From: Myxococcota bacterium
GTDB lineage: Bacteria > Myxococcota_A > UBA9042
NCBI GenBank assembly: GCA_049317445.1
Contig: JBMOIG010000007.1
Span: 3,700-67,699, forward strand
DNA: 64,000 nucleotides
Reading direction: 5' to 3'
A program made the position numbers and the translations under genes. The notes beneath the pieces were generated by a model. It searched no databases, was not told where the DNA came from, and saw only the letters and a list, made by a program, of their open reading frames with translations. Of the stretch, positions 1 through 64,000 are shown piece by piece (positions within the stretch are counted from its first letter, which is position 1; the number at the start of each line of letters is the position of its first letter).

Positions 1-2728
1 ACCAGTTCGCTCCGACACCGACATCGACGTGCAGGGGCACCGCTAGCTCAGCTGCGCCCGCCATGGCCGTGCGGACCAGCGTGGTGACAGCCTCGACCTC
101 TGCGTGCGGCACCTCCAACACCAGCTCGTCGTGGACTTGCAGCAGGAGCTGGGCCTTGAGTCCGTGGGCTGTCAGCTGACGTTCCACCTCGAGCATCGCG
201 CGCTTGATGATGTCGGCGGCTGTACCCTGCACCGGTGTGTTGACGGCGACCCGCTCTGCTGTGGCGCGGGCCATCTGGTTGCTGCTCGCCAGATCCGGCA
301 ACGGGCGGCGGCGACCGAAGAGGGTGCGGACCTCGCCGGTGCGGCGGGCTTCCTCCAGCGTCGTCTCGACGAACGCCTTCACCCCTGGAAACCGCTCGAA
401 GTAGCGATCGATGAAGGCCTTGGCCTCCTTGACCGACACGTCGATCTGTCGCGCCAGGCGCTGTGGGCCCATGCCGTACAAGATACCGAAATTGATAGTC
501 TTTGCGGCACTTCGCTGCTGCGGCGTCACGAGGTCGGCAAACACGCCGAAGATATCGGCGGCGGTCTGGCGATGGATGTCCAGGCCCTTGCGGAAAGCGT
601 CCAACATGCCGGGTTCATTGGCCATATGCGCCATGATGCGGAGCTCGACTTGACTGTAGTCCGCCGACAGCAACACGCACCCCGTCGCTGCGACGAAGGC
701 CTTGCGGATGCGGCGGCCCTCGACCGAGCGGATCGGGATGTTCTGCAGGTTGGGGTCAGTGGACGAGAGCCGCCCTGTCGCCGCCACGGCTTGGTTGAAG
801 CAAGTGTGGATGCGGCCGGTGCGTGAGTCGATCATGCCCGGCAGCGAGTCGGTGTAGGTGCTCTTGAGCTTGGACAATTGGCGAAACCGCAGCACGCGTG
901 CGGCGATCGGATGGTCCTCGGCCAACCCTTCCAGCACGCTCTGGTCGGTGGACCACCCGGACTGCGTCTTCTTCTTGGCGGGCAACCCCAGCTTGCCGAA
1001 CAGGATCTCTCCCAGTTGGGCGGGCGATTGCACGTTGAAGGGACCGCCGGCCATCGCGAAGATCGCCGCCTCTTCGGCCGCCACCTCGCCGCCCAGCCAC
1101 TCGCTCTGGCGCCCCAGCTCGGCAGGGTCGATCAGGACGCCGCGCCACTCGAGCTCGGCAAGCACCGCACTCAAGGGGATCTCCAGGTCGTCCAGCAGCG
1201 GCCGCAGTCCCAGTTCGACCAATTTCGGCTGCAGCAGGTCCACCGCCCGCAGCGACAGCGCCGCCCTTTGCGCCAGATGCGCCGTCGTCGCCTCGACCGA
1301 CAGGTCGCCCCAGCCTGCAGGCTTGGAGCCCTTGCCGCCGGTGCGCGTAACCTTTCCCAGCACCTCGGCTTCTGGCGGGAAGGTCGTGCCAAGATGGTTG
1401 AACGCGATGTTCTGCAGCGTGTGGGCGTAGCGCTCGGGCTCGATAAGGTAGCTGGCGAGCATCGCGTCCGCCGTCCAGCCAGCGACCTGCAAGCCGTGAC
1501 GCCGTAACACCAGACCGTCGTATTTCGTGTCGTGACCGACCTTGGCGATGGCCGCGTCTTCGAGCAGCGGACGCAGCATTTCGCGCACGGACGTCCACGA
1601 AGGGGGCAACGCCTCGCCCAGCATCCACGCGTGCCGAATCGGGATGTAGAAGGCGCGATCAGGGGTACTGCACAGGGCGACGCCGGCCAGCTCGCCCGTC
1701 ATCGGCGCACTGCGATTCGCGTCCCCGTCCGTGGTCGCGACGGCCAGAGCGAACCGGCCTGCCGCGCGCAACTCCTGAACCAGCTTCTCGATCTGCTTGA
1801 GGTCCAGCAACGCCTCGCAGCGTGTCTGCGCCTGCGCCGTCGGCGGCTCGTCGACGTACTCCCGCAGCAGCCGCTTGAAGCCGAACTCGGCAAACGACCC
1901 GGCGAGCGTCGGACGGTGCTCAGGTTGCCGCGACAGCTGGTCGGCGGTGAACGGCGGCCGCGCGTCGGTCCGCAGCGTCACGAGCTGCCGGGCCAGCCGT
2001 GCTGAAGCCTCTCCCGCCCGCAAAAGGTCTTGTGCACGCTGGGGTTGCACGTGGTCGAGGTTGGCGTAGATGGCGTCGAACGAGCCCCAGTCCTGCAACA
2101 GCTTGACCGCGCCCTTCTCGCCGATGCCAGGCACGCCGGGGATGTTGTCCGACGAATCTCCCATGATCGCCAAGAGATCCCCGACCCGCTCCGGCGGCAC
2201 CCCCCACTTCGCCAGCACGCCCTTCTCGTCGTAGACCGTTCCCTTGCCGTCGTCGAGCTGGCGGATACACCCGCCCAAACCGTTGGGGCAGCGGTCGACG
2301 ACCAACTGCATCAAGTCCTTGTCGCCACTGACGATCGTGACCTCGTAGCCGACCTCGCACGCGCTCTCGGCCAACCCCGCGATCAGGTCGTCGGCCTCGA
2401 AGCCGGGCTCGTGCAGCGCCGGCACCCCAAGCTCCCGCGTCACCCGAATCGCCAGTGGCCACTGCAGCTTGAGGTCTTCGGGCGTCTCAGCGCGGTTGGC
2501 TTTGTAGTTGACGTCCAGATCTTCACGAAAGGTCGCGCCGACGTCGAAACAGACCGCCATCCGGTCGGGCGCCTGCTCGCGCAGAAGCTTGAGCACCATG
2601 GCCGTGAAGCCGTACAGCGCCCCCATTGGCCTGCCGTCCGGAGCCGCGAGCCCGCGCACCGCGTAGTAGGCGCGGAACAGGGCGTGGGAACCGTCGATCA
2701 GGAGGAGCTTCGGGGGGTTCTGGGGCAT
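1..2728 (-). CDS. polA: DNA polymerase I (Pol I), C-terminus truncated by a few residues at the window edge
   Basis: The reverse-strand translation begins MPQNPPKLLLIDGSHALFRAYYA (5'-3' exonuclease N-terminus). The 3'-5' exo-like and polymerase domains follow, and the reading frame ends QVHDELVLEVP...VPLHVDVGVGANW at position 1. The ATG lies at 2728-2726. The gene is not in the ORF track because it has no stop inside the window. Antisense ORFs such as 104..826 and 2030..3082 are rejected. Confidence 0.95.
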   Translation of the reverse strand, partial: MPQNPPKLLLIDGSHALFRAYYAVRGLAAPDGRPMGALYGFTAMVLKLLREQAPDRMAVCFDVGATFREDLDVNYKANRAETPEDLKLQWPLAIRVTRELGVPALHEPGFEADDLIAGLAESACEVGYEVTIVSGDKDLMQLVVDRCPNGLGGCIRQLDDGKGTVYDEKGVLAKWGVPPERVGDLLAIMGDSSDNIPGVPGIGEKGAVKLLQDWGSFDAIYANLDHVQPQRAQDLLRAGEASARLARQLVTLRTDARPPFTADQLSRQPEHRPTLAGSFAEFGFKRLLREYVDEPPTAQAQTRCEALLDLKQIEKLVQELRAAGRFALAVATTDGDANRSAPMTGELAGVALCSTPDRAFYIPIRHAWMLGEALPPSWTSVREMLRPLLEDAAIAKVGHDTKYDGLVLRRHGLQVAGWTADAMLASYLIEPERYAHTLQNIAFNHLGTTFPPEAEVLGKVTRTGGKGSKPAGWGDLSVEATTAHLAQRAALSLRAVDLLQPKLVELGLRPLLDDLEIPLSAVLAELEWRGVLIDPAELGRQSEWLGGEVAAEEAAIFAMAGGPFNVQSPAQLGEILFGKLGLPAKKKTQSGWSTDQSVLEGLAEDHPIAARVLRFRQLSKLKSTYTDSLPGMIDSRTGRIHTCFNQAVAATGRLSSTDPNLQNIPIRSVEGRRIRKAFVAATGCVLLSADYSQVELRIMAHMANEPGMLDAFRKGLDIHRQTAADIFGVFADLVTPQQRSAAKTINFGILYGMGPQRLARQIDVSVKEAKAFIDRYFERFPGVKAFVETTLEEARRTGEVRTLFGRRRPLPDLASSNQMARATAERVAVNTPVQGTAADIIKRAMLEVERQLTAHGLKAQLLLQVHDELVLEVPHAEVEAVTTLVRTAMAGAAELAVPLHVDVGVGANW

Positions 2729-2740
2729 GGAGCTCCCGGG

Positions 2741-4666
2741 CTAGGGCTTGCAGACGACCGGGTAGTCGGTGCAGCAGTCACCATAGCCGGTGCAGGCGGA
2801 GTCGCAATAGCAGGATCCGCCGCCCGGCTTGGGCTGCCCGCTGGTCGTACCGCACTTCCCTTCGCAGGACGGACCCTTGCAGTCGTCGGGGCACGTGGAT
2901 GCTTCGTCACCGTCGCACGACTTGTCGCCGCAGGTAGGGACAAAGGGCCCGCAGTCCTTGGGGCAAGTCTTGCCGGTCTCCTGACCCGCGCACAGGCCGT
3001 CGCCGCAGCCCAGCTTGTCCGGGCACGGCTGGCTGCTGCATTCGCTGCAAAGGGCCACGCAGTCTGCGTCCCAAGCCGTTGAGCAGCAAAGCGGATCCTT
3101 GTCACAGACGCAGGCTTCGCACGCGCACCCGGGGCAGCCCGGGGCCTCGGAGTCCAGGCAGACCGGGCTGCATTGGCCGCAGTCCTTGGCGCAGGTCGCG
3201 CAGTGCTCGGTGCCGTTGCACACGCCATCGCCGCAGACGTTGATCGGCTTGGCACAGGCACCGCAGTCGAGGGTGCAGGACTCGCAGGTCTCGGCGCCCA
3301 TGCACTTGCCGTCGCCACAAAACGAGAAGGCCAGGCAGTCGTTCGGGCAGGTCTCCGTACTCTCAGCGCCCGAGCACTTGTTGTCGCCACACACGGCCGT
3401 CGTCGCACAGACCGGCCCCCCACAGTCGGTCGAGCACTCCTCGACGCAGAGGGAGTCCCAGGCCGACGAGCAGCAGTAGGTGTCCATCTTGCATACGCAG
3501 GCCTCGCAAGCACAGCCGGGGCAAGAGGGAGTGCTTTTCTGGATGCACTCGACCTTGCACGCCCCACAGTCCGCGGGACACGAACCGCAGTTCTCTGTCT
3601 CTGAACAGGTGCCGTCGCCGCAAGCGCCACCGCAGGATCCGCAGTCCTTGGGGCAAGAGGTGCATGCCTCGGTGTCACTGCATATGCTGTCGCCGCAGTA
3701 CGCGACGGGCTCGCAAGTCACGGTCAGCTTCATCGACCCGGTCGCCCCGGCGGGTGCGTCCAGGATGGCGACGCGGCTGGAGCCGGGCTGCAATCCGATG
3801 GTCACCGACGCGCTCACAAAGGCGTCGCACTGCCCGGGGTTGCAGGTGCCGGCGGCCACCGGGGGCAGCAGGAACAGGCCACCACCGGCGGCAAGGGCGT
3901 CTCCCGTCAGCTCCAGCTTGACTACCGCCGGCGTCGCGTCGACGGCGAGACGCACCGCCACCTCGCCCGCGCCGAAGTCGCCGGCCTGGCACTTGTATTG
4001 CGAGAACGTGCTGACACCGATGCCCGCCGTCCACTCGATGGACCCACCGCAGGGCAGTGCCTTGGGCTGGCAAGCCTTGGCCCCACACGAAGACGTGATG
4101 TCGCACGAGCCTTTGGAGCAGGTGCCCTTGCCGCCGCACTGACCCTTGAGCTCGCACGCGGCGCCGTCGGCAGAGAACAGCACCTGACACATGCCCGAGC
4201 CCACGTTGCAGCCCACGTGCATGCAGTCGCCCAACGGGTAGTTCAGGCAGTCGGCGTCGATGGAGCACTTGCCCGCGGCAACCTCTGCCGGCGTGTCGGA
4301 CGCAACGTCCGCATCGGGAACGATCGTGTCATCTTGGCCGTCGTGCGGAACGTCTGCCGCCACGACATCGTCGCTGCCAGCGTCGTCAAGGTCGGCGGTC
4401 TGGTCCGGCGCGATCGTCGTGTCGTCAGCGTCGGCCTGGTCCACGTCCGGCGCGATCGTGTCGACCGCGGTGTCGGTTTGGGGGGTGTCTGGGGTCGTCG
4501 TGTCGGTCTTGATGTCGGCCGCCACAGTGTCGGGGGGCGTCGTCACGTCGTTCGAGGTGCTGGCGGGCGTCACGGTGCCGCTGCAACCGACCGCCAAAAG
4601 GACCACGACCACGACACAAAGGGTGCTGACCCGCCGAAACACGCGGGCTGTCCAGAAGCTATCCAT
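2741..4666 (-). CDS. Cys-rich secreted lipoprotein with myxobacterial-type CGDGxC...C..DCGxC repeats and a C-terminal somatomedin-B-like motif
   Basis: The signal peptide is followed by the lipobox LLAVGC, then a D/T/P-rich linker. At least six repeats fit CGDGxCxGxExxxxCxxDCGxC, and a CPGCACEACVC...CCSxAWDxxCV module occurs twice. The C-terminus SCYCDSACTGYGDCCTDYPVVC matches the somatomedin B Cys pattern. Confidence 0.8.
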   Translation of the reverse strand: MDSFWTARVFRRVSTLCVVVVVLLAVGCSGTVTPASTSNDVTTPPDTVAADIKTDTTTPDTPQTDTAVDTIAPDVDQADADDTTIAPDQTADLDDAGSDDVVAADVPHDGQDDTIVPDADVASDTPAEVAAGKCSIDADCLNYPLGDCMHVGCNVGSGMCQVLFSADGAACELKGQCGGKGTCSKGSCDITSSCGAKACQPKALPCGGSIEWTAGIGVSTFSQYKCQAGDFGAGEVAVRLAVDATPAVVKLELTGDALAAGGGLFLLPPVAAGTCNPGQCDAFVSASVTIGLQPGSSRVAILDAPAGATGSMKLTVTCEPVAYCGDSICSDTEACTSCPKDCGSCGGACGDGTCSETENCGSCPADCGACKVECIQKSTPSCPGCACEACVCKMDTYCCSSAWDSLCVEECSTDCGGPVCATTAVCGDNKCSGAESTETCPNDCLAFSFCGDGKCMGAETCESCTLDCGACAKPINVCGDGVCNGTEHCATCAKDCGQCSPVCLDSEAPGCPGCACEACVCDKDPLCCSTAWDADCVALCSECSSQPCPDKLGCGDGLCAGQETGKTCPKDCGPFVPTCGDKSCDGDEASTCPDDCKGPSCEGKCGTTSGQPKPGGGSCYCDSACTGYGDCCTDYPVVCKP

Positions 4667-4813
4667 GACGATGTTCTCCCCCCCAAATACAAAACAGGAC
4701 GCGCGCGACAGGTCTCGCGGCGCAAGCGGCGAAGTCTACACACGCACGCTCGGCGGCGCAAGGCGCGCAGAACCGCGCAACCGATTGAAACCAAAACCGC
4801 AATTTCAGGCGAT

Positions 4814-5461
4814 TCAGGGGACGTTCAGCAGCGCGACCCGGCAGGGAGAGACTGGCCCGCGGCGGACGACGAGTTCGTCCATCCCGACCACAGCACCGGT
4901 CCAGGCCGTCAGGAAGTCGTCCACGGGGGCCAGCGGAAGGTCGATGCGCGAGTCCAGACAGTGAATCGGCACCGCCCAGGACGGCTGAACCCGGCGCACG
5001 AGCTCGGCGGCCTGAGCGCCGTCCAGCGTGTAGGTTCCGCCCGCGGGCACCAGCAGCACGTCGGCCCCCCGCAGCCAAGCCACGTCGTCGTCGTCGTAGC
5101 CGCCCAAATCGCCGCAGTGCACCACCCGGATGCCGTTGCCGCGCACCGACACCATGCGGATCATGCCCATGCGTGCGCCGCCGTGGACGTCGTGAAATGC
5201 GGGACGGGCTTCCAGCATCACGGACCCCAAGCGCGCCGGAGGGTCGATCCACCGCTGCGTTCCAAGCTCAGGCGTCCAGGAGGCGTGATCCTCGTGTCGA
5301 TGGGTGCAGACGAGGGCGTCGAAAGGACCTTGAATGGCAGGCAGTTGGAAGCGGCCGCCCAGTGCGCCCGGCTTATGTGGGTCCAGACACAACCGCACGC
5401 CGTCAACCGAGAGGTCGAACGCCGCGTGGCCCAGAAATCGCAGCCGGAGCTCGCCGTCCAC
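4814..5461 (-). CDS. Metallo-beta-lactamase fold hydrolase
   Basis: It carries a THRHEDH (HxHxDH) zinc-binding motif and typical MBL spacing of downstream His and Asp residues. The GTG start directly abuts the hpt stop. Confidence 0.75.
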   Translation of the reverse strand: MDGELRLRFLGHAAFDLSVDGVRLCLDPHKPGALGGRFQLPAIQGPFDALVCTHRHEDHASWTPELGTQRWIDPPARLGSVMLEARPAFHDVHGGARMGMIRMVSVRGNGIRVVHCGDLGGYDDDDVAWLRGADVLLVPAGGTYTLDGAQAAELVRRVQPSWAVPIHCLDSRIDLPLAPVDDFLTAWTGAVVGMDELVVRRGPVSPCRVALLNVP

Positions 5462-5998
5462 CTAGTCCGCCTGAAAGCGCATGGCGCCGATGTACGGCAG
5501 GTTGCGGTAGCGCTCGTCGTAGTCCAAGCCGTAGCCGACCACGAACACGTCGTCGATGGTAAACCCGGTGAAGTCGAGCGGCACTTCCACGCGCATGCGC
5601 GCGGGCTTGTGCAGCAGCGTGCAGACCCGCAGCGACTTGGGCTTGCGGGCGCCGAGTGTCCGCAGCAGGTAGTTCATGGTCAGGCCGGTGTCGACGATGT
5701 CCTCGACGATCAGCACGTCGCGGCCGGCGATGTCGAGGGTCAGGTCGTGGGTCAACCGCACGGCGCCAGAGGTCTCCATCGACGCCCCGTAGGAAGCAAC
5801 ACCGAGGAACACGAGGTTGGTCGGCATGTCGATGTGTCGCACGACGTCGGCAAAGAAGATGACCGAACCCTTCAGCACACACACAACCACCAGAGGCTGA
5901 TCCGTGATGCCGGCGGCGGTGATCTCGCGCCCCAATTCGGCGGTGCGGGCGGCGATGATCTCAGCGGACAGATAGGGTTCCACGCTCTCGCGGCTCAT
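5462..5998 (-). CDS. hpt: Hypoxanthine-guanine phosphoribosyltransferase
   Basis: It has the VLKGS..FFADV motif, the PRPP-binding motif VLIVEDIVDTGLT, and a length of 178 aa. Confidence 0.9.
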   Translation of the reverse strand: MSRESVEPYLSAEIIAARTAELGREITAAGITDQPLVVVCVLKGSVIFFADVVRHIDMPTNLVFLGVASYGASMETSGAVRLTHDLTLDIAGRDVLIVEDIVDTGLTMNYLLRTLGARKPKSLRVCTLLHKPARMRVEVPLDFTGFTIDDVFVVGYGLDYDERYRNLPYIGAMRFQAD

Positions 5999-6056
5999 GT
6001 GGCGTTCCTTGCAGGGGAGAGAGATGACGGGGTTGTGGGGCAGAGCCAGGAGACGG

Positions 6057-6875
6057 TCAGGACAGCGCGTTGTTCATGATCTCGCCCATGCCACCGGCAC
6101 CCGGCACGATGTACTGGCGGTCGTTCAGACCGCGCTCGCGGTCCCATTGGGCGCCGGGCATGTCGGCGAGCACGTCGGCAGGCGACAGTCCGCGGTCCAA
6201 GCGATAGGCGTAGACGCTGACCAGACCAGGGAAAGAGCTTGTGACCTTGCGCAGAAACTCTGGTGTCACCATCAGGTTCAGTGCGTAAATGTGCTTGGGC
6301 GGACCGTCGAGTTCGTTCACGTAGAACTGCACGGCCTCGACCAGCGAGCCCCCGGTGGCACCCATCGGGTCGGGGAACAGCAGGATGCGACCGGCGACCG
6401 GACCCGCGATCTTGCTGCCGAAGATGCCGGCCCCCGTGACCTGCTCGTCCACATTGACCAACCGGCTCATCAGGATGTGGTCCTGTCGAACGCGCGTGGG
6501 GTCAAGGATCTCGGTCAGTGCCTCAAAGCAGACCATCGACGGCAGGATGCCCGCGCGCACGATGTCGACCGTCGTGACCTCGATCGAGGGATCGATGACG
6601 GTGCCTTCGTAGTACCCATGCTCAGTGTACTCACGCATCCGGGTTTCGGAGCGCACCACGCGGCGCGGGAATTCCCGATTGATCACCTCGCGCATCAGGC
6701 TGCGGTACAGCATCGAGATGATGCGGTTGACCTCAGGCTGCACGCACGACGGATGGCTGAGCCGGGCCAGCCAAGTCAGCGCCAGAGGGTCGTGCATCAG
6801 GTGCACGTTGGAGCCGTATGCGTGGCGGAGCTCGCCGACGTCGGCATTCACGTCCAAGTAGCACGTCTCGCCCAT
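6057..6875 (-). CDS. Uracil phosphoribosyltransferase-family (type I PRTase) protein
   Basis: The PRPP motif is ILLFPDPMGATGGS, and a C-terminal YIVPGAGGMGE resembles the UPRT YIVPGLGDAGDR motif. I set the start at the internal ATG 6875 (MGETCYLD...). The long Arg-rich N-terminal extension to 7076 overlaps yggS and is rejected. Confidence 0.7.
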   Translation of the reverse strand: MGETCYLDVNADVGELRHAYGSNVHLMHDPLALTWLARLSHPSCVQPEVNRIISMLYRSLMREVINREFPRRVVRSETRMREYTEHGYYEGTVIDPSIEVTTVDIVRAGILPSMVCFEALTEILDPTRVRQDHILMSRLVNVDEQVTGAGIFGSKIAGPVAGRILLFPDPMGATGGSLVEAVQFYVNELDGPPKHIYALNLMVTPEFLRKVTSSFPGLVSVYAYRLDRGLSPADVLADMPGAQWDRERGLNDRQYIVPGAGGMGEIMNNALS

Positions 6876-7053
6876 GGCGTGCCTCGCGCGGGGGGAAATA
6901 GGGGGGAGGATGGGGACCGTGTCGGGCCGGACGGTGTTGCCTGTCCGGGCGCGGCGGACCTTGGCCCGGTCGGGGATCGGCGTCAAGCCAACGGGTGCAA
7001 CATTCGTGCAACACCGTCGGTCCCGGACGGAGTCTTTGAAGTCTCGCGACGGG

Positions 7054-7776
7054 TCAGGTGTAGGTCCGCGAACCAAAGATCGCGGTGCCGATGCGGACGT
7101 GAGTGGCTCCCTCGGCGATAGCGGTCGAGAAGTCGCCGCTCATGCCCATCGAGAGCGACCACTCGGCGGGCACACCAGGCTGGTCCTGCCACTGCGCAGC
7201 AAGCCGGTCGCGCAGACCACTGAGCTGGGCGAACCAAAGTCGGGCCTGCTGCGGGTCGTCCTCGACCGGATGCAGCGTCATCAGCCCAAGCAGACGCAAC
7301 CCTGGAGAACGACAGAGCACCTGCACGAACTCGTCGGCTTCTGCTTCGGTACAGCCCCGCTTGCTCGCCTCTTGCGCCAGATTGACCTGCAACAGGACGT
7401 CCTGGCGTATGCCGCGGCTCCACGCCACCCGGGCAAGCTCCCCAATCCCAGCCATGTCGTCGGCCGAGTGCAGCAAGAACACGTTGCCCACCACAAGCTT
7501 GACCTTGTTGCGCTGCAGATGCCCGACGAAGTGCCAGCGCAGGTCGGTCAAGTCCGCCAGCGCCTGCGCCTTGACCTGCCATTCCTGCACGTAGTTCTCA
7601 CCGAAATCGCGCTGCCCGGCCGCGTAGGCATCGCGAATCGCTTGTGCGGGATGCCCCTTCGACACGGCCACCAAGGTCACGTCGGCAGGGTCCCGGCCAG
7701 CGGCACGGCAGGCATCGGACAGCCGCCCGCGAACCTCTTGAAGTCGCTGGACAATCGTCTTGGGTTCGTCGGTCAT
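7054..7776 (-). CDS. yggS: YggS/YlmE-family PLP-binding homeostasis protein
   Basis: Family motifs present are VSKGHP, FGENYVQE, WHFVGHLQRNK, LSMGMSGDF and THVRIGTAIFG. Confidence 0.9.
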   Translation of the reverse strand: MTDEPKTIVQRLQEVRGRLSDACRAAGRDPADVTLVAVSKGHPAQAIRDAYAAGQRDFGENYVQEWQVKAQALADLTDLRWHFVGHLQRNKVKLVVGNVFLLHSADDMAGIGELARVAWSRGIRQDVLLQVNLAQEASKRGCTEAEADEFVQVLCRSPGLRLLGLMTLHPVEDDPQQARLWFAQLSGLRDRLAAQWQDQPGVPAEWSLSMGMSGDFSTAIAEGATHVRIGTAIFGSRTYT

Positions 7777-7807
7777 GGCTTGTTCAGGCGGGCAAGGTGC
7801 GCGCGGG

Positions 7808-8470
7808 CTAGGCCCACGGCATCACGTCCTTCGCGCCCATCTCCTGCATCATCTCGACGACCTGGCACAGCGGCAGGCCGACGACGTTGGTGTACGACCC
7901 CTGCAGGTACTCGACGAGGTACGAGCCCACGCCCTGAACCGCGTAAGCCCCCGCCTTGTCCATGCTTTCCCCGACGGACACATACTGGTCGACCTCGCCG
8001 CGGGTCAGTTCCTTGAACTTCACGACGGTGGTGACGGCTTGCAGCCCCTCGCGGTTGCGCTTCAGGTCGAATAGACAAAACCCCGTAATCACCAAGTGTT
8101 CTCTGCCAGAAAGGCGCATCAGCATCTCGCGCGCCTCTTGCACGTCCGCTGGCTTGCCGAAGATCACGTCGTCGACCACGACCACCGTGTCCGCGCCGAT
8201 CACCCAGCGCACCGGGTCATCGCCGCGCGGCTGGGCCGACATCAGCTGGCGCCGGGCTTCCACGTCAGAAGTGTAGATCGTCGCCTGCAACCGCTTGACC
8301 GCCATCAGGACTTTGGTGCGGGCCATGCGCTTGGCGTAGTCCTCCGGCAGCTCTCCCGCCTGCTGGGACTCATCGATGTTGGCCTGCACCACGCGCAGGG
8401 TGAAGCCCAGCCTCTCGAGCAACTCCTTGCGGCGCGGCGAGCTGGACGCAAGCGTCAGGGGGGCGGCCAT
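7808..8470 (-). CDS. maf: Maf-family nucleoside triphosphate pyrophosphatase (septum formation protein)
   Basis: Motifs LASSSPRRKELLERLG, ADTVVVVDDVIFGKP, KAGAYAVQG and NVVGLPL are present. Confidence 0.9.
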   Translation of the reverse strand: MAAPLTLASSSPRRKELLERLGFTLRVVQANIDESQQAGELPEDYAKRMARTKVLMAVKRLQATIYTSDVEARRQLMSAQPRGDDPVRWVIGADTVVVVDDVIFGKPADVQEAREMLMRLSGREHLVITGFCLFDLKRNREGLQAVTTVVKFKELTRGEVDQYVSVGESMDKAGAYAVQGVGSYLVEYLQGSYTNVVGLPLCQVVEMMQEMGAKDVMPWA

Positions 8471-8514
8471 GGCGGGCTCCGTTCATCAGCAGGTGGAGTG
8501 CGGTGCAGGTCGGT

Positions 8515-8760
8515 TCAGGACTGGGGGCCGGCGGCCATGCGAGAGCGGCGTTCCCGGCGGGCGGCGACCTTGGCTTCGTGCTTGCGTCGGCGCTCCAGGC
8601 GAGCCTGGGTCCAGCGGGCCAGCATGGGGTCCTCGCCCAAGAACACGCGGCCGATCAGGTTGCCGATCTTGGGCAACAGCGACCCCAGCAGCGTCACCGC
8701 GGTGGCCAACGTGATGACGACCCACTCGATGGGGGTCAGCTGGGACAGGTCGTGAAGCAC
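8515..8760 (-). CDS. Small single-pass membrane protein (weak TatA/E-like N-terminus), hypothetical
   Basis: It is 81 aa with one transmembrane helix (WVVITLATAVTLLGSLLPKIGNLIG) and a basic C-terminal tail. It lies between maf and the next minus-strand gene. Its similarity to TatA is only loose. Confidence 0.4.
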   Translation of the reverse strand: MLHDLSQLTPIEWVVITLATAVTLLGSLLPKIGNLIGRVFLGEDPMLARWTQARLERRRKHEAKVAARRERRSRMAAGPQS

Positions 8761-8803
8761 GGCGTTCTCGCAGCAGGAGGAAGAGGCGTGTCAGCGGGCG
8801 TGG

Positions 8804-10081
8804 CTACAAGCTGTTCAGCTTGTCGCCCAGATCCTTCATCTTGTCGACGGCGCCTTGGGCCTTCTTGACCGTGCCATCGACACGCTTGCCCATCGCTTCG
8901 ACCTGACCATAGGCCCGCTCTGGCGTGGACACGATCTTGTTGACGTCGTTGATGGCCGCCTCGGGCTGGGCCAGGATCTTGTTCTGCTTGTTTCGCGCGG
9001 CTGCAATCGAGTCATCGACGGAATCGGGGCCGATGCTGTCCGCCTTCTGCTTGCCATCGACCGTCGTGACCTTGGCACCCCAGCGGATGATCAGGTCGTA
9101 CTTCGTGTCGAACGTGATCGGATCCAGCCGTGTTTTCGGGTGGTTCAGCAGCTCGGCGATCAGGGCGGTTTGCGCCTTGGCGTGCGGCTTGAACAGCACG
9201 ATCGGGAACTCCTGCGGCTTGTCGAGCACCCCAAGCTCGCGCGACTTGTGTCCCAGACCCTCCAGCACCTTCTCGATGTTCTCGATGGCCGGCTCACCCG
9301 GGCGACCAATCGTGTTGACGATCTGAATCCGGATGTAGCCGGTGATGCGCTTGAAGTCGGGGTCTTCACGCAGCGGCACGAGATCGGCGTCGCCTCGCGC
9401 TTTGATCAGGCGTTCAGACGAGGCGTCGGTCCCCAGATCGGCCAAGTTCTGCAGGTGCTTCAGGGCGCTCTGCTTGCGGTCCGGCAGGTTCGCCTCAGCG
9501 CAGACCAGATTGTACAGCGCGAACTCGGAGCGCGGGTCCTTGGCCACCGCCTTCTCCAGCTGGTCGGCGCCTTGGGCCCACTTCTGCTTCTTCAGCAGCT
9601 TGACCCCGCCCTCGGCGAGGTCAGCGGCTTCCTTCTTGTCGGCGTCACGCGTCGGCGGGGGGTCGTAGCGGATGCGCGGGGCCTCAGCGGCAGGGGCGCC
9701 GGTCTTGGGCGTGACGGCAGCGGCGGGTTGCGCACTGCGGGCGGGCACCTTGATCTCCAGACGGTAGAGGCCCTCTCGCGCCAAGCGCCATCCCTTGTCG
9801 CTGGAGTCGTAGAGGTAGCGCAGGCCCTTCTCGATGGTGGCGCGCTCGGCCTTGGACAGCTTGTCCAGCTGCGCCTCCGCGTTGAAGCGGTCGGCACACT
9901 GCATCAGCACCTTCTCGTCGGCCGCTGCGGGCGCATCGAAAGCCTGCAGGCAGTCCTTCTTCCCGCCATCCCAGTCATTGGCGCAGACCACGGACGGCAG
10001 ACAAAGAAGCGCGACGGCGAGGGCGAACGCCCCGTGCGGGACACGGAAAGGGAAGTGGACCGGAAGACGGCTGGTCGACAT
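8804..10081 (-). CDS. Secreted Lys-rich hypothetical protein
   Basis: The start is the internal ATG at 10081 (MSTSRLP...ALAVALLCLPSVVCA signal peptide). The composition is normal, K/E/D-rich, unlike the Arg-rich antisense ORF 8855..10696. Confidence 0.65.
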   Translation of the reverse strand: MSTSRLPVHFPFRVPHGAFALAVALLCLPSVVCANDWDGGKKDCLQAFDAPAAADEKVLMQCADRFNAEAQLDKLSKAERATIEKGLRYLYDSSDKGWRLAREGLYRLEIKVPARSAQPAAAVTPKTGAPAAEAPRIRYDPPPTRDADKKEAADLAEGGVKLLKKQKWAQGADQLEKAVAKDPRSEFALYNLVCAEANLPDRKQSALKHLQNLADLGTDASSERLIKARGDADLVPLREDPDFKRITGYIRIQIVNTIGRPGEPAIENIEKVLEGLGHKSRELGVLDKPQEFPIVLFKPHAKAQTALIAELLNHPKTRLDPITFDTKYDLIIRWGAKVTTVDGKQKADSIGPDSVDDSIAAARNKQNKILAQPEAAINDVNKIVSTPERAYGQVEAMGKRVDGTVKKAQGAVDKMKDLGDKLNSL

Positions 10082-10206
10082 CGGTGGCCTCGCGTGTTGC
10101 GGCATGACCGGGGGCTGGACATACTACGCAGGCCGCACCCCGGGGGTCAATTGGAGCGGCAGAGGACCCGACTTCCCTTGAGTTCCGCGCGCGACAGGCT
10201 GGTCCA

Positions 10207-11547
10207 GTGGGTGGTCGCGGCCGTCGTCGGCGCCGCGCTGGCGTTGGGCGTGGCTTGGCTGGCGACTGCTCCAGATGTGACGTCGCCGGTCCCCACACCG
10301 CCAGACACCACCGCGTCGGCCTTGCAGCCCCTGATGACGTCGGACGCGCGGGAGATGGCTCCGCCGCTGATGGTGGTCTGGCCAGCGACGCGGCAGCCGC
10401 CCTGCCCTCCACCGTCACCGATACGGATGCCGAGCCTGCCGAGGCGACGCCCGGTGGCGCGACGGCGCTGTCGTTGCGCGCCGACCCTGCCGAGCTGCGG
10501 GTGTGGGCGAACACCAAGGTGCGGTTGTACGCCGAGCCTGGTCCCGGCGTGCAGTTCGACCGGTACGTGTGGCATTTCGAGGACGGCAGCGATCCGGTCG
10601 AAGGCCGCGCGGTGGAACACGTCTTCGCCGAAAGCGTTCGCGACCGTCACTTGTCCGTCGAAGCGATCCGCGCGGGCGAGGTGCCGGTGGTCGTGACACT
10701 GCGACTGCCCGTCGAGCGGCTGGAGGTCGTCCCCGTCGACGGCGCCCCAGAGGAAGAGGCGACGCTGCCCGCCAAGTCCGGTCCGCGTCTAGTGTTTGCT
10801 GGGGCTGATGCTCAGGCGGTGGACGCCGGAGAGGTGGTCACGGCGGCCCAGCGCATTCAGGCTGACGTGCTTGTGGTGGCGGGCACCGCGGCGACGGCAA
10901 CCGTGATGGCGGAGACCGCCGGACGGCTGGCCCCTGAGCTCGCGGTTCTGTCGTGGCCCGTGGCGGTCGGCGCGGACCCGGCAGAGGCAGGGCGCGACGC
11001 GACACTCGTCGTCATGCGCAACCCTTCGGACCGACTGACGGTCCTGCCGCGCTCTGCCGGTGGTGCTCCGGTGCTGGCGCTGGGCGACGTGGCGCTGTCG
11101 GCAGTGGACACCCGAGACGACACGGTGGGTGAGGCCGAGCTGAAGCGGCTGCGAGAAACCCTCGACATTCTGGCCGCCTACAAGTCGACGCTGCTACTGA
11201 CTGCGCGGCCCCTGACACTGCTGCGGGACGGCGAGCTGATTGCAGACCGCGCGTACCGCATCTACGAGCACGCGCTGCGAACGGGCGTGGGGGCGGTGGT
11301 GTCGGCGGCCTCCGGCGTGTTCTGCCAAGGGCGGTTCGGCGCGCTGCAGGCGGTGGCCGTGGGTCTGGTGCGGGCAGAGGGTTGCTCGCGACCGACCGGC
11401 GGCTCGGGCTGCCAGCCGGGATCACTGACCGTGGTGGACCCCAGTCACCGCGGACGATTGCGCGTGAATGTGTTGACGGGACCCGGGTTTGCGCGTGTCG
11501 TCCCGGTTCGTGAACTTCCGGCCGAAGTCGGCAAGTTGCGCCGCTGA
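10207..11547 (+). CDS. PKD-like domain protein; the 5' end is probably frameshifted or mis-started
   Basis: From about residue 60 the frame reads as a credible protein (…YVWHFEDGSDPVEGRAVEHVF is PKD-like). The first 60 or so codons are Arg/Gly junk with poor third-position GC. The neighbouring frame over 10151-10270 encodes a signal-anchor helix (LVQWVVAAVVGAALALGVAWLATAP), which suggests a frame switch near 10270-10400. The stop TGA lies at 11545-11547. Confidence 0.55.
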   Translation: MGGRGRRRRRAGVGRGLAGDCSRCDVAGPHTARHHRVGLAAPDDVGRAGDGSAADGGLASDAAAALPSTVTDTDAEPAEATPGGATALSLRADPAELRVWANTKVRLYAEPGPGVQFDRYVWHFEDGSDPVEGRAVEHVFAESVRDRHLSVEAIRAGEVPVVVTLRLPVERLEVVPVDGAPEEEATLPAKSGPRLVFAGADAQAVDAGEVVTAAQRIQADVLVVAGTAATATVMAETAGRLAPELAVLSWPVAVGADPAEAGRDATLVVMRNPSDRLTVLPRSAGGAPVLALGDVALSAVDTRDDTVGEAELKRLRETLDILAAYKSTLLLTARPLTLLRDGELIADRAYRIYEHALRTGVGAVVSAASGVFCQGRFGALQAVAVGLVRAEGCSRPTGGSGCQPGSLTVVDPSHRGRLRVNVLTGPGFARVVPVRELPAEVGKLRR

Positions 11548-11560
11548 GCGCTGGAGCCCG

Positions 11561-12766
11561 ATGACCGCCGCCGCGATGACCCAACCTCCCGCAACTTGGG
11601 CGGTCTACGTCCACTTCCCGTACTGCCTGCACCGCTGCGCCTACTGCGACTTCGCCACGATCGCCGTGCGCGATGTGCCGCGTGAGGCGTATCTAGCTTC
11701 CATTGTTCATGAATTCACTACGCGCACCCGCGACCTTCCCGCCGCACCTATCGCGTCGGTGTTTCTGGGCGGTGGGACGCCGTCGCTTTGGGGACCGCGG
11801 AACATCGCGGATCTGCTGGAGATGCTGCATCGCTGGGGCGGCCTGCTGCCAGACGCGGAAATCACGCTCGAAGCCAACCCGGGCACCTTGGAGTCGGGCG
11901 ACCTGCGGGCGTATGCGTCGGCTGGAATTCGGCGTGTTTCCGTGGGCATCCAGGCGCTGGACGATGGTCGATTGGCCGCTTTGGACAGGATCCACGATGC
12001 CGGTGCTGCGCGACGGACGCTGGCCGAGGTCGCCGACCTGCTGGCGGCGGGAAGATTGCGCAGTGCGAGTGCTGACTTGCTGTTCGGCGCGCCGGGCCAA
12101 ACGATGCAGGACCTGCGGCGCGACGTCGACGCCGTGCTGGGCTACGGCCTGCCGCACCTGAGCGCGTACAGTCTGACGGTCGAGGCTGGCACGCCGCTGG
12201 CGGGACAGGTGGCACGCGGACTGCGGAAAGCGCCCGATGACGATCTGCAGAGCGACATGCTCGACGCGCTGCCCAAGATGACGGCACGGCACGGCTTGCA
12301 CCGCTACGAAGTGTCCAATTTTGCGATGGAAGGCCACCAGTGCCGCCACAACCTGACGTACTGGACCGGCGGTCGCTACCTGGCGTTGGGCGTGGGGGCG
12401 CACGGCTTCCTGCCGCCACGGCCGGATGCGGCTACGGGCGTGTTGGGCCACCGTTACGGCAATACGCGGTCGCACGTCGCGTGGAGTGCGGCGGTCGGCA
12501 AGGGCCGGGTCTGTGAGGAGATCCAAGAGGATATCGATGCCGAGACGCATGTGACCGAGCGCCTGATGACGGGTCTGCGTCTGGCGGCGGGGGTCGATTT
12601 GGCGGCGCTGCGACGCGACGTGGGCGACCAGCCTTGCGAGGCGTTGGTGCTGCGGGCAGAGCGCGCAGTCCGCCGGGGGCGGCCGCTGGAGCTGGAGGCC
12701 GACTGGCTGCGCCTGCGGCCGGAGGGCGTGCGCTTGCTGGACGCCATCCTGGCCGAGTTGGCCTGA
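11561..12766 (+). CDS. hemW: Radical-SAM heme chaperone HemW (HemN-like, oxygen-independent coproporphyrinogen III oxidase family)
   Basis: Cys-cluster motif YVHFPYCLHRCAYCDF. The start is taken at ATG 11561 (MTAAAMTQ...), just after the upstream stop. The ORF-track start at 11489 would overlap the preceding gene. Confidence 0.88.
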   Translation: MTAAAMTQPPATWAVYVHFPYCLHRCAYCDFATIAVRDVPREAYLASIVHEFTTRTRDLPAAPIASVFLGGGTPSLWGPRNIADLLEMLHRWGGLLPDAEITLEANPGTLESGDLRAYASAGIRRVSVGIQALDDGRLAALDRIHDAGAARRTLAEVADLLAAGRLRSASADLLFGAPGQTMQDLRRDVDAVLGYGLPHLSAYSLTVEAGTPLAGQVARGLRKAPDDDLQSDMLDALPKMTARHGLHRYEVSNFAMEGHQCRHNLTYWTGGRYLALGVGAHGFLPPRPDAATGVLGHRYGNTRSHVAWSAAVGKGRVCEEIQEDIDAETHVTERLMTGLRLAAGVDLAALRRDVGDQPCEALVLRAERAVRRGRPLELEADWLRLRPEGVRLLDAILAELA

Positions 12767-12850
12767 TCGCGTGCGCTCGCCCCAATGAGATGAACCAGAC
12801 CTGCGAGGCACTGATTTGACTTGGGGGAACGCCGAAGCCAAGCTGCCCCC

Positions 12851-13867
12851 ATGCTGAGGCTGCTCCGCCACTCGCTTGCCGTTGCCTCTTTCGTTGCCTT
12901 GGTCTGGGGGCAGATCGTCGGCACCGCGGCCAGCGTTGTCGCCGCGCCGCGGCCGGCTCCCACGGCCGAGCAGGAAAAGCTGGCGGTCATCACGGCTGAG
13001 CAGGCCAAGGCCAAGTTCACGTCCGGCGCCTATGCCGAGGCCGCCAAGTTGTTCATGCAGGCTTACGCGCAGTTCCCCGAGCCGACCCTCGTGTTCAACG
13101 CAGCGCGGTCGTACCAGCGGGCCGGACAGCTGGCGCAGGCCATGCCGTTGTTCCAGCTCTACCTGTCACTGGACACCTTCGACGACCCCGACAGCGTGCA
13201 GGGCCGCCGCGAGGCTGAGCAGCATCTTGCCGCGATCCAGAAGGAACTGACGGCCCGCGAGACAGCCAAGGCCGCCGAAGCCGCCCGCCCCAAGCCGCCG
13301 GACGTCACGCCCCCACCCAAGCCCGCCGACACCGGCAAGCCCGCGACCGAGACAACACCGACGACGGTCAAGCCCGCTCCGCCACAGGAAGAAGATCGCC
13401 CTGCGCCGATTCGCCGCCCCGGCCTGTTCGCTCGCATCGAGGCTTCAGGTTGGACCAGACAGGAGGTGGTCGGTGCCTCGACAGCGGCGGTGGGGGCGAC
13501 GCTGCTGGTCACGGCGACGGTCCTGACGCTGGTCGCGCGCAGCGGTCTTGCGGACTTGGACGATCGTCTCGCGGCCGGCCGCAGCACCGTTGGCGGCGAG
13601 ACGCGCTATACTGGCGTAACACAAAGGGAAGTGGACGATGCCCTGCGAACCCACGACTCACGCCAGGCGTGGGCGACCGGGCTTGCCGTTGTTGGCATCG
13701 CCGCGGTGGGGACCGGACTCGCGTTGTGGTGGCTGGGCGACGAAGAGGCGACGGTGGTTCCGGTCGGAGCGGCTTCCGTGGGTGCCGCAAGCGCGTCCTG
13801 GCGAGTGCTGCCTGCGCTCGCCGCCAACGGATCGCACACCGGACTGCTGCTGCAGGGGAGATTCTGA
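12851..13867 (+). CDS. Secreted TPR-like protein with a Pro/Thr linker and a C-terminal membrane anchor, hypothetical
   Basis: The signal peptide is MLRLLRHSLAVASFVALVWG. Helical TPR-like N-terminal repeats are followed by a PPPKPADTGKP linker and two C-terminal hydrophobic helices. Confidence 0.65.
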   Translation: MLRLLRHSLAVASFVALVWGQIVGTAASVVAAPRPAPTAEQEKLAVITAEQAKAKFTSGAYAEAAKLFMQAYAQFPEPTLVFNAARSYQRAGQLAQAMPLFQLYLSLDTFDDPDSVQGRREAEQHLAAIQKELTARETAKAAEAARPKPPDVTPPPKPADTGKPATETTPTTVKPAPPQEEDRPAPIRRPGLFARIEASGWTRQEVVGASTAAVGATLLVTATVLTLVARSGLADLDDRLAAGRSTVGGETRYTGVTQREVDDALRTHDSRQAWATGLAVVGIAAVGTGLALWWLGDEEATVVPVGAASVGAASASWRVLPALAANGSHTGLLLQGRF

Positions 13868-14460
13868 TGGCCACGCGGTCACGAGCTCTGCTGCAAACCG
13901 GATGCGCCGTCGCGTGGCTGTTGCTGGCAGCCGCGTGCTCCGACGGCCGGACGGCGACCGACCCGGGAACGGTGTACGCGTGCCAGACGGTGGACGACTG
14001 CCTGCAAGGGTGGGACTGCCTCTGCGGTTCTTGCCGACCTGCCGGGACCGTGTGCGACGCGGACGCAACCGCAGATGCCACGCCCGACACGACGCCGGAC
14101 GATGCCGACGCCGGTCCTGACGTGCCGGTCGGCCCCTGCAACCTGTCGACTTGGGCACCGTGTCCTGAGGGCTTCGGCTGCTACTTCGAGACCGCCACCC
14201 AGCAGACGTCGTGCCAAGCCCACGGAACACTGGGTGAAAATGCAGCGTGCGACCCGGCCCAACCAGCCGTCTGTGGCCGTCTGGGGCAGAGCGACGGCGG
14301 CCGAGCCCTTCGCTGCGACCAGGTGGACAAGAAGTGCTACCGGACCTGCGTTTGCACGGCGTTGGAGCAGCTGAAGTGCCCGACCGGACAGCAGTGCTAT
14401 TGCCTGACGGACAGTCAGCAGAAGCGTTGGCCCGACGGCGCTGGCATCTGCGCACCCTGA
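13867..14460 (+). CDS. Cys-rich lipoprotein, hypothetical
   Basis: The ATG at 13867 overlaps the upstream TGA. The lipobox is LLLAAACSDG, and about 20 Cys sit in a 197-aa protein. Confidence 0.7.
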   Translation: MATRSRALLQTGCAVAWLLLAAACSDGRTATDPGTVYACQTVDDCLQGWDCLCGSCRPAGTVCDADATADATPDTTPDDADAGPDVPVGPCNLSTWAPCPEGFGCYFETATQQTSCQAHGTLGENAACDPAQPAVCGRLGQSDGGRALRCDQVDKKCYRTCVCTALEQLKCPTGQQCYCLTDSQQKRWPDGAGICAP

Positions 14461-14487
14461 AGGCGTACGGACAGTCCCTTCAACGAC

Positions 14488-15270
14488 CTACCAGACGCCC
14501 TGCACCCACAACAAGCCGACCACGACCGCCGCAGAGAAGGCGAGCGCCGCAGCAATGGCGGCCGGTGTCTGAAGTCCGCGCCTGACAGGGGGCGAGGGAA
14601 GAAGCCACGGAGCTTCCTCTGACGTCATGCGTTCCGCAGCGGGCAGAACCGCCGTCGCCACGCTGACCGATGCGACCGTCGTTGCTGCGGGCAGCGCCAC
14701 GGTCGCGTCTGAGGCTTCCATGCGAGTTGTGAAGTCATCGCCGGTCATGGGCGCGACAGGTTCGCCCGGGACCGGGGCGTTCGCGTCGCCTTGGGCATCA
14801 GCGGCCTGCACCGCGGTGACCGTCTCCGTTCGAGTCGTCTTGGCCACCGCCAGCGCGGCGTCACCGTCCAGTCCAGCCTGAACGGCAGCGAAGAAGCTGG
14901 GGAAATCGCGCCAGTCATCGCCGTCCGCCGAGATCCACAGCGTCTGTGCGGGCCGGTTGGCCGCCCAGTTCAACAGCGCTTCGAGCCCGTGGAAGTTGTA
15001 CGTCAGGCCCTGTGACCGCAGCTTCCACTCTCGCGGCGGCATTGGCGCGGCCTGGAACAGGTCGTCGTTGTCGGGAGGCGAAGGCGGAGGCGGAGGCGGA
15101 GGCGGAGGAGACGGTGCCGGGGCCACATGGCCGACGGGCAGGATCTGACCGCACTCGAGACAAACCGAAGCGCCTGCGGGAACTTCGCTGTTGTCGCGCG
15201 CTGCGATCACTTGATTGCAGTAACCGCAGAAGACCGCAGTGACTAGGAAGGGCGACCGGGGCTGGGACAT
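14488..15270 (-). CDS. Zinc-ribbon / poly-proline membrane-anchored protein, hypothetical
   Basis: The start is the internal ATG 15270 (MSQPRSPFLVTAVFCGYCNQ...CLECGQ zinc ribbon). A PPPPPPPPPSPP tract follows, and there is a C-terminal transmembrane helix. The upstream Arg-rich extension to 15480 is rejected. Confidence 0.55.
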   Translation of the reverse strand: MSQPRSPFLVTAVFCGYCNQVIAARDNSEVPAGASVCLECGQILPVGHVAPAPSPPPPPPPPPSPPDNDDLFQAAPMPPREWKLRSQGLTYNFHGLEALLNWAANRPAQTLWISADGDDWRDFPSFFAAVQAGLDGDAALAVAKTTRTETVTAVQAADAQGDANAPVPGEPVAPMTGDDFTTRMEASDATVALPAATTVASVSVATAVLPAAERMTSEEAPWLLPSPPVRRGLQTPAAIAAALAFSAAVVVGLLWVQGVW

Positions 15271-15344
15271 GGTCGGCCTCCGTTGAGGGCGCGCGGGCTT
15301 GCCAAAAGCAACAGGGGCACCATAGCAGCGCGGATCGACGGGGG

Positions 15345-16550
15345 TCAACGCACCAACTGCGGCCATAACGTGTCGTGCAAGGTCGGGCGCAGCCTGCGGA
15401 TGCCTTCTACAACGGCGCTGGTCGGATGGACGCGGTTGGTCAACAGCACGACCGCCGCATCGCGACCGGGCGAGCACCACACGCTGGTTCCGGTAAAGCC
15501 CAAGTGGCCAAACGCATCCGGTGGCACTTGGTCACCCGCGCTGGAGCCGGGCTGGGTCGGCGTGTCGAAGCCATGGCGCCAGGTCGTGCCTGCAACGCCA
15601 GGGGTGGCGACGAGAAAGCGCACGAGTTCTGGGGCCAGACCGAGAGGACCAACTCGCCGGCGACCGTCAGACCGAACCGCCCGAAGCCAAGCGTGCGCCC
15701 AAGTCAGCACGGCATCCGCCGTCGCAAACAGGCCGGCATGGCCCGCCACGCCGTCCAGCGCCGCACAGTTGTCGTCGTGCACTTCACCTTGCAGCGCAAG
15801 ACCTTGCGGACAACGACGGACCACCACCTCTGTCGTCACGCACGGTTGTCCGTCCCCAGCGGCACCCACCGAGACCCGTCGAAACGCTGCGTCCAGCCCC
15901 AGCGGGACGGCCACCGACCGCAAGAAGCGCCGGTCCAACGGCTCGCCGTGCAGCGCCTCAAGCACCCAGCCAAGCGACATGTACCCGAGGTCACTGTAGA
16001 CGGCCGCCATCCCCGCCGGCCGCTCCAAGGGGGTGTACAGCACGAGCTTGCGCACGGCCTTGGCACGCTCAACCGCGTCGTGGATGCCCGCCGTGCCACC
16101 CCAGAAATCCAGCCAAGCCGGCGCCCCCGACGTGTGGCTGACCAGCTGCCCAAGCGTCGCCTGCCCCAGACCGGTGCCGCGGGCGTCGGGCAACCAGCGC
16201 TCCAGACGATCGTCCAGACTCAACCGCGGTTTCTGCGCAGACAGCTCCTGTGCCAGCAGCGTCAGAGTGGCGACAGGCTTGGTCAGCGACGCGAGGTCGA
16301 AACGCGATTCGAGGTCCGTCGGCGTTCCGGGACAGGCTTCCAGACGCTGGCCGGCCGCGTGGGGCACGACCCGAAGGCGGCTGGTCCTGCCGACGGCGGC
16401 GCTGGCCCGCTCCCCTCCCGCCCAGACCGCGACGGCAACGGCCGAGCCGACTCCATCGCGCAACGCTCGGTCGACGACGCCAAGCGCGGATGCGGCAACC
16501 GCGGGCCCGCCGGAAACGCCGCGAGGCAACAGCGTTCGCCGCGTGCTCAC
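15345..16550 (-). CDS. Serine hydrolase, beta-lactamase/transpeptidase-like (class C/PBP fold) family
   Basis: Motifs are SxxK (ASLTK), YxN-like (YSDLGY) and the KTG-region HLGFTGTS. The start is placed at GTG 16550, overlapping the aminopeptidase stop (GTGA). The 250-aa Arg-rich upstream extension in the ORF track is rejected. Confidence 0.7.
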   Translation of the reverse strand: MSTRRTLLPRGVSGGPAVAASALGVVDRALRDGVGSAVAVAVWAGGERASAAVGRTSRLRVVPHAAGQRLEACPGTPTDLESRFDLASLTKPVATLTLLAQELSAQKPRLSLDDRLERWLPDARGTGLGQATLGQLVSHTSGAPAWLDFWGGTAGIHDAVERAKAVRKLVLYTPLERPAGMAAVYSDLGYMSLGWVLEALHGEPLDRRFLRSVAVPLGLDAAFRRVSVGAAGDGQPCVTTEVVVRRCPQGLALQGEVHDDNCAALDGVAGHAGLFATADAVLTWAHAWLRAVRSDGRRRVGPLGLAPELVRFLVATPGVAGTTWRHGFDTPTQPGSSAGDQVPPDAFGHLGFTGTSVWCSPGRDAAVVLLTNRVHPTSAVVEGIRRLRPTLHDTLWPQLVR

Positions 16551-19114
16551 GCCACCGCTCCGCGCAGCTTCTCGCCGCGGTCCAGCCGATCCTGCAGCTC
16601 GCGCTGCTGGTTGCGCAGGGCCTCGACATCCTTGCGCAGCTCGTCGACCTGCTTGCCAGCCCCCAGCCCGGCGCGGATCTGGGCGATCGACTCTGTGGCC
16701 CGCCGCTGTACCCGACCGTCCGTGGCCCGCTGCGACATATCTTGCAGCAGGGGAATCACGCGGGCGTCGCCCAAGCCGCCCAGCGAAGAGGCCACGTTGA
16801 AGACGAAGCGGAAGCTGGTGTCCGTCGTGTACGGCTGCAGCGCCTGCACCACCCGCGCGGGCTCGGTGACGAAAGCCGCGAGACAACGGGCCGCACCACA
16901 CCGCAGCAACGTGGGATGATGGGGTTGCAGCAAAGGCGTCACGAGCTCGATGGCCGCCGAATCCTGCAGCGCCGCGAAGCCGTCCAGCACGCCGACGCGG
17001 ATCGTCTCGTTCCAGCTCGGACGGTCCAGCGCCTCCCGCAACGCTTGGAAAGCGCCCGGGAACCGCGTCTGCCCCAGCGCAACGGCGGCTTCGGCCTCTA
17101 CGAAATACGACGGGTCGCCCTGATCCAGCAGCCGTACAAGCAGCTCGCCCGCCTGCGGAGTCTGGAAGCGGCCCAGCGCAGCGACGACGGCCCGGCGCGC
17201 CTTGGGGTGCGGCAGCTGGACGGCATCGGCAAGGCCCTGAAAGGCGCGGGTATTGCCGATCTGACCGAGCACGCGCGCAACCTCGGCCTGCACGCACCAC
17301 AGCCGGTCTTCCAGCAGCGCACGGGCCAGCGCGTCATTGTTGGCGGTGGACGGCCGCTTGCCCAAGGCGTTGGCCGCTTGGATACGCGCGTGCGCGTGGG
17401 GAGCGCGGGCGAGCGCGGCGCGCAGCATCGGCTCGCCGAACGTCCACTCGACGGTGCCGAGCAGATCGCCGCGTGGGTCGGGCAGCACCATCGCGGGCGC
17501 CGCAGGAAGGTCGATGCGGAAAGAGTGGTGCTTGCGCTCGACGGCAAACGTACGGCGCACGGGCTCGCCCGACTCAGGCACGAACAGCACCTCCAGCGGG
17601 AACTGGAACAGTAGCGACTCCTTGACGTCCTGCGTCTGCTCGACGGTCAGCTGCCACTCGCGCGTTTCGCCATCCCATGAGCCACCGATCTTCAACTCCG
17701 GGTGGCCCTTGCCGTTCTCGACCCACTGCGAGAAGAACCGCCCCAGATCCACTCCGGTGAAGGCCTCCAGCGCCCGGCGCAGGTCCGGCGTCTCGACCAT
17801 GCCGTCCGCAAAGGCCTGGACGTAGGCTCCCACGCCGCCAAAGAACGCCTGGTCGCCCAACAGTTTTCGCAGCATGTGCAGCACGGCGCCGCCCTTCTCG
17901 TACAGATGGGCGTCGAAAACGTCGATGGGCTCGCGCCAGCGGTTGGTCACGATGGTGCGCCGGTAGCGACCCGCATCCTCCCGCAAGTACCCGCGAATCG
18001 CTTGCAGCCGGGCGTAGTCGAATTCGTCCACCGTCTCGGTATGCTCGCGCCACAACTGCTCGAAATAGGTGGCAAAGCCCTCGTTGAGCCAGCCGTGCGC
18101 CCACGTGCGGCAGGTCACCAGATCGCCGAACCACTGGTGCGCGAGCTCGTGACTGACCAGCGGCTGCGAGCTGAAGTCCAGATGCGCGCGCTCGTCGTGC
18201 AGGGTCAGGTCGGTCTGGGTAGTCAGGCTCGCATTCTCCATGCCGCCGAACACGAACTCGCCCACCGCGACTTGACCGTACTTCTCGAACGGGAACTTCA
18301 CGCCGACCAGACGCTCATACAGCGCGATCATCTCAGGCGTGCGGTCAAACGACCGGTGGCCGTCCGCCTCGCGCCCTGGCAGCACGTGGAAGCTGACCGG
18401 AACCGGCTCAGTCTGCTGGACGACTTCGACGAACGGACCCACCACCAGCGTCAGCAGGTACATGGGAATCGGCCGCTCGATCTGCCAGTCGAAGATGCGG
18501 GTTCCCGGGTCGGCGCCGCGGTAGATGTCCTTCAGCACGCCGTTGGACAGCGCGACCATGCCCTCGGACACGGTCGCCAGCACGTGCAGGCGCATCTTGT
18601 GGTTGGGGCTGTCGTGGCAGGGGAACCAGAAGCGCGAGTCCTCGTCCTGTCCCTGCGTCCAGGCGTGGGCGACGCGGTCGGGATGGTCGGCGTCGGGCAG
18701 GATGAAGTAGAAGCCGGCACGCGGCTCGCGGGTGTCGTAATCGACCGAGATCCGCAGCGCTTCTCCCCGCTTGGCCGTGCGACCCAGATCGATCCACAGG
18801 GTGCGTCCGTCGTGCTCCAGCGGCAGACGCTGGCCTGCGCCGTCGAAGGCGCGGGGCACATCGATGCCGTCGGCGTCCAGGCGAATGCGCCGCAGCTCGT
18901 CGCGCCGCACCACCCCTTCGTAGGTCGCGGTGCCGCGCACGTGTCTGCCCGGCACATCGACCTCGACCGTCAGCGTCAGGTCCTGCCAGTCGACCGGGAC
19001 GTCGGGCGGAAACTGCTCTGGAGTATCTGCCGGGACGAACTCGTTGCGCCGCAAGGCCCGCATCGACGCCTGTTCGACCGACCGGACGCCTTGAAAACCG
19101 TATTCGCTGGGCAT
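16547..19114 (-). CDS. M1-family zinc aminopeptidase (aminopeptidase N-like) with C-terminal HEAT/ARM repeats
   Basis: The HEXXH motif is HELAHQWFGD, with GWLNEGFATY carrying the third zinc ligand Glu. An upstream GMEN exopeptidase motif (GGMENASL) is present. The C-terminal 250 aa form HEAT-like repeats. Confidence 0.9.
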   Translation of the reverse strand: MPSEYGFQGVRSVEQASMRALRRNEFVPADTPEQFPPDVPVDWQDLTLTVEVDVPGRHVRGTATYEGVVRRDELRRIRLDADGIDVPRAFDGAGQRLPLEHDGRTLWIDLGRTAKRGEALRISVDYDTREPRAGFYFILPDADHPDRVAHAWTQGQDEDSRFWFPCHDSPNHKMRLHVLATVSEGMVALSNGVLKDIYRGADPGTRIFDWQIERPIPMYLLTLVVGPFVEVVQQTEPVPVSFHVLPGREADGHRSFDRTPEMIALYERLVGVKFPFEKYGQVAVGEFVFGGMENASLTTQTDLTLHDERAHLDFSSQPLVSHELAHQWFGDLVTCRTWAHGWLNEGFATYFEQLWREHTETVDEFDYARLQAIRGYLREDAGRYRRTIVTNRWREPIDVFDAHLYEKGGAVLHMLRKLLGDQAFFGGVGAYVQAFADGMVETPDLRRALEAFTGVDLGRFFSQWVENGKGHPELKIGGSWDGETREWQLTVEQTQDVKESLLFQFPLEVLFVPESGEPVRRTFAVERKHHSFRIDLPAAPAMVLPDPRGDLLGTVEWTFGEPMLRAALARAPHAHARIQAANALGKRPSTANNDALARALLEDRLWCVQAEVARVLGQIGNTRAFQGLADAVQLPHPKARRAVVAALGRFQTPQAGELLVRLLDQGDPSYFVEAEAAVALGQTRFPGAFQALREALDRPSWNETIRVGVLDGFAALQDSAAIELVTPLLQPHHPTLLRCGAARCLAAFVTEPARVVQALQPYTTDTSFRFVFNVASSLGGLGDARVIPLLQDMSQRATDGRVQRRATESIAQIRAGLGAGKQVDELRKDVEALRNQQRELQDRLDRGEKLRGAVA

Positions 19115-19197
19115 GGATACCTCAAGTGGCGGACAAACGCCGGCGGCAGGGCAACGCGGGACAGTCGATGCAGTTCACGGTAGGCAAAGGTCCGGGA

Positions 19198-21504
19198 TCA
19201 GGCAAGGCCCCAGCGACGTCTCAGGGCCCACTCGAGGCCCATCAACGCGACCAGCCACAACAACACCTCTGGCCGACTCCACAAGTCCGTGTACACGCCG
19301 TCGGCGAAATCCAGGCCATCGCGCAGCCCCATCGGCACACCCTCAGCTGGCGCTCGGCCCTGCCAGACCTGCCCGCCCGACGCCTTGGCCAGACTGCGCA
19401 ACAGCGCGTCGGAAGGCTGGATCAGCGACGCCTCACCGCTGGGCGGCAGGACCACGAGCGGCGCCGTCGCCTGTTCGACGCGGCCACCGATCAACGCCTC
19501 GACGACCAGACGATGGGGCCCCGGGGTCAGGTCGGAGATTTGCAGCGTTACGGCGCCGCGCACGTCGGTAGGTTCGGGCCACGGCTGCCTCGGAACGGCC
19601 GGGCCCGGCACCTGCGCCATGGGCTCGACAGCCACCTGCACCGTGACACCCGCAAGGGGTTCGCCCGCTGCACCGACCGCCGTCACTTGCAAGCGCACCG
19701 GTGTACCAAAGGGGACCGGGTCACCGGGCGCATCCACCCGCAGCGCATCGACTTCCGGGTCTCGCAGCAGCCACGCCATCAGCTGATCCAGCAGGCGATG
19801 GTACTCAGTGCGGCTGCGGTCGCGGGTCGTCTCTGCGGCGGTGGCGGGAAATGCCCAGGTCCACAGCGAGTCCGTTGCGACCACGGCACTGCGTCCTGAA
19901 CCCGCCTCGCCCACGGCCACCAGCGGATGCCCGGCCGCGTCGGTGACCAGCACCAGACCCGTCTCGCCCGGCAGCAGCGCGGTGTTGCGGCCCTGAAAGG
20001 CGTTGCGCCCCCAAGCCTCTCGATTCGCCTCGGGATCTCCCGCCAGTCGGGCGACCGGATGCGTCTCTCCCGCCGGCGTCAGTCGCAGCGGCAGCGGACC
20101 GTCCAGATAGCCGGTATCGTCTCCCGTCAGCGGCTGCAAACGCAGGGGCAGCCAATCCGCCAACCCCGTCCCGTAGTAACCGCCACCGCTGAGCGCCTGC
20201 CGCCCGCCAAGGACCAGGAACGCGCCTCCGCCGGTCACATAGTTCCGCAGCTGCGGCAGGTACTGGTCGATCTGGAACGGCCCGAACGGAAAATCCTGAA
20301 AGATCAGCAGGTCGAAGCTGCTCAGCGACTCCTCGAAAATCTCGCGCGTGGGAAACGGAATCAGGGTGGTGTCGTCGGCCGAGACGTAGGCGCCCGAGCC
20401 TTGGCCCACCATGACGTAGAAGGACACCAAGTCGACCGCAGGGTTGCCGCGCAGGTGCGTGCGCAGGAAGCGGCTGTCCCACGAGGGGTGGCCGGCCAGA
20501 TGCAGGACGCGGACCCGGTCGCGCACGACCCGCAGGCCTGCCCACGTGCGGTTGTTGGTCTCGGTCAGCTCGTCAGGCAGCGGGACGATCGAGGCCTCGA
20601 GGACGTGGGGCCCCACGTGCAACGGCTGGAATTCCAAGTCGATCGTGCGCCGTCCAGGTCCTGCGAGCGGCACCTGACGCGTGGCGACCGGCTTGCCGTT
20701 GTCGGACAGCACAAGCGCCAGACTGTCCGAACGCTCGGCATAGCCACTGATCTCGACGTCGACGGCGACGGGCATGAAGGTGCGCGTGAAGGCGAACGAA
20801 CTGGCCCGAATCGCGGAAACCGCGAGATCGCGTGCGGGCTTGGGGTCGCCGACGAAGACGCTGTGGATCGGCACGCCCAGGTGCTCGACCAGGGCGTTCG
20901 ACTCCTCATCCAGCGGGCTCTCGACCGCCGGGTTGCGCGCCCGCAACCGTCCCGTGTCCAGACCGTCGCTGATCAGAACCACGGCCGCCAAGTCGGTCAG
21001 CCGCCGCCGTTCGCCCAACTCCGCCAAAGCTGCAAGAAAATCGGTTGCCGCGCCGTCGGGGTTGGTTCTCGCCAACGCCTCCATGCCCGTGACCGGCTGC
21101 AGGTCGTCGGCCAGCGTGAACAACGACACCGAGTGCCCCGTCGTCAGCTGCTTGGCAGCCGCGCGCGCCCGCTCCCATCGGCGCTCACCGTTCGCACCGC
21201 GTGCCATCGACAGCGACCGGTCCACGACTACGGCCACCCGCCGCGCGACTGTGCGCGGACTCTGGCTCACCCACGTCGGCTGCAAGAGCACAAGCAGCAA
21301 GCTGACCAGCAGCAACGCCCGGAGTCCCAGCAACGTGTAACGCCGACGCGGCACCGACAGCTGGCGCAAGTTCAGCCACGCAAGTCCCAAGATGCCCAGC
21401 GCCAGCGCGATCACGGCAAGACGAGGCGCCCACGACCACCGCAGCGCCCACTCCAGGCGTCCCGTCGGGTCTGCAACGGCAAAGAGGCCGGCCCAGGCGA
21501 TCAT
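19198..21504 (-). CDS. BatA-like membrane protein with a VWA domain
   Basis: It has two N-terminal transmembrane helices, the MIDAS motif VVVDRSLSM, and a C-terminal transmembrane helix. The antisense ORF 19927..21963 is rejected. Confidence 0.8.
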   Translation of the reverse strand: MIAWAGLFAVADPTGRLEWALRWSWAPRLAVIALALGILGLAWLNLRQLSVPRRRYTLLGLRALLLVSLLLVLLQPTWVSQSPRTVARRVAVVVDRSLSMARGANGERRWERARAAAKQLTTGHSVSLFTLADDLQPVTGMEALARTNPDGAATDFLAALAELGERRRLTDLAAVVLISDGLDTGRLRARNPAVESPLDEESNALVEHLGVPIHSVFVGDPKPARDLAVSAIRASSFAFTRTFMPVAVDVEISGYAERSDSLALVLSDNGKPVATRQVPLAGPGRRTIDLEFQPLHVGPHVLEASIVPLPDELTETNNRTWAGLRVVRDRVRVLHLAGHPSWDSRFLRTHLRGNPAVDLVSFYVMVGQGSGAYVSADDTTLIPFPTREIFEESLSSFDLLIFQDFPFGPFQIDQYLPQLRNYVTGGGAFLVLGGRQALSGGGYYGTGLADWLPLRLQPLTGDDTGYLDGPLPLRLTPAGETHPVARLAGDPEANREAWGRNAFQGRNTALLPGETGLVLVTDAAGHPLVAVGEAGSGRSAVVATDSLWTWAFPATAAETTRDRSRTEYHRLLDQLMAWLLRDPEVDALRVDAPGDPVPFGTPVRLQVTAVGAAGEPLAGVTVQVAVEPMAQVPGPAVPRQPWPEPTDVRGAVTLQISDLTPGPHRLVVEALIGGRVEQATAPLVVLPPSGEASLIQPSDALLRSLAKASGGQVWQGRAPAEGVPMGLRDGLDFADGVYTDLWSRPEVLLWLVALMGLEWALRRRWGLA

Positions 21505-21508
21505 GGCG

Positions 21509-22309
21509 TCAGGGCTCCTCTTCCTCGGGGGCGGTGTGGGCGGACGGTACCTGAGTCCCCCGACGATAGCGCAACAGTTGCATCACGTGGGTGTGGTCAT
21601 CCTTGTAGTCCAGACAAAGCGCGTACATCACCAGATTCACGCCCAGCCGAAACGCCTGCTCCCGCTGGTTCTCCCCCCCGGGCACCACGGTCAACGCAAA
21701 TCCGCCGAACGGCAGCCGGGCAAACGCGCCAGCCAGGTCGTTGCGGGTGTACAGCACGGCAAAGTGAGCCCCGACGCGCAAGCCTTCGAGATCGTGGGAG
21801 TCTGCCCGACGGCCAACCGGGCGGTCCAGACGATAGAAGCTGCGAAAGACGACATGGCTGGGCGGAACCCGCTGCAGGGGCTGAGGAAAGATCCGCTGCA
21901 GCTCGCGACGCACGCCCGCGTCGAACGCCTGTGACGCTTCTGCCTTGCCGGTGTTGTCGATGATGAGTGTGCCGCCCGTCGACAGATGTTGGCGCAGGTG
22001 CACAACGGCTTCGGGGGTCAGCTTGCCTGGATTGCGGTCGCCGCCCCAGTACAGCAGCGGATACTGAAAGATCGTGGGGTCTTCCGGCCGCACACCGACC
22101 GGGTTCGGGGCGATGTCGATGCTGGTGCGCAGGCGAATCTCTTGCGCCCACGCCGTCAGTTCCGAACCTTGGTCCACGCCGCCGACCTTCAACCACGCGA
22201 TCTTCAACGCGATGGCCTGCGCGTGCACCGTCGTTGTAGCAAACAGCAGCCCCAGCGCCGTGGCGGCGAACAACAGACGCCTGAGCATGAAAGGGCGAGC
22301 GAGCGGCAT
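21509..22309 (-). CDS. DUF4159-family secreted protein
   Basis: The signal peptide is MPLARPFMLRRLLFAATALGLLFATTTVHAQA. The PLLYWGG...GGTLIID block is typical of DUF4159. It sits 5 nt upstream of the VWA gene. Confidence 0.7.
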   Translation of the reverse strand: MPLARPFMLRRLLFAATALGLLFATTTVHAQAIALKIAWLKVGGVDQGSELTAWAQEIRLRTSIDIAPNPVGVRPEDPTIFQYPLLYWGGDRNPGKLTPEAVVHLRQHLSTGGTLIIDNTGKAEASQAFDAGVRRELQRIFPQPLQRVPPSHVVFRSFYRLDRPVGRRADSHDLEGLRVGAHFAVLYTRNDLAGAFARLPFGGFALTVVPGGENQREQAFRLGVNLVMYALCLDYKDDHTHVMQLLRYRRGTQVPSAHTAPEEEEP

Positions 22310-22435
22310 CCGGGATCCTGCAAGGCGAGGCACGGCAACAAGCGGCGCGCACGATAACAGCATCGCAACAAGTTGGGGAGTTTCACCCCGTGTGAGGTCG
22401 CACCGGATCCGCAGACGCAACGGCCGCGGTCGCGT

Positions 22436-25033
22436 TCAGCGCGCCCTCACCACCAGATCGTAACGCCACGCGCCCGGGCCAATGCGCACTTGGACGAGCC
22501 CCGCCTGTCGCACCCAACACGTCGCCAGCTGCCGACTCGCCGGTCGCAGCCCGGGCGGCGAGGCCGGCGTGTTCCCTTCCGTCGAAACGCACAAGGTCCC
22601 GTTCGGAGGGGTGACCTCGATCGGGGGTGCCGCCTCGGCTCGGGACAGCGTCGCAACCTCCACCAACGCATCTGCGGCGACAGGGAACGCGACCCAGTCT
22701 TGATCGACGCCGCACATGGTCAGGTCGGCCACCACCAGCGGGCGCGGACCGGGCGCAGGCAAGAGCACGGGGGCGGTCTCGGAATCTCCGACGCGGTCCA
22801 GCCGGTCGGGCTCGCACGCGGCGTCAGCGTCCGGCAGTGACACGCCGAACCGGCCGAATCCGTGCGAGTCCTGCTTCGGCGTCCACTGGGCGATCAGCAG
22901 GCCGGGACCGGACGCTGCGATCACCTGCCAGACCTCTGCGGTCGACAGCGTCACCTCGGCAGCGAGCGCGGGCATCGCGGTGGCGGGCACCAGGTCCTCA
23001 GGCAGATTCCCGTTCCAAGTCGTGAGCATCCCCTGCACCGCCCCGACCACCAGCGTCCAAGCGACGGTGGTCTCGCGCTCGGCGCTCCAGACGATTCGAC
23101 GGGCGCGAGACAGGTCCGCGATCACGTCGAAGGCGCCGGGCAGCCACAGCCAAGCGTCGGTCGAGCGTGCAAAGGGATCCCCTTGCAGCACGGCCGGTTG
23201 TTCGCTTGCGACGCGAATGCGGAACGATGCCGGCCGGTCGCCCGTTTGTACCAACTGCAGTTCCGACTGGTCCCCGAAGCCCTTGCCGACGTCGGCGATC
23301 AACCCGCCGCCACGGTCAGACCAGACTTGCGTCGGCCTGCCGTCGCCCCCTACGGCCACCAGTTCGAGCGGACCCGCGTCAACCGTCACCTCGACCGTGG
23401 CATCGCCGCCAGACGCCTTCGGCAACAGGAACCGCCGCGACTCCCCGGCGCACAGCCGTCCCTCCGTCCAGGATTGCGTCAAGGTCACGGCGCTGTCCTC
23501 AACGGCCGGGTTGCAGCCGTCGTCGCCAAACACTGCCAACAGCGAGGCAGAGGTAGGGGCGGTCGCCGTCGAAACGACGTCCAGTACGCGGTCGACAGGG
23601 GACGGAGAAACGCCACACGGGCGTCCGTGGCTGTGTCCCTGGCACAGGGTGCCTTGGTCATCGCGCACCTCGAACTCGACCCGCGGCCAACCCTCCGGCG
23701 ACTCCGAGCGTACCCACACCGCCCGACCCGCTGGCACCTGCAGCCGGGCCACATCGGCCTGTTGCGGACACTCGCGCCGCACGATTCGCAGGTTCGGCAG
23801 CAGCTCCACGGGCGACGCCGTCGTCGCCGGAATCGCGTCATCGGTGCAGCCGGGCCCGACGCCAACCAGCGCGTCGCTCTGCACCGGCCAAAGTGCCGAT
23901 CCCCCGCACACGCCAAGCAGCGGGTCGTCCAAGTCACGGGCCAGCCACCCGACCGAGACCAAACCCGGCCCGAACCCTTCGGACACTCCAGGCACGGACA
24001 GCGTGCGGACGACCGCGCCGCGGCTGCCGTTCTGAGGATCCAGCGTCGGCACAAGGGTTTCCATGTGTTCGGCCCCGCTCCCAAGCGCCGCAGTGCGCAC
24101 CTGCACGAAAGCCGGCGGACCGTTGCCGTCCAGGACCATCACCGACGCGGAAAGCGCTGTGACGGAGGTCACTTGCGCAGGCAGGTCGACCCGAAGCACC
24201 GGTGAGTCCAACAGGCATGGCACGGCCTCTCGAGCCCCGGTCCACTCGACCTCGAGCTCGTGTACCGCGACCGGCGCCTGCCAGTCGGGCGACGCCAGCC
24301 GCACAACTACCCGAGTGGACTTACGAATCACGGCATCATCGGGGCGGAACCGCAGAACATACCTACCCACGGCCACCGGCATCAGCTCAGCCTGGCCGAC
24401 GAAAGCGGGGTCCAGCACGACTGGCATCCCAGCCAGATCCGTCGTGTCCGTGCGAACTTCTACGCGCAGCGTGCGCCCGGCGGCCAGCGGCAGATGCGCC
24501 CACTTCGGTGCGTCGATTCCGTGCGGCAACGGCGTGGGCACAACCTGCAACGTCCCGTCCGCGGTCCGCGAAATGCCGTCCGCGTCCGTCGCCTGCACCC
24601 GCACCTGCAGCACCGGCCCCGCGATCCGTGGCTTCCCTGCAGGACTGGGCCCCAGACGCAGCGCATCCGGCACCCACACCAACTGCGGTCCGGCAGAGGT
24701 CTCCAGCAGCGCAAGGCCCGCAGGCCCGGTGACCAATGTCCACGTCAGTGGTGCAGACGGCTCGCCCAGCACTGTCAGGGAATGTGTCCATGTCTCGCCG
24801 ACATGCACTGCGTGATGTCCCACCGGCGCGACGCGAAAATCGCTTGGAGCCCCGCCGCACGCCACCGCCAGCGCACCGACCCACAACAGCGAGAGGAGTG
24901 CCCCGGCAGCAAAGACATGCCGTTCCTTTCGGGTGGCCCGCGAGACGGTAGAGGAATCCCCACAGTGGTGGCAGACTGTTGCGCTCGTTGCGTCACGGGC
25001 GAGTCGTCCGCCCCCTTTGGTCAGCCGAGCCAT
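22436..25033 (-). CDS. Large (about 865 aa) lipoprotein, hypothetical
   Basis: The lipobox is LAVACGG. The only in-frame ATG that gives a signal peptide is 25033. The start is uncertain because it overlaps the divergent gene start by 2 nt. Confidence 0.55.
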   Translation of the reverse strand: MARLTKGGGRLARDATSATVCHHCGDSSTVSRATRKERHVFAAGALLSLLWVGALAVACGGAPSDFRVAPVGHHAVHVGETWTHSLTVLGEPSAPLTWTLVTGPAGLALLETSAGPQLVWVPDALRLGPSPAGKPRIAGPVLQVRVQATDADGISRTADGTLQVVPTPLPHGIDAPKWAHLPLAAGRTLRVEVRTDTTDLAGMPVVLDPAFVGQAELMPVAVGRYVLRFRPDDAVIRKSTRVVVRLASPDWQAPVAVHELEVEWTGAREAVPCLLDSPVLRVDLPAQVTSVTALSASVMVLDGNGPPAFVQVRTAALGSGAEHMETLVPTLDPQNGSRGAVVRTLSVPGVSEGFGPGLVSVGWLARDLDDPLLGVCGGSALWPVQSDALVGVGPGCTDDAIPATTASPVELLPNLRIVRRECPQQADVARLQVPAGRAVWVRSESPEGWPRVEFEVRDDQGTLCQGHSHGRPCGVSPSPVDRVLDVVSTATAPTSASLLAVFGDDGCNPAVEDSAVTLTQSWTEGRLCAGESRRFLLPKASGGDATVEVTVDAGPLELVAVGGDGRPTQVWSDRGGGLIADVGKGFGDQSELQLVQTGDRPASFRIRVASEQPAVLQGDPFARSTDAWLWLPGAFDVIADLSRARRIVWSAERETTVAWTLVVGAVQGMLTTWNGNLPEDLVPATAMPALAAEVTLSTAEVWQVIAASGPGLLIAQWTPKQDSHGFGRFGVSLPDADAACEPDRLDRVGDSETAPVLLPAPGPRPLVVADLTMCGVDQDWVAFPVAADALVEVATLSRAEAAPPIEVTPPNGTLCVSTEGNTPASPPGLRPASRQLATCWVRQAGLVQVRIGPGAWRYDLVVRAR

Positions 25034-25781
25034 GCGTCTACCCCGAATGCCATCGCCAAGTGCAGTTCTGTCGCTCGCGCTCGTCGTGCTGCCGACGTTC
25101 GCCTTCTTGCTGGCGTCGTGCGGCAGGTCGCCCGCCCCGCCTCGCGAAGTCGCGACAGCCCCTGTGGCGGCCCAGGCGACCCCGGTCAAAGACCCGCTGC
25201 CGGATCTGGGGCTACCCCGTGAAGGCTATCTGGATGCGCGTCGCCTTCAACTGTGCGCGCGGAAATTTCAGGTGGCCGACGCGCGTGCCGAGGCCATGGC
25301 CATCGCGCTGCTGGCGAGAGATCCCACAGCGACGGAAGTGCCGCTCGATCCGACGGCGATCGTTGCCGCGGCCGACCCCGCGTTGCTGGACCGCTATCGC
25401 AAGGCGCATCAGCTGGCCGACGCCCACCCGTCGACGGCCCAGTGGCTGGCCTCCGAAGTCGAGGGCTGCGTGTACGACGCCCAAGCCGGTCTGGTGCCAC
25501 GCGAGCTCGTCGACCGCTACGCCTTCACGTTTGCCGAGGTCGCCTGCCTGCAGCGCGAGATTCTGGGGCCTGACGGCAAGACCGACCCCCTCGCCCATGC
25601 CCACGCCGCCGCTCGGGTTTTTGCGCAACACGGCTTCGATGCAGCGGCATTCGCACGCTTGGGCTTGGTGTTGGCCCACTATCCGATCGCGCAGAAGGCG
25701 ATGTTCGCTCGCAAGAACGCGCGCTGCGCCCCGAAAGCCCGACCGCCTGCCAACGCAACGCCCGATCGGAGGACTCCGTGA
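25032..25781 (+). CDS. Lipoprotein, hypothetical
   Basis: The signal peptide MRLPRMPSPSAVLSLALVVLPTFAFLLASCG carries the lipobox LLASC. The stop overlaps the next gene's GTG start (GTGA). Confidence 0.65.
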   Translation: MRLPRMPSPSAVLSLALVVLPTFAFLLASCGRSPAPPREVATAPVAAQATPVKDPLPDLGLPREGYLDARRLQLCARKFQVADARAEAMAIALLARDPTATEVPLDPTAIVAAADPALLDRYRKAHQLADAHPSTAQWLASEVEGCVYDAQAGLVPRELVDRYAFTFAEVACLQREILGPDGKTDPLAHAHAAARVFAQHGFDAAAFARLGLVLAHYPIAQKAMFARKNARCAPKARPPANATPDRRTP

Positions 25782-26650
25782 CACAGACCCCTGAGGCCTC
25801 CCCCCACATATTTCAGGTCACGACCGGCCAGATTCAGGCCCCGGACGGCCTGTTGCTGCATCACGCCGAGTGGATCGCCGAGCGCGCAAAGGGCGGCGTG
25901 CTGATCGTCCATGGGTTTGCCGAACACTTGGGGCGGTATACGGAATTTGCCGAGTTTCTGGCCCGCTCTGGCTGGTCGGTGTTCGCGTACGACGCGCGCG
26001 GTCACGGCCGCAGCGCGGGTGTGCGGGCCTATGTCGATCGTTTCGACGAGTACCTGGCCGATCTGGCGACGGTGATGCCGTTTGCGACAGCTCGGCTGGG
26101 CGGCCGGCCGTTCCTGTTCGGCCACTCGATGGGCGGCTTGATCGCGCTGCACGCCGCCGGAGACGCGCCCGACACCATCCGGGGCCTGATCGTGTCCAAC
26201 CCCGCGACCCGCAACAAGATGCAAATCCCGCCGTGGAAGGCCGCCGCAGCCAAGGTCGCCGCGAAGCTGCACCCGACGCTCGCGCTGCCGACCGGCCTGT
26301 CCGGTGCGATGGTCAGTCGCGACCCCGTCGAGGCCAAGGCCTACGATACCGACCCGCTGAACATCAAGCAGGCCACCGCCCGCTGGTACGTCGAGTATCT
26401 GGCGTGTCAGGAGCGGCTGGAGAAGCGCGTGGGCGACGTGGGCAAGGTGCCGATGCTCGCCGTGCTGGGGACGGGAGACGGCGTGATCGACTCGGCCTTC
26501 ACGCGGTCGCTGCTGGGCGGCATCCGCGGCGTGGACCACACCGTTCGCAACTATCCGGACTTCCTGCACGAACTGTTGCATGAGCCCCTCGCCGACCGCG
26601 AGCGGGTGTTTGCCGACGTGCTGGCCTGGCTCGACTCGCACTCTGCCTGA
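25778..26650 (+). CDS. Alpha/beta hydrolase (lysophospholipase / monoacylglycerol-lipase-like)
   Basis: The nucleophile elbow is GHSMGG, the HGF.EH oxyanion region is VHGFAEHLGRY, and a C-terminal His is present. Confidence 0.85.
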   Translation: MTQTPEASPHIFQVTTGQIQAPDGLLLHHAEWIAERAKGGVLIVHGFAEHLGRYTEFAEFLARSGWSVFAYDARGHGRSAGVRAYVDRFDEYLADLATVMPFATARLGGRPFLFGHSMGGLIALHAAGDAPDTIRGLIVSNPATRNKMQIPPWKAAAAKVAAKLHPTLALPTGLSGAMVSRDPVEAKAYDTDPLNIKQATARWYVEYLACQERLEKRVGDVGKVPMLAVLGTGDGVIDSAFTRSLLGGIRGVDHTVRNYPDFLHELLHEPLADRERVFADVLAWLDSHSA

Positions 26651-26660
26651 GGCTACTGAC

Positions 26661-28349
26661 TTGCAAAGCGAATTTGGCCGATACCGCCTGATCCGCCACC
26701 TCGCCACCGGCGGGATGGGCGAGGTCTATCTGGCGGAAGCCAAGGGTGCCGCCGGATTCGCCAAGAAAGTCGTGATCAAGACCGTGCGGTCAGAGCTCTC
26801 GGCGGACCCGGAGCTGGTGCGCCAGTTTGTCGCTGAGGGCCGACTGCTCGAGGCGCTGGACCATCCCAACATCGCGCAGATCCTTGATCTCGGGCTGGTC
26901 GACGGCACGTACTTCCTCGCGATCGAGATGGTCGAGGGCTTTGACCTGCGCGCCCTGCAGAAGGCCCTGCCCGAGTTGCAACCCGGCGTGCCCCCGCGCA
27001 TGTCCGAGGTCGCCACGCTGTACTTGATCGCCTGTGTGGGTCGGGCGCTGCACCACGCCGCGAGTCGCCGCGGCCCTGACGGCAGGCCGCTGTCGATCGT
27101 GCACCACGACGTAACGCCCTCGAACGTGATGGTGCGCCGCGATGGCCACGTCAAGCTCGTGGATTTCGGGGTGGCGCGGTCGGCGCTGCTGAATCGCCTT
27201 TCCGCAGGGGCGCTTCGGGGCAAGCTGCCCTACCTGAGCCCCGAGCACGCGCGTCAGCTGACCGTCGATGCTCGCGCCGACCTGTTCGCGCTGGGACTGG
27301 TGGCTTGGGAGATGCTGACGGGCGAACGCGTGCTCGAGGTCGGCGACCCCGACTCGCTGGAGCAGGCGTACGCGCAGCTGCCCGCCAAGGTCGAAGCGCT
27401 TCGTTTGAGCGGACTTGCAAGTCCGGAGACCGTCGAGCTGATCGCCGACATGACGCGAGTCGAGATCGACCTTCGCTGCGCGGACGCCGAAGAAGTAGCG
27501 CAGCGTGCCGACCGACGGCTGATCGCGTTGGACGAAGCCTCGCCGGCACGAACCTTGGCGCAGGAGCTCGACCCTGCATTCCGGACGTTGGAGGCCCGCG
27601 CGCAGAGCTTCGACCAGCTGCTGGCCCAAACCCTCGGCTTTCAGGGCATGCCCATGCGGCCGCCGATGGAGGGCACCGTCAGCCTGCCCGGCCTCGAGGT
27701 CGTCAACATCGCCGCCTCCAGCGCCCGCGACGAGCCGTCGGCCGCCCCTATGCGCCGCCGCGGTCGCAAGCGCTTGGCCACCGCCGCGCTGATCGCGCTC
27801 GCGCTTGCCGGTGGACTTGGCTGGTGGTTCGGCGCCCGCAGAAGCCCAGAGCCAGCCCCCCTTTCCGTGACCACCGCCGGGGCGAAGACCGCCCGCTCAG
27901 GCTCCGTCGGCGCCGGGGCTGCCTCCTCCCGTGTCGCAGTGGTGCCCCCGACGCGCGTTGGCCCGGTCCAGACACCGTCAGCTGGAAACTCCCGCCCCAA
28001 CGCCAACTTGCGTGTCGCGGTCGGCCTGCCGGACGAGGCTACCGCGGCCGCTGTCGGCGCCGACGACCGATCCGGGGTGCGCAAGGGACGCGAGCGACAG
28101 GCCGGCGACGCGACCATCAAGTTCCGGGTCCTGCCTGCGAATTGTATCGTGACGGTCGACGGTGAGCGCTACCAACCCGGCCGCGACAACCGCTACGAGA
28201 TCCCGGTGCGCGCGGGCGTGCCTCACCGCGTGCGGGTGACGGACCCCTCCAGCCATGAGGTCCGGGAGGTCGACGTCCCGGGGCTGGAGCGCGGGGCGGA
28301 GCGCAGCCTGCAGGCCTTCATGTTTGGCACGGAATTCCGCCAGCCTTGA
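26661..28349 (+). CDS. Hanks-type Ser/Thr protein kinase with a C-terminal transmembrane helix and extracytoplasmic domain
   Basis: Motifs are the Gly loop ATGGMGEVY, the VAIK-like VVIKTV, the catalytic loop HHDVTPSNVMV, DFGVAR and SPEHA. The start is placed at TTG 26661, 10 nt after the upstream stop and preceded by GAGG. ATG 26580 is an alternative with a 71-nt overlap. Confidence 0.8.
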   Translation: MQSEFGRYRLIRHLATGGMGEVYLAEAKGAAGFAKKVVIKTVRSELSADPELVRQFVAEGRLLEALDHPNIAQILDLGLVDGTYFLAIEMVEGFDLRALQKALPELQPGVPPRMSEVATLYLIACVGRALHHAASRRGPDGRPLSIVHHDVTPSNVMVRRDGHVKLVDFGVARSALLNRLSAGALRGKLPYLSPEHARQLTVDARADLFALGLVAWEMLTGERVLEVGDPDSLEQAYAQLPAKVEALRLSGLASPETVELIADMTRVEIDLRCADAEEVAQRADRRLIALDEASPARTLAQELDPAFRTLEARAQSFDQLLAQTLGFQGMPMRPPMEGTVSLPGLEVVNIAASSARDEPSAAPMRRRGRKRLATAALIALALAGGLGWWFGARRSPEPAPLSVTTAGAKTARSGSVGAGAASSRVAVVPPTRVGPVQTPSAGNSRPNANLRVAVGLPDEATAAAVGADDRSGVRKGRERQAGDATIKFRVLPANCIVTVDGERYQPGRDNRYEIPVRAGVPHRVRVTDPSSHEVREVDVPGLERGAERSLQAFMFGTEFRQP

Positions 28350-28431
28350 CGTGTCGGGATTCGCCGATCTGCACCCACCGCCCGCAGGTCGGGGTTCACA
28401 GCCCGAAGCGGAGCAGGTAAGGTGCGCCGCC

Positions 28432-29790
<1,359 letters not shown>

Positions 29791-29994
29791 CGGTCCGTCA
29801 ACCACTGGCCAGGGAACGCCGTAAGGTCGGCCGCTTGGGGCATGTAATCCCCAGCCAACTGACGCAAGATCGCGTGCGGCCTACAAAAAAAATTGCCAAG
29901 CGATCGAGATCCGCTAGTCTGAACCTGTCGGTTGGCTCCCTTTGCTCGGGGGCCTTTGGACCGGCTTGCGTCCTTCGACGCGTTGGAGTTGCCC

Positions 29995-30270
29995 GTGAGC
30001 AAGACCAAGACCACGGTCGAGGTCCGCACCAAGGTAGAGGCCGATGTGGCCCTGCGCACTGCGGATCTGACCGCCCAGGAGGAACAGGTGCTGCGGATGC
30101 GTTACGGCATCGCCATCGACCCCTCTGCTCCCCTCGAGATGCGCGGCGAGGATCATGCTGACGCCCGCTCCCAGCTCGAGGCCATGACCCGTCGCGCACT
30201 CGCCGCCGTCCAAGCCGAGGTCGATACGGCCCGTCGCGACGCGATCATCGAGCGATTGCGCCGCATGTGA
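29995..30270 (+). CDS. Small protein with a sigma-70 region-4-like segment, hypothetical
   Basis: A GTG start at 29995 gives MSKTKTTVEV...LTAQEEQVLRMRYGI..., which resembles sigma region 4.2. A candidate promoter TTGCCA-16-TAGTCT lies near 29898-29926. Confidence 0.45.
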   Translation: MSKTKTTVEVRTKVEADVALRTADLTAQEEQVLRMRYGIAIDPSAPLEMRGEDHADARSQLEAMTRRALAAVQAEVDTARRDAIIERLRRM

Positions 30271-30440
30271 CCGCCCCCGACCCGGGGCCGCGAGGTTCGG
30301 TTGACTTTCGCCGCCACCCGCACCTCTCCCTGCTGGCCCTGGTTTCCCCCTCGGGACGACACCACGACCATCCTTGACTACTGGCCGTCGAAGGGGCATC
30401 CTTTCGCGCCCGTTTGGCCGTTCGACCCGTGGAGTTCCCC

Positions 30441-30602
30441 ATGTCTTCCCCTACCCACAGCACCGACCGTATCCGCAAGGCCAAGAAGACCTCTGCCGGT
30501 CAGGGCCGCAAGCGTGAACAGGCCCGCGCCCAGCGCATCCAGTCCGAGAAGAAGCTCGAGGCTGCTCTGGGTGAGAAGGTCAGCCTGCCCACGATTCGCT
30601 GA
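30441..30602 (+). CDS. Small basic protein (53 aa), hypothetical
   Basis: A GGAG RBS sits 6 nt upstream of the ATG. The protein is Lys/Arg-rich (MSSPTHSTDRIRKAKKTSAGQGRKREQARAQRIQSEKKLEAALGEKVSLPTIR), which is unusual for a random ORF in 70% GC DNA. Confidence 0.45.
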   Translation: MSSPTHSTDRIRKAKKTSAGQGRKREQARAQRIQSEKKLEAALGEKVSLPTIR

Positions 30603-30624
30603 TTCCGCCGACCAGGTACAGGGT

Positions 30625-33546
30625 GTGCTCGGACTTGCGCTTTCCGCTCGTCGGCGCCCTCTAGCTGTCGTCGCGCTCATGGGCGTGCTCGTCGTCGCCG
30701 CGATCTCCTGCGACGGTCTGCAGCGCGCCAGTCGTCCTGACGGTCCCCTGTCACCTCTGCAGCCGCTGCTGGCCGCGCTGGGTCTCGTGCCTGGCGTTCC
30801 TGATCTGCCTGCCGACTGGACCTTCGAACGCGACCAAGTGCCGCAGTCGCCGGCCCTGCTTGCCGTTGACGCGCCGCTGGGCGAACTCCCCGCACCGTTC
30901 CGCCAGCCCGATGCTTTGAAGGCGTGGGAGCTGCAGCGGGAGGGGCGCATGTCCGAGGCCGCCCCCTTGGCCGAGCAGGCGTGGAAGGCGTTGTCCGCCA
31001 ACCCTGAACTGGCGGAAGAGCGCGTCACGTTTGCGTTTTTCCTCGCCGCCGTCCGTCAGGCGCAGGGCAACAAGACCGGCGCCATCGAGGCCGCACGTGT
31101 AGCCACGGCCCATCCCTCGCTGGGGCCCAATGCGGTTCGCTGGCTTGCCGCACGCGCCGACGACCAAGGGCTGCCTTCGCTGGTGCTTTCGATTGCCTAT
31201 GGCCGCGACGAACCGGGGATCCGCCTGCTTCGCGTCCGCGCCCTGCGCCGCACGGGTAGCCCAGCCGCGGCTTGGAGCGAACTCGAAACATTGCCTACAG
31301 AAACAGGCAGTTCTCTGTGGCGGCGGGCGCAGGTCGAGCGGATGCGCACGCTGATCTCCCGCGGCCGCGAAGACGAGGGCATCGCCATCGCCCGTTCGCT
31401 CGTGACCCAGTCGGTCAAGACGTCGCAGGCGGAGGAAGCGGTCGACCTGCTGATCGGCTCGACCGACCAGACGTGGAAGGACCGCCTGAAGCGCCGCCCC
31501 CAGGATGGTCCTGCCGTGCTGGAGGCCCTGGTCTACACCGCGCAGCGCCGACGCTATGCGCGTGCGACGCCTGCCCTGACGGCGCTTGCCGACACGCCGG
31601 GGGTCTCGCTGGCGGTGCAGTGCCACGCGCGCTCGTGGGCTGCACGCACCTGGGATCGCAAACCTGCATTCGACAAGGCTCTTGCCCTCTACGACACCAT
31701 GCCGCCCGCCTGCGACAGCGACCCCGAAGTGCGCGCGCTGCAAGTCGAAGACGGGGGGCTCGACGCGGGCGACCTGGCCTTCCGCATGGGTCGCGCGCTG
31801 TTGTTGTCGGGCAATCCGGAGGGCAAGGCCCACCTCGAGCGGGCGCTGGAGCAGGGACTGACTGGTCTGGACAGCGATGACGCCCACACCGTGCTGGACA
31901 TGGGGAAGACGAACCCCGAAGCCGGGATGCTGCTCGCCAGATTTGGCCCCATCGCCGCCCGCGACTACGCCGAAAAGGACATCTTCGACGTCACGGTTTG
32001 GCTGATCGCCATGGACCATCTGGTCAGCTCGCGGTGGACCGAGGCGCTGACCCTGCTGGACCGTCTGGCGCAGGTGCGCGACAGCGACCCGCCCCCGTCC
32101 GACACCCGCGGCGAGTCGACCGCGCGCTTCGACGACCGTGACTGGGCCCGCGGCCGCGCCGACTACTTCGCCGGCCGCGCGCTCGAGGCGATGGGACGGC
32201 GCGAAGAGGCCCGCAAGCGCTGGCTTCGGGTGGTGCAGCGCCATCCCCTCACGTACTTTGCTGCCCAGTCGTACGCGTGGATCGATGCCGCCGGTGGGCA
32301 GACCGAGATGGCTGCTTTGCAGGCCGTGGTCGCGCCCAAGTCGGGCGAGCCGACGGGACCCGTTCTGGACGCGCAGCTTCTCGCAAAGCAAGGCGTGCAA
32401 CGGGCCCGCTTGCTGGGCCAGCTGGGCTGGAACGAAGAAGCCGGCGACGAACTGGACACTTTGGGTCTGGGGCGAGTCACAGGGCCCGAAGTGCGCTGGG
32501 CGACGGGCGATCCCGGCGGGCTGTGGACGCGGGCAGCACTGGACGACGAAGCCGGTCGCTGGGTGTCCTCCCACTTGATGGGCCGCGATACGCTGCGACG
32601 CTATTCGCTGACCTACCCGCACGACGGCAACCGTCAGGCGTGGAAGATCTCGTATCCACGGGCCTTTCGCTCGCTGATGGACGGCGCCGCGCGGGAGTTC
32701 GGCCTGCACCCGTCGATTGTGTACGCGATCGCCCGCGCCGAGAGCGGCTTCAACCCGCGGGTCGAGTCGAACGCCGCCGCCATCGGCCTGCTGCAGCTGA
32801 TCCTGCCAACCGCCAAGGAGATGGCCAAGCCCCTGGGCCTTGTGGCCGATGCCCAGACCCTGCGCCAGCCTGCGGTCAACGTGCGCTTGGGCGCGCGCTA
32901 CCTCAAGCGACTGCTCGACCGCTTCGAGCGCGAGGCGCAGATGGCGGCCGGCTACAACGCGGGCGGCGGTGCGGTGGGGCGCTGGCGCAAGGTGCGCGGC
33001 CAGTGGCCGTTGGACCTGTACGTCGAGGCGATTCCCTTCCGCGAAACGCGTGACTACGCCAAGCGCGTGCTCTCGAACATCGCCGCCTATCGCAACTTGT
33101 ACGACGGCACGCCCCTGCACATGTTTGGCCTGACACAGAAGCCCGTGCCGACGTCTGAAGAGCCGCCGACCGAGCCCGCCTCATCCGCTGTCGAGGAAGT
33201 CCCGGCCGCTGCGCCGACGCCAGAAGCAGTCGACGTGGCTCCCGCCGACGGCAAGCCGGCCGCGCCCGCGCCAGCTGCCGCGCCCCCGGTCGGCAAGGGA
33301 AAGGCGGCGACCAAACCCGCGGCACCATCCAAGCCGACCGCCAAGCCTGAGCCCGTTGCAAAGGGCAAGGCTGCGACAAAGGCGACGGCCAAGGCTGCGT
33401 CGGTCAAGGGGAAGTCTCACGCGTCTGGCCGTGCGGCCGTCCATGCCCCCGCCAAGAGCGGCAAGGCCGTCACAAAGGCACGACCCGCCACCAAGGCCAA
33501 GGCGGCCCGCCCCAAGACCACCAAGCGACGCCACCCGGCCAAGTGA
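30625..33546 (+). CDS. Soluble lytic murein transglycosylase (Slt70-like superhelical domain + SLT catalytic domain) with a histone-H1-like Lys/Ala/Pro C-terminal tail
   Basis: The SLT motif is ESGFNPRVESNAAAIGLLQLIL...AGYNAGGGAV. The start is taken at GTG 30625, giving the signal peptide MLGLALSARRRPLAVVALMGVLVVAAISC. ATG 30679 is an alternative. The last roughly 100 aa are PAAPAPAAAPPVGKGKAATKPAAPSKPTAKPEP...KAKAARPKTTKRRHPAK. Confidence 0.85.
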   Translation: MLGLALSARRRPLAVVALMGVLVVAAISCDGLQRASRPDGPLSPLQPLLAALGLVPGVPDLPADWTFERDQVPQSPALLAVDAPLGELPAPFRQPDALKAWELQREGRMSEAAPLAEQAWKALSANPELAEERVTFAFFLAAVRQAQGNKTGAIEAARVATAHPSLGPNAVRWLAARADDQGLPSLVLSIAYGRDEPGIRLLRVRALRRTGSPAAAWSELETLPTETGSSLWRRAQVERMRTLISRGREDEGIAIARSLVTQSVKTSQAEEAVDLLIGSTDQTWKDRLKRRPQDGPAVLEALVYTAQRRRYARATPALTALADTPGVSLAVQCHARSWAARTWDRKPAFDKALALYDTMPPACDSDPEVRALQVEDGGLDAGDLAFRMGRALLLSGNPEGKAHLERALEQGLTGLDSDDAHTVLDMGKTNPEAGMLLARFGPIAARDYAEKDIFDVTVWLIAMDHLVSSRWTEALTLLDRLAQVRDSDPPPSDTRGESTARFDDRDWARGRADYFAGRALEAMGRREEARKRWLRVVQRHPLTYFAAQSYAWIDAAGGQTEMAALQAVVAPKSGEPTGPVLDAQLLAKQGVQRARLLGQLGWNEEAGDELDTLGLGRVTGPEVRWATGDPGGLWTRAALDDEAGRWVSSHLMGRDTLRRYSLTYPHDGNRQAWKISYPRAFRSLMDGAAREFGLHPSIVYAIARAESGFNPRVESNAAAIGLLQLILPTAKEMAKPLGLVADAQTLRQPAVNVRLGARYLKRLLDRFEREAQMAAGYNAGGGAVGRWRKVRGQWPLDLYVEAIPFRETRDYAKRVLSNIAAYRNLYDGTPLHMFGLTQKPVPTSEEPPTEPASSAVEEVPAAAPTPEAVDVAPADGKPAAPAPAAAPPVGKGKAATKPAAPSKPTAKPEPVAKGKAATKATAKAASVKGKSHASGRAAVHAPAKSGKAVTKARPATKAKAARPKTTKRRHPAK

Positions 33547-33649
33547 CAGTGAGCGGAACCCGCGTCTTCTCGCGGATGATCCGGCCCACGGTTTGACGCA
33601 GCGCGCTGGTTCGGGCTGAATCGTCTCCGCTCTTCAGGCGTCGAAACCG

Positions 33650-35938
33650 GTGTCGCCAGCCGCTGGGGCTGGGACCGCAACTTCGGTGCCGTGCGGGGCA
33701 CCGTCGCGACAAGCCCGCGCAGGATCGCAAGGCGTGAAAGCCCTTCGCACTCCAACACCTTCAGCCAATCCGCCGCCACCGGTGTTCCGGCCCGGTCGGC
33801 TGCCGCCGCACGTTCGCGCCCAGATCGAACCCGTGCTGGCGGTGGTCGGCCACGCCCGCCGTCGCTTGTGGCTGCAGCGCACGTTCGCGCGTCTGACGTC
33901 GGGACTGGCGGTGCCGCTGGCTGCGTTGGGTGCTTGGACGCTGACCGCGCGGCTGGGAGCGGTGCAGGCGGACGGCGACATCTGGGTGTGGTCGGGGTTT
34001 GCGCTGTTGTCGCTGATCGTCCTGTTTGTCGCTCACTTGGGACGTCCGACGTGGCTGCAGGCTGCGCGGAGGACCGACCGCGCCGCCCATGGTCAGGACC
34101 GTCTGACGACCGCGCTGTGGCTCGCGCACGAGCACCGTTCTGACGGGTGGGCACTGGCACAAGCCGCTGCCGCCACTCGCTTTTCGGCACAAGTTGATGT
34201 CCCTGCGCTGTTTCCCTGGCGACGCCCGGCTGCCTGGCCATGGACACTGGCTGCGCTGCTGGTCTTTGCCGCGGGCATGTGGACCCCGCTGCCGTGGGAC
34301 GCGCGCGCGCGGTGGCTGGGACCGCAGCCCGCGCAAGCCGTCGACGTGCGACTGCCAACGCTGCCGGTCGGGTTTGCGACTGCTGCGGACTTGTTGGGCA
34401 AGGACATGGTCTCGCTGCTGGGCGCGGACATCCAACTGCTGGCGGAGGTCGAGGCGCAGGTCGAGGACGCCGACACCAAGGAGTGGCTGCGTCAAGTACG
34501 CGAGGTCGCCGAAGGCGTGGCCGACGGTCGGTTGGACAAACGGCAGGCGCTCGACAAGCTTGCAGAACTGGAAGCGAATCGACCGGACAAGCCTGTCGAC
34601 CCAGCCGCAACCGATTCGACCCAGACGCCGGACAATCCGAGCGGCGAGACGGCCGATACGGCGCAGCAGCGCAAGGACCAAGCGGTGCGCAACGCGGTTC
34701 TGGAAGCGGCAGCTGCGGCAGGCAAGGAATTGCCGAACGAGCAAGATCGCAAGGCCGTCGAGAAGGCGGTGAAGGAGCAGGATCTGGACGCCCTGGCGAA
34801 GCTGGCCGAGAAGCTGGCGGATCGCGACTGGTCGGACGCCGAGGTTGAGAAGTGGATGAAGACGCTGGAGAAATTCGCCGACAAGCTGAAGGACCGCAAA
34901 ATCCCCGAGTCGATGAAGAAGCTGGCGGATCAGGTGGACAGGCTGCAGAAGAAGCGCGCGGCCCAAGGCGGCCTCGGCAAGGCGGATCAGGAGCGACTGA
35001 AGCAGGCCCGCCACGATCTGGAGCAGCTCAAGCGCGACAACGGCGATGCGCTGGCGGCCGAACATGAGGTCGAACGGCTGGAGCGGGGCGCGCGGGCGGC
35101 GGCCGACGAGCTGCGACGCCAGCAAGAGCAAAGTCGGCTGGGACAGAAGGGCGGCGACAAGGCTGAGCGCGACAAGAAGGCGGCGGAAGAGGCCAAGGCG
35201 CGGGCGGCGGCAACCAAGGCGCAGGCACGTGTCGCGGCCGAAGAGCTGCGGCGTGAGAGTCAGGACCAGCAAGGCCGACAGGCACAGCGAATCGGAGAGG
35301 CACGGCTCAAGGAGATTCGCGAAGCCCTTGAACGTGCTGGCGAATCGGATGATTCCCGACGCGAATTCGAGCGCAAGGCCCGCGCCGAGCAGCCCGGCGA
35401 AGGCGACAAGAGCGACAAGGGCGAAGGCGGCAACAAGTCCCGCCTGACCAAGCGCGAGCCCGGCAAGCCCGCCGCCCCCCAGCCCCCGGGCAGTGAGAAG
35501 GGCGAGGACGGCAAGGACAAGGGCATGCAGCTCGGCAAGGGCAAGCTCGAGGGCAAGAGTCGTATCGAGCTGCTGCGCGAGGGCTACGAGCAGAAGGGCC
35601 AAGCCGACGACGGAGAACCCGAGGAGTCGTCCAAGGTTGCCGACAGTCCCGGCACCGGACGCGGCGACGATCGCGAAGATCCCACCCAAGATCGCATCGC
35701 CGGCGGCAAGCGCGAGAAGCTGACCGGCCAGAAGAACGACGGCCCCGACGTCAAGCAGACGTTTGTCGACGCCGCGCGAAAGGGGTTCTCGCAGCAGGGC
35801 TGGCGCGACGTCTACGTCGAGTACAGCGAAGTCGCCGAACAGATGCTGGATGCTGAAGAATTGCCCCCGGGTCGCCGTGCCACCGTTCGCCGCTACTTCG
35901 AGTTGATCCGCCCCCGGACGACTGCCCCCGCCCCCTGA
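33650..35938 (+). CDS. Large membrane protein with a long charged coiled-coil region, first gene of the MoxR/DUF58/VWA cassette
   Basis: Three or four N-terminal transmembrane helices are followed by about 450 aa of E/K/R/A/D-rich coiled coil. The start is uncertain; GTG 33734 is possible. Confidence 0.6.
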   Translation: MSPAAGAGTATSVPCGAPSRQARAGSQGVKALRTPTPSANPPPPVFRPGRLPPHVRAQIEPVLAVVGHARRRLWLQRTFARLTSGLAVPLAALGAWTLTARLGAVQADGDIWVWSGFALLSLIVLFVAHLGRPTWLQAARRTDRAAHGQDRLTTALWLAHEHRSDGWALAQAAAATRFSAQVDVPALFPWRRPAAWPWTLAALLVFAAGMWTPLPWDARARWLGPQPAQAVDVRLPTLPVGFATAADLLGKDMVSLLGADIQLLAEVEAQVEDADTKEWLRQVREVAEGVADGRLDKRQALDKLAELEANRPDKPVDPAATDSTQTPDNPSGETADTAQQRKDQAVRNAVLEAAAAAGKELPNEQDRKAVEKAVKEQDLDALAKLAEKLADRDWSDAEVEKWMKTLEKFADKLKDRKIPESMKKLADQVDRLQKKRAAQGGLGKADQERLKQARHDLEQLKRDNGDALAAEHEVERLERGARAAADELRRQQEQSRLGQKGGDKAERDKKAAEEAKARAAATKAQARVAAEELRRESQDQQGRQAQRIGEARLKEIREALERAGESDDSRREFERKARAEQPGEGDKSDKGEGGNKSRLTKREPGKPAAPQPPGSEKGEDGKDKGMQLGKGKLEGKSRIELLREGYEQKGQADDGEPEESSKVADSPGTGRGDDREDPTQDRIAGGKREKLTGQKNDGPDVKQTFVDAARKGFSQQGWRDVYVEYSEVAEQMLDAEELPPGRRATVRRYFELIRPRTTAPAP

Positions 35939-35989
35939 ACCCAACGCAGGAATCCGGCCGCTTTTCGGCCACATCGCAGAGGCCACGCC

Positions 35990-37003
35990 ATGACCGCCAT
36001 GACCCCGCTCGTCACCAAGGACCCGACTGCCCAGGACATCGACCAAGGGGTCGCCTGGATTACCGAACGCTTGGACGCGCTCAAACTCGAGCTGGGCCGC
36101 GTGATGGTGGGTCAGGAAGACGTCATCGAGGGCGTGTTGCTGGGCCTGCTGGGCGGTGGCCACATCCTGCTGGAAGGCGTGCCGGGGCTCGGAAAGACGC
36201 TGCTGGTGCGAACCCTTGCGTCTGCCCTGAGTCTGGATTTTTCGCGCGTGCAGTTCACCCCCGACCTGATGCCCAGCGACATCGTGGGCGCCCAGGTGCT
36301 GATGGACGACAAGCAGGGCGGCCGCGCCTTCACGTTCCAGAAGGGGCCGGTCTTCACGAACATCCTGCTGGCCGACGAGATCAACCGCGCCACGCCCAAG
36401 GTGCAGTCGGCGCTGCTCGAGGCGATGCAGGAGCGCTCGGTCACCGTCGGCCGGCAGACGTGGCAGCTGACGGCGCCGTTCTTCGTGATGGCGACGCAGA
36501 ACCCGCTGGAGATGGAGGGGACGTACCCGTTGCCGGAGGCGCAGTTGGACCGCTTCATGTTCAAGCTGCTGGTGCCGTTTCCGACCGAAGCGCAGCTGCG
36601 CGAGATCGTGTCCCGCACCATCAAGGCCGAGCAGGTGACGCTGCACGCTGTGATGAAGGCAGAAGAGATTTTGGAGATCCATCGGTTTGCGCTCGAGTGC
36701 CCGGTATCTCCCGACGTCATCGATTACGCCGTTCGGCTAGTGTCCGGGTCGCACGGCACACTGGGACCGGCCAAGCAATACCTGCGCAGCGGCGCAAGTC
36801 CGCGTGCGGTGCAAGCGCTGGTGTTGGGTTCCAAGCTGCGAGCCTTGACACAGGGCCGCTACAACGCCTCGGTCGACGACGTGCGCGCGCTGGCCTTGCC
36901 CGTGCTGCGCCACCGACTGCTGCTGAATTTCGACGCAGAGGCCGACGGCGTGCGCACCGACCACGTGATCGCCCAGATGCTGAAGGAATTGGACAAGAAG
37001 TAG
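35990..37003 (+). CDS. MoxR-family AAA+ ATPase
   Basis: Walker A is LLEGVPGLGKT, Walker B is ILLADEINRA, and the length of 337 aa is typical of MoxR. Confidence 0.92.
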   Translation: MTAMTPLVTKDPTAQDIDQGVAWITERLDALKLELGRVMVGQEDVIEGVLLGLLGGGHILLEGVPGLGKTLLVRTLASALSLDFSRVQFTPDLMPSDIVGAQVLMDDKQGGRAFTFQKGPVFTNILLADEINRATPKVQSALLEAMQERSVTVGRQTWQLTAPFFVMATQNPLEMEGTYPLPEAQLDRFMFKLLVPFPTEAQLREIVSRTIKAEQVTLHAVMKAEEILEIHRFALECPVSPDVIDYAVRLVSGSHGTLGPAKQYLRSGASPRAVQALVLGSKLRALTQGRYNASVDDVRALALPVLRHRLLLNFDAEADGVRTDHVIAQMLKELDKK

Positions 37004-37016
37004 CAGGGAGTTCGCC

Positions 37017-37931
37017 TTGGCCGACGGTTTCCCCCGCAAGATCCGCGACGACCTGTTCGACGCAGCCTTCCTTGGCCGCGTCGAGCAGCTGGCGTTGTTG
37101 TCTCGCCGCATCGCCACCTCGGGCCAGCGGGCGATGCGGCGTTCGCGCAAGATCGGCAGCGGCATCGAGTTCGCCGACCACCGCGAGTACGCCCCCGGCG
37201 ACGACCCCCGGGCCATCGACTGGCTGCTGTATGCCCGCACCGAGCGTCTGCAACTGCGCCTGTACGAAGAGGAAGAGGACCTGAGTGTCTACTTCCTGCT
37301 CGATCGCTCGACTTCGGTGACCATGGCGGCCGACGGACAGCAGAGCCTGTTCGACCGGTCACTGCAGGTCACCGCGGCGCTGTCGTACATTTCGCTGTCG
37401 AACCTGGATCGCGTGTCGGTGGTGCCGTTCAGCGAGGGCATCGAGGCTCCGATGCGACCCCTGCGCGGGCGCAGCCAGTTCTTCCGCATCCTGCGGGTGC
37501 TGTCTGACGTCAAGCAGGGCGGTCGCACCGAAATCCATCGCTCGGTCGAGGCCTTTGCCCGACACCAGCCCCGCCGCGGTCTGGTGGTGCTGCTCAGCGA
37601 CTTCTACGACCCAGCGGGCTTGGGCGACAGCCTGCGCTACCTCGCCTTTCGCGGCTACGAGCCGATGGTGCTGCATCTGGTCGATCGGTCCCTGCTCGAC
37701 GCGCCGGTCCTCGGCGATCTGGCGCTGGTCGATTGCGAGACGGGCGACGTGCGCGAGCTGTGCCTGACGCCCTCGCTGATGGAGAATTACCGCAAGGCAT
37801 TCGACGGGTTCACGGGCGAGATCGAGCGCGCGTCGCGTGAAGCCGGCGCTCGCTGCCTGCAGGTCGATCTGGCGCTGCCGTTTGACGAGGTCGTGATGAA
37901 GGTCTTCCGCGCGGGAGGGTTCCTGGCGTGA
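37017..37931 (+). CDS. DUF58-family protein (MoxR partner)
   Basis: TTG start with an AGGGAG RBS. The DUF58 signature is GSGIEFADHREYAPGDDPRAIDW. Confidence 0.85.
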   Translation: MADGFPRKIRDDLFDAAFLGRVEQLALLSRRIATSGQRAMRRSRKIGSGIEFADHREYAPGDDPRAIDWLLYARTERLQLRLYEEEEDLSVYFLLDRSTSVTMAADGQQSLFDRSLQVTAALSYISLSNLDRVSVVPFSEGIEAPMRPLRGRSQFFRILRVLSDVKQGGRTEIHRSVEAFARHQPRRGLVVLLSDFYDPAGLGDSLRYLAFRGYEPMVLHLVDRSLLDAPVLGDLALVDCETGDVRELCLTPSLMENYRKAFDGFTGEIERASREAGARCLQVDLALPFDEVVMKVFRAGGFLA

Positions 37932-39943
37932 CGGGCTTGCTGACCACCGTGCGCGAGGCCCTGATCCTCGCAGGCCTCATCGGCCTGGCGCTTGCGCTGC
38001 TGTACCTGCTGCGTCCCCGGCGGCGGCGCGTCGAAGTGCCGTTCGGCGCCTTGTGGCAGCGGGTGCTCGCGCAGTCCGAGTCGCGCGCGGTGGGCAAGCA
38101 CTGGCGGCGCCTGTTGTCGCTGCTGCTGATGGCCGCGATCGCAGGGCTGCTGGTCACCGCGTTGGCCGACCCGTTGCTGACGCGGGCGGTGGGTGCCGTG
38201 ACGGCAGGTTCTTCCTATACCGTCTTGATTCTGGACACTTCTGCCTCCATGGGGACGCGCGACGGGCGCGGTGGCCGGTTGGGACCCAAGGTCGCCGGCA
38301 CTCGGCTGGACGAGGCCTTGGGTGCTGTGGCCGAACTGGTGGGCAAGGCGCCGTCGAGCGACCGCTTCCTGCTGTTGTCGGCGACGGGCCATGTGCAGGT
38401 GCGATCGGGCTGGGGCGCGCCACGTCCGACGCTGCTGCGGGCGCTGGACGACGTGAGAACTTCGTCGGGCGGTTTGGACCTGCAGAGGGCGCTCGCGGCG
38501 GCCGATCAGGCATTGGCGGGGCGACCGAGGACCCGCACCGTTCTGATCACCGACGGCGGACCGGCGCTCGTGGCCCCAGCCAAGTGGCCGTCCACGCTGC
38601 AGGTTCTTCGCGTGGGTCCGTCGCGCGGCCGCACCGGCACAAAGGTCGAGCCTGCGCTGCTGCCTCAGGGTTTGGACAACCTGGCCGTCGCTGACGTGCG
38701 CGTCCGACCTGCCGCCGGCGACCCCGGGCGAGGCACGGTCACCGTCACGCTGCGCAACGACGCGCGTCGTCCGGTGCAGGCGCGCCTGTCGATCGCGGCA
38801 TCCGACCGCGCCCAGGATGCCCAGCAATTCGGTCAGGATGCGGCCCTGCGGCGCGTCACGACCCTGACGGTGCTACCTGGGACCAGCCGACACGTGCTCG
38901 AGGACGTCGACCTGTCGGCAGCGCGTCTGGCGGTACGGATCGCTCCGGAGCCGCCTCCCCCCGGCAAGGCCCCGGAATTCGTCGATCTGGCCCCGTACGA
39001 CGACTGGGGCTTCGCCGTACTGGCAGAGCGGCATGAGCTGCACGTGCTCTTGGTCACCGAAGGAAACCTGTTTCTGGAAGCGGCGTTGTTGGCGTCTGAC
39101 CGGGTGCGCCTGCACGCAATCCTGCCGTCGGCCTACAAGCCCGAAACCTATGCCTGGAAGGCGCGCGTTCGCCACGGCATCGACGTCGTGGTGCTGGACC
39201 AACTGGCGCAGCCGCTGCCCGACGGCATGCCCGGTCTGCGCCTACTGCTGCGTTCGGAAGATCCCAAGGCGCGCTATGCCCAAGCGCCCGAGGTCGTCGT
39301 TCGCGCCGCGGACCACGCACTGATGCGAGGCGTCAGCTTTCAGGACACGAATTTCGATCAAATTCGAGTGCTTGCACCGCAGCCCGGCGATGTGGTGCTC
39401 GCGGCGGCGTTGCCGTCGGCCCCGGTCATGGTGGCGCGGACGGCCCCGGTGCGAACCGTCGAGTGGGGATTGGACCTGCTCGAGACGGACTTGGGCGGAC
39501 GATTCGCCATGCCCATCCTGATGGACGACGCCGTCGCTTGGCTGGCGGGTGAAGAGGAGCCGCTGCTTGCGCCGCTTGAGCTGGGCCGGCCGTGGGCGAT
39601 CGAGGCTGCGGGCGTAGGTCCTGGCTGGAAGCACTTGGAACCCGGCCAGAAAGAGCCCAAGCCCGCGCGAACCTCTGCCGGCCAACTGCTCGCCGCCAGC
39701 GAGACGCACGGCGTGCAGGTGTGGCTGTCGCCCGACGGCCGGGAAGTGGCGCGCGCGACCGTACTGCCGCCCGCCGAAGGTCCGGCTGAGATCAAGGTGC
39801 TGGGACGCGCCCCGCCTGGCGTCGATGCGTCCGAAGGGTCCGACCCGACTCCCCCCAAGCCCCGCTGGACGTGGCTGTTGCTCGCCGCGACCGTGGTCCT
39901 TGCCGCCGAGTTCGGTCTTTACCTGCGCAGGAGGACCGTATGA
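37928..39943 (+). CDS. BatA-like VWA-domain membrane protein
   Basis: GTGA start overlap. It has two N-terminal transmembrane helices, the MIDAS motif VLILDTSASM, and a C-terminal transmembrane helix. Confidence 0.85.
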   Translation: MTGLLTTVREALILAGLIGLALALLYLLRPRRRRVEVPFGALWQRVLAQSESRAVGKHWRRLLSLLLMAAIAGLLVTALADPLLTRAVGAVTAGSSYTVLILDTSASMGTRDGRGGRLGPKVAGTRLDEALGAVAELVGKAPSSDRFLLLSATGHVQVRSGWGAPRPTLLRALDDVRTSSGGLDLQRALAAADQALAGRPRTRTVLITDGGPALVAPAKWPSTLQVLRVGPSRGRTGTKVEPALLPQGLDNLAVADVRVRPAAGDPGRGTVTVTLRNDARRPVQARLSIAASDRAQDAQQFGQDAALRRVTTLTVLPGTSRHVLEDVDLSAARLAVRIAPEPPPPGKAPEFVDLAPYDDWGFAVLAERHELHVLLVTEGNLFLEAALLASDRVRLHAILPSAYKPETYAWKARVRHGIDVVVLDQLAQPLPDGMPGLRLLLRSEDPKARYAQAPEVVVRAADHALMRGVSFQDTNFDQIRVLAPQPGDVVLAAALPSAPVMVARTAPVRTVEWGLDLLETDLGGRFAMPILMDDAVAWLAGEEEPLLAPLELGRPWAIEAAGVGPGWKHLEPGQKEPKPARTSAGQLLAASETHGVQVWLSPDGREVARATVLPPAEGPAEIKVLGRAPPGVDASEGSDPTPPKPRWTWLLLAATVVLAAEFGLYLRRRTV

Positions 39944-42747
39944 CGCGGTGGTTCTCCTCTCGTTCCGCGGGGTTGTATGCGGGTGCTCTGGCATCATTGG
40001 CCGCCGCGATCACGGCCGCCTATTGGGTGCCGTCGGAGCTGACGCACCTCGAGGCGTTGGGCATCTCTTTCGCCCACCCGCGCTGGCTTTGGCTCGCCGC
40101 ACTTGCGCTCGGGCTGCCGCTGTTGGCTCCGTTCGGCCTGACCGACCTGCCCAAGGCCCAGCGTGCGCTGCAGGTGCTGGTCCGCGCGGCTCTGGTGGTG
40201 TTGCTGGCCGTCGCCGCCGCCGGTCCCCGGTCGCTGCAAGAGGTTCCGCGCCGCGTTCAGATCCTTCATCTGGTTGATCGGTCCGAGTCGGTGCCCGACG
40301 AATTGCTGGCCGCCGCTGCCGCCTCCGCACGCAACACGAACCAGCAAGTCCTCAAGATCGAAGCGGATCAATCGCCAATCGACGCAGCGGACGAAGAGCG
40401 TCTGCCCCCCGTGACGGTGGTTGCCTTTGACGGAGAGGCCGAGCGCCTGCCTTGGCCGCCGACCGACACCGATGCCGAGGCGGGCGATGCCGTTCCGCCC
40501 CCCGTGATCGCCCGCCATCCCGCCACCGGCCGCGAGACCGACCTCGCCGGGGCGCTGAACGTGGCGCTGGGCCTGTTGGACGGCCAGAGCGTGCCCCACA
40601 TCGTGATCTGGAGCGACGGCATCGAGACGCGCGGCGACGCAAGTGAGCTCGTCGAGACGCTGAGAGCTGCCGGCGTGCACGTCCACACCCCGGCACTGCC
40701 GCCGATGCCGGTGCAGGCAGAGTTCCTGATCGAGCGATTCGACCTGCCGCCGGTAGTGCGCGCCAACGTACCGTTTCCAGTGGCCATTTCCGTACAGTCG
40801 AGTGCGATCGCCCGGGTGTCCTGCCGCGTCAAGGCGCCCGGTCAGGACCTGCCACCCGTCATCGCGCAGGTTCAGGCTGGGGCAACACGCGTCGAGCTGG
40901 GCCAGCTGCGGCTGAAGGAAGGCGGCACGGCAGAGCTGAGTGCGATGTGTGATCTCGTCGACGGCGCGGACCGCTTCGCCGCCAACAACCACCTGCGCGC
41001 ACGCGTGATCGTGCGCGCGCGCCCAAAGATTTTGTACGTCGAGGGCGTGGCCACTCAAGCGCAGCAACTTGCGCGAGCCTTGGGTGACGACTACGAGGTC
41101 GACGTCCGCGGCGGCGACGGCCTGCCACGCAACCTGCTGGCCTTGAAGCAGTTTCAGGCGATCATCCTGTCGGACGTGCCGCGCGTGACGCCGGCCGGCG
41201 TGCAGCTGCTCAGTGACAGCGACATGCGCAACCTGCACGCGTATGCGCAACAGGGCGGAGGACTGTTGGTCATCGGCGGAGAAAACAGCCTTGGTTCGGG
41301 TGGTTACCAGAACACCTATCTCGACAAGCATGTGCTGCCAGTGCAAATGGACATCGAGAGCTCAGTCGAGAACCCCACGATCGCCCTGATGCTGCTGATC
41401 GACCGGTCCGGCTCGATGTCGGGCAGCAAGATGGAGCTGGCCAAGGAAGCCGCCCGTGCCACCGCCGAGGCCATGGCCCGGGAAGACCGCATTGGCGTCG
41501 TCGCCTTCGACAGCGAGGCCCGCACCGCCGTCCGGCTGCAGCGCGCCGGCAATCGCTACCGCATCGCGACCGACATTTCCAAGCTGACGCCGAGCGGCGG
41601 CACGCACATCTACCCCGCGCTCGAGATCGCGTGGCAGGCGCTGCAGTCGACGCCCGCGAAGATCAAGCACGTGATCGTCCTGACAGACGGTCAGGCGCCG
41701 CGCGCCGGCATCGACCCCTTGGTGCGCCAGATGCGTCGCGGCGGCATCACCGTGTCCAGCGTCGGTATCGGCGCCGACGTCGACCGCAGCCTGCTGGAAA
41801 TGATCGCCGACCGGGGCGGCGGCCGCGCGTATTTCACCGACCGACCAGAGACGTTGCCTCGCATTTTCGTCAAGGAAACCAAGATCATCGCAGGCGACCC
41901 GCTGGTCGAGACCGCGATCCGTGCGCGTCGCGTGGCGGGCGGTCGGGTCGACTTGCTGCGAGGTGTGGCGATCGACAATGCCCCAGTGCTGACGGGTCTG
42001 GTGCCGTCCAAGGTCAAGCCGGGCGCCGAAGAGCTGGTGCGGGCCTCCACCGGCCAGCCACTGCTCGTGAGGTGGCGTCTGGGGTTGGGCAAGGTCACGG
42101 TGTGGACCAGCGACCTCAAGGGCCGCTGGGCCGCCGCCTGGATCGGCTGGCCGGGCTACCCGATCTTCGCGCGACAGTTGGTGCGCGACCTGCTGCAAGA
42201 GGACCTGGGGCTGACGGCGACCGTGCGGCTGGCACGCGAGCGTGATCAACTTCGCATCGCGGCCGACGCCATCGATGAAGACGACCGCTATCTGCAAGGA
42301 CTTTTTGGCACCGCAGAGGTCCAATTGCCCAACGGATCCCGCCTGCGGCTGCCCCTGCCCGAGGTCGCTGCGGGGCGCTACGAGACCACCGTGCCGCTGT
42401 CGGATCTTGGCCCCTACGACGTCCTGGTCCAGCTGCGTGCAAGCCCCGACCAGCCCGTTCTCGCGACCGGCCGCGCCACCGCCGTCCACCCCTACCCCGA
42501 CGAGTACCGTCTGCCCGACCCTGCCGGTTCCAGCCTGGAAGCGCTGGTCAAGGGCACCGGTGGCCGCATGGGCAGCGGGCCGACCGACTGGGTCGACGAT
42601 GGCGGCGCCACCCACCGCGGCTGGCAATGGCTGTGGCCCGATCTGGTGCGTTGGGGGCTGCTGCTGCTGTTGCTGGACGTGGGACTGCGGCGGGTGCGTC
42701 TGGGCCGTGCGCCGTCGATCAAGTGGCATACCTTGCGGCGCAAGTAA
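39940..42747 (+). CDS. VWA-domain membrane protein (large BatB-like)
   Basis: ATGA overlap with the upstream gene; an AGGAGG RBS. It has an N-terminal transmembrane helix, the MIDAS motif LLIDRSGSMSG, and a C-terminal transmembrane helix (WGLLLLLLDVGL). Confidence 0.85.
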   Translation: MTRWFSSRSAGLYAGALASLAAAITAAYWVPSELTHLEALGISFAHPRWLWLAALALGLPLLAPFGLTDLPKAQRALQVLVRAALVVLLAVAAAGPRSLQEVPRRVQILHLVDRSESVPDELLAAAAASARNTNQQVLKIEADQSPIDAADEERLPPVTVVAFDGEAERLPWPPTDTDAEAGDAVPPPVIARHPATGRETDLAGALNVALGLLDGQSVPHIVIWSDGIETRGDASELVETLRAAGVHVHTPALPPMPVQAEFLIERFDLPPVVRANVPFPVAISVQSSAIARVSCRVKAPGQDLPPVIAQVQAGATRVELGQLRLKEGGTAELSAMCDLVDGADRFAANNHLRARVIVRARPKILYVEGVATQAQQLARALGDDYEVDVRGGDGLPRNLLALKQFQAIILSDVPRVTPAGVQLLSDSDMRNLHAYAQQGGGLLVIGGENSLGSGGYQNTYLDKHVLPVQMDIESSVENPTIALMLLIDRSGSMSGSKMELAKEAARATAEAMAREDRIGVVAFDSEARTAVRLQRAGNRYRIATDISKLTPSGGTHIYPALEIAWQALQSTPAKIKHVIVLTDGQAPRAGIDPLVRQMRRGGITVSSVGIGADVDRSLLEMIADRGGGRAYFTDRPETLPRIFVKETKIIAGDPLVETAIRARRVAGGRVDLLRGVAIDNAPVLTGLVPSKVKPGAEELVRASTGQPLLVRWRLGLGKVTVWTSDLKGRWAAAWIGWPGYPIFARQLVRDLLQEDLGLTATVRLARERDQLRIAADAIDEDDRYLQGLFGTAEVQLPNGSRLRLPLPEVAAGRYETTVPLSDLGPYDVLVQLRASPDQPVLATGRATAVHPYPDEYRLPDPAGSSLEALVKGTGGRMGSGPTDWVDDGGATHRGWQWLWPDLVRWGLLLLLLDVGLRRVRLGRAPSIKWHTLRRK

Positions 42748-42756
42748 CCGCACTGC

Positions 42757-44739
42757 CTAAGCAATCGCGATCAACACCTGCTCCAGATGCTTGGCCTCGT
42801 CGCGCAGCCGGGCCGCCTCTTCGAACGCCAGCTCGCCGGCCGCCGCCTTCATCTTCTTGCGCACGTCGGCAATTTGCTTCTCGAGGTCGGCCTTGCTGCG
42901 ACCACGCGCCAGCGCCTCGGCATCGCGCAGCGGCCCCGCTGCCAGCGCCGCCTTGGACTGCGTGTGCGCCTTGACGATGGTGCGCGGCGTGATGCCGTTG
43001 GCCAGGTTGTGCGCCTGCTGGGCCGTGCGCCGTCGCTCGGTCTCGGCGATCGCCTGCGCCATCGAGTCGGTCATTCGGTCGGCGTACAGGATCACCCGTC
43101 CGTTCACGTTGCGCGCCGCCCGTCCGATCGTCTGGATCAGCGACCGCCGTGAGCGCAGGAAGCCCTCCTTGTCGGCGTCCAGAATCGCGACCAGTGAAAC
43201 CTCGGGAAGATCAAGACCTTCCCGCAACAGGTTGATGCCGACCAGCACGTCGAAGTCACCTGCACGCAGGCCCCGAATCAGCTCGATGCGCTCCAAGGTC
43301 TCGACGTCCGAGTGCATGTAGCGCACCCGCACCCCAAGCTCTTCGTAGTATTCCGTCAGGTGCTCGGCCATCCGTTTGGTCAGCGTGGTCACCAAGACCC
43401 GCTCGCCAGCCTCCGCACAAATTCGAATTTCCCCTAACAGATCATCGACCTGACTGCGCACAGGGCGCACCTCGACCTCGGGATCCACTAGCCCCGTCGG
43501 CCGCACCAGCTGTTCGACGATCACGCCGTGGGTCTGGCGAAGCTCCTCGTCGCCGGGTGTCGCAGAAACGTAGATGATCTGGGGAGTTCGCTGCATGAAC
43601 TCCTCGATCCTCAGCGGGCGGTTGTCCAGCGCGCTCGGCAAACGGAACCCGTGCTCGACCAAGGTCTCCTTGCGAGACCGGTCCGCCCGAAACATCCCGC
43701 CGACCTGTCCGACGGTGACGTGCGACTCATCGATGAAGGTAATGAAATCCCGTGGGAAGTAGTCGACCAGCGTGGGGGGAGGCTCGCCCGACAGCCGCCC
43801 CGACAGGTGCCGTGCGTAGTTCTCGATGCCGTTGGTGAAGCCCCGACTCTCCAGATTCTCCAGGTCGAACATCGTGCGCTGCTCAAGCCGTTGCGCCTCC
43901 AGCAACTTGCCTTGATCACGAAGTTCTTGCAGCCGCGACCGCAGCTCGACCGCGATGGTCTCCCGCGCCGTGATCAACTGGTCCGCAGGCGTTGCGTAGT
44001 GCGAATTCGGGTAGATGTTGGTGTTCTCCAGCGACGCCAGCACGATCCCTCGCAGCGGGTCGATCGTCTCCAGCCGCTCGATCTCGTCGCCCCACAGCGT
44101 GATCCGGATGGCCCGGTCGTCGGCGTAGGCCGGTTGGATCTCGATCACGTCGCCGCGCACCCGAAACGCCCCGCGCGCCAGCTCGAAGTCGTTGCGCTCG
44201 TACTGCACGTCCACCAGCTTGCGCAGCAGCGTATCCCTTCGAATCTCTTGACCAACCGCCAGCGGCACTCGCATCCCGACATACGACTCCGCCGCGCCGA
44301 TACCGTAGATGCACGACACCGAAGCGACGATCACGACGTCGCGCCGCTCGAGCAACGCATAGGTCGCCGCGTGCCGCATCCGGTCGATCTCGTCGTTGAT
44401 CATCGAGTCCTTCTCGATGTAGGTGTCCGTCGACGGAACGTAAGCCTCCGGCTGGTAGTAGTCGTAATAACTAACGAAATACTCGACGGCGTTGTTCGGA
44501 AACAGCCCCTTCAGCTCCGCATGGAGCTGGGCCGCCAGAATCTTGTTCGGGGCGAGCACCAGCGCCGGCCGCTGCAACTCGGCGATCACGCACGCCATCG
44601 TGAAGGTCTTGCCAGAGCCGGTGACGCCGAGCAGGACCTGCGCTGCCTCACCTTGCTGTAATCCAAGGGAAAGGCTGGCGATCGCCGCCTCCTGGTCCCC
44701 GGCAGGACGGTGGGGCGACACGAGTTCGAACTTCGGCAT
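42757..44739 (-). CDS. uvrB: Excinuclease ABC subunit B
   Basis: The start is the internal ATG 44739 (MPKFELVSP...) with a GGAGGAG RBS. Walker A is GVTGSGKT; UvrB helicase motifs and the C-terminal UvrC-interacting helix ([13 protein letters not shown]) are present. Confidence 0.95.
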
Positions 44740-44975
44740 GGCACTCCTCCAGAGGGTCGGCCTCAACACGCGTCGCGGTCACCGTATGCCGGTTTTGCCT
44801 TCTTGACGACAAGCGAGTTGACACGCTGGCGCACTCCACTACCATGGTGCGTGCTTGGTGGGTACGTCCTGCCGGTACATCGGTGTTTCCGGCAGGTCAG
44901 TCTCGGCCTTGCGTTGGCCTCCAAGGTTCGGAGGAGAGCGGGTTGAGCGTTCCCAATCTCAGGAGATTGAAGCAC

Positions 44976-45287
44976 ATGGCTGCTTTTCGTTTGTTGATTG
45001 CTATCGCCGCTCTGGGTCTCGTCTTCGTGGCCTGCAAGAAGGAAGAGCCTAAGGTTGATGAGGCTGCTCCGGCTGCCGCTGAAGCCCCGGCTGCTCCCGT
45101 TGCTCCCGCCGCTGAAGCCCCCGCCCCGGCCGCCCCGGCTCCCGAGGCTGCCGTTCCCGCGCCGGTCCCGGCTGCTCCCGCTGCCCCGGCTCCCGAGGCC
45201 GCCGCTCCCGCCGCCCCCGCCGCTCCGGCTGAGGCTGCTCCGGCTGCTCCCGCTGCTCCCGCTCCCGAGGCCCCCAAGGCCCCGTAA
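44976..45287 (+). CDS. Small lipoprotein with an Ala/Pro/Glu low-complexity tail
   Basis: An AGGAG RBS; the lipobox is LVFVAC, followed by KKEEPK. The tail is roughly 80 aa of (A/P/E) repeats. The GCT-rich codon choice is atypical for this genome. A rho-independent terminator follows. Confidence 0.75.
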   Translation: MAAFRLLIAIAALGLVFVACKKEEPKVDEAAPAAAEAPAAPVAPAAEAPAPAAPAPEAAVPAPVPAAPAAPAPEAAAPAAPAAPAEAAPAAPAAPAPEAPKAP

Positions 45288-45300
45288 GGTCAAGTGACCA

Positions 45301-45348
45301 AACGAACGCGGGAAGGATCTGACGATCCTTCCCGCGTTCGTGTTTTTG
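45301..45348 (+). terminator. Rho-independent terminator
   Basis: A 15-bp perfect stem (CGAACGCGGGAAGGA / TCCTTCCCGCGTTCG) with an 8-nt loop, followed by GTTTTTG. Confidence 0.85.
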
Positions 45349-45452
45349 TGGCATCTTTGCTCTCCCCGACCCTCGGCGCGTCCCCCTAGAGCCACCCTGA
45401 CTTCCGGAAACGCGCGGCCCGCTGCGATGCAGCAAGACAAGGAGTGTTATCC

Positions 45453-46019
45453 ATGTTCACCCTGCGCGGTCTGCTGACCGTTTCGTTGATGTGTGCCGCC
45501 CTCGCGACTTGGGGCTGCAAGAAGGAAGAGGCCAAGCCCGCTGCTGACGCCGGCGTTACCGCTCCTGCGGCTGACGCTGGTGTGGCTGCCGTTGCTGTCA
45601 CGACGGAGAACGTCACCAAGGCCAAGACGCTCATCGACAAGATGACCGTCGAGCTCGAGAAGATGATCGTCGAAGTCGAAGCGGCCGGTGGCGATGAAGC
45701 CAAGGTCAAGGCGATCGGCGAGAAGTTCAAGGCTTCGGCTGATTCGATGAAGGTCGAGGGCGAGGAGCTCTCGAAGAAGCTGAACGACGAAGAGAAGAAG
45801 CAAGTCGAGGCGTACGGCCGCGAGAAGATGACCCCGCTCATGGGTCGTTTGATGGCTGCCATGATGAAGAACATGCCCAAGCAGCCTGAAGGCGGCGCCC
45901 CTGGCGCGATGCCTGCCCCCGGCGCGGCTCCCGCTCCCGAGGGTGCGCCCGCCGCTGCTCCGGCTCCGGCTCCCGCCGCTGCTCCGGCGCCTGCAGCCCC
46001 GGCTCCGGCCACCAAGTAG
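45453..46019 (+). CDS. Lipoprotein, paralog of 44976..45287, with a Lys/Glu-rich helical core and an Ala/Pro tail
   Basis: An AAGGAG RBS. The lipobox is LATWGC, followed by KKEEAK (the same CKKEE junction as the upstream paralog). The C-terminus is PAPGAAPAPEGAPAAAPAPAPAAAPAPAAPAPATK. A terminator follows. Confidence 0.8.
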   Translation: MFTLRGLLTVSLMCAALATWGCKKEEAKPAADAGVTAPAADAGVAAVAVTTENVTKAKTLIDKMTVELEKMIVEVEAAGGDEAKVKAIGEKFKASADSMKVEGEELSKKLNDEEKKQVEAYGREKMTPLMGRLMAAMMKNMPKQPEGGAPGAMPAPGAAPAPEGAPAAAPAPAPAAAPAPAAPAPATK

Positions 46020-46041
46020 TCCGTCCAGGTTCGTGATCGCG

Positions 46042-46083
46042 CGACGGGGAGGATCCGCAAGGGTTCTCCCCGTCGTTCTTTTT
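46042..46083 (+). terminator. Rho-independent terminator
   Basis: A roughly 10-bp stem (CGACGGGGAG / CTCCCCGTCG) flanks a 13-nt loop and is followed by TTCTTTTT. Confidence 0.75.
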
Positions 46084-46186
46084 GCTGGTACCGACGTCGC
46101 CTCGTCCGCCGCTGCCGACGCGTTGACCGGCGTGTCTGCCCCGTGCTATCCGATGAAGCGCACCCTGCGGTCTGGAGGTCCATCCG

Positions 46187-46888
46187 ATGAACAAGGTCTT
46201 CCCCGACGCCGACAGCACGCTATTTGACCTGCACGACGGCATCACGCTGCTCGTGTCGGGCTTTGGCCTGTGCGGCAACCCCGAGAACTTGATCGCCGCG
46301 CTCGCGCGCAAGGGCACCAAGGACTTGGAGATCGTGTCGAACAACGCCGGTACCACGAATGACGGCCTTGGCGTGCTGCTGCAGAGTCGTCAGGTTCGCA
46401 AGATGGTGTCGAGCTACGTCGGTGAAAACAAGGAGTTCGAACGGCAGTACCTGACCGGAGAGCTTGAAGTCGAGCTGAATCCTCAAGGCACGCTGGCAGA
46501 GCGATTGCGGGCCGGTGGCGCCGGTATCCCTGCCTTCTTCACGCCCACCGGCTACGGCACGGTCGTCGCCGAAGGCAAGCAGGTGCAGGAGTTCGACGGT
46601 CGCATGTGCGTGATGGAGCACGGGATCCGCGGCGACTTCGCGTTCGTGAAGGCTTGGAAGGGCGACCGCTACGGCAATCTGGTCTACCGCAAGACCGCCC
46701 GCAACTTCGCGCCCATGGTGGCTGCAGCCGGCAAGATCACGATCGCCGAGGTCGAGGAACTGGTCGAGGTTGGCGAGATCGAACCCGATCAGGTGCACAC
46801 CCCCGGCATCTACGTGCAGCGGATCTTTCAGGGGCGCGACCACCGCAAGCCGATCGAACAGCGCACGACGCGACCGCGGCCCGCATGA
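46187..46888 (+). CDS. 3-oxoacid CoA-transferase subunit A (AtoD/ScoA family)
   Basis: It shows the family N-terminus (…LVSGFGLCGNPENLIAAL…SNNAG) and is about 230 aa. No B subunit follows. Confidence 0.85.
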   Translation: MNKVFPDADSTLFDLHDGITLLVSGFGLCGNPENLIAALARKGTKDLEIVSNNAGTTNDGLGVLLQSRQVRKMVSSYVGENKEFERQYLTGELEVELNPQGTLAERLRAGGAGIPAFFTPTGYGTVVAEGKQVQEFDGRMCVMEHGIRGDFAFVKAWKGDRYGNLVYRKTARNFAPMVAAAGKITIAEVEELVEVGEIEPDQVHTPGIYVQRIFQGRDHRKPIEQRTTRPRPA

Positions 46889-48156
46889 TCGCTCGGGTTT
46901 CTTTGCCGCCGCGCTTGGCTGCTGTGGTTCTCCTGGCGGCCGGCTTGGCTTGTCTGGCGCTGACTTCCTGCCGCCGACCCGAAGTCGTGCGCGCCGCGAT
47001 CGAGAACCCCGCCATCCCCCGCCCCGTGCCGTCCAGTTGGGTCCGCCCGCTGATCATCGACATGCATGGGCACTTGGTCCCGTCCGGTGCCGCGCGGCTG
47101 GTGCGGATCCTGACTGAGAACGGCATCGACAAGGTCGTGAACCTGAGCGGCGGCTCGTATCGCCACGGCCCCGCGGACTGGGAGGCGGCCAAGGCGCTGG
47201 CCGACCAGTTCGGCGGTCGAGTGATCAACTTCGCCAGCCCGGATTGGTCGATGTTCGGCGTACGCGGCTGGGCAGAGCGCGAGGCGGGCCGACTGCAGGA
47301 GGCCGTCGACCGCTACGGCTTCCGGGGCCTGAAGATCAGCAAGGCACTGGGGTTGGGCGCCGTCGATCAGGACGACCGGCTGGTTGCGCCCGACGACCCG
47401 CGTCTGCAGCCGTTGTGGGCCAAGGCCGCCGAGCTGGGCATCCCCGTAGCGATCCATGTAGCCGATCCGCGGGCGTTTTGGCTGCCCACCACACCGCAAA
47501 ACGAGCGGTGGGACGAGCTGAAGGTGCACCCGTACTGGTCCTACGCCGACCGCCCGGAAGTCCTTCCGTGGCCTGAGCTTCTGCAGCGGGCAGAGCGGCT
47601 GTATCGAGCCAATCCTCGGACAACGTTCGTGGCCGTGCACTTCGGCAACGCGGCTGAGGATCTGGACTACGTGGACGGGCTGCTCGACCGCAACCCGAAC
47701 GTTGTGATCGACATCGCTGCGCGGGTCGGCGAATTTGGTCGGCACCCGGCTGGCAAAGTCAGGCAGTTCTTCCTGAAACATCAGGACCGTGTGCTGTTCG
47801 GTACCGACATGGGCGTGGGGGGCGACTTTCTGATGCTCGGGTCGAACGGCGCGGTGGAGCCGGGCATCGAGGACGTTGCGCCCTTCTTCCAAGCGCACTT
47901 CCGCTACCTTGAGTCCGCCCTGCGGCAGATCGATCACCCCTCGCCCATTCAGGGTCGCTGGAAGGTGGACGCGATTGGGCTGCCCCCGCAGGTTCTGGAA
48001 AAGCTGTATCGCGGCAACGCGTTGCGCTTGCTTGATCGCGACGCATTGCGCAAGTTCGCCCAGAGTCGTCCCGCGTCTGCGGTGGTGCCGGATCAGCTAC
48101 CGGCCCCTGCGTGGACGCCTGCGCCGCTACCGCTGGACACGTCGCCCACGCACTGA
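46885..48156 (+). CDS. Amidohydrolase-2 (TIM-barrel metal-dependent hydrolase) family lipoprotein
   Basis: ATGA overlap with the upstream gene. The lipobox is ALTSC, the metal-binding motif is IIDMHGHL, and the length is about 420 aa. Confidence 0.75.
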   Translation: MIARVSLPPRLAAVVLLAAGLACLALTSCRRPEVVRAAIENPAIPRPVPSSWVRPLIIDMHGHLVPSGAARLVRILTENGIDKVVNLSGGSYRHGPADWEAAKALADQFGGRVINFASPDWSMFGVRGWAEREAGRLQEAVDRYGFRGLKISKALGLGAVDQDDRLVAPDDPRLQPLWAKAAELGIPVAIHVADPRAFWLPTTPQNERWDELKVHPYWSYADRPEVLPWPELLQRAERLYRANPRTTFVAVHFGNAAEDLDYVDGLLDRNPNVVIDIAARVGEFGRHPAGKVRQFFLKHQDRVLFGTDMGVGGDFLMLGSNGAVEPGIEDVAPFFQAHFRYLESALRQIDHPSPIQGRWKVDAIGLPPQVLEKLYRGNALRLLDRDALRKFAQSRPASAVVPDQLPAPAWTPAPLPLDTSPTH

Positions 48157-48172
48157 CTTTCTCCGGTGACGA

Positions 48173-48883
48173 TCAAGGGACTGTGACCGCGGTCGCCGCT
48201 TCCGGTGCTGCGGTTGCCGTGGGGTCGGCCGCCGCGGGCACGGCGTGCTCCGGCATGACCGCCAACAGCGCGCGCACCGACTTCAGCTCCGTCTCGAGTC
48301 GCGCGTGGTCGAAACCACCGGGTCCCACAAACGCGGGATGCTCGGCGACCAGCAAGGCAAGGTCGCGCTCCAGATCGAGGACAATGCCGCGCTCGACGCC
48401 CTTGGCCTGCAGCCCGCCCGTGCCGTCGGCCAGCAACACCCAGCGCAGGTAGGCCCGGGCAAACCGGGTCTCCGCAGCGTCGGGGGCAACCGCGTGCAGT
48501 TGCCCGGTCAGGTCGCGCACTTCCTGAAATCGCTCACGAAAGTTCTTGGACATCACCAGACGGTAGATGGCGTGAAGCACCCACAACCTGGCCGCCGGGT
48601 TTGCAGCCAGCTCCGACGGTCCCAGCTGCTTGGCAGCACCAATCAGCGACTCGGTGACGTCCTCAGCAGCACCGATGCGGTCCAGCGCATCCAGGAGGGC
48701 TTCAAGCTGCCGGCCTTGGCCGATGGGCACTTCGACCAGCGCGATCATGGGAGCCATACCGCCGCTGCCGACGGGAACAAAGGAGGTCGCAGGGGGCGGA
48801 TCATGTTCACAGCCAGCCAACACCCCGGTCAGGGCAACCAGCAGGGGCAGCAGGAGGCGATGGTCTCTCGGGCAGACGGGCAT
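48173..48883 (-). CDS. Lipoprotein, hypothetical
   Basis: A GAGGA RBS; lipobox LAGCEHD; 236 aa. It lies 13 nt downstream of folK. Confidence 0.6.
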   Translation of the reverse strand: MPVCPRDHRLLLPLLVALTGVLAGCEHDPPPATSFVPVGSGGMAPMIALVEVPIGQGRQLEALLDALDRIGAAEDVTESLIGAAKQLGPSELAANPAARLWVLHAIYRLVMSKNFRERFQEVRDLTGQLHAVAPDAAETRFARAYLRWVLLADGTGGLQAKGVERGIVLDLERDLALLVAEHPAFVGPGGFDHARLETELKSVRALLAVMPEHAVPAAADPTATAAPEAATAVTVP

Positions 48884-48895
48884 GCGGGTCCTCGT

Positions 48896-49375
48896 TCAGA
48901 CGTCTTGCAGGGTGGCGATCAGTTCAGCGACGTTGCGGCCGGAGCGGGCATCTACGAAATCGGGCGCGACCTGCGCAAGGGGTTCCAGCACGAAACGCCG
49001 CAGCGAAAGCCGAGGATGCGGCAGTTGCAGCCGGGGCAGGTCGACGCGCAGGCCGTCCCAATCGAGCAGGTCCAGATCCAGAGGGCGCGCGCCGTGGTGG
49101 CCCTCTCTCCGGCGGTCCCGGCCAAACGCCTGCTCAATCCGCTGACAGGCGGCCAACGCGAGCAGTGGAGTCAGCTCCGTCCACCCTCGCCCCACTGCAT
49201 TGGCAAACAGCCCCCCGGACGCCCCCTCGGCGGGCGGCGAGCGCACAAGGTCGCTCAACTCCGCGTCCCGCAATCCAAGTTCCTGACATGCAGCCGCCCA
49301 GCCCAACTGCACCGAAGCCGCGGCGTCGGCAACGTTGCTGCCCAAGGCAAGCAGGATCTGGGGCATGGGAAGCAC
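48896..49375 (-). CDS. folK: 2-amino-4-hydroxy-6-hydroxymethyldihydropteridine pyrophosphokinase (HPPK)
   Basis: Motifs: ILLALGSN, IEQAFGRDRRREGHHGARPLDLDLL, LQLPHPRL, RRFVLEPL. Confidence 0.85.
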   Translation of the reverse strand: MLPMPQILLALGSNVADAAASVQLGWAAACQELGLRDAELSDLVRSPPAEGASGGLFANAVGRGWTELTPLLALAACQRIEQAFGRDRRREGHHGARPLDLDLLDWDGLRVDLPRLQLPHPRLSLRRFVLEPLAQVAPDFVDARSGRNVAELIATLQDV

Positions 49376-49500
49376 TCGCGGCAGAGAGGGGCACGACGGT
49401 GCGGTGGATTCCGCAATGCTGCCGCCTTGATCGGGAAGCGTTCGGATCGCATGCTACCGTGCACCGTTTCGTCGGGCCAGCGGCCCGCATCAGGAGACCG

Positions 49501-50520
49501 ATGCTGTCCAGGTTCGTTCCCCAGCGCCGCAGTCGCCCAGTCCTCTGCCTTGCGCTCGCTTTGCTGGCGTTGATCACGGGCTGCAAGCACGCCGACTCGA
49601 CTCGCGCGGCCGCAGAAACTGCCGGTCAAGGTCGCGAGGTTCCGTACGTCGCAGAGCCCAACGCGGCCACCGCCACTGCCGCCCCCGCCGCCGCGCCGGC
49701 GCCCGCCACGCTGCCACGTGGCGTCGACGCCAAGGACCTGCCGGAGCGTGATCGTCAGACCCTCTTCGACATCCTGACCGAGCAGTTCGACCCCTGCGGC
49801 AAGCCGCGGACGATGGCCGAGTCGCTTCAGGCCGGCGACTGCGCGATCGCCCCCAAGCTGGCGGCGCTGATCGTGCGGCTGCTGCAGGAAGGCCAGACCA
49901 AGAAGGAAGTGATCCGCAGCCTGCTGGAGGAGGTGGAGCGTCTGAACACGGTCGCAACCTTCCAGCTCGCTGGCGCCCCCTTGCTGGGCCCCGAACAGGC
50001 GGTCGTGCCGGTGGTGCTGTTCTCCGACTTTGAGTGTCCTTACTGCCGCAAGGTCGCCGCACCGCTTGAGTTGTTGCAGAAGCACTACGGTATTACCCTG
50101 TATTACAAGAGCTTTCCGCTTCGACAGAACCACGTCCGTGCGGAGCCCGCTGCCCGCGCCGCTTGGGCCGCGCATCGGCAAGGCAAGTTCTGGCAGATGC
50201 ATGACGCACTGTTCACGGCCAAGCGGCTCGAGGACGCCGACTTCAAGCGCTTCGCAACCAAGATCGGCCTGGACGCCAAACGGTTCCAAGCCGACTTCGC
50301 CAGTCCAGAGGCGATCGCCGCCATCGACGCCGACATCGCCGAGGGCAGCGCTGCCGGTGTGCAGGGTACGCCGACGTTTTTCGTGAACGGGCGGCTGACC
50401 GACGGGCTGGACAAGCTGCAGGAGGCGATCCGCGAGGCCCTGACCGACGCTGGTCGCCCGGTACCGGAGGCGCTGTCGTCGGACGCGCTCGAGGCGACCG
50501 GCATCCAGAGGGCTCCATGA
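49501..50520 (+). CDS. DsbA-family thiol:disulfide oxidoreductase lipoprotein
   Basis: The lipobox is LITGC and the thioredoxin-fold active site is FSDFECPYC. A C-terminal cis-Pro region (GTPTFFVNG) is present. Confidence 0.85.
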   Translation: MLSRFVPQRRSRPVLCLALALLALITGCKHADSTRAAAETAGQGREVPYVAEPNAATATAAPAAAPAPATLPRGVDAKDLPERDRQTLFDILTEQFDPCGKPRTMAESLQAGDCAIAPKLAALIVRLLQEGQTKKEVIRSLLEEVERLNTVATFQLAGAPLLGPEQAVVPVVLFSDFECPYCRKVAAPLELLQKHYGITLYYKSFPLRQNHVRAEPAARAAWAAHRQGKFWQMHDALFTAKRLEDADFKRFATKIGLDAKRFQADFASPEAIAAIDADIAEGSAAGVQGTPTFFVNGRLTDGLDKLQEAIREALTDAGRPVPEALSSDALEATGIQRAP

Positions 50521-51203
50521 CGGCTTCGGGTACGGGAAAGGGCGGCCGCCTCATCGTGCTTGTCGGCCCTGCAGGTGCCGGCAAGACCACGATCGCGCAT
50601 CGCCTGATCGACCGGCAGCCGGCGCGGCGCGGCTTCAGCGTCAGCCACACCACTCGACCCATGCGGACGACCGAAACCAATGGCGTCGACTACTGGTTCG
50701 TCGAGCGGTCGGCCTTCGAACAGCTGCGCGACTCGGGTGGCTTCGCCGAGTGGGCCGAGGTCCACGGCCACTTCTACGGCACGTCGCTGCACGAGATCGA
50801 CCGAATGCGCGACGAAGGTCGCGACGCCCTGTTCGACATCGACATCGTCGGCGCCCTGAACCTGTACCGCCAGCTGCCCGACCGCACCCGGCTCGCCTTC
50901 CTGCTGCCGCCCAGTTGGCCCGTGCTGGTCGACCGCCTGCTGAAGCGGGGAACAGAGACGGAAACGACCGTGCGCCGTCGGCTGCGGACAGCTCGTCGGG
51001 AGTTGGAGGGGCTGGTCGCTTCCTCTGAGCCGTGGCACGTCTTCATCAACGACGCGCTCGAGCCGACTGTTGAGGCGATGGAGTCCCTGTTCGCGATTCG
51101 TGCCCCGTTGCCGACCGACGTGCGCCACCACGTGTGCGTGCGAGAGTTCCTGCGCGACGCGCGCTTGGACCCTCTGGCCGCCGATGAGCCGCCCCTAACC
51201 TGA
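50517..51203 (+). CDS. gmk: Guanylate kinase
   Basis: ATGA overlap with the upstream gene. The P-loop is GPAGAGKTT, plus SVSHTTRP and YYGTS-like (FYGTSLHEI) motifs. Confidence 0.88.
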   Translation: MTASGTGKGGRLIVLVGPAGAGKTTIAHRLIDRQPARRGFSVSHTTRPMRTTETNGVDYWFVERSAFEQLRDSGGFAEWAEVHGHFYGTSLHEIDRMRDEGRDALFDIDIVGALNLYRQLPDRTRLAFLLPPSWPVLVDRLLKRGTETETTVRRRLRTARRELEGLVASSEPWHVFINDALEPTVEAMESLFAIRAPLPTDVRHHVCVREFLRDARLDPLAADEPPLT

Positions 51204-51248
51204 ACGCCCCCTTCAGCCGGCACCCGCCGAGCCCAGAGACCAACGCCC

Positions 51249-52856
<1,608 letters not shown>

Positions 52857-52863
52857 TCTTCCC

Positions 52864-54036
52864 ATGCCCAACTCCCCTGCCACCAACACCGCCCTGGGCT
52901 GGCTCCGTACGGGCCAGGCCCCAGCGCAGCGCGTCGGCGAGGTCGTCCGGGCGCTGGCCCTCCTCAGCGGCGAGGTCCCCGTGACCCAAGCTGCGCTGCG
53001 AGGCATGAGTCCCGACGTCGAGTTGGCGTTGCTGGTCGAAGCCGATGCCCGTGGCCTGCTGGCACTGGTCGCGACCCTCGGCGAGCTCACGGTCCACAAG
53101 GAGACCGCCAAGCACACGAAAAAGCTGCTGTTTCGCGCCCGGCAACGCGGCGTGGTCGTCCCTGATCGGACCTCTGCCCGCCCCCCCGTAGACATGGCCC
53201 CCCATCCCGACCCGCTGCCCAGCTTTGCGACGTCGTTCGACAAGATCGGCACTCAGGTGCTGTTTCTGGGCGGCTGGTCGACGATCGACGGCCCGTGGTG
53301 CGCGGTCGGCGTGGTCTCCGACGAGGAAGGCCTGCTGTCCGCGCTGTACCTGCCGGACACCTCACGCACCCATGAACGCGAGATGATGGACCGGCTCAAG
53401 GTCCAGTTCAGCGTGATTCCTGTAGAAGTTCCTGCCGCTTTCGCTGCGGGCCGGCTCCGCTGGGGTCTGGACCGCCGGCTGGCGCTCAGCAAGACCGTCG
53501 AGGGCGATCTGCCTGAGGTGCGCCGCGCCGTCTCCGAAGCCCAGCCGATCCACGCGATCGAGGTCGCTCTGGACGCGGAGGACGAGGCGCACTTCGACGA
53601 CCGCATCGCCCAAGGCGCCGCGCTGGCTCGCGATCCTTGGTGCGAGAACTGGCTGGCCGCAGACCCGACCCTGTTGCGGCAGCTCGACGACGGTTTGGCG
53701 CTTCCGCTGAGCGTGCCGCTGCCGGCAGATGACGCTGAGGCAAGTCGCGTGCTCGCCGGTCGCCGTACGGACGCCGTGCGCAGTTGGTTTGACGCCGTGC
53801 GCCGGGTGCGCCTCGCGGAGCGGTTCGAACTGTCCGCCTGGCTGATGCTCAACGCCCACCGGCGCGATCAGGCGATCCTCGCGGTCGCCACTGCAAGGGG
53901 TCTGCGTGACCTGCAGCGCCCCATCGAATCGCTGGGCTACGTGACGGCCGCAATGGAGCGCGTGGCCCCCGTGGAGCGCCTGCTGGCCTACGAACGGCGC
54001 CGGGCCACCCACCCCGCGGGCGAATCGGCCACCTAG
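52864..54036 (+). CDS. Hypothetical protein
   Basis: A 390-aa ORF with normal composition. No family recognised. Confidence 0.55.
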   Translation: MPNSPATNTALGWLRTGQAPAQRVGEVVRALALLSGEVPVTQAALRGMSPDVELALLVEADARGLLALVATLGELTVHKETAKHTKKLLFRARQRGVVVPDRTSARPPVDMAPHPDPLPSFATSFDKIGTQVLFLGGWSTIDGPWCAVGVVSDEEGLLSALYLPDTSRTHEREMMDRLKVQFSVIPVEVPAAFAAGRLRWGLDRRLALSKTVEGDLPEVRRAVSEAQPIHAIEVALDAEDEAHFDDRIAQGAALARDPWCENWLAADPTLLRQLDDGLALPLSVPLPADDAEASRVLAGRRTDAVRSWFDAVRRVRLAERFELSAWLMLNAHRRDQAILAVATARGLRDLQRPIESLGYVTAAMERVAPVERLLAYERRRATHPAGESAT

Positions 54037-54058
54037 CTCAGTCCGGGAGCGGTCAGGC

Positions 54059-54757
54059 TCAGTTCGCCTCGACCAGCTCCGCCAGGCAGTCCTCGAAGAC
54101 CTCCGTCAGGTCCTCGATCTGCGACTCATCATCCAGTTCGCGTTCCAAGTTGCGTAGATAGACGACGACCGTGGTCTTGTCCCGCAGGTCCAACGCCCTT
54201 GTCAGCAGCTTGCCGCCCTTGGTCGGTCCCGGCGTGGGCACCTCCTGAAAGATGGGCTGCAACTTCAAGCCGTCCTTGGCGATCTCGCGCAGCACCTTCA
54301 GAATCGCCGCCTGTGCCCGCGGCCTGTCGAAGCGGGGCGGCGCCGGATACAGGCCCGGGTCACCCTCCGCTGCAAGCGCGTAGAGCTTGTCCGCCTCGGG
54401 GAACTGCCCCTGCAGCTCGTGCCACACCGCCTCCGCACGCTGCAACCGCGGGTCTTCACTGTCGATCGCGCGGGCCACCTCTACCTCGACGTGGGCGTCG
54501 TCGAAGCGTGCCAACTCGGTCAGCAGCACCGCCCGCATCGTGTACGCCTCGATCCACTCCGGGTCGCGCTGCACGTATTCCGCCAGCGACTTCAAGGCGT
54601 TCTCGGCCTGACCCAGCGCGATCTGCGCCTCGGCACGCCAAGCCCACCCGTCCGGGTCGTCCGGCGTCTCGCCGACAATGCGGCTCGCCAGGCTCAGCGC
54701 CTCGCGCGGGTCGTCGTCCAACAGGGCCTCGATTTCTTCGATGTCGCTTCTGCGCAT
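54059..54757 (-). CDS. TPR-like acidic cytoplasmic protein, hypothetical
   Basis: 232 aa with helical TPR-like repeats and an acidic C-terminus. It is convergent with the preceding gene. Confidence 0.6.
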   Translation of the reverse strand: MRRSDIEEIEALLDDDPREALSLASRIVGETPDDPDGWAWRAEAQIALGQAENALKSLAEYVQRDPEWIEAYTMRAVLLTELARFDDAHVEVEVARAIDSEDPRLQRAEAVWHELQGQFPEADKLYALAAEGDPGLYPAPPRFDRPRAQAAILKVLREIAKDGLKLQPIFQEVPTPGPTKGGKLLTRALDLRDKTTVVVYLRNLERELDDESQIEDLTEVFEDCLAELVEAN

Positions 54758-54974
54758 GACACGTCCTGTGCGGCCCGTGGGGCGGCGGTTGGGGTGTCGC
54801 CTACACCACGCCGGGACCCTGCGTCAATTCGCCCCACCCGTCGGGCCTTTGCCACCCGCGCCAACACCCCCAACCACATCGTTGTTTTCGCTTCCGTTTT
54901 CCGTCGCTGCGTTCCACAACCTCGCCCAACCGAACGTCCGTCCCAAACTTTCACGGTCATGACGACGCGGAGAC

Positions 54975-55003
54975 TTGACCCCTCCGAAAGCGGGGTGCTA
55001 AAT
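54975..55003 (+). promoter_or_regulatory. Sigma-70-like promoter candidate in a 573-bp divergent intergenic region
   Basis: TTGACC, a 17-nt spacer, then CTAAAT. It would give a roughly 320-nt leader before the exbB-like gene. Confidence 0.4.
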
Positions 55004-55330
55004 ACGGCGGCGTTCGGCTCGTCCGTCAGGGCGCGCAGCAACGCTTGTCGGCATGACAGCATGCATCCGACGCCGACACGGGGAGGGTCCCCGAACACAC
55101 CGAAGGGCATTCTTCTACCTCCCGTTCGTTTCGTCCCCAGGAGTCCTCCCCGACAGATTCCCCCGGCAACCGGTTCGCACCGAGAGCAGCGGGACCACGA
55201 AGAGGCGGACAGCAAGACGACGCGCAGAAGGCAGGAGCCCCAGAGCTGGGGGCAGCAGGGCGGTGTCCAGAGTCAGCCGCACACAAGTGCGGGTATCGAG
55301 CAGACAGCATCTTCACGGAGCAGACGACCG

Positions 55331-55996
55331 ATGTTTCACTCCATCGCAGAGATTTTTGAAGAAGGCGGCTGGGGAATGTGGCCCATCCTCGGGCACCTCG
55401 TCTTCATTCTGGCCATCATGTTCGAGCGCATCTTCGTGCTCTACATCCGGTCGAGTGTGAAGAAGGAGGAGTTCATCAAGCTCCTGCAAGTGCCGATCCT
55501 CAAGGGCGACCTGAATCGCGTGCTGAAGGTCTGCTCGACCTATCAGTACCCGCTGGCCCGCATCGTTCACGCTGGCGTCCTCAAGGTGAAGCGCTCGGAC
55601 GAAGAAGTTCAAGCGGCCATGGACGAGGCCTATCTGCGCGAGATCCCGCAGATCGAGAAGCGCGTCGACTACCTGAACTTGCTCGGCAACACGGCCACCC
55701 TGGCTGGTCTGCTCGGCACGATCTCGGGCCTGATCAATACGTTCTCGGCCATCGGCCGTCCGGACGTCGATCCGTCGCAGCGCTCCACCCTGCTCTCGCA
55801 GGGCATCTCGGAGGCCATGAACTGCACGGCGTTCGGTCTCGCGACCGGCATCGTCGGCGTGCTTTCGTTCGCGGTCCTGACCTCGAAGGCCAAGGAAATA
55901 AAGGCGGACATCGACGAGGGCACGGTTCGCGTGCTCAACCTGATCGTCGCCAACCGCAACAAGATGGGCGACATCAAGGATGACGCGGCCGCGTGA
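55331..55996 (+). CDS. MotA/TolQ/ExbB-family proton-channel protein
   Basis: It has three transmembrane helices in the MotA/TolQ/ExbB arrangement and the conserved C-terminal helix pair. Confidence 0.85.
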   Translation: MFHSIAEIFEEGGWGMWPILGHLVFILAIMFERIFVLYIRSSVKKEEFIKLLQVPILKGDLNRVLKVCSTYQYPLARIVHAGVLKVKRSDEEVQAAMDEAYLREIPQIEKRVDYLNLLGNTATLAGLLGTISGLINTFSAIGRPDVDPSQRSTLLSQGISEAMNCTAFGLATGIVGVLSFAVLTSKAKEIKADIDEGTVRVLNLIVANRNKMGDIKDDAAA

Positions 55997-56240
55997 TGCG
56001 GTGCGTTGCTCCACGGCGGGCTTCGGCCTGACGAGGGAGTGGGTGTCTGACCGACTCGTCTGCTCGACGTGTCCTGCGGCCCGGAGCCCTCCCTGAAATA
56101 CGGGATGGCTCCGGGGCCGCGGGCTGAGCAGCAGTACTCGCCCGGTGGGGCTGACCGGCAGCGGCCGGCGAGCTCCGTGAGACCGTCCCGGCTTCCCCGG
56201 AACGGTGATCAACGCTCGACGAACGGACAGGAGAGAGACG

Positions 56241-56849
56241 ATGGGTGGTGGTTCTTCAGGAAAAGGCGGCGTAGCCGACGCGACACTGAACGTCGTGCCC
56301 TTCATCGATCTGCTGGCGTGCACGATCTGCTTCCTGCTGATTTCGGCGGTGTGGACCCAGATGTCCCGCGTCGACGTCGACCAGGCCCTTCCCAAGGCGA
56401 GCAAGACTCCTCCCAAGGAGCAGCCCAAGAAGGAACCGAAGATCAACGTGGCCATCACGCCCACGGGATACTTGGTCAACCTGTTCAACCTCGAGACCAA
56501 GCCCGAGCTTGCACAGCCGAAGCGCATCCCGACCGATGGCGAGTTCCGACTCTGCCGCGGCAAGGGTTCGGTGACGTCGTGCCAGGGCCAAATCGAGGTC
56601 TTCAAGAAGTACAACCGCCCCGAGCTGCGGAAGACCCTGGCCGGCTTCATGAAAGAGGCTGGCTTGGGCGACAAGGTCAAGGTGATGGTCGTGGCATCTG
56701 ACAAGGTGCAGTACCTGCACTTGATCGGCACCCTCGACGCGATCCTCGGCTCCTGCATCGACGATGCGGCCAAGAAGAACTGCCTGAGAAACCCCGCCGT
56801 CGGCGATCAGAATCTGCTGAAAGCCGAAGGGTTCACGGACTTCAACTAG
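56241..56849 (+). CDS. ExbD/TolR-family protein 1
   Basis: A GGAGAGAG RBS. The single transmembrane helix LNVVPFIDLLACTICFLLI carries the conserved Asp. It has a long periplasmic domain. Confidence 0.8.
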   Translation: MGGGSSGKGGVADATLNVVPFIDLLACTICFLLISAVWTQMSRVDVDQALPKASKTPPKEQPKKEPKINVAITPTGYLVNLFNLETKPELAQPKRIPTDGEFRLCRGKGSVTSCQGQIEVFKKYNRPELRKTLAGFMKEAGLGDKVKVMVVASDKVQYLHLIGTLDAILGSCIDDAAKKNCLRNPAVGDQNLLKAEGFTDFN

Positions 56850-56920
56850 CCCTTGGCGGCCCTATCTGGCGCTGACGAACCGATCCGCCCCCAACGGCGG
56901 GCCCTAGACAGAGGAACGAG

Positions 56921-57520
56921 ATGGCTGTCCACCACCCCGGATCACGAGCCGGCCACGGCATTGCCCTCAAGACCATCCAGAAGACGGTCAAGACGGGCGG
57001 AAGCAAGGCTATCTTTGCGACGCTGAACGTCGTGCCCATGATCGACCTCTTCATCATGCTCGTCATCTTTCTGATCCAGTCGTTCAGCGCGGCCGGCGAA
57101 CTGATGCTCGTTAACCCGAACGTCGCCATGCCCAAGGCCTCGTCGAAGGCCGAACTCGAGCGAGCGCCCATGGTCGCCCTGACCCGCGGCGACGGCAGCA
57201 CCCTTGGCGAAATGCTCTTTGAGAACAAGCGCATCATGAGCCTGGGCGACGTCAACGAGGTCAAGTACCCCAGCTGGGACATCAAGCCCCTGGCCGAGGT
57301 GTTGAAGAGTTCTTGGAAGTTCCAGCAGAACCCGAAGAACCCTCAGAAGGTTCGCGAAAACCGCAAGGTCATCATCCAATCCGACCGCACCGTGCCCTTC
57401 CAGGTCATCAAGATGGTCATGGCCACGTGTGGTCGTAATGAATACCGCGAGCCCAACTTCGCGATCATGGTCGACGGACGTGGCGACGAAGGGTTGGCTG
57501 GACCCGCGGCGCCTCCGTAG
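56921..57520 (+). CDS. ExbD/TolR-family protein 2
   Basis: The transmembrane helix LNVVPMIDLFIMLVIFLI carries the conserved Asp. Confidence 0.8.
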   Translation: MAVHHPGSRAGHGIALKTIQKTVKTGGSKAIFATLNVVPMIDLFIMLVIFLIQSFSAAGELMLVNPNVAMPKASSKAELERAPMVALTRGDGSTLGEMLFENKRIMSLGDVNEVKYPSWDIKPLAEVLKSSWKFQQNPKNPQKVRENRKVIIQSDRTVPFQVIKMVMATCGRNEYREPNFAIMVDGRGDEGLAGPAAPP

Positions 57521-57587
57521 TTCGATGACGCGCGGTCGCGCCCTGCTCCCCCCGCATCCTCGCTGCACGTGACCAAGGGGCTTTCCC

Positions 57588-58367
57588 ATGCCCGGCTTTC
57601 TAGCCCACTCGGCCGATCCCTTCTTCCCCACAGCCCGCCTTCGATCTCCGATCAGCGTGCGCGTTGCCATCAGCCTGCTGGTGGGCATCGTCTCGCTGCT
57701 GGCCGCCGCTTCCGAGGGCTGGGCGAGACCTGCCTCTCGCGTGTTCCTGAACGGCGTGCTCTCACCCGTATGGTTCAACGACGGCGACAGCTTCGCGGTT
57801 TTGGCGGGGCCGTATGCCGGCACCAAGGCTCGGCTTGCCGGCTACAACACGCTCGAGAGCTTCGGCAACGTGCACAAGTGGGGCGACTGGAAGGCTTCTG
57901 AGCTGTACGTCAACGCCAAGATGGCCACGCTGAACGCTCGAAGAGGGACCTGGCGCTGCACCTCGGACCTCCAACGTGACGGCTACGGCCGCATCCTCTG
58001 GGACTGCCCGGACCTTGCCGTCGACCAGATCCGCAAGGGCTTGGCGCACGCAATGACCGTGACCAAACTGCCGTCGCCCGACCGGTACATCGCCGCGCAG
58101 AAAGCCGCGATCGCCGAGAAGCGGGGCATGTGGGCCAAGGGCGTGCCGAAGTACATCCTGACGTCAGCGCACTCGAACGACGAGGGCTACGACGGCACGA
58201 CGTACAACCGCACCGTTTCGACCGAAGACGGCCACTCCGAGAAGTGGATCCACCTGGACATGTACAAGACGTGCCAGTGGGTCTGCCATGAGGCTGGGGC
58301 CTGTCACCTGTACGTCCCGTTCTCCCGCCGCTACGGCCAGGGAGCGGCGACGTGCTTGCACGATTGA
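57588..58367 (+). CDS. Staphylococcal-nuclease-like (SNase/thermonuclease) secreted nuclease
   Basis: An N-terminal signal anchor is followed by SNc motifs: FNDGDSF, RLAGYNTLES, RDGYGRILWD. Confidence 0.75.
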   Translation: MPGFLAHSADPFFPTARLRSPISVRVAISLLVGIVSLLAAASEGWARPASRVFLNGVLSPVWFNDGDSFAVLAGPYAGTKARLAGYNTLESFGNVHKWGDWKASELYVNAKMATLNARRGTWRCTSDLQRDGYGRILWDCPDLAVDQIRKGLAHAMTVTKLPSPDRYIAAQKAAIAEKRGMWAKGVPKYILTSAHSNDEGYDGTTYNRTVSTEDGHSEKWIHLDMYKTCQWVCHEAGACHLYVPFSRRYGQGAATCLHD

Positions 58368-58408
58368 TCTGTCGCGCCGAGCGGACCTTCCGCCCATCTG
58401 AGGAGCGC

Positions 58409-59677
58409 ATGCTGCCCTCTCGAACCCTACCTTCTCGCCCGGTCCTCGGAGTCGCCTGCGTCGCTGGCTTGCTCGCGGTGGCGATGAGCGGCTGCTACGA
58501 CGTTCCTGTGACCAAGGACGGCGTCTTGCCTGTGCTTGGCTACGAGGCCGACAACCAGACCTGCAGCGACGGCATCGACAACGATCAGGACGGGATGATC
58601 GACTGCGATGACGTCGATTGCCTGCTGCTGTCGACCTTCTGCGGTGAGTACGTGCCGGCCGTTCCGACCTTCGAGGTCGAGAACACCGTCGAGCTCTGCG
58701 CCGACTTTCAGGACAACGACGACGACGGCCAGTTCGACTGCGGCGACAAGAAGTGTCAGAACCTGGCCGAGGCGTGCTGCCTTCGGGAATTCACCAACGA
58801 ACTCTGCAGCGACGGCAAGGACAACGACGGCAACGGCTACACCGACTGCAAGGACTACGGCTGCAGCAAGGGCATGTTCGTGACGGTGTGCACCGAGGAC
58901 TCCGACGTCGACTCGGCCGCGTGCACGGACGGCAAGGACAACGACGGCGACGGCAAGACCGATTGCGCCGATACGGGCTGCGACACCGTCCCCGCGTGCT
59001 TGCCGGCCAGCGAGCCCGAGGACACGCTGGCCAAGTGTCAGGACGGGATCGACAACGACGGCAACAAGTACATCGATTGCTTGGACTTCTCGTGCAGCAA
59101 GTCCAAGGACGCCGCCGTTGCCGAGTACTGCGCCACCGCGCCTGCTCTGGCCGAAGACACCGTGGCCCTGTGCAGCGACGGGCTCGACAACGACAAGAAC
59201 GGCTACATCGACTGCAACGACTTCTCCTGCAGCTCCAAGGGCACCCAAGAGGCGATGGACTACTGCGTCTCGATTGGCGAGAACACGGTGGCCAAGTGCT
59301 CGGACGGCATCGACAACGACAACAACGGCTTTGTCGACTGCGGCGACTACTCGTGCTCGCAGGCCGACGACTCCGCCGTGGTCAAGTACTGCGCGTCTGT
59401 CCTCGAAGTGACGTTCGAGCGTTGCAGCGACGACATCGACAACGATGGCAACGGCTACACCGACTGCGAAGACTACTCGTGCCGCAACTCGACCGACCTC
59501 TCGGTCAAGCAGGCGTGTCAGGAGAGCTTGGGCGACGGCACCGCGAAGTGCAGCGACGGCATCGACAACGACAAAGACGGATACGTCGACTGCGACGACT
59601 GGGATTGCAACTGGAACCCCGCCGTCGACATCTGCAAGAACAAGACGACCGGCAAGCCCCGGGTCTGCGGGTTCTAG
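58409..59677 (+). CDS. Lipoprotein built from about 10 tandem Cys/Asp-rich repeats (C-x-D-G-x-D-N-D-x-D-G-x-x-D-C-x-D-x-x-C)
   Basis: A GAGGAG RBS; the lipobox is AMSGC. The repeat can be read directly in the translation. It is acidic, with a DxDxDG calcium-loop-like core bracketed by Cys. Confidence 0.8.
   Translation: MLPSRTLPSRPVLGVACVAGLLAVAMSGCYDVPVTKDGVLPVLGYEADNQTCSDGIDNDQDGMIDCDDVDCLLLSTFCGEYVPAVPTFEVENTVELCADFQDNDDDGQFDCGDKKCQNLAEACCLREFTNELCSDGKDNDGNGYTDCKDYGCSKGMFVTVCTEDSDVDSAACTDGKDNDGDGKTDCADTGCDTVPACLPASEPEDTLAKCQDGIDNDGNKYIDCLDFSCSKSKDAAVAEYCATAPALAEDTVALCSDGLDNDKNGYIDCNDFSCSSKGTQEAMDYCVSIGENTVAKCSDGIDNDNNGFVDCGDYSCSQADDSAVVKYCASVLEVTFERCSDDIDNDGNGYTDCEDYSCRNSTDLSVKQACQESLGDGTAKCSDGIDNDKDGYVDCDDWDCNWNPAVDICKNKTTGKPRVCGF
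58562..59634 (+). repeat. Intragenic tandem repeat array (about 96-110 nt units) encoding Cys/Asp modules
   Basis: There are about 10 iterations of ...CSDGIDNDxDGxxDCxDxxC... at protein level, with GACAACGAC / GACGGC recurring at DNA level. Confidence 0.8.
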
Positions 59678-59697
59678 CAACGGAAAGTGAGGTCATC

Positions 59698-61362
59698 ATG
59701 AGGACGGCAGCCCTATTTGCGATGGCGGCCCTGGTAGTTGGGAGTTCGTTCGTGACGGCCGCGTGGGCCCAGCCCGCAAAGCCGGGTGCTCCCGCGCCCG
59801 CAGCGGAGGTCGCCCCCGCGGCACCGGCGGCTCAGACGCCAGCGGCACCCGTTCCCGCGGCGAATACCGGCGCGAAGGAGACGAACTGCGGCGATCGCAA
59901 GGACGACGACGGCGACGGCATGGTCGACTGCGCGGACGCCGACTGCAAAGGTGACATGCTGTGCAAGGTCGGGTCGGGACCCGAAGACGACGACGCGAAG
60001 TGCAGCGACTGGTTCGACAACGACGGCGACGGCTTCGTGGACTGCGACGACAGCGACTGCGACCAGGCCAAGCCTTGCCGCGGCTCGTGGCAGGGACCTC
60101 TGGAGAGCGGCGGCGGCGCGGGTGGCGCGAACAGCGTGCCGGACGACGTGCCTGAGCTGCGCGACGGCATGACCGTCGAGGACCTGATCGGCAAGGGCAG
60201 CGACAAGGACGGCGAGCGCAACGACGAGGTTTGCTCCGACGGCATCGACAACGACAACGACGGCAAGATCGACTGCGCCGACTTCGGCTGCCGGTTTGAC
60301 CCGGAAGTGACCGTCTGCCGTGGCAATCCGGGCATGCGCTTCTCGGTCGTCGCCGGCATCGAAGGCGCGTACGACATGGAGAAGAAGCAGGCCGACACCC
60401 GCTTCACCAAGCTGCAATTGCGGTCGTTTGGCCCAATCCTGCAGATCCCGAACTCGTTCTACCTCGTCAGCATGCGGGCCGAGCGGACACCGCGCCTGAC
60501 GTTTGCGATGTTTCAGGTCCCTCTGGGCACCAGCGGCCACTTCCTCAACCTGAACAGCGGCGGCGGCGGCCTGTCCAGCGGCTTGATCGTGTCGACGTCG
60601 AAGCAGCTGCTGGTCGAGCCCGCGTATTACCTCTACAACGCTTTCGAGCAGGGCAACGGCGCCGCAGTCGAAGTGTCCGGTCCGTTGGGCCACTCCGGCA
60701 AGCTCGTGTACCGGGCATTTGCGGCGGGCGGCTCGGGCCGGTCGACGGGCAACGTCGGCGGTCGCTACTTCACCTACGGCAACGAGAATTACACTTATGG
60801 CGTCGGCGGTCAGGTCGGCCTGAACGTATTCGGCACCGTCAGCCGCTTCGACTCACCGTTCCTCTACACCAGCGTGCCGCTGACCTGGGGCCTGACGCTG
60901 GGCGCCAAGTACGACCAGCGGGCGCAGGAGCGCTATCCCGCCTTCAACCTGAACAACGTGTTCCGCTACAAGAGGGTCGTCGCGACGGCTGAGGTGTACG
61001 GCAAGTACGCACTCGACTTCGAGCAGAAGTCGATCATCCCCGGCGCCAACCAGTTGGCGTACAACGTGCAGGTCGGCGTGCTGGCGATCCCCAAGGTGCT
61101 GCTGCTGGCGGCCGACTACGGCGCGTATGTGGCGGGCAAGCGTCTGGCAGGACCGGACAAACTGGAGACCGACCTGCGCAAGCAGCTGGACGAGTTCCAG
61201 TATCGCGCTGCCGCCCACGTGTACGTCTGGCGCAACATCGGTGTCGTCTCGCTGCTGTATCGCTTCCGCGAGGTTGCCGGCGCCCTGAACAGCTCGGGCG
61301 TGACGGTGGGTCCGAAGACGAATGAGCAGGAAGTGCTCGTCTCGACGCAGTACCGGTTCTAG
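59698..61362 (+). CDS. Putative outer-membrane beta-barrel protein with three N-terminal Cys/Asp repeats of the same family
   Basis: A GTGAGG RBS; signal peptide MRTAALFAMAALVVGSSFVTAAWA. Repeats NCGDRKDDDGDGMVDCADADC, CSDWFDNDGDGFVDCDDSDC and CSDGIDNDNDGKIDCADFGC are present. The C-terminal 350 aa show alternating beta-strand patterning and end in ...VSTQYRF (terminal Phe). Confidence 0.75.
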   Translation: MRTAALFAMAALVVGSSFVTAAWAQPAKPGAPAPAAEVAPAAPAAQTPAAPVPAANTGAKETNCGDRKDDDGDGMVDCADADCKGDMLCKVGSGPEDDDAKCSDWFDNDGDGFVDCDDSDCDQAKPCRGSWQGPLESGGGAGGANSVPDDVPELRDGMTVEDLIGKGSDKDGERNDEVCSDGIDNDNDGKIDCADFGCRFDPEVTVCRGNPGMRFSVVAGIEGAYDMEKKQADTRFTKLQLRSFGPILQIPNSFYLVSMRAERTPRLTFAMFQVPLGTSGHFLNLNSGGGGLSSGLIVSTSKQLLVEPAYYLYNAFEQGNGAAVEVSGPLGHSGKLVYRAFAAGGSGRSTGNVGGRYFTYGNENYTYGVGGQVGLNVFGTVSRFDSPFLYTSVPLTWGLTLGAKYDQRAQERYPAFNLNNVFRYKRVVATAEVYGKYALDFEQKSIIPGANQLAYNVQVGVLAIPKVLLLAADYGAYVAGKRLAGPDKLETDLRKQLDEFQYRAAAHVYVWRNIGVVSLLYRFREVAGALNSSGVTVGPKTNEQEVLVSTQYRF

Positions 61363-61392
61363 CTCCGGGTCATCCAGAAGCTGCAGGATTAC

Positions 61393-61446
61393 GATTGCTT
61401 GCGCGGCGCCTGACGAATTCGTCACGGCGCCGCGCGGCGTTTTGCT
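61393..61446 (+). terminator. Rho-independent terminator / long hairpin
   Basis: A roughly 19-bp GC stem (CTTGCGCGGCGCC...GGCGCCGCGCGG) encloses the palindrome TGACGAATTCGTCA and is followed by CGTTTTGCTTC. Confidence 0.7.
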
Positions 61447-61500
61447 TCAGGCAGCGATCATCTCGTGCCGGCGGCCCTCTTCGCCCCGGGGCGGGTGGGC

Positions 61501-64000
61501 ATGGCGTGGAATTGGCAAGGGCGGGTGTGGGCGCCGGCAGCGGTGGCGGTGACGGCAGGTGCTGGCGTTGGTCTGCACGGTGGCCTTCCGCCGATGACGA
61601 CTGTGGCGCTGGCTGCAACCTGCGTTGCGATGGCGACTTGGGGGGTGCGTCGGCGGCTGCGGGGGCCACTGCTGCTCGCTGCGTGGGTCGCTCTGGGCCT
61701 TGTCTCCGCCGTGCGGGCCGAGCAGACGCTGACGCCCGGCGTCCTGCCGCCGCTGGATCTGCCACGGCCGGGGCTGGAAGCGCCGCTGCAGCTGCTGGAG
61801 GCGGCATCTGAGCCGGAGTGGAGTCCGGTCGGTCATCGCTTCACCGCAAAGTGGACCGCGCGCTGCCGGCCTGAACCCTTGCTGCGACGACTGGCGTGCG
61901 AAGCGAGAAGCGGCCTTGTGCGTGTCGACGTCGTCGGGCGAGACGTGCGGGTGCAGTTGGGAGATCGCGTGAGGGTGCGGGCGTTTACCACGCCTCCCCC
62001 CGCATTTCGCAACCCCGGGGCTTGGGATGCCCGAGAGTCGTGGACGCGTGCGGGCCTGGTGGCGGGCGTGCGCGTGCGGCGGGTGGGTGAGATCAGCTTC
62101 GAGGAACGGCCTCTGGCGGAACCCTTTGGTTGGGCAAGACATCCTCTGGGGGCTTTGCTGCACGTCATCGGGCGTTGGCGCAGGCACCTGAGCGACGCGC
62201 TGACGACCACGGTGCCGGGGCGCGCCGGGCAGACGTTTGCCGCCCTTGCGCTGGGGGACAAGGGGTCCGTCGACGAGCCGCTGCAAGCGTGGCTGCGGGC
62301 CACGGGCACGGCCCACGTGATGGCGGTGTCGGGCAGTCATCTCGCGCTGGTTGTGTGGATGGTGCGGGCGTTGTTGAAGTTCCTGGCCACGCGACTTGCG
62401 CGAGGGCTGTTTCGGCGGTTTCCGCGTGAACAACTGCTGGCGGTGCCGAGCCTGATGGCGACTTGGGGCTACGCGCTGCTGACGGGGGCGGCACCAAGCA
62501 CGCTGCGCGCGGCGGTCATGGCGACGGCGCTGGTGTTGGGGCGGGCGAGCGGACGGCAGCCGGGGCTGGGCGAGTCGCTGGGGTTGGCGGCGGTGGTGCT
62601 GATGCTGGTCGACCCCGTGGCGGTGGCGGATGTGGGGCTGCTGCTGTCGATTCTGGGCGTGCTGGGTCTGGCGTGGGCGGGTTGGGGGCAGGACCAGCCC
62701 CAAGAGGGCGGTTGGCGCACGCGGCTGAAGCATCATGGCGTGGTGTTCCTGAAGACGTGCGTGGCGCCATCGGCGTCGACGGCTCCGGCGACCCTGACCG
62801 TCTTTGGCGCGCTGCCGCTGGTTGGACCGCTGGCGAACGGTCTTGCCGTGCCCTACGCGGGGTTTCTGCTGCCGGTGGCGCTTGCGGCGATGATCCTGTC
62901 CGCGCTGGGGGCGTGGCTGGGTCCTGTGCGGGCGTGGATTGCGCCGGCGTGCGAGTTGGCGTTGTGGCCACTGGAGAAACTGGTAGCGTCTCCCAAGGCG
63001 TGGTGGCCGGTGTGGTCCGCGAGTGGGGCTCTGGCGCTGGTGGCCGGGCTGACGGTGCCGGCGGTCGTTGCGGCGTGGTGGCACGGGGGTCGATGGCGTG
63101 CAGTGGCGGCGGTCGCGCTGGTTGCGACGGCGGCGACATGGGCGGGATCTGTGTGGTTGCAGCGCGTTCCGCAGGGCACGGCTCGGCTGTCGTTCCTGGA
63201 CGTGGGACACGGCGACAGCACGTTGATCGAGCTGCCGGACGGGTCGAATCTGCTGGTCGACGGCGGTGGCGAGGTGGCGGACGACGGGCGAATTGGCGCG
63301 CAGGCGGTGGTGCCGTTCCTGAAGCATCACGGCATCCGGCGGATCGACCGCATGGTGCTGACCCATGGACACCCGGACCACGAAAACGGCCTGCTGGCGG
63401 TGGCGCGGGTCCTGCCTGTGGGCGAGCTGTGGTGGAACGGGCAGATCCCAGGCGGCGCCGAACATCAGGCACTGCTTGCCGAATTGACGCGACAGGGGAC
63501 GAGGTGGCGCGACTTTTCGGGGACGGGGGCGCAGCGGTCGTTCACTTGGGACGGCGTGCAAGTCCGCGTCCTGTGGCCTTTTCCGGTAGATGCCCCGTAC
63601 TCTGCCGCGCATGACTTCAACGACAACTCGCTGGTGCTGGAGGTCTCGACGGCAGGTGGGCGCGTGCTCCTCGCAGGCGACATCGAGGCGCCGGCGGAGG
63701 CGGCGCTGGCCAAGGCGCGGATGCTGCGGCCGGTCGATGTGCTGAAGGTGCCCCATCACGGCAGCCGCACCTCGAGCACACCGCCGCTGTTGGAGGGGGT
63801 GCGGCCGGGCCTGGCGGTGGTCGGTGCCCGTCCGTGGGGGCAACTGCCCTTTCCGCATCCGGAAGTGCGCGACCGCTACGCCCGCTACGGCATCCCGCTG
63901 TGGCCGACGACGGAGGGATGGGTCGAGGTGCTGGTCGGTCCCCAAGGGGCCAGCGCGAAACAGGAGGGGCACTCGTGGTCGTCCCAGCCTGGTCCACCCA
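61501..64000 (+). CDS. comEC: DNA internalization competence protein ComEC/Rec2 (competence domain + C-terminal metallo-beta-lactamase domain), C-terminus beyond the window
   Basis: Translated by hand. There are multiple transmembrane helices and the competence motif GTAHVMAVSGSHLALV. The MBL domain reads FLDVGHGDSTLIELPDGSNLLVDGGG ... MVLTHGHPDHENGL ... KVPHHGS. No stop occurs before 64000, so it is absent from the ORF track. GTG 61465 or 61495 are alternative starts. The 841-aa antisense ORF 61447..63972 is rejected. Confidence 0.9.
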   Translation, partial: MAWNWQGRVWAPAAVAVTAGAGVGLHGGLPPMTTVALAATCVAMATWGVRRRLRGPLLLAAWVALGLVSAVRAEQTLTPGVLPPLDLPRPGLEAPLQLLEAASEPEWSPVGHRFTAKWTARCRPEPLLRRLACEARSGLVRVDVVGRDVRVQLGDRVRVRAFTTPPPAFRNPGAWDARESWTRAGLVAGVRVRRVGEISFEERPLAEPFGWARHPLGALLHVIGRWRRHLSDALTTTVPGRAGQTFAALALGDKGSVDEPLQAWLRATGTAHVMAVSGSHLALVVWMVRALLKFLATRLARGLFRRFPREQLLAVPSLMATWGYALLTGAAPSTLRAAVMATALVLGRASGRQPGLGESLGLAAVVLMLVDPVAVADVGLLLSILGVLGLAWAGWGQDQPQEGGWRTRLKHHGVVFLKTCVAPSASTAPATLTVFGALPLVGPLANGLAVPYAGFLLPVALAAMILSALGAWLGPVRAWIAPACELALWPLEKLVASPKAWWPVWSASGALALVAGLTVPAVVAAWWHGGRWRAVAAVALVATAATWAGSVWLQRVPQGTARLSFLDVGHGDSTLIELPDGSNLLVDGGGEVADDGRIGAQAVVPFLKHHGIRRIDRMVLTHGHPDHENGLLAVARVLPVGELWWNGQIPGGAEHQALLAELTRQGTRWRDFSGTGAQRSFTWDGVQVRVLWPFPVDAPYSAAHDFNDNSLVLEVSTAGGRVLLAGDIEAPAEAALAKARMLRPVDVLKVPHHGSRTSSTPPLLEGVRPGLAVVGARPWGQLPFPHPEVRDRYARYGIPLWPTTEGWVEVLVGPQGASAKQEGHSWSSQPGPP

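Follow-up and report, generated by a model that had tools for sequence, protein, structure and literature searches.

The window, which is the whole 64,000-nt stretch of DNA analysed here, belongs to the genome of an uncultured Myxococcota bacterium from fresh water. Five co-directional genes lie on its + strand and encode a three-TM protein (g1), a MoxR ATPase (AAA_3; g2), a DUF58 protein (g3), a protein with BatA_N and VWA domains (g4) and a double-VWA protein with a GATase1-like domain (g5). All five open reading frames listed in an earlier note on this DNA are present. The GC3 is 0.80-0.87 in each frame.

The intergenic gaps are 51 nt between g1 and moxR and 13 nt between moxR and the DUF58 gene. 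The remaining two junctions are 4-nt overlaps: GTGA at 37928-37931, where the start of g4 lies on the stop of g3, and ATGA at 39940-39943, where the start of g5 lies on the stop of g4. Each overlap is preceded by a Shine-Dalgarno sequence (GGGAGGG and GGAGGA, respectively, on the 5’ side). The overlaps are visible in the letters themselves, and the translational coupling is as the earlier note gave it for 37928 and 39940. Terminator-like sites are not in excess in the region (4 observed, 6.3 expected by chance), and scans of the region for sigma-70 promoters and terminators were uninformative. An FHA/sigma-54 activator gene nearby was the reason for a scan for a sigma-54 promoter 5’ of g1, in which matches were no commoner than chance and none was suitably positioned. 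The Rfam scan of 29-45 kb gave no match.

In the window the cassette is flanked by SLT and UvrB genes. The SLT gene (30301..33546, + strand), 5’ of g1, encodes an SLT-domain lytic transglycosylase of 1081 aa (PF01464, E 2.6e-25), with a TPR_6 match that is sub-threshold (E 0.008, 17.2 bits, cut-off 26.3).

The g1 protein and its family

The g1 gene most likely starts at the GTG at 33782, giving a protein of 718 aa (33782..35938, + strand) instead of the 762 aa described in the earlier note, which counted from the opening of the frame at 33650. The start is placed there because of the GC3 profile and a 718-aa database protein (P0001). The first 132 nt of the longer frame are non-coding in composition (GC3 0.55, GC2 0.82), and the database protein, which is 97% identical to g1, begins at the GTG equivalent to 33782. 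Residues are numbered here according to the 762-aa frame.

The g1 product is a predicted inner-membrane protein. Its membrane module (33893..34291, + strand), defined by hydropathy and an AF2 model, consists of TM1 (aa 82-101), TM2 (aa 111-129), a loop, and TM3 (aa 196-214). The AF2 pLDDT is 85-96 over aa 50-210. The TM2-TM3 loop (34043-34234, + strand; aa 132-195, ~65 aa) carries the motif A.R.D....D.L.TAL, also written DR..L.DRLSTAL, of which A139, D143 and A155 are invariant in the alignment with distant members. The third TM segment typically scores 1.8-2.9 (Kyte-Doolittle, 19-residue window, 47 family members); in the window g1 itself it is only moderately hydrophobic at 1.32. The positive-inside rule predicts an N-in topology.

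The membrane module is followed by a charged helical region (34382..35389, + strand; aa 245-579, ~335 aa), defined by AF2 secondary structure and composition. It has 32-44% charged residues and 11 helices, including one of 76 residues at 504-579, and its pLDDT is about 66-91 by block. Next is a disordered, G/K/E/D-rich linker (35390..35749, + strand; aa 581-700, ~120 aa), with a pLDDT below 50 over 581-702. In relatives the linker is Q/G-rich and variable in length, and the alignment there is gapped and of low complexity. The protein ends in a three-helix domain of ~55 aa (35750..35917, + strand) that is conserved in the alignment with distant members and carries the motif KGF..(G)W..VY.EY..VA..ML..E.LPPGRR..VRRYFELIRPR. 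Residues G712, V721, Y725, P739, G741, R748, Y749, I753 and P755 are invariant in distant members, and every relative ends with this domain or shortly after it. The earlier description of an N-terminal TM bundle followed by ~450 aa of coiled coil has to be corrected to three TM segments and no larger bundle, followed by ~335 aa of broken helices, a linker and a C-terminal domain.

A profile search with g1 found 2,898 cluster representatives, 730 of them at E<=1e-10, so that at this threshold the family numbers 730 clusters (50% identity) or more; 30 homologues belong to the close lineage. The entire architecture is common to relatives at ~25% identity, namely three TM helices, a cytoplasmic loop motif, charged helices, a disordered linker and a C-terminal motif (..VRRYFxLIRP). 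In generalised form the loop motif between TM2 and TM3 is A.R.D....L.D(R)L(S/T)(T/S)AL and the C-terminal motif is KGF(A)..Y..V..DY..V.E..(M/L)..E.(I/V/L)P.G.R..V(K/R)RYF.LI(K/R)P, and g1 has both. A search with the C-terminal motif alone led to 424 confirmed loci.

HMM scans of g1 against Pfam and NCBIfam gave no match, and with its relatives included, Pfam, NCBIfam and PADLOC returned only coiled-coil noise such as SMC and Rad50. Neither a sequence profile search of the PDB nor a Foldseek search of the PDB with the AF2 model gave a significant match (best E 0.2, TM 0.11). These searches support the view that g1 does not come from an already characterised family, a possibility which the earlier note had raised. 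The family has no name in any database and merits a curated model. The alphaproteobacterial DUF4175/TIGR02302 proteins, which the earlier note had suggested for a domain search, resemble g1 in architecture: 2-3 TM helices at the N-terminus precede a long region with Gln/Gly-rich low-complexity sequence. The g1 family is not detectably part of this group, with no HMM match in 31 family members (15 with Pfam, 16 with NCBIfam, E<=10). A test for kinship between g1 and the 917-aa protein of a second locus showed the two to be unrelated.

The MoxR, DUF58 and VWA proteins

The g2 gene (35990..37003, + strand) encodes a predicted cytoplasmic MoxR-type AAA+ ATPase with AAA_3 (PF07726, E 7.9e-64, 213.9 bits, cut-off 27) and AAA_lid_2 (PF17863, E 8e-14, 51.5 bits) domains. 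Walker A is GVPGLGKT at aa 63 and Walker B is ILLADE at aa 125. The g3 gene (37017..37931, + strand) encodes a DUF58 protein with a VWA-like fold (PF01882, E 3.1e-32; VWA_2, 29.3 bits) and a MIDAS DxSxS at aa 96. A hydropathy scan of g3 found no hydrophobic segment, and the protein is therefore taken to be cytoplasmic. Both proteins are canonical, as the earlier note held. The DUF58 gene directly 3’ of moxR is followed by the g4 and g5 genes for VWA proteins with DxSxS, an arrangement characteristic of MoxR cassettes. Judged from this DUF58/VWA neighbourhood only, g2 would belong to the MRP (MoxR Proper) subfamily.

The g4 gene (37928..39943, + strand) encodes a protein of 671 aa with matches to PF07584 (30.4 bits, cut-off 25.9) and PF13519 (VWA_2, 52.5 bits). 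It contains a BatA_N double-TM anchor at aa 12-82, a VWA domain at aa 98-210 with the MIDAS DxSxS at aa 103, ~430 aa to which no named domain is assigned, and a TM segment at the C-terminal end (aa 648-666). The match to TIGR02226 is 21.8 bits, just below the cut-off of 23.05. A single-sequence structure model of g4 was uninformative (pLDDT 40.6).

The g5 gene (39940..42747, + strand) encodes a protein of 935 aa (PF00092, E 3.4e-26; PF07090, GATase1_like, 35.8 bits, cut-off 27). The N-terminus has three TM segments followed by a degenerate VWA domain with DxSxS at aa 113, and Pfam gave no BatA_N match. A GATase1-like domain at aa 392-481, in which no catalytic Cys was seen, precedes a canonical VWA domain at aa 483-640 (DxSxS at aa 488). 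The C-terminal part is a region of ~250 aa followed by the hydrophobic anchor WGLLLLLLDVGL, which was picked by eye from the translation and has a hydropathy under the 1.5 threshold of the TM scan. The MIDAS motifs and terminal TM helices that the earlier note attributed to both VWA proteins are confirmed.

Conservation of the five-gene order

The gene order is identical in every close-lineage locus long enough to show it (24 loci in all). The distant set consists of 80 metagenome loci of g1 relatives with ~30% identity and different flanks. MoxR lies directly 3’ of the g1-like gene in 52 of its 66 informative loci; DUF58 is found in 36/43 and g4-like and g5-like genes in 23/27 each. The distant VWA proteins are similarly large (~630-690 aa for g4-like and ~880-1000 aa for g5-like). 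One locus (L025) has the same cassette order with flanks unrelated to those of the window. The flanks are likewise unrelated in L113, a locus of a distant Polyangiaceae-like genome, where the genes on either side of the five are on the opposite strand and neighbouring cassette genes have junction coordinates in common. Among distant loci whose flanks are unrelated, most keep the order, which supports the five genes being one unit. Since MoxR, DUF58, g4-like and g5-like genes keep this order in distant relatives, the cassette is an ancient, conserved five-gene unit. Exceptions are at least five g1-like genes (L030, L042, L073, L104 and L105) without MoxR in 2.8-10 kb of downstream sequence.

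The earlier note described the large proteins as lineage-specific expansions; however, the large VWA sizes and the g1 type are conserved across the Myxococcota, and the g1 family is itself large. The proposed link to the locus at 19198-25033 does not reach beyond the immediate lineage: only there does this locus (taken as 19198-25189) neighbour the cassette, and in the distant loci no copy lies within 10 kb.

Outside the phylum, the plasmid collection contains a Deinococcus plasmid on which a protein with the g1 N-terminal module and motif is encoded directly 5’ of MoxR-DUF58-BatA_N/VWA genes. A search of this collection with g4 gave no match. Its DUF58 matches came from Bacteroides, Deinococcus and Gemmatirosa and included neither a rhizobial cmd operon nor a DUF4175 sequence; no g1-like ORF was detected in Gemmatirosa.

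Proposed role of the cassette

Of the bacterial operons that lack a known function, MRP-type MoxR/DUF58/VWA cassettes are some of the most widespread. The cassette is a variant of this class, standard in myxobacteria, and g1 is its constant fifth component. Literature searches found no study of the five-gene cassette in Myxococcota. The favoured reading, with a probability of roughly 0.55, is that the region is a single five-gene operon, a Myxococcota-wide form of the MRP-type cassette with a proposed role in the envelope.

The g2-g5 order is that of cmdA-cmdD (RL3499-RL3502) of Rhizobium leguminosarum, with an MRP-type MoxR and a DUF58 protein followed by two membrane proteins. In the work of Vanderlinde et al. 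from 2011 the cmd operon reportedly has four genes, with no g1-type gene upstream. Mutants of cmdA-cmdD have defects in envelope integrity and cell shape (PMC5700661; PMC3893208; bioRxiv 10.1101/551135). The Borrelia BB0170-BB0176 and Leptospira bat clusters also share MoxR, DUF58 and VWA membrane proteins with the cassette, but they have BatD, TPR and SH3 proteins and short VWA proteins and lack a g1-type protein. Experiments have placed the VWA domain of the BatA-type protein BB0173 on the periplasmic side (PMC5700661), which agrees with the predicted topology of g4.

The Bacteroides Bat operon (B. finegoldii, L110) shares MoxR, DUF58 and a VWA protein with a BatA-type N-terminal anchor, and the cassette could be a homologue of it that guards against oxidative stress, e.g. 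by keeping the periplasm reduced, as summarised in PMC3557215. The likeness is partial. The earlier label of Bat-like stands for MoxR, DUF58, BatA_N and VWA, but not for BatC (TPR), BatD or BatE (SH3/TPR), which Bacteroides has in addition: neither the five genes nor those flanking them encode a cluster-type TPR, BatD or SH3 domain, and g1 has no counterpart in Bacteroides. The Bacteroides VWA proteins have 327 and 342 aa, so the proteins here are about 2-3 times their size, in line with the earlier note, which had called them much larger; g4 has BatA_N and VWA domains, but also the extra ~430 aa and the C-terminal TM. The cassette showed no redox-active domain and no Cys motif, the hosts are aerobic Myxococcota, and Leptospira bat mutants show no oxidative-stress defect (PMC3557215), so a Bat-type redox function seems improbable. 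It is also improbable, to a similar degree, that g1 stands outside the cassette, serving the SLT protein encoded upstream as a periplasmic coiled-coil partner of TolA/EnvC-like kind, and merely adjoins an independent MoxR-DUF58-VWA-VWA operon. Of the 24 close-lineage loci, 14 have the SLT gene immediately 5’ of g1, one source names a g1 family member ‘septal ring factor EnvC’, and the 51-nt gap to moxR and the few g1-like genes unlinked to MoxR would fit such an arrangement. However, UvrB is an equally conserved neighbour in the close lineage, and therefore close-lineage synteny alone carries no weight. The distant g1-like genes stay directly 5’ of MoxR while the SLT gene is in that position in none of the distant loci, and the gene 5’ of g1 in L113 is on the opposite strand. 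The SLT gene is thus a neighbour conserved in the close lineage only and lies outside the core cassette.

MoxR and DUF58 may instead form a maturation chaperone that inserts a metal or cofactor into an unrelated enzyme, like NorQ/NorD, CoxD or MDH-MoxR, with the membrane proteins acting as adaptors and not as the product. Such a role is established for several MoxR subfamilies (PMC3893208; PMC9976466; PMC13036017). It is rather unlikely here, because no client enzyme candidate is conserved beside the cassette, the flanks vary among lineages, and what stays conserved is the three membrane proteins. A further reading, an NTP-dependent MoxR-VWA-type system for conflict or defence, is suggested by a secondary match of g2 to the bpMoxR model (PF20030, 53.8 bits) and by the abundance of such systems in myxobacteria (PMC7159879). 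This explanation is extremely unlikely: the AAA_3 match of g2 is far stronger, Pfam found no beta-propeller or effector domain, and PADLOC gave only marginal generic AAA+ matches for g2 (E 2e-5 to 2e-4), none above noise. The cassette is also stable, vertically conserved and in a single context across the phylum.

In the favoured envelope reading, the cytoplasmic MoxR/DUF58 pair probably remodels an inner-membrane-anchored, periplasm-facing VWA complex for envelope integrity, and it is reasonable to regard the cassette as a putative system for chaperone-assisted assembly of an envelope complex. A hexameric AAA+ MoxR and the soluble VWA-like DUF58 protein would be located in the cytoplasm, while g1, g4 and g5 would be inner-membrane proteins with their bulk on the periplasmic side; this topology is predicted from hydropathy and the positive-inside rule. 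The periplasmic part of g1 would run from the charged helical rod through the flexible linker to the C-terminal domain; that of g4 and g5 would consist of MIDAS-bearing VWA domains together with beta-rich and non-catalytic GATase1-like modules, with a membrane tether at either end. If g4 and g5 do carry their VWA domains in the periplasm, MoxR cannot reach these directly, and any coupling by way of cytoplasmic loops is speculative. As conserved handles on the cytoplasmic side, the membrane proteins appear to offer only the TM2-TM3 loop of g1 and an Arg-rich loop in the BatA_N anchor of g4. MoxR and DUF58 would most likely spend ATP to assemble or remodel the membrane complex through these loops, after which envelope partners may be bound in the periplasm by the VWA/MIDAS sites and by the rod of g1. 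The cellular role would most likely be envelope integrity or morphogenesis, as for cmdA-D.

The phenotypes of related cassettes disagree, which counts against the envelope role. The phenotype is aerotolerance in B. fragilis and stress tolerance in Francisella. The bat mutants of Leptospira biflexa have no phenotype (PMC3557215).

The cassette type itself is already known. The new element is the constant fifth partner in Myxococcota, a three-TM, rod-and-linker protein with a sharply conserved loop and C-terminal domain, which offers a concrete handle on how a cytoplasmic AAA+ ATPase could be coupled to periplasm-facing VWA proteins. TolA of the Tol-Pal system is an analogue of g1 in architecture only, with a membrane anchor at the N-terminus, an extended stretch of charged helix in the periplasm and a small conserved domain at the C-terminus; there is no sequence or fold match between them, g1 has three TM segments, and its partner is an AAA+ ATPase whereas that of TolA is a proton-motive-force stator. 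It is conceivable, but very unlikely, that g1 is a periplasm-spanning tether whose loop is gripped by MoxR/DUF58 and whose C-terminal domain sits on a MIDAS site of g4 or g5, the cell wall or the outer membrane, making the cassette an AAA+-powered trans-envelope transducer of force or signal. Such a cassette would be an ATP-driven counterpart of Tol-Pal/TonB and would provide a mechanistic role for the whole MRP-type MoxR/VWA class.

Gene content of the cassette

The cassette has five genes on the + strand, in a window with a G+C content of 67%. The first, g1 (ORF 33650-35938), has no Pfam match. It is followed by the MoxR gene g2 (35990-37003), which contains AAA_3 (E 7.9e-64) and AAA_lid_2; g3 (37017-37931), which encodes a DUF58 protein (E 3.1e-32); g4 (37928-39943), with a BatA N-terminal domain and VWA_2; and g5 (39871/39940-42747), with VWA (E 3.4e-26) and GATase1_like domains. 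The NCBIfam scan added only a near-threshold match of g4 to the double-TM anchor TIGR02226. The Walker A and Walker B motifs of MoxR are both intact; g3 and g4 each carry a DxSxS MIDAS motif and g5 carries two. All five frames have the GC1/GC2/GC3 profile of genuine genes, and the long antisense ORFs are shadows of the kind usual at high GC. In the g1 ORF, the first 132 nt look non-coding (GC3 of 0.55). Since a database protein 97% identical to g1 begins at the GTG equivalent to 33782, this GTG is most likely the start, resulting in a protein of 718 aa; residue numbers used here follow the 762-aa ORF.

The genes g3 and g4 overlap in a GTGA at 37928 and g4 and g5 in an ATGA at 39940, with GGGAGGG and GGAGGA close to the 5’ side of these overlaps. 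The remaining junctions have gaps of 51 nt (g1/g2) and 13 nt (g2/g3). No Rfam element was found in the cassette, and a defence-model scan did not identify it as a known defence system. The earlier note, made from the sequence alone, had described five co-directional genes with translational coupling and MIDAS motifs in both VWA proteins, and the ORFs, Pfam domains, overlaps and motifs all bear this out.

The canonical Bat operon of Bacteroides, as seen in B. finegoldii, has the order MoxR-DUF58-BatD family-VWA (327 aa)-VWA (342 aa)-TPR-BatD-TPR. Only the MoxR, DUF58, BatA_N and VWA parts are common to both; BatC, BatD and BatE are missing from the present cassette, whereas g1 is extra. By its DUF58/VWA neighbourhood, the locus belongs as an ordinary case to the MRP-type MoxR/DUF58/VWA cassettes, which are widespread; more precisely, it is a Myxococcota-wide five-gene variant with a g1-family first gene. 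The earlier reading, a Bat-like cassette with lineage-specific expansions, was sound as an observation and partly right as an interpretation. A specialist would not be surprised by this result; its value is in annotation and a testable coupling hypothesis.

The g1 family

A word-indexed search gave 30 homologues of g1. When 1.84 billion representatives were searched exhaustively with a profile, 2,898 matched at E<=1e-3; of these, 730 reached E<=1e-10 and 77 reached E<=1e-30. Many of the matches align end to end. Distant members (~25% identity) keep the entire architecture, and g1 is not lineage-specific. The N-terminus is basic (RVRRRLRLQ) and is followed by two TM helices, a loop of ~65 aa with the motif A.R.D....L.DRL(S/T)(T/S)AL, a third hydrophobic segment and a long charged helical region. 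A low-complexity, G/Q/K/E-rich linker of variable length then leads to ~55 sharply conserved C-terminal residues that end in ..VPPGxRxYV(K/R)RYFxLI(K/R)P. Most relatives have a TM-grade third segment (1.8-2.9); in the g1 of the window its hydrophobicity is only moderate (1.32).

Ten distant members gave no significant Pfam domain, and 16 gave no NCBIfam match other than coiled-coil noise. DUF4175, for which the earlier note had proposed a domain search, and TIGR02302 are absent from every family scan (Pfam and NCBIfam), and g1 is not a detectable member of either. No solved structural relative was found. The relatives are named ‘hypothetical protein’ in their sources; where an organism is given, it is one of the Polyangiaceae or Myxococcales. 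The family is large, conserved, and still uncurated and unstudied.

An AF2 model of g1 based on 31 sequences (mean pLDDT 67.6) is confident at aa ~45-215; this part comprises TM1, TM2 and TM3 and the loop, which forms a small bundle of helices. Confidence is fair over eleven helices in 245-579, one of 76 residues; 581-702 are disordered and the C-terminal domain is helical.

Outside Myxococcota, plasmid pDAETH-2 of Deinococcus aetherius encodes a 477-aa hypothetical protein (7534-8967 of locus L112) directly 5’ of MoxR-DUF58-[BatA_N...VWA, 1334 aa]. It has no Pfam domain and lacks the g1 C-terminal domain; the g1 profile matches its N-terminal three-TM/loop module, including ‘DRrlgLHDlLgTAL’. 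With an i-E of 9e-6 in a small search the match is weak, but its position is consistent, and it hints that the N-terminal module of g1 is a general partner of MoxR cassettes beyond Myxococcota. No g1-like ORF was detected in Gemmatirosa.

Conservation of the five-gene unit

A genome scan seeded with the g1 alignment gave 24 loci, all from uncultured Myxococcota MAGs, mainly of freshwater lakes; identity is 97% in the best of them, CAJBNH010000008. The order g1-MoxR-DUF58-VWA-VWA is found in every one long enough to reveal it. A lytic transglycosylase gene (SLT) is immediately 5’ in 14 of the 24, and UvrB follows the cassette on the opposite strand in 10. Since flanking genes are often conserved too, synteny in this close lineage is uninformative on functional linkage. 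Four of these public records (L001, L007, L008, L022) are evidently mislabelled, with ‘uncultured Enterobacteriaceae bacterium’ or ‘Klebsiella pneumoniae’ as their title, although the locus is clearly myxobacterial.

A metagenome scan with the g1 C-terminal motif as the only seed gave 424 confirmed loci; the set retained from these has 80. Where downstream sequence is sufficient, MoxR is immediately 3’ of the g1-like gene in 52 of 66 loci, DUF58 is present in 36 of 43, and g4-like and g5-like genes are each present in 23 of 27. MoxR lies 1.7-4.9 kb 3’ in five more (L031, L034, L036, L043, L095), which form one clade of the cassette; the gap in L034 holds a saccharopine-dehydrogenase-like NAD(P)-binding ORF (8149-9240). 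In at least five others (L030, L042, L073, L104, L105), the 2.8-10 kb of sequence 3’ of the g1-like gene holds no cassette. The distant relative P0178 is directly 5’ of MoxR-DUF58-BatA/VWA (687 aa)-VWA/GATase1_like (996 aa), with unrelated flanks (ABC transporter, BipA). On the 3.5-Mb contig of a Polyangiaceae-like MAG (L113), opposite-strand genes lie on both sides of the five-gene cassette. Its DUF58/g4 and g4/g5 junctions have common coordinates, which means that the translational coupling is kept as well. The genes g1-g5 are an ancient unit. Large g4-like (~630-690 aa) and g5-like (~880-1000 aa) proteins are found everywhere; therefore, large size is the normal state of this cassette type and the VWA proteins are not lineage-specific expansions.

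Predicted topology and possible function

By the positive-inside rule, the basic N-terminus and TM2-TM3 loop of g1 are predicted to be cytoplasmic and everything beyond TM3 periplasmic. The same rule suggests an Arg-rich cytoplasmic loop between the two BatA_N helices of g4; g5 has three TM segments at its N-terminus, and both proteins would have a periplasmic body and a C-terminal anchor. The g5 anchor was read by eye in the translation and is below the threshold of the hydropathy scan that gave the other TM segments. This topology agrees with that of BB0173, a BatA-type protein whose VWA domain was shown by experiment to be periplasmic (PMC5700661). The GATase1-like module of g5 lacks a Cys at the nucleophile position (‘LLVIGGENS’) and is therefore probably structural.

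MoxR and DUF58 have no TM segments, and the g1 loop and the short g4/g5 loops would be the only conserved cytoplasmic elements within their reach. Going beyond gene content, conservation and predicted topology, we infer that these loops are for this reason probably the handles through which ATP use by MoxR/DUF58 assembles or remodels an inner-membrane complex of g1, g4 and g5. The periplasmic MIDAS sites, the g1 rod and the g1 C-terminal domain would then engage envelope partners. The best guess for the role of the cassette, by likeness to the cmdA-D operon of R. leguminosarum, is envelope integrity or morphogenesis.

The window also has a second, MoxR-less VWA locus on the - strand (19198-25189). 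This locus is genuine and encodes a 768-aa g5 paralogue without the inserted canonical VWA (19198-21504), a protein with DUF4159 (21509-22420) and a putative lipoprotein of 917 aa (22436-25189). The lipoprotein has no Pfam domain and, when compared with g1, is unrelated to it. The co-occurrence with the cassette that the earlier note had raised (for 19198-25033) is confined to the close lineage. Also on the - strand, the adjoining stretch 14488-19114 has genes for a protein of beta-lactamase fold (15345-17300) and for an M1 peptidase that contains HEAT repeats (16547-19114); their listed ORFs overlap and the starts need revision.

Upstream of the SLT gene are two overlapping + strand genes, one for a Ser/Thr protein kinase (26580-28349) and one for a sigma-54 enhancer-binding protein with an FHA domain (28255-29790). 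They run in the same direction as SLT and the cassette, and the close lineage keeps them upstream. No sigma-54 promoter was found 5’ of g1. One Polyangiaceae-like clade has a Ser/Thr kinase directly 5’ of the g1-like gene (L049, L058, L061, L066, L072, L074, L093, L098). Between the FHA/sigma-54 activator and SLT genes is a small + strand ORF (29995-30270, ~91 aa) with ‘EEQVLRMRYGIAID’, which resembles sigma-70 region 4 alone.

Follow-up and report, generated by a model that had tools for sequence, protein, structure and literature searches.

Do the seven genes that close a 64,000-nucleotide stretch of a Myxococcota bacterium genome (GCA_049317445.1 JBMOIG010000007.1:3700-67699; hereafter the window) form one machine, or are they neighbours with separate histories? 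Gene calls from GC3 frame analysis and translations place an exbB-like gene, two exbD genes, genes for a nuclease, a lipoprotein and an outer-membrane barrel protein, and comEC on the plus strand from position 55331 to the window end, with intergenic gaps of 244, 71, 67, 41, 20 and 138 nt in 5' to 3' order. A sequence-only reading had described seven co-directional genes with none on the opposite strand, and these calls, together with the family matches given below, agree with it. A minus-strand ORF (61447-63972, 841 aa) was rejected as an R/Q/P-rich antisense artefact. Co-directionality alone is unremarkable here, as four genes upstream of the block share the same direction.

The product of the exbB-like gene (55331-55996, 221 aa) is a MotA/TolQ/ExbB proton-channel subunit by its match to Pfam PF01618 (MotA_ExbB; E = 6e-24, 84.6 bits against a gathering cutoff of 22.9). 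The products of exbD1 (56241-56849, 202 aa; an alternative GTG start at 56205 gives the longest ORF) and exbD2 (56921-57520, 199 aa) match PF02472 (E = 1e-10 and 1e-12; 42.0 and 48.7 bits; cutoff 25.4), and their translations carry the transmembrane Asp in VPFIDLL and VPMIDLF, respectively, as expected from the earlier assignment of one MotA/TolQ/ExbB and two ExbD/TolR subunits. The solved sequences closest to the window ExbB are TolQ (1.4e-7) and then ExbB (2.4e-5). The NCBIfam equivalog cutoffs are missed by far, both for the first subunit (tolQ, 60 bits versus 221; exbB, 36 versus 206) and for the ExbD proteins (TolR, 31 and 28 bits versus 127; ExbD likewise). No gene for a cognate output protein (TonB, TolA or GltG-like) was found in the block or in approximately 25 kb upstream, and u390 had no Pfam match; BLAST of it against the genes that follow distant ExbB-ExbD-ExbD triplets gave nothing at E up to 1. 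In these distant triplets the gene order persists beside different neighbours, and the window ExbD1 and ExbD2 are orthologous to their first and second ExbD, respectively. The three genes, module 1 of the block, encode a very strongly conserved proton-driven stator triplet.

Downstream lies the nuclease gene (57588-58367, 259 aa), whose product consists of a signal peptide (residues ~1-46), an SNase domain (~50-184) and a Cys/His beta domain (185-259) that is specific to this family and found nowhere else. The fold is that of the SNase OB type: although the match to Pfam PF00565 falls below the gathering score (15.2 bits versus 21; E = 0.031), SNase was the only match when a profile of the nuclease family was compared with the PDB (best E = 0.005). 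Residues D67, R82, N87, E90 and R135 do not vary among 29 family sequences and have the same spacing as in SNase; we take them, from comparison with the SNase sequence and a partial hhalign alignment, to be the equivalents of SNase D21, R35, D40, E43 and R87. Judged from this alignment the catalytic set is intact, with Asn (N87) at the position of the Ca2+ ligand D40. The SNase-like assignment of the sequence-only reading therefore stands, while its signal anchor is less likely: the signal peptide is probably cleavable, at GWA|RP, and is not obviously an anchor. Its analogy with EndA/NucA-type processing fails on fold, as EndA and NucA are beta-beta-alpha-Me enzymes (DNA/RNA non-specific endonucleases) and the window nuclease is SNase/OB. 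In Sandaracinaceae loci, a second SNase-like lipoprotein adjoins the three genes that begin with this nuclease.

The lipoprotein (58409-59677, 422 aa) has the lipobox AMSG|C29 followed by nine acidic double-disulfide repeats of the form CSDGIDNDxDGxxDCxDxxC...C, and contains 17% Asp and 40 Cys residues. It has no Pfam match even at E = 10, and is matched in nine copies by the NCBIfam entry NF033662, 'acidic double-disulfide repeat' (247.6 bits; cutoff 41), which also matches the barrel protein in three copies (89.8 bits). The repeat is thus shared by the two proteins, as had been proposed, but it is already catalogued and hence not novel; NF033662 has no assigned function, and we found no paper on it. 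In every repeat the segment DNDxDGxxDCxD fits EF-loop positions 1, 3, 5, 6 (G), 8 (hydrophobic) and 12. Extracellular Excalibur modules carry the motif DxDxDGxxCE, and the repeats resemble both this module and EF-hand-type DxDxDG loops by motif. Comparison with the Pfam EF-hand profiles gave no significant match (E = 5-9), and Excalibur and TSP_3 were not matched. This motif resemblance suggests that the repeats may bind Ca2+.

The barrel gene (59698-61362, 554 aa) encodes a protein with a signal peptide (residues 1-24), three repeats (64-207), a 16-stranded barrel (214-554) and the C-terminal residues YRF. A long, conserved L3-like loop (288-321) lies between strands 5 and 6, so that the barrel, internal L3-type loop, signal peptide and C-terminal aromatic residue of a 16-stranded porin are all present. 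There was no porin match in NCBIfam or in Pfam, in the latter even at E = 10. The earlier suggestion of an outer-membrane receptor gives way to that of a porin with an L3-like loop rather than a plugged TonB-dependent receptor. A TonB-dependent transporter, characterized by a 22-stranded barrel, an N-terminal plug and a TonB box, was considered and rejected. A pore of this kind would pass nucleotides but not polymers, which is a difficulty for any scheme that brings the nuclease and its substrate together at the porin.

The last gene, comEC/rec2 (61501-64000), is cut by the window end after more than 833 codons. Its identification as ComEC in the sequence-only reading is borne out by TIGR00361 (ComEC_Rec2; 243 bits versus a cutoff of 190) and by Pfam matches to PF03772 (Competence; 3e-47), PF00753 (metallo-beta-lactamase; 2.5e-12) and PF13567 (DUF4131; 1e-9). 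A terminator had been placed before this gene at 61393-61446, and a GC-rich hairpin is indeed present at 61397-61438 (dG = -37.8 kcal/mol; z = -3.9; none of 200 shuffled sequences folds as well). It is followed by a U tract, GUUUUGCUUC, and the whole element (61397-61450, plus strand) is a candidate intrinsic terminator of the upstream transcript. A simple consensus terminator scan did not call it; a similar hairpin with a T tail also lies just 3' of the barrel gene in loci L003, L017, L023, L072, L080 and L044. As nothing resembling a terminator occurs in the 67-nt spacer that leads from exbD2 to the nuclease gene (z = +0.6), the motor genes may be co-transcribed with the nuclease, lipoprotein and barrel genes (hereafter the trio). 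The trio itself is a tight three-gene operon: across loci, its genes frequently lie -12 to +9 nt apart, and stop and start codons often overlap.

Whether these neighbours stay together was examined across 80 loci of uncultured Myxococcota and Bradymonadia. The order nuclease, lipoprotein, porin was kept in every assessable locus (lipoprotein 74/74; barrel 64/64), whereas exbBDD was upstream of the trio in 29 of 71 and comEC downstream in 24 of 55, leaving 31 loci with the trio and no comEC. Both sides could be assessed in 53 loci, of which 23 had both flanks, 30 had neither and none was mixed. In a tree of nuclease plus barrel sequences, all loci with ExbB fall into a single nested clade, in which the motor adjoins the trio in 29/29 loci and the full exbBDD-trio-comEC order is invariant (23/23 assessable on both sides, and L090 too). 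ExbB is 82-95% identical across this clade and at most 56% identical beyond it, unlike the trio proteins, whose identity is 54-75% within the clade and beyond it alike. Within the clade, dsbA-like, gmk, gltX, thiolase, TPR, YfhO and ArsA genes are just as syntenic as exbBDD and comEC. In the other 30 loci the flanks are variable and mostly unique, and independent public gene calls concur. As a counterpoint to modularity, the clade keeps the exbBDD-trio-comEC arrangement without exception despite substantial divergence (ComEC identity of 33-50%).

Only a single Myxococcota lineage, uncultured and largely aquatic, has these neighbours side by side. The conservation expected of a joint apparatus is found for the trio alone, and the trio, a conserved and undescribed envelope cassette, is the real unit of the block. 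We consider it reasonably probable that the block is made up of three modules that evolved independently, the motor, the trio and ComEC, which are lineage-specific neighbours; the fallback of the sequence-only reading, two unrelated neighbours, comes close to this but is one unit short. The trio probably couples Ca2+-dependent degradation of nucleic acids to a porin of its own. Ca2+ is the obligatory cofactor of SNase-type enzymes, although the Asn at the D40 position counts against this proposal. In the mechanism that we propose, the nuclease would be exported by Sec, and the acidic repeats of the lipoprotein and porin would bind Ca2+, the SNase cofactor, and may dock the enzyme at the porin, giving a degradation site associated with the outer membrane. 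Nucleic acid would be degraded there and the small products would pass through the dedicated porin, which could serve nucleic-acid or phosphate scavenging or the clearance of envelope DNA. ComEC would act as an inner-membrane DNA channel, transcribed separately behind the terminator-like hairpin.

The headline of the sequence-only reading was that all seven genes form one apparatus, in which the ExbB/ExbD motor energises DNA capture or translocation at the repeat-bearing barrel, the nuclease processes the DNA and ComEC imports it. The short gaps, shared direction, invariant arrangement in the clade and absence of a terminator from the exbD2-nuclease spacer are all in keeping with this, and there is a precedent in Pseudomonas: ExbB is tabulated beside ComA as a P. 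stutzeri competence protein, with consecutive P. aeruginosa counterparts, PA2983 and PA2984, respectively (PMC7660920). The synteny data nonetheless weaken it, as only the trio is conserved across lineages and housekeeping genes are equally syntenic within the clade. A single DNA-uptake machine is unsupported because the three units adjoin in only one lineage when about 80 related genomes are compared, and we regard it as quite improbable. No pil, com or glt genes were found within approximately 25 kb upstream of the block, and pilus/secretin, ComEA, ComF and DprA genes, which would mark a competence cluster, were absent from the 36 kb read upstream. PADLOC models of anti-phage defence did not match the motor or the trio, and ComEC gave generic MBL-domain matches only.

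Partial recruitment would require less: in the clade only, the motor and trio could work together as one operon, for example in proton-motive-force-dependent gating or turnover of a porin-lipoprotein complex via a periplasm-spanning partner, with ComEC unrelated. The unstructured 67-nt spacer, the unbroken motor-trio adjacency in the clade and a hairpin that lies 3' rather than 5' of the trio would all fit. We nevertheless think this unlikely, given that in every other lineage the trio functions with no exbBDD beside it, that different genes follow the related triplets elsewhere and that the block contains no TonB-like gene; moreover, the extreme conservation of ExbB beside a faster-evolving trio suggests a housekeeping role independent of it. 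A similarly doubtful prospect is that the trio is primarily a structural or ion-handling envelope complex, in which the porin and a Ca2+-binding lipoprotein buffer Ca2+ or tether the outer membrane and the nuclease is an accessory passenger or a barrier to foreign DNA instead of an enzyme for nutrient scavenging. No partner, however, is linked more tightly than the nuclease, which occurs in every locus with stop and start codons that often overlap; its catalytic residues are invariant, it has its private domain, and a second SNase-like gene adjoins the trio in some lineages. The boldest reading, which we rate as a long shot, makes the trio an unrecognised outer-membrane machine for nucleic-acid capture and processing, with Ca2+-loaded acidic repeats holding DNA by Ca2+ bridges and presenting it to a docked SNase-type enzyme at the dedicated porin, that was recruited in the window lineage between a proton-motive-force stator and ComEC. 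If true, the resulting assembly would take up DNA, or feed on it, by an energised route other than the pilus/secretin pathway.

Several known systems come close to parts of the block. The sequence-only reading knew of no described combination of this kind and overlooked the comA(comEC)-exbB neighbourhood of Pseudomonas (PMC7660920), which likewise unites a ComEC and an ExbB homologue; in the window, however, the order is reversed, the two are set apart by the three trio genes as well as a terminator-like hairpin, and their linkage is confined to one clade. In layout only, the motor is like M. xanthus aglR-aglQ-aglS (245, 162 and 194 aa) and its similarly arranged paralogue MXAN_3003-3005 (PMC3169522), as one MotA/TolQ/ExbB gene precedes two ExbD/TolR genes, but no glt genes lie near it in the window or approximately 25 kb upstream. 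It also shares the transmembrane Asp of ExbB-ExbD and TolQ-TolR stators, in both ExbD proteins, yet has no TonB, TolA or GltG partner in the block. The closest known system to the nuclease is the SNase/thermonuclease family, including B. subtilis YncB-type lipoprotein nucleases. OprP/OprO, DcaP, chitoporin and OmpF/PorB-type porins have the same 16 strands, L3-type constriction loop and C-terminal aromatic residue as the window barrel, although solved porins are just 7-12% identical to it. By analogy with solved 16-stranded porins, its N-terminal extension would be periplasmic, as in OmpM1 and DcaP; that of the window barrel consists of acidic double-disulfide repeats and is neither an SLH domain nor a coiled coil.

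The block between 55331 and 64000 is best read as three modules: an ExbB/ExbD stator, a trio of genes encoding a nuclease, a lipoprotein and an outer-membrane barrel protein, and comEC. As the window is high in G+C (62–71%), genes were called using GC at codon positions together with translations, and all seven genes of the sequence-only reading were found, on the + strand. exbB (55331–55996; Pfam MotA_ExbB), exbD1 (56241–56849; Pfam ExbD; longest ORF from GTG 56205) and exbD2 (56921–57520; Pfam ExbD) are followed by the nuclease (57588–58367), lipoprotein (58409–59677) and barrel-protein (59698–61362) genes and by comEC, which runs from 61501 past the end of the window (ComEC/Rec2, TIGR00361; 243 bits versus a cutoff of 190). 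Since Pfam and NCBIfam matched MotA_ExbB, both ExbD proteins and ComEC/Rec2, and the transmembrane Asp is present in both ExbD proteins, the earlier observation was confirmed. The first module is a stator of one channel and two ExbD subunits, and the third is an ordinary comEC. A minus-strand ORF opposite comEC (61447–63972; 841 aa) was rejected as an Arg/Gln/Pro-rich antisense artefact.

The trio is a conserved, so far undescribed entity. Searches with the nuclease and barrel families (E ≤ 0.001, counted as 90%-identity cluster representatives) returned 666 and 637 homologues, respectively; of the sources that carry a taxon name, nearly all were MAGs of uncultured Myxococcota, 'Deltaproteobacteria' or Bradymonadia. 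Eighty genome loci were sampled by taking the nuclease gene plus 10 kb to either side; the window proteins were placed on them by tblastn, and genes were also called (codon log-odds) and clustered independently. The lipoprotein gene followed the nuclease gene in 74/74 assessable loci and the barrel gene did so in 64/64, while exbB-exbD-exbD lay upstream of the trio in 29/71 and comEC downstream in 24/55. In the 53 loci where both flanks could be assessed, exbBDD and comEC were both present in 23, both absent in 30 and never found singly. The 30 loci with neither carry the MAG labels Polyangiales, Sandaracinaceae, Polyangiaceae, Myxococcaceae and others, include one 9.3-Mb metagenome-assembled chromosome, and have variable, mostly unique flanks. 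Shorter loci from Bradymonadia and Nannocystaceae have the trio as well. A neighbour-joining tree built on the nuclease and barrel proteins put all ExbB-bearing loci in one clade nested among the rest; trio proteins diverge to a similar degree within and beyond this clade, ExbB identity is 82–95% across it and ≤56% beyond, and outside it neighbouring genes of the trio frequently overlap or are separated by ≤10 nt. One locus, L090, had been taken for a clade member without comEC, which tblastn refuted by locating a + strand comEC (47% identity) under minus-strand calls of the public pipeline at 12624–13977, themselves antisense artefacts. Antisense ORFs over comEC, in L090 as in the window, look like a recurring mis-annotation hazard in this high-GC lineage. 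MAG records for loci L003, L004, L005, L026 and L076 bear the title 'uncultured Enterobacteriaceae bacterium' or 'Klebsiella pneumoniae' despite a Myxococcota-type block, and these titles look like taxonomic mislabels in public assemblies.

These distributions bear on the proposal that the seven genes form one PMF-driven apparatus for DNA uptake or processing, which, if true, would be a new competence mechanism. We consider it improbable, as 30 of 53 loci keep the trio with neither putative partner. The invariance of the exbBDD-trio-comEC arrangement within the clade would favour a single system; however, the conserved synteny there equally spans DsbA-like, gmk, gltX, thiolase, TPR, YfhO-like and ArsA-like genes, and conserved adjacency in this clade is therefore functionally uninformative. 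The single system is also favoured, at low probability, by a precedent in Pseudomonas, where exbB lies beside a comEC homologue and ExbB is listed among competence proteins (PMC7660920), and by the finding that no terminator stands ahead of the nuclease gene, the 67-nt exbD2-nuclease spacer having no unusual structure. Motor genes and trio may be co-transcribed in the window's lineage. On balance the comparative evidence argues against the single apparatus and for three modules, sparing an experimental detour.

A terminator-like structure before comEC had been predicted. At 61397–61450, in the gap that separates comEC from the barrel gene, a hairpin (-37.8 kcal/mol, z -3.9) was found with GUUUUGCUUC after it; several relatives have a comparable hairpin and T feature 3' of the barrel gene. 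A scan for consensus promoters and terminators found no promoter and did not pick up this hairpin. At 244 nt, the GC-rich exbB-exbD1 spacer (55997–56240) is uncommonly long, and it contains a strong hairpin at ~56073–56130 (z -2.5 for the whole spacer against shuffles, of which 2/200 fold as well); some related loci have spacers of 250–560 nt in this position. Rfam detected no RNA family anywhere in the window, this spacer included.

Genes in the 36 kb upstream code for a sigma-54 activator, an SLT transglycosylase, a MoxR/DUF58/BatA-VWA operon, UvrB, a CoA transferase, an amidohydrolase, a DsbA-like protein, Gmk, GltX, a 390-aa unknown protein and a divergently oriented TPR protein; none of them is a gene for pili, competence, gliding or TonB. 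The MoxR AAA+/DUF58/BatA-VWA/VWA operon (35990–42744), a Bat-like aerotolerance-type cluster upstream of uvrB (42760–44739, - strand), is unrelated to the exbBDD-trio-comEC finding. The DsbA-like thioredoxin gene (49165–50520, probable start near 49561) belongs to the clade's syntenic block and lies upstream of genes for three exported proteins that are very rich in disulfides, with 40, 12 and at least 4 Cys; since it is unlinked to the trio outside the clade, this nearness is probably coincidental.

The nuclease scored 15.2 bits against Pfam SNase, below the threshold of 21, and hhalign of its profile with SNase aligned the C-terminal half only (probability 35%), so the assignment required fold comparison. 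The AlphaFold model was confident (pLDDT 90.9), and staphylococcal nuclease was the sole PDB match to a profile of 29 family sequences. Residues D67, R82, N87, E90 and R135, which we take to be equivalent to D21, R35, D40, E43 and R87 of SNase, are invariant across these 29 sequences, and the earlier description of a staphylococcal-nuclease-like enzyme stands. An additional domain, rich in beta structure and containing four invariant Cys as well as several His, spans residues 185–259; fold comparison gave no structural match for it, and Pfam, NCBIfam and PADLOC no match. Among 1.84 billion representative proteins this domain had 137 matches at E ≤ 0.001, nearly all of the same architecture, and no informative new architecture emerged. 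About half of the family, including some ExbB-bearing clade members, carries ~60–110 extra residues within the Cys/His domain, inserted at the place that lies between C233 and C239 in the window protein, which is of the short form (alignment A1). A second, classical SNase-like lipoprotein gene (DGDT...RLIGVNAPE) adjoins the trio in Sandaracinaceae-type loci (L057, L066, L071, L074 and L081; cluster c20; for example L071 14552–15271). A defence-system reading of the nuclease was unsupported, PADLOC having no match for the trio.

The Cys/Asp repeat shared by the lipoprotein and barrel protein, thought to be novel, is already catalogued as NCBIfam NF033662, 'acidic double-disulfide repeat', with nine copies in the former (248 bits) and three in the latter (90 bits); a literature search for the name found no paper. 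Part of each unit (CSDGIDNDxDGxxDCxDxxC...C) fits the EF-hand loop consensus. This motif makes Ca2+ binding plausible, but Pfam EF-hand matches were not significant. The lipoprotein has no other match in Pfam, NCBIfam or PADLOC, and the barrel domain has none in these databases. The predicted outer-membrane barrel proved to be 16-stranded and porin-like, with strands 5 and 6 joined by a strongly conserved loop resembling the porin L3 loop; it is not a TonB-dependent receptor.

The surviving interest is a new, widespread nuclease-lipoprotein-porin cassette, compact and strictly conserved in uncultured, largely aquatic Myxococcota and Bradymonadia. Its proteins have generic names at most: they are a Ca2+-dependent-type nuclease, and a porin and lipoprotein sharing a catalogued, unstudied Ca2+-loop-like repeat. 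From the Ca2+ need of SNase-type enzymes, the Ca2+-loop-like repeats and the periplasmic N-terminus of solved 16-stranded porins, we infer a model in which the lipoprotein and porin extension would enrich Ca2+ and serve as a dock for the nuclease at the outer membrane, where nucleic acid would be broken down and small products would pass through the dedicated porin. If the cassette scavenges nucleic acid or phosphorus, it would bear on the feeding of abundant lake and sediment bacteria, in groups that include known predators, and the NF033662 repeat and private nuclease domain would gain a function.

More distant ExbB-ExbD-ExbD triplets retain the order of their genes and frequently occur as a pair of divergent copies; loci L082–L086 have two, transcribed divergently head to head (for example L084 6339–10827). 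Neither a nuclease gene nor comEC lies beside them in the three lineages examined, where an unannotated 320–360-aa membrane-anchored protein is encoded 3' of the queried triplet, followed by Fur in 2/3. The gene layout of the stator module resembles that of Myxococcus xanthus AglRQS, which, with its paralogue, likewise combines one channel with two ExbD proteins (PMC3169522).

Follow-up and report, generated by a model that had tools for sequence, protein, structure and literature searches.

Tandem acidic double-disulfide repeats homologous to the teneurin C-rich domain in a lipoprotein and a predicted porin of a conserved myxococcal gene trio

The window, i.e. the whole stretch of 64,000 nucleotides of Myxococcota DNA that was analysed, contains towards its end a series of genes with the same orientation, two of which encode adjacent envelope proteins with tandem copies of a Cys/Asp-rich repeat. 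The genes and features that matter here are the following.

55331..55996, + strand: MotA/ExbB-family gene, present in the closest clade only
56205..56849 and 56921..57520, + strand: two ExbD/TolR-family genes, present in the closest clade only
57588..58367, + strand: p259, putative secreted thermonuclease-family (SNase-like) protein, first gene of the conserved trio
58409..59677, + strand: lipoprotein of 422 aa, with a predicted signal peptide and lipobox (..AVAMSG, then C29) and nine NF033662 repeats
58562..58642, + strand: lipoprotein repeat 1 (C52..C78)
58697..58777, + strand: lipoprotein repeat 2 (C97..C123), directly followed by an extra conserved Cys124
58805..58891, + strand: lipoprotein repeat 3 (C133..C161)
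58922..58999, + strand: lipoprotein repeat 4 (C172..C197), the unit aligned by phmmer to teneurin-4 (7PLP)
59036..59131, + strand: lipoprotein repeat 5 (C210..C241), with an 11-residue C3-C4 insert modelled as a helix
59171..59266, + strand: lipoprotein repeat 6 (C255..C286)
59297..59392, + strand: lipoprotein repeat 7 (C297..C328)
59423..59518, + strand: lipoprotein repeat 8 (C339..C370)
59549..59635, + strand: lipoprotein repeat 9 (C381..C409)
59698..61362, + strand: outer-membrane protein (OMP) of 554 aa, with a predicted signal peptide (..AAWA, then QP), an Ala/Pro-rich linker, three repeats and a 16-strand barrel that ends in ..YRF
59887..59964, + strand: OMP repeat 1 (C64..C89)
60001..60078, + strand: OMP repeat 2 (C102..C127)
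60232..60318, + strand: OMP repeat 3 (C179..C207), directly joined to the first barrel strand
60337..61359, + strand: predicted 16-strand porin-fold beta-barrel (aa 214-554; AF2 model and structure search)
61465..63999, + strand: ComEC/Rec2 DNA-internalisation protein (TIGR00361, 243 bits), which runs past the window end

The motif C-x-D-G-x-D-N-D-x-[DN]-G-x-x-D-C-x-D-x-x-C occurs nine times in the lipoprotein (first Cys at aa 52, 97, 133, 172, 210, 255, 297, 339 and 381; the 20-aa cores span nt 58562..59608) and three times in the OMP (first Cys at aa 64, 102 and 179; cores spanning nt 59887..60291), and a six-frame scan found it nowhere else in the window. Independently of the motif, the NCBIfam model discussed below counts the same nine and three stretches. 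The initial annotation, which had reported a tandem repeat in two adjacent proteins with three copies at the N-terminus of the second, is borne out by both counts; its 'about ten' copies in the lipoprotein come down to nine. Of the limits it gave, 58562 is exactly the first Cys of unit 1, whereas 60320 lies just past the Cys that closes the final unit (60316..60318), and the unit length of roughly 32 aa fits the conserved profile (32-36 positions) but not the repeat period, which is 36-45 aa. Instead of three invariant cysteines there are four per unit, spaced C-x13-C-x4-C-x5..11-C in 12 out of 12 window units, which gives two predicted disulfides per unit, and the OMP contains exactly 12 Cys. 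The Cys-rich repeat at 2741..4666 is indeed a different one (hhalign probability 0.3%).

The repeat is real and conserved, and reflects neither chance nor low complexity. Within the window the Asp at repeat positions 3, 6, 8, 14 and 17 is invariant, and positions 3, 6, 7, 8, 10, 14 and 17 are, together with C1-C4, (near-)invariant over the 12 window units and 1,483 ortholog units, the latter having passed a filter that fixed the column equivalent to teneurin-4 D843 to D/N/E and required the Asp equivalent to D851. Among 32 orthologs of the OMP (51-64% identity) neither the 12 Cys nor the D/N/G core varies, and the Cys and Asp columns are likewise invariant across orthologs of 46-64% identity. 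At the DNA level the 60-nt repeat cores have a mean identity of only 71%, and TRF found no tandem array with the period of the protein repeat.

In NCBIfam both proteins match NF033662 (acid_disulf_rpt, 'acidic double-disulfide repeat'), a 32-position HMM with a curated cutoff of 41 bits, at two to six times that cutoff, namely with 247.6 bits for the lipoprotein (E 2.9e-75) and 89.8 bits for the OMP (E 6.1e-26); OMP repeat 3 alone attains 43.3 bits. All 36 sampled multi-repeat proteins that were found with the window profile also belong to NF033662, and more than 10,000 protein clusters contain the repeat. It is therefore an ordinary high-scoring member of a named family, and the claim that it was previously undescribed, which the initial annotation had itself made dependent on the repeat falling outside named families, has to be dropped. 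NF033662 is a named sequence model only, and we found neither a function nor a structure for it in the searchable literature. The repeat is also carried by thousands of unrelated large secreted proteins, some of which also contain domains of an adhesin-type, secreted or nuclease-associated kind (LTD, PPC, P-domain, Endonuclease_1), which argues for a general-purpose module rather than a nuclease-specific one.

Other repeat models do not account for the two proteins. No Pfam family matched either of them at E <= 1, which includes thrombospondin type-3 (TSP_3, PF02412, and TSP3_bac, PF18884) and the MopE-type metal-binding motif (PF11617), a model that was functional on other proteins (4.3e-42) and occurs together with NF033662 repeats in 2 of the 36 sampled proteins; nor was TIGR02232 (myxo_disulf_rpt) among the NCBIfam matches at E <= 1. 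The LDL-receptor class A (LA) module gave no sequence match in Pfam or in a profile search of the PDB. In the latter search EF-hand proteins gave no better than E 0.07-4.4, in alignments of 9-15 residues; membership of the dockerin/EF-hand group, for which there was likewise no Pfam match, was rejected on these grounds.

The same search, made with a profile of the 12 window units, yielded 7PLP as best match (E = 2.7e-8), followed by the Ten-4, Ten-m, Ten-2 and Ten-3 ectodomains (E 1e-3 to 3e-3 for Ten-2, Ten-3 and Ten-m, with one Ten-2 chain at 0.01). 7PLP is the C-rich domain of human teneurin-4 (Ten-4), residues 834-871 (Meijer et al. 2022, PMC9058538). It is also recovered by single-sequence phmmer, where it aligns to lipoprotein repeat 4, and reciprocally a 30-mer of Ten-4 scores 43.0 bits on NF033662, i.e. 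above the cutoff and close to the score of the single window unit. In addition, a template-free AF2 model of the lipoprotein matches in the PDB 7PLP chains A and B only (rmsd 0.5-0.6 Å over 27 residues, 59% identity, probability 0.95-0.97, TM by target 0.62), and then, more weakly, the full-length Ten-4 chains 7BAM and 7BAN (probability 0.69 and 0.38); the Foldseek E for 7PLP, 0.8-1.1, is limited by the tiny size of the domain and not significant by itself. On the basis of profile match, reciprocal score and superposition we conclude that the bacterial repeat is homologous to the Ca2+-binding C-rich domain of the teneurins and represents the same mini-domain. The repeat family had thus already been named; its link to teneurin had not been reported before.

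The crystal structure of 7PLP contains three Ca2+, with E835, D840, D843, N844, D845, D847, D851, D854 and D856 as ligands, and the disulfides C838-C857, C852-C863 and C858-C869; sites I and II are coordinated as in thrombospondin type-3 repeats, site III and the disulfide topology resemble LA modules, and the ions are structural, with full coordination by protein and water (PMC9058538). The domain aligns without gaps to the window consensus CSDGIDNDGDGyvDCxDxxC, which keeps seven of the nine ligand side-chain positions as well as the cysteines of C838-C857 and C852-C863. The positions equivalent to D843 and D851 are Asp in all 12 window units, and in the ortholog units the D840 equivalent is D in 82-93%, N844 N in ~80%, D845 D in 95-99%, D847 D/N in 98-99% and D854 D in 96-100%. 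Conservation is lowest at the LA-like site: no more than 30-56% of units have Asp at the D856 equivalent, and the E835 equivalent is acidic in about 79% of the OMP units and about 28% of the lipoprotein units, which suggests that the third Ca2+ site may be missing. Judged by this homology, the description of the repeat in the initial annotation as a small disulfide-stabilised Ca2+ module with a thrombospondin type-3-like D-x-D-x-D-G loop is probably right.

The remainder of the OMP is predicted to be a 16-strand barrel of the general porin type. The AF2 model of the barrel has mean pLDDT values per 10-residue block of mostly 73-96, lower at the loops, and its structural matches are general porins (OmpU at 8e-11; OmpU, OmpF, Omp32, PorB and OprP at probability 1.0 and TM by target ~0.6), despite the absence of any porin match in Pfam or NCBIfam. 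The barrel is basic (net +11, pI 9.6) and in the model has a long L3-like loop with a helix at 287-321; the repeats themselves are modelled at low confidence (pLDDT 50-68). By the established topology of such barrels, the repeats at the N-terminus of the OMP should lie in the periplasm, and thus most likely face that compartment rather than the cell surface, where the initial annotation had placed them. The mature lipoprotein consists almost wholly of its nine repeats (net charge -64, pI 4.05), the number of which ranges from 4 to 12 between species.

Both proteins were present in all 80 related Polyangia-type loci that we examined, and in 76 of these p259 precedes the lipoprotein, the lipoprotein in the other four being within about 500 nt of the start of the locus. 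In the window the three genes are separated by 41 nt (p259-lipoprotein) and 20 nt (lipoprotein-OMP), with no terminator-like site between them on the + strand. The MotA/ExbB and ExbD/TolR genes (55331..57520) accompany them at about 26 of the 80 loci and ComEC/Rec2 at 25, in the closest clade only, whereas in Polyangiaceae and Haliangium the trio stands alone amid housekeeping genes. The genes for p259, lipoprotein and porin thus form a conserved unit across Polyangia-type Myxococcota, from which its function can be conjectured; gene linkage is in itself no proof of a physical or functional complex. According to their record titles, several of the closest relatives are metagenome-assembled genomes from lakes or groundwater.

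The assignment of p259 to the thermonuclease family is weak by sequence. It carries the names 'thermonuclease family protein' and 'endonuclease YncB' at NCBI and JGI, and its D67, R82, E90 and R135 are invariant and correspond to SNase-type active-site residues (the reference catalytic and Ca2+ residues of SNase, PF00565, being D21, R35, D40, E43 and R87), with an invariant Asn in place of D40. The profile of its orthologs found only thermonuclease in the PDB (weakly, E 4.5e-3), and the window protein matched nothing in Pfam or NCBIfam. Staphylococcal nuclease is Ca2+-dependent.

The above can be combined into a reading to which we give a probability of roughly 70%, namely that the lipoprotein and the porin of the trio carry Ca2+- and disulfide-stapled arrays of the NF033662/teneurin type that serve an envelope nuclease assembly. 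By analogy with 7PLP, the invariant Asp/Asn side chains of each 36-45-aa unit would surround two to three Ca2+, two of them in thrombospondin type-3-like sites and the third in an LDL-receptor-A-like site that many units probably lack or have in a weaker form, and C1-C3 and C2-C4 disulfides would staple the unit. Such a fold would need an oxidising, Ca2+-containing compartment such as the periplasm or the cell exterior. With three Ca2+ in each of nine units, the lipoprotein would gain +54 against its net charge of -64. The arrays might then act as stalk or scaffold modules, strongly anionic and stiffened by Ca2+, on the periplasmic side of the outer membrane, which could organise lipoprotein, porin and the putatively Ca2+-dependent nuclease into an assembly for nucleic-acid breakdown and uptake of the products. 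That function is our best guess.

A possible, if unlikely, alternative is that the arrays are envelope spacers or tethers unrelated to the nuclease, Ca2+-stiffened rods that fix the distance of the outer membrane from a periplasmic layer such as peptidoglycan, or anchor it there, much like Lpp or the SLH-domain porin extensions of other phyla. The layout of the OMP (porin-fold barrel, Ala/Pro-rich N-terminal linker, then repeats), a lipoprotein with almost nothing except repeats, a repeat number that varies as in spacer proteins and the generic linker role of the module in numerous large secreted proteins would all suit this role, but the same variation speaks against a precise ruler, no peptidoglycan-binding domain was detected (Pfam, NCBIfam) and the strict linkage to a thermonuclease-family gene would go unexplained.

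We consider it improbable that the arrays form a calsequestrin-like periplasmic store that feeds Ca2+ to the nuclease or steadies the outer membrane where Ca2+ is scarce, as in fresh water. By homology a lipoprotein could offer up to 27 Ca2+ sites at its high negative charge, and the SNase-like partner and the lake and groundwater relatives fit a store; the fully coordinated structural Ca2+ of teneurin points to high affinity and slow exchange, not to buffering, and a disulfide-stapled fold to a structural role. Similarly doubtful is the view of the initial annotation that an acidic array on the surface uses Ca2+ bridges to bind DNA, polysaccharide or partner proteins, as an adhesin or receptor for extracellular DNA. 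Myxobacterial lipoproteins can be surface-exposed, and the company of the repeat in adhesin-type, secreted and nuclease-associated proteins, the nuclease linkage and the adjacency of ComEC in one clade are in its favour, yet the porin topology would place three units in the periplasm, the coordination in 7PLP leaves little room for bridging ligands and no DNA-binding domain was detected.

More improbable still is that the polyanionic lipoprotein is a DNA mimic that fills the cleft of the co-encoded nuclease and shields the producer's periplasm until export. Acidic DNA-mimic inhibitors of nucleases do exist, and the tight order of nuclease and extremely acidic protein would fit one; however, Ca2+ loading would cancel most of the charge, the same repeats on the porin would have no explanation and the repeat is widespread in proteins without a nearby nuclease. 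A compositional artefact of a GC-rich genome, as the Asp-rich sequence and biased codons (GAC for 54 of the 60 invariant Asp) could suggest, is refuted by the curated HMM score, the invariant columns in orthologs of 46-64% identity, the homology to a solved structure and the absence of the motif from the other five frames and the remaining window.

The repeats and the barrel can be compared with known systems. Thrombospondin type-3 repeats (PF02412; TSP-1, 1UX6) likewise have a D-x-D-x-D-G-x-x-D Ca2+ loop flanked by disulfides but differ in Cys pattern and unit length, which makes the window repeat T3-like in its presumed working, not a member. The putative metal-binding motif of the MopE type, to which Tucker (2012) aligned the teneurin motif, has a similar C-x-G-x-D-[DN]-D-C-D-G-x-x-D core in a register that is one residue off and with unlike Cys positions, and the LA module is likewise a small Ca2+-caged disulfide-rich unit, with six Cys and one Ca2+ against four Cys in the window unit. 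With the general 16-strand porins (OmpF, OmpU, Omp32, PorB) the predicted barrel shares its fold, the number of strands, an L3-like loop and an aromatic residue at the C-terminus. SLH-porins, i.e. porins with periplasmic N-terminal anchoring domains, have a comparable extension, which in the window consists of Ca2+-type repeats instead of SLH. With teneurin the likeness extends to the mini-domain and not beyond: teneurin has six Cys in three disulfides (1-3, 2-5, 4-6), whereas the bacterial units have four, lack the C858 and C869 equivalents (C3 is followed by S/R/Q/A) and the conotoxin-like tail, and have an often helical C3-C4 spacing of 5-11 residues; teneurin carries a single copy in a YD-shell protein, the bacterium tandem arrays of 3-12 units (elsewhere up to about 44) in a lipoprotein and a porin. 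Compared with NF033662, finally, the repeat itself shows no difference, both having four Cys and an Asp-rich core, and what is specific to the Polyangia gene trio are the architectures, namely a repeat-only lipoprotein and a fusion of repeats to a porin.

Two adjacent genes of the window encode proteins that are built wholly or partly from a Cys/Asp-rich repeat, and they lie within a run of co-directional genes as follows:

within 55331..57520, plus strand: a MotA/ExbB-family gene and two ExbD/TolR-family genes, directly upstream of the trio formed by the next three genes
57588..58367, plus strand: p259, a 259-aa SNase-like protein
58409..59677, plus strand: the lipoprotein, 422 aa
59698 (ATG) to 61362 (stop), plus strand: the outer-membrane protein (OMP), 554 aa, beginning 20 nt past the lipoprotein gene
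61465..63999, plus strand: ComEC/Rec2, directly downstream of the trio

In a motif scan, the lipoprotein showed nine copies and the OMP three of a 20-residue core, C-x-D-G-x-D-N-D-x-[DN]-G-x-x-D-C-x-D-x-x-C, and no further copy was present in any of the six frames of the 64-kb window. The repeat is a real and conserved feature, for which an artefact is excluded: it is found where the initial annotation had put it (i.e. from the first Cys of the first unit to just beyond the last Cys of the last unit) and it recurs in the orthologs. Its description needed adjustment in that the three copies of the downstream protein stand, but the lipoprotein holds nine rather than about ten, every unit has four invariant Cys (C1-C4) instead of three, the fourth lying 5-11 residues C-terminal to the third, and the spacing between successive units (36-45 aa) exceeds the proposed period of about 32 aa. 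Counting from C1, all 12 window units have Asp at positions 3, 6, 8, 14 and 17 and either Asp or Asn at position 10, and all but one have Asn at position 7. The 60-nt cores share a mean nucleotide identity of 71% and Tandem Repeats Finder detected no array of the unit period at the DNA level, which indicates that the copies are old and do not represent a recent expansion. The OMP contains exactly 12 Cys, all invariant in an alignment of 32 sequences, and its orthologs always carry three units (363 units, 120 orthologs); the unit count of the lipoprotein varies between 4 and 12 across species. The mature lipoprotein has 36 Cys in its repeats and two extra conserved ones: Cys124 (58778..58780), part of a CC doublet that closes unit 2, and Cys420 (59666..59668), three residues from the C-terminus (..RVCGF). 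Across 35 orthologs neither Cys varies; they could pair with each other over a long distance, so that the rod is folded back, or provide a disulfide to another molecule.

The repeat had been presented as previously undescribed, a claim that has to be withdrawn. NCBIfam holds a curated 32-position model, NF033662 ('acid_disulf_rpt', acidic double-disulfide repeat), on which the lipoprotein scores 247.6 bits (E 2.9e-75, nine stretches) and the OMP 89.8 bits (E 6.1e-26, three stretches), both far above the cutoff of 41. Neither protein has a Pfam match at E <= 1, by which membership of TSP_3, TSP3_bac, MopE, dockerin and EF-hand is rejected, and TIGR02232 is rejected likewise, the NCBIfam search of both proteins having returned no match to it. 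One OMP ortholog (P0076) bears the precomputed tag PF27998.1, a model outside the Pfam set searched here, and a newer Pfam release may thus already cover part of the OMP or the repeat. A profile of the 12 units, searched against 1.84 billion cluster representatives, matched 10,678 at E <= 1e-3 and 4,026 at E <= 1e-10, among them giant proteins with 20-44 copies; all 36 sampled matches were NF033662 members, and some of these also bear P-domain, lamin-tail, PPC, MopE-motif, TSP3 or Endonuclease-I domains. The lipoprotein gave no tblastn match in the plasmid and phage collections, to which low-complexity filtering may contribute. As a new repeat the feature is therefore unimportant, since its family has a name already and is highly abundant; a literature search found no papers under its model name or accession. 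A second repeat, of the CGDGxCxxxExxxxCxxDCGxC kind, occurs in a 641-aa Cys-rich lipoprotein encoded on the minus strand at 2741..4666. The two had rightly been kept apart, as they are unrelated (hhalign probability 0.3%); the 641-aa protein is without an NCBIfam match (hence not TIGR02232) or a Pfam match, and its repeat may be an unclassified one.

By profile comparison, the unit is a homolog of the teneurin C-rich domain, i.e. its bacterial counterpart. When the 12-unit profile was compared with all PDB sequences, the top match was 7PLP (E 2.7e-8), a structure of the human teneurin-4 C-rich domain by itself, followed by the ectodomains of Ten-4, fly Ten-m, Ten-2 and Ten-3, beneath which only insignificant EF-hand loops appeared; 7PLP was also recovered by a single-sequence search with the lipoprotein. 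In the reciprocal direction, a 30-residue teneurin-4 peptide scores 43.0 bits on NF033662, which passes the cutoff of the family and is as much as a true unit of the window attains (43.3 bits). Two cores taken from Tucker et al. score as well, that of a Monosiga teneurin at 27.8 bits and that of a diatom glucanase at 37.1 bits. A template-free AF2 model of the lipoprotein (mean pLDDT 77, with 10-residue block means of 81-93 over units 5-9) was compared with the whole PDB by Foldseek, and only 7PLP chains A/B and full-length Ten-4 chains were retrieved. The model superposes on 7PLP A/B at 0.5-0.6 Å across 27 residues (59% identity), which we count as corroboration only, because the domain is so short that the Foldseek E-value is not significant.

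The structure of 7PLP, solved at 1.5 Å, contains three octahedral Ca2+ that are coordinated by the side chains of E835, D840, D843, N844, D845, D847, D851, D854 and D856 and, in addition, by two waters and three backbone carbonyls; the coordination is reminiscent of thrombospondin type-3 repeats at sites I and II and of LDL-receptor A modules at site III (Meijer et al. 2022, PMC9058538). Its six Cys are paired 1-3, 2-5 and 4-6 (C838-C857, C852-C863 and C858-C869), and Ca2+ gives the domain a higher Tm and a more compact dimer (PMC9058538). The HMM alignment of the unit with 7PLP is gapless and equates C838 with C1, D840, D843, N844, D845 and D847 with positions 3, 6, 7, 8 and 10, D851 with position 14, C852 with C2, D854 and D856 with positions 17 and 19, C857 with C3 and C863 with C4. 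In a census of 1,483 units from 240 orthologs, in which positions 6, 8 and 14 are partly fixed by the search filter, the equivalent of D840 is Asp in 82-93%, that of N844 is Asn in about 80%, that of D847 is Asp/Asn in 98-99%, that of D854 is Asp in 96-100% and that of D856 is Asp in just 30-56%. The equivalent of E835 is acidic in 79% of the OMP units versus 28% of the lipoprotein units, which instead keep a conserved Glu three residues upstream. Equivalents of C858 and C869 are absent from the bacterial units. Taken together, the conserved ligands and the missing Cys pair suggest that each unit would bind two to three Ca2+ and carry two disulfides, C1-C3 and C2-C4, which accounts for the 'double-disulfide' in the family name. 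The proposal of a TSP3-like, disulfide-clamped Ca2+ module was thus right in substance, as judged by homology to a solved structure. An uncharacterised NCBIfam repeat (>10,000 protein clusters) hereby gains a structural and mechanistic template, and with three Ca2+ and defined disulfides in that template the Ca2+ binding and disulfide pairing of NF033662 become directly testable.

The lipoprotein opens with a lipoprotein signal peptide (..LLAVAMSG|C29), the OMP with one of type I (..TAAWA|QP). The C-terminus of the OMP is ..STQYRF, and that of its orthologs YRF or FRF. The AF2 model of the OMP, based on a 32-sequence alignment, shows a confident 16-strand barrel (residues 214-553) with a long, helix-containing loop (287-321); the repeats are of low confidence (10-residue block means 50-68, inter-repeat linkers 30-41). 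Its Foldseek matches are general porins, with OmpU first (8e-11), then OmpF, Omp32, PorB, chitoporin and OprP (probability 1.0, TM by target around 0.6). To our knowledge, all even-strand barrel outer-membrane proteins have both termini on the periplasmic side, and with 16 strands the three OMP units should therefore be periplasmic rather than exposed on the cell surface, where the initial annotation had located them. An autotransporter-like reading, in which an N-terminal passenger would pass through the barrel, is unlikely in view of the 16 strands, the porin fold and the L3-type loop, and is disfavoured further because the would-be passenger would be disulfide-bonded. The barrel is basic (net +11, pI 9.6) and the N-terminal extension negatively charged (net -28). 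On the mature lipoprotein the net charge is -64, against which nine units with three Ca2+ each would bring +54. Between units 2 and 3 of the OMP lies a non-repeat segment (aa 150-178, 60145..60231) that is conserved across 32 orthologs, with the consensus PELGxGxxVEDLIGKGxDKDGERNDE and invariant L163, G165, D169, G172, E173 and R174; it has no family match and could be a partner-binding site.

The OMP is identical to a GenBank 'hypothetical protein' of a Myxococcota metagenome-assembled genome and has 815 homologs; among the 120 listed, all source-named ones are likewise 'hypothetical protein'. A survey that took a single genome for each species yielded 122 loci. Among the 80 retained, most titles are of Myxococcota/Polyangia type (Polyangiaceae, Nannocystaceae, Haliangium, Plesiocystis, Enhygromyxa, Paraliomyxa) and others are generic or apparently mislabelled. 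The titles of loci L001, L021, L031, L047 and L048 read 'uncultured Enterobacteriaceae bacterium' or 'Klebsiella pneumoniae', though the loci clearly belong to this Myxococcota cluster; L001 is 94% identical to the window, and such titles are therefore probably taxonomic mislabels of deposited metagenome-assembled genomes. The lipoprotein gene lies directly upstream of the OMP gene in 80/80 loci and p259 precedes it in 76/80, the lipoprotein gene of the other four being at most about 500 nt from the locus start. The gaps within the trio are 41 and 20 nt in the window, with no terminator-like site between the genes on the plus strand. Unrelated housekeeping genes border the trio in one Polyangiaceae and one Haliangium genome. 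The wider arrangement, i.e. ExbB/ExbD/ExbD, the trio, ComEC and a divergent TPR gene (54059..54757), is kept in only about 26 of the 80 loci, all of the closest clade, and is missing in Polyangiaceae and Haliangium; on both grounds we reject ExbB/ExbD/ExbD and ComEC as core members. No TonB-like gene was identified near the ExbB/ExbD genes. The TPR and ExbB-like genes are separated by an unusually long non-coding stretch of about 570 nt (54758..55330), in a region with a G+C content of about 63-65% versus about 68% elsewhere.

The p259 protein has a signal peptide and no match in Pfam or NCBIfam; it or its relatives are named 'thermonuclease family protein' or 'endonuclease YncB' by NCBI and JGI, and PF00565 is found on a few relatives. 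In the PDB, a profile of 26 orthologs had no matches other than entries for staphylococcal thermonuclease, and these were weak (best E 4.5e-3). Its alignment has invariant DGDS, R-x4-N-x-L-E and D-x-Y-x-R, which we take to hold D21, R35, E43, Y85 and R87 of SNase, with Asn in place of D40; Asp40 is a Ca2+ ligand of staphylococcal nuclease. From these matches and residues, p259 is probably a divergent SNase-fold enzyme. Its C-terminal extension contains four invariant Cys, and many orthologs (318-360 aa forms) have an insertion of about 50-95 aa, mostly around 60, between the Cys pairs.

It is well supported that the repeat is a mini-domain of the NF033662/teneurin-C-rich Ca2+ type, with a predicted two-disulfide staple, and that it makes up both a lipoprotein of repeats only and the extension, predicted to be periplasmic, of a basic porin, whose genes share a conserved operon with that of an SNase-like protein. 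The arrays would then be Ca2+-rigidified anionic scaffolds on the periplasmic side of the outer membrane, which would organise p259, lipoprotein and porin for the breakdown and uptake of nucleic acid; we propose this in view of the Ca2+ dependence of SNase and of the expected fit between a basic porin and anionic products. A pure spacer or tether role of the arrays is the first rival to this scaffold reading. The arrays might also act as a Ca2+ store. A further rival is the surface adhesin or polyanion binder of the initial annotation, against which stands the predicted periplasmic position of the OMP units. Least favoured is a role of the arrays as a nuclease inhibitor or DNA mimic. The trio, strictly conserved in Polyangia-type myxobacteria, could concern the handling of prey nucleic acid or the organisation of the envelope by these predators.

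The repeat family itself is thus already known (NF033662); of note are its link to teneurins and the trio of nuclease, lipoprotein and porin, which is conserved but uncharacterised. The former is relevant to where the C-rich domain of teneurins came from in evolution. For the teneurin motif, Tucker et al. (2012) pointed out similarities to the MopE motif, to algal proteins and to an enzyme of diatoms; among the pieces of the teneurin ectodomain, the C-rich domain alone was the one for which they proposed a donor in diatoms or algae. The lipoprotein family filled by the repeat is restricted to Myxococcota, of which >20% of species encode teneurin-like toxins, and a bacterial origin is therefore plausible for the C-rich module also. 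A 2026 study of teneurin-like proteins from bacteria offers no discussion of a bacterial C-rich region, and the motif was not found in its supplements, the alignments of which are gapped and cover the superfold only. Within an incomplete coverage of the literature we found no statement that equates the teneurin C-rich domain with an abundant bacterial tandem repeat, for which reason we regard the link as probably, rather than certainly, unreported. A bolder joint reading would see the teneurin C-rich domain as derived from the bacterial repeat or as its sister, and the trio as an undescribed Ca2+-dependent envelope machine of Polyangia, which degrades nucleic acid, imports the products and in one clade is coupled to the ExbB/ExbD motor and ComEC; to both halves together we would give about three chances in ten.

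With regard to known systems, the window repeat does not match the Pfam model of MopE. The third disulfide, which is defining in the teneurin C-rich domain, is absent from the bacterial units, so that the repeat is to be viewed as a relative of that domain and not as the same domain type. It would work like the thrombospondin type-3 and LA modules without belonging to either.
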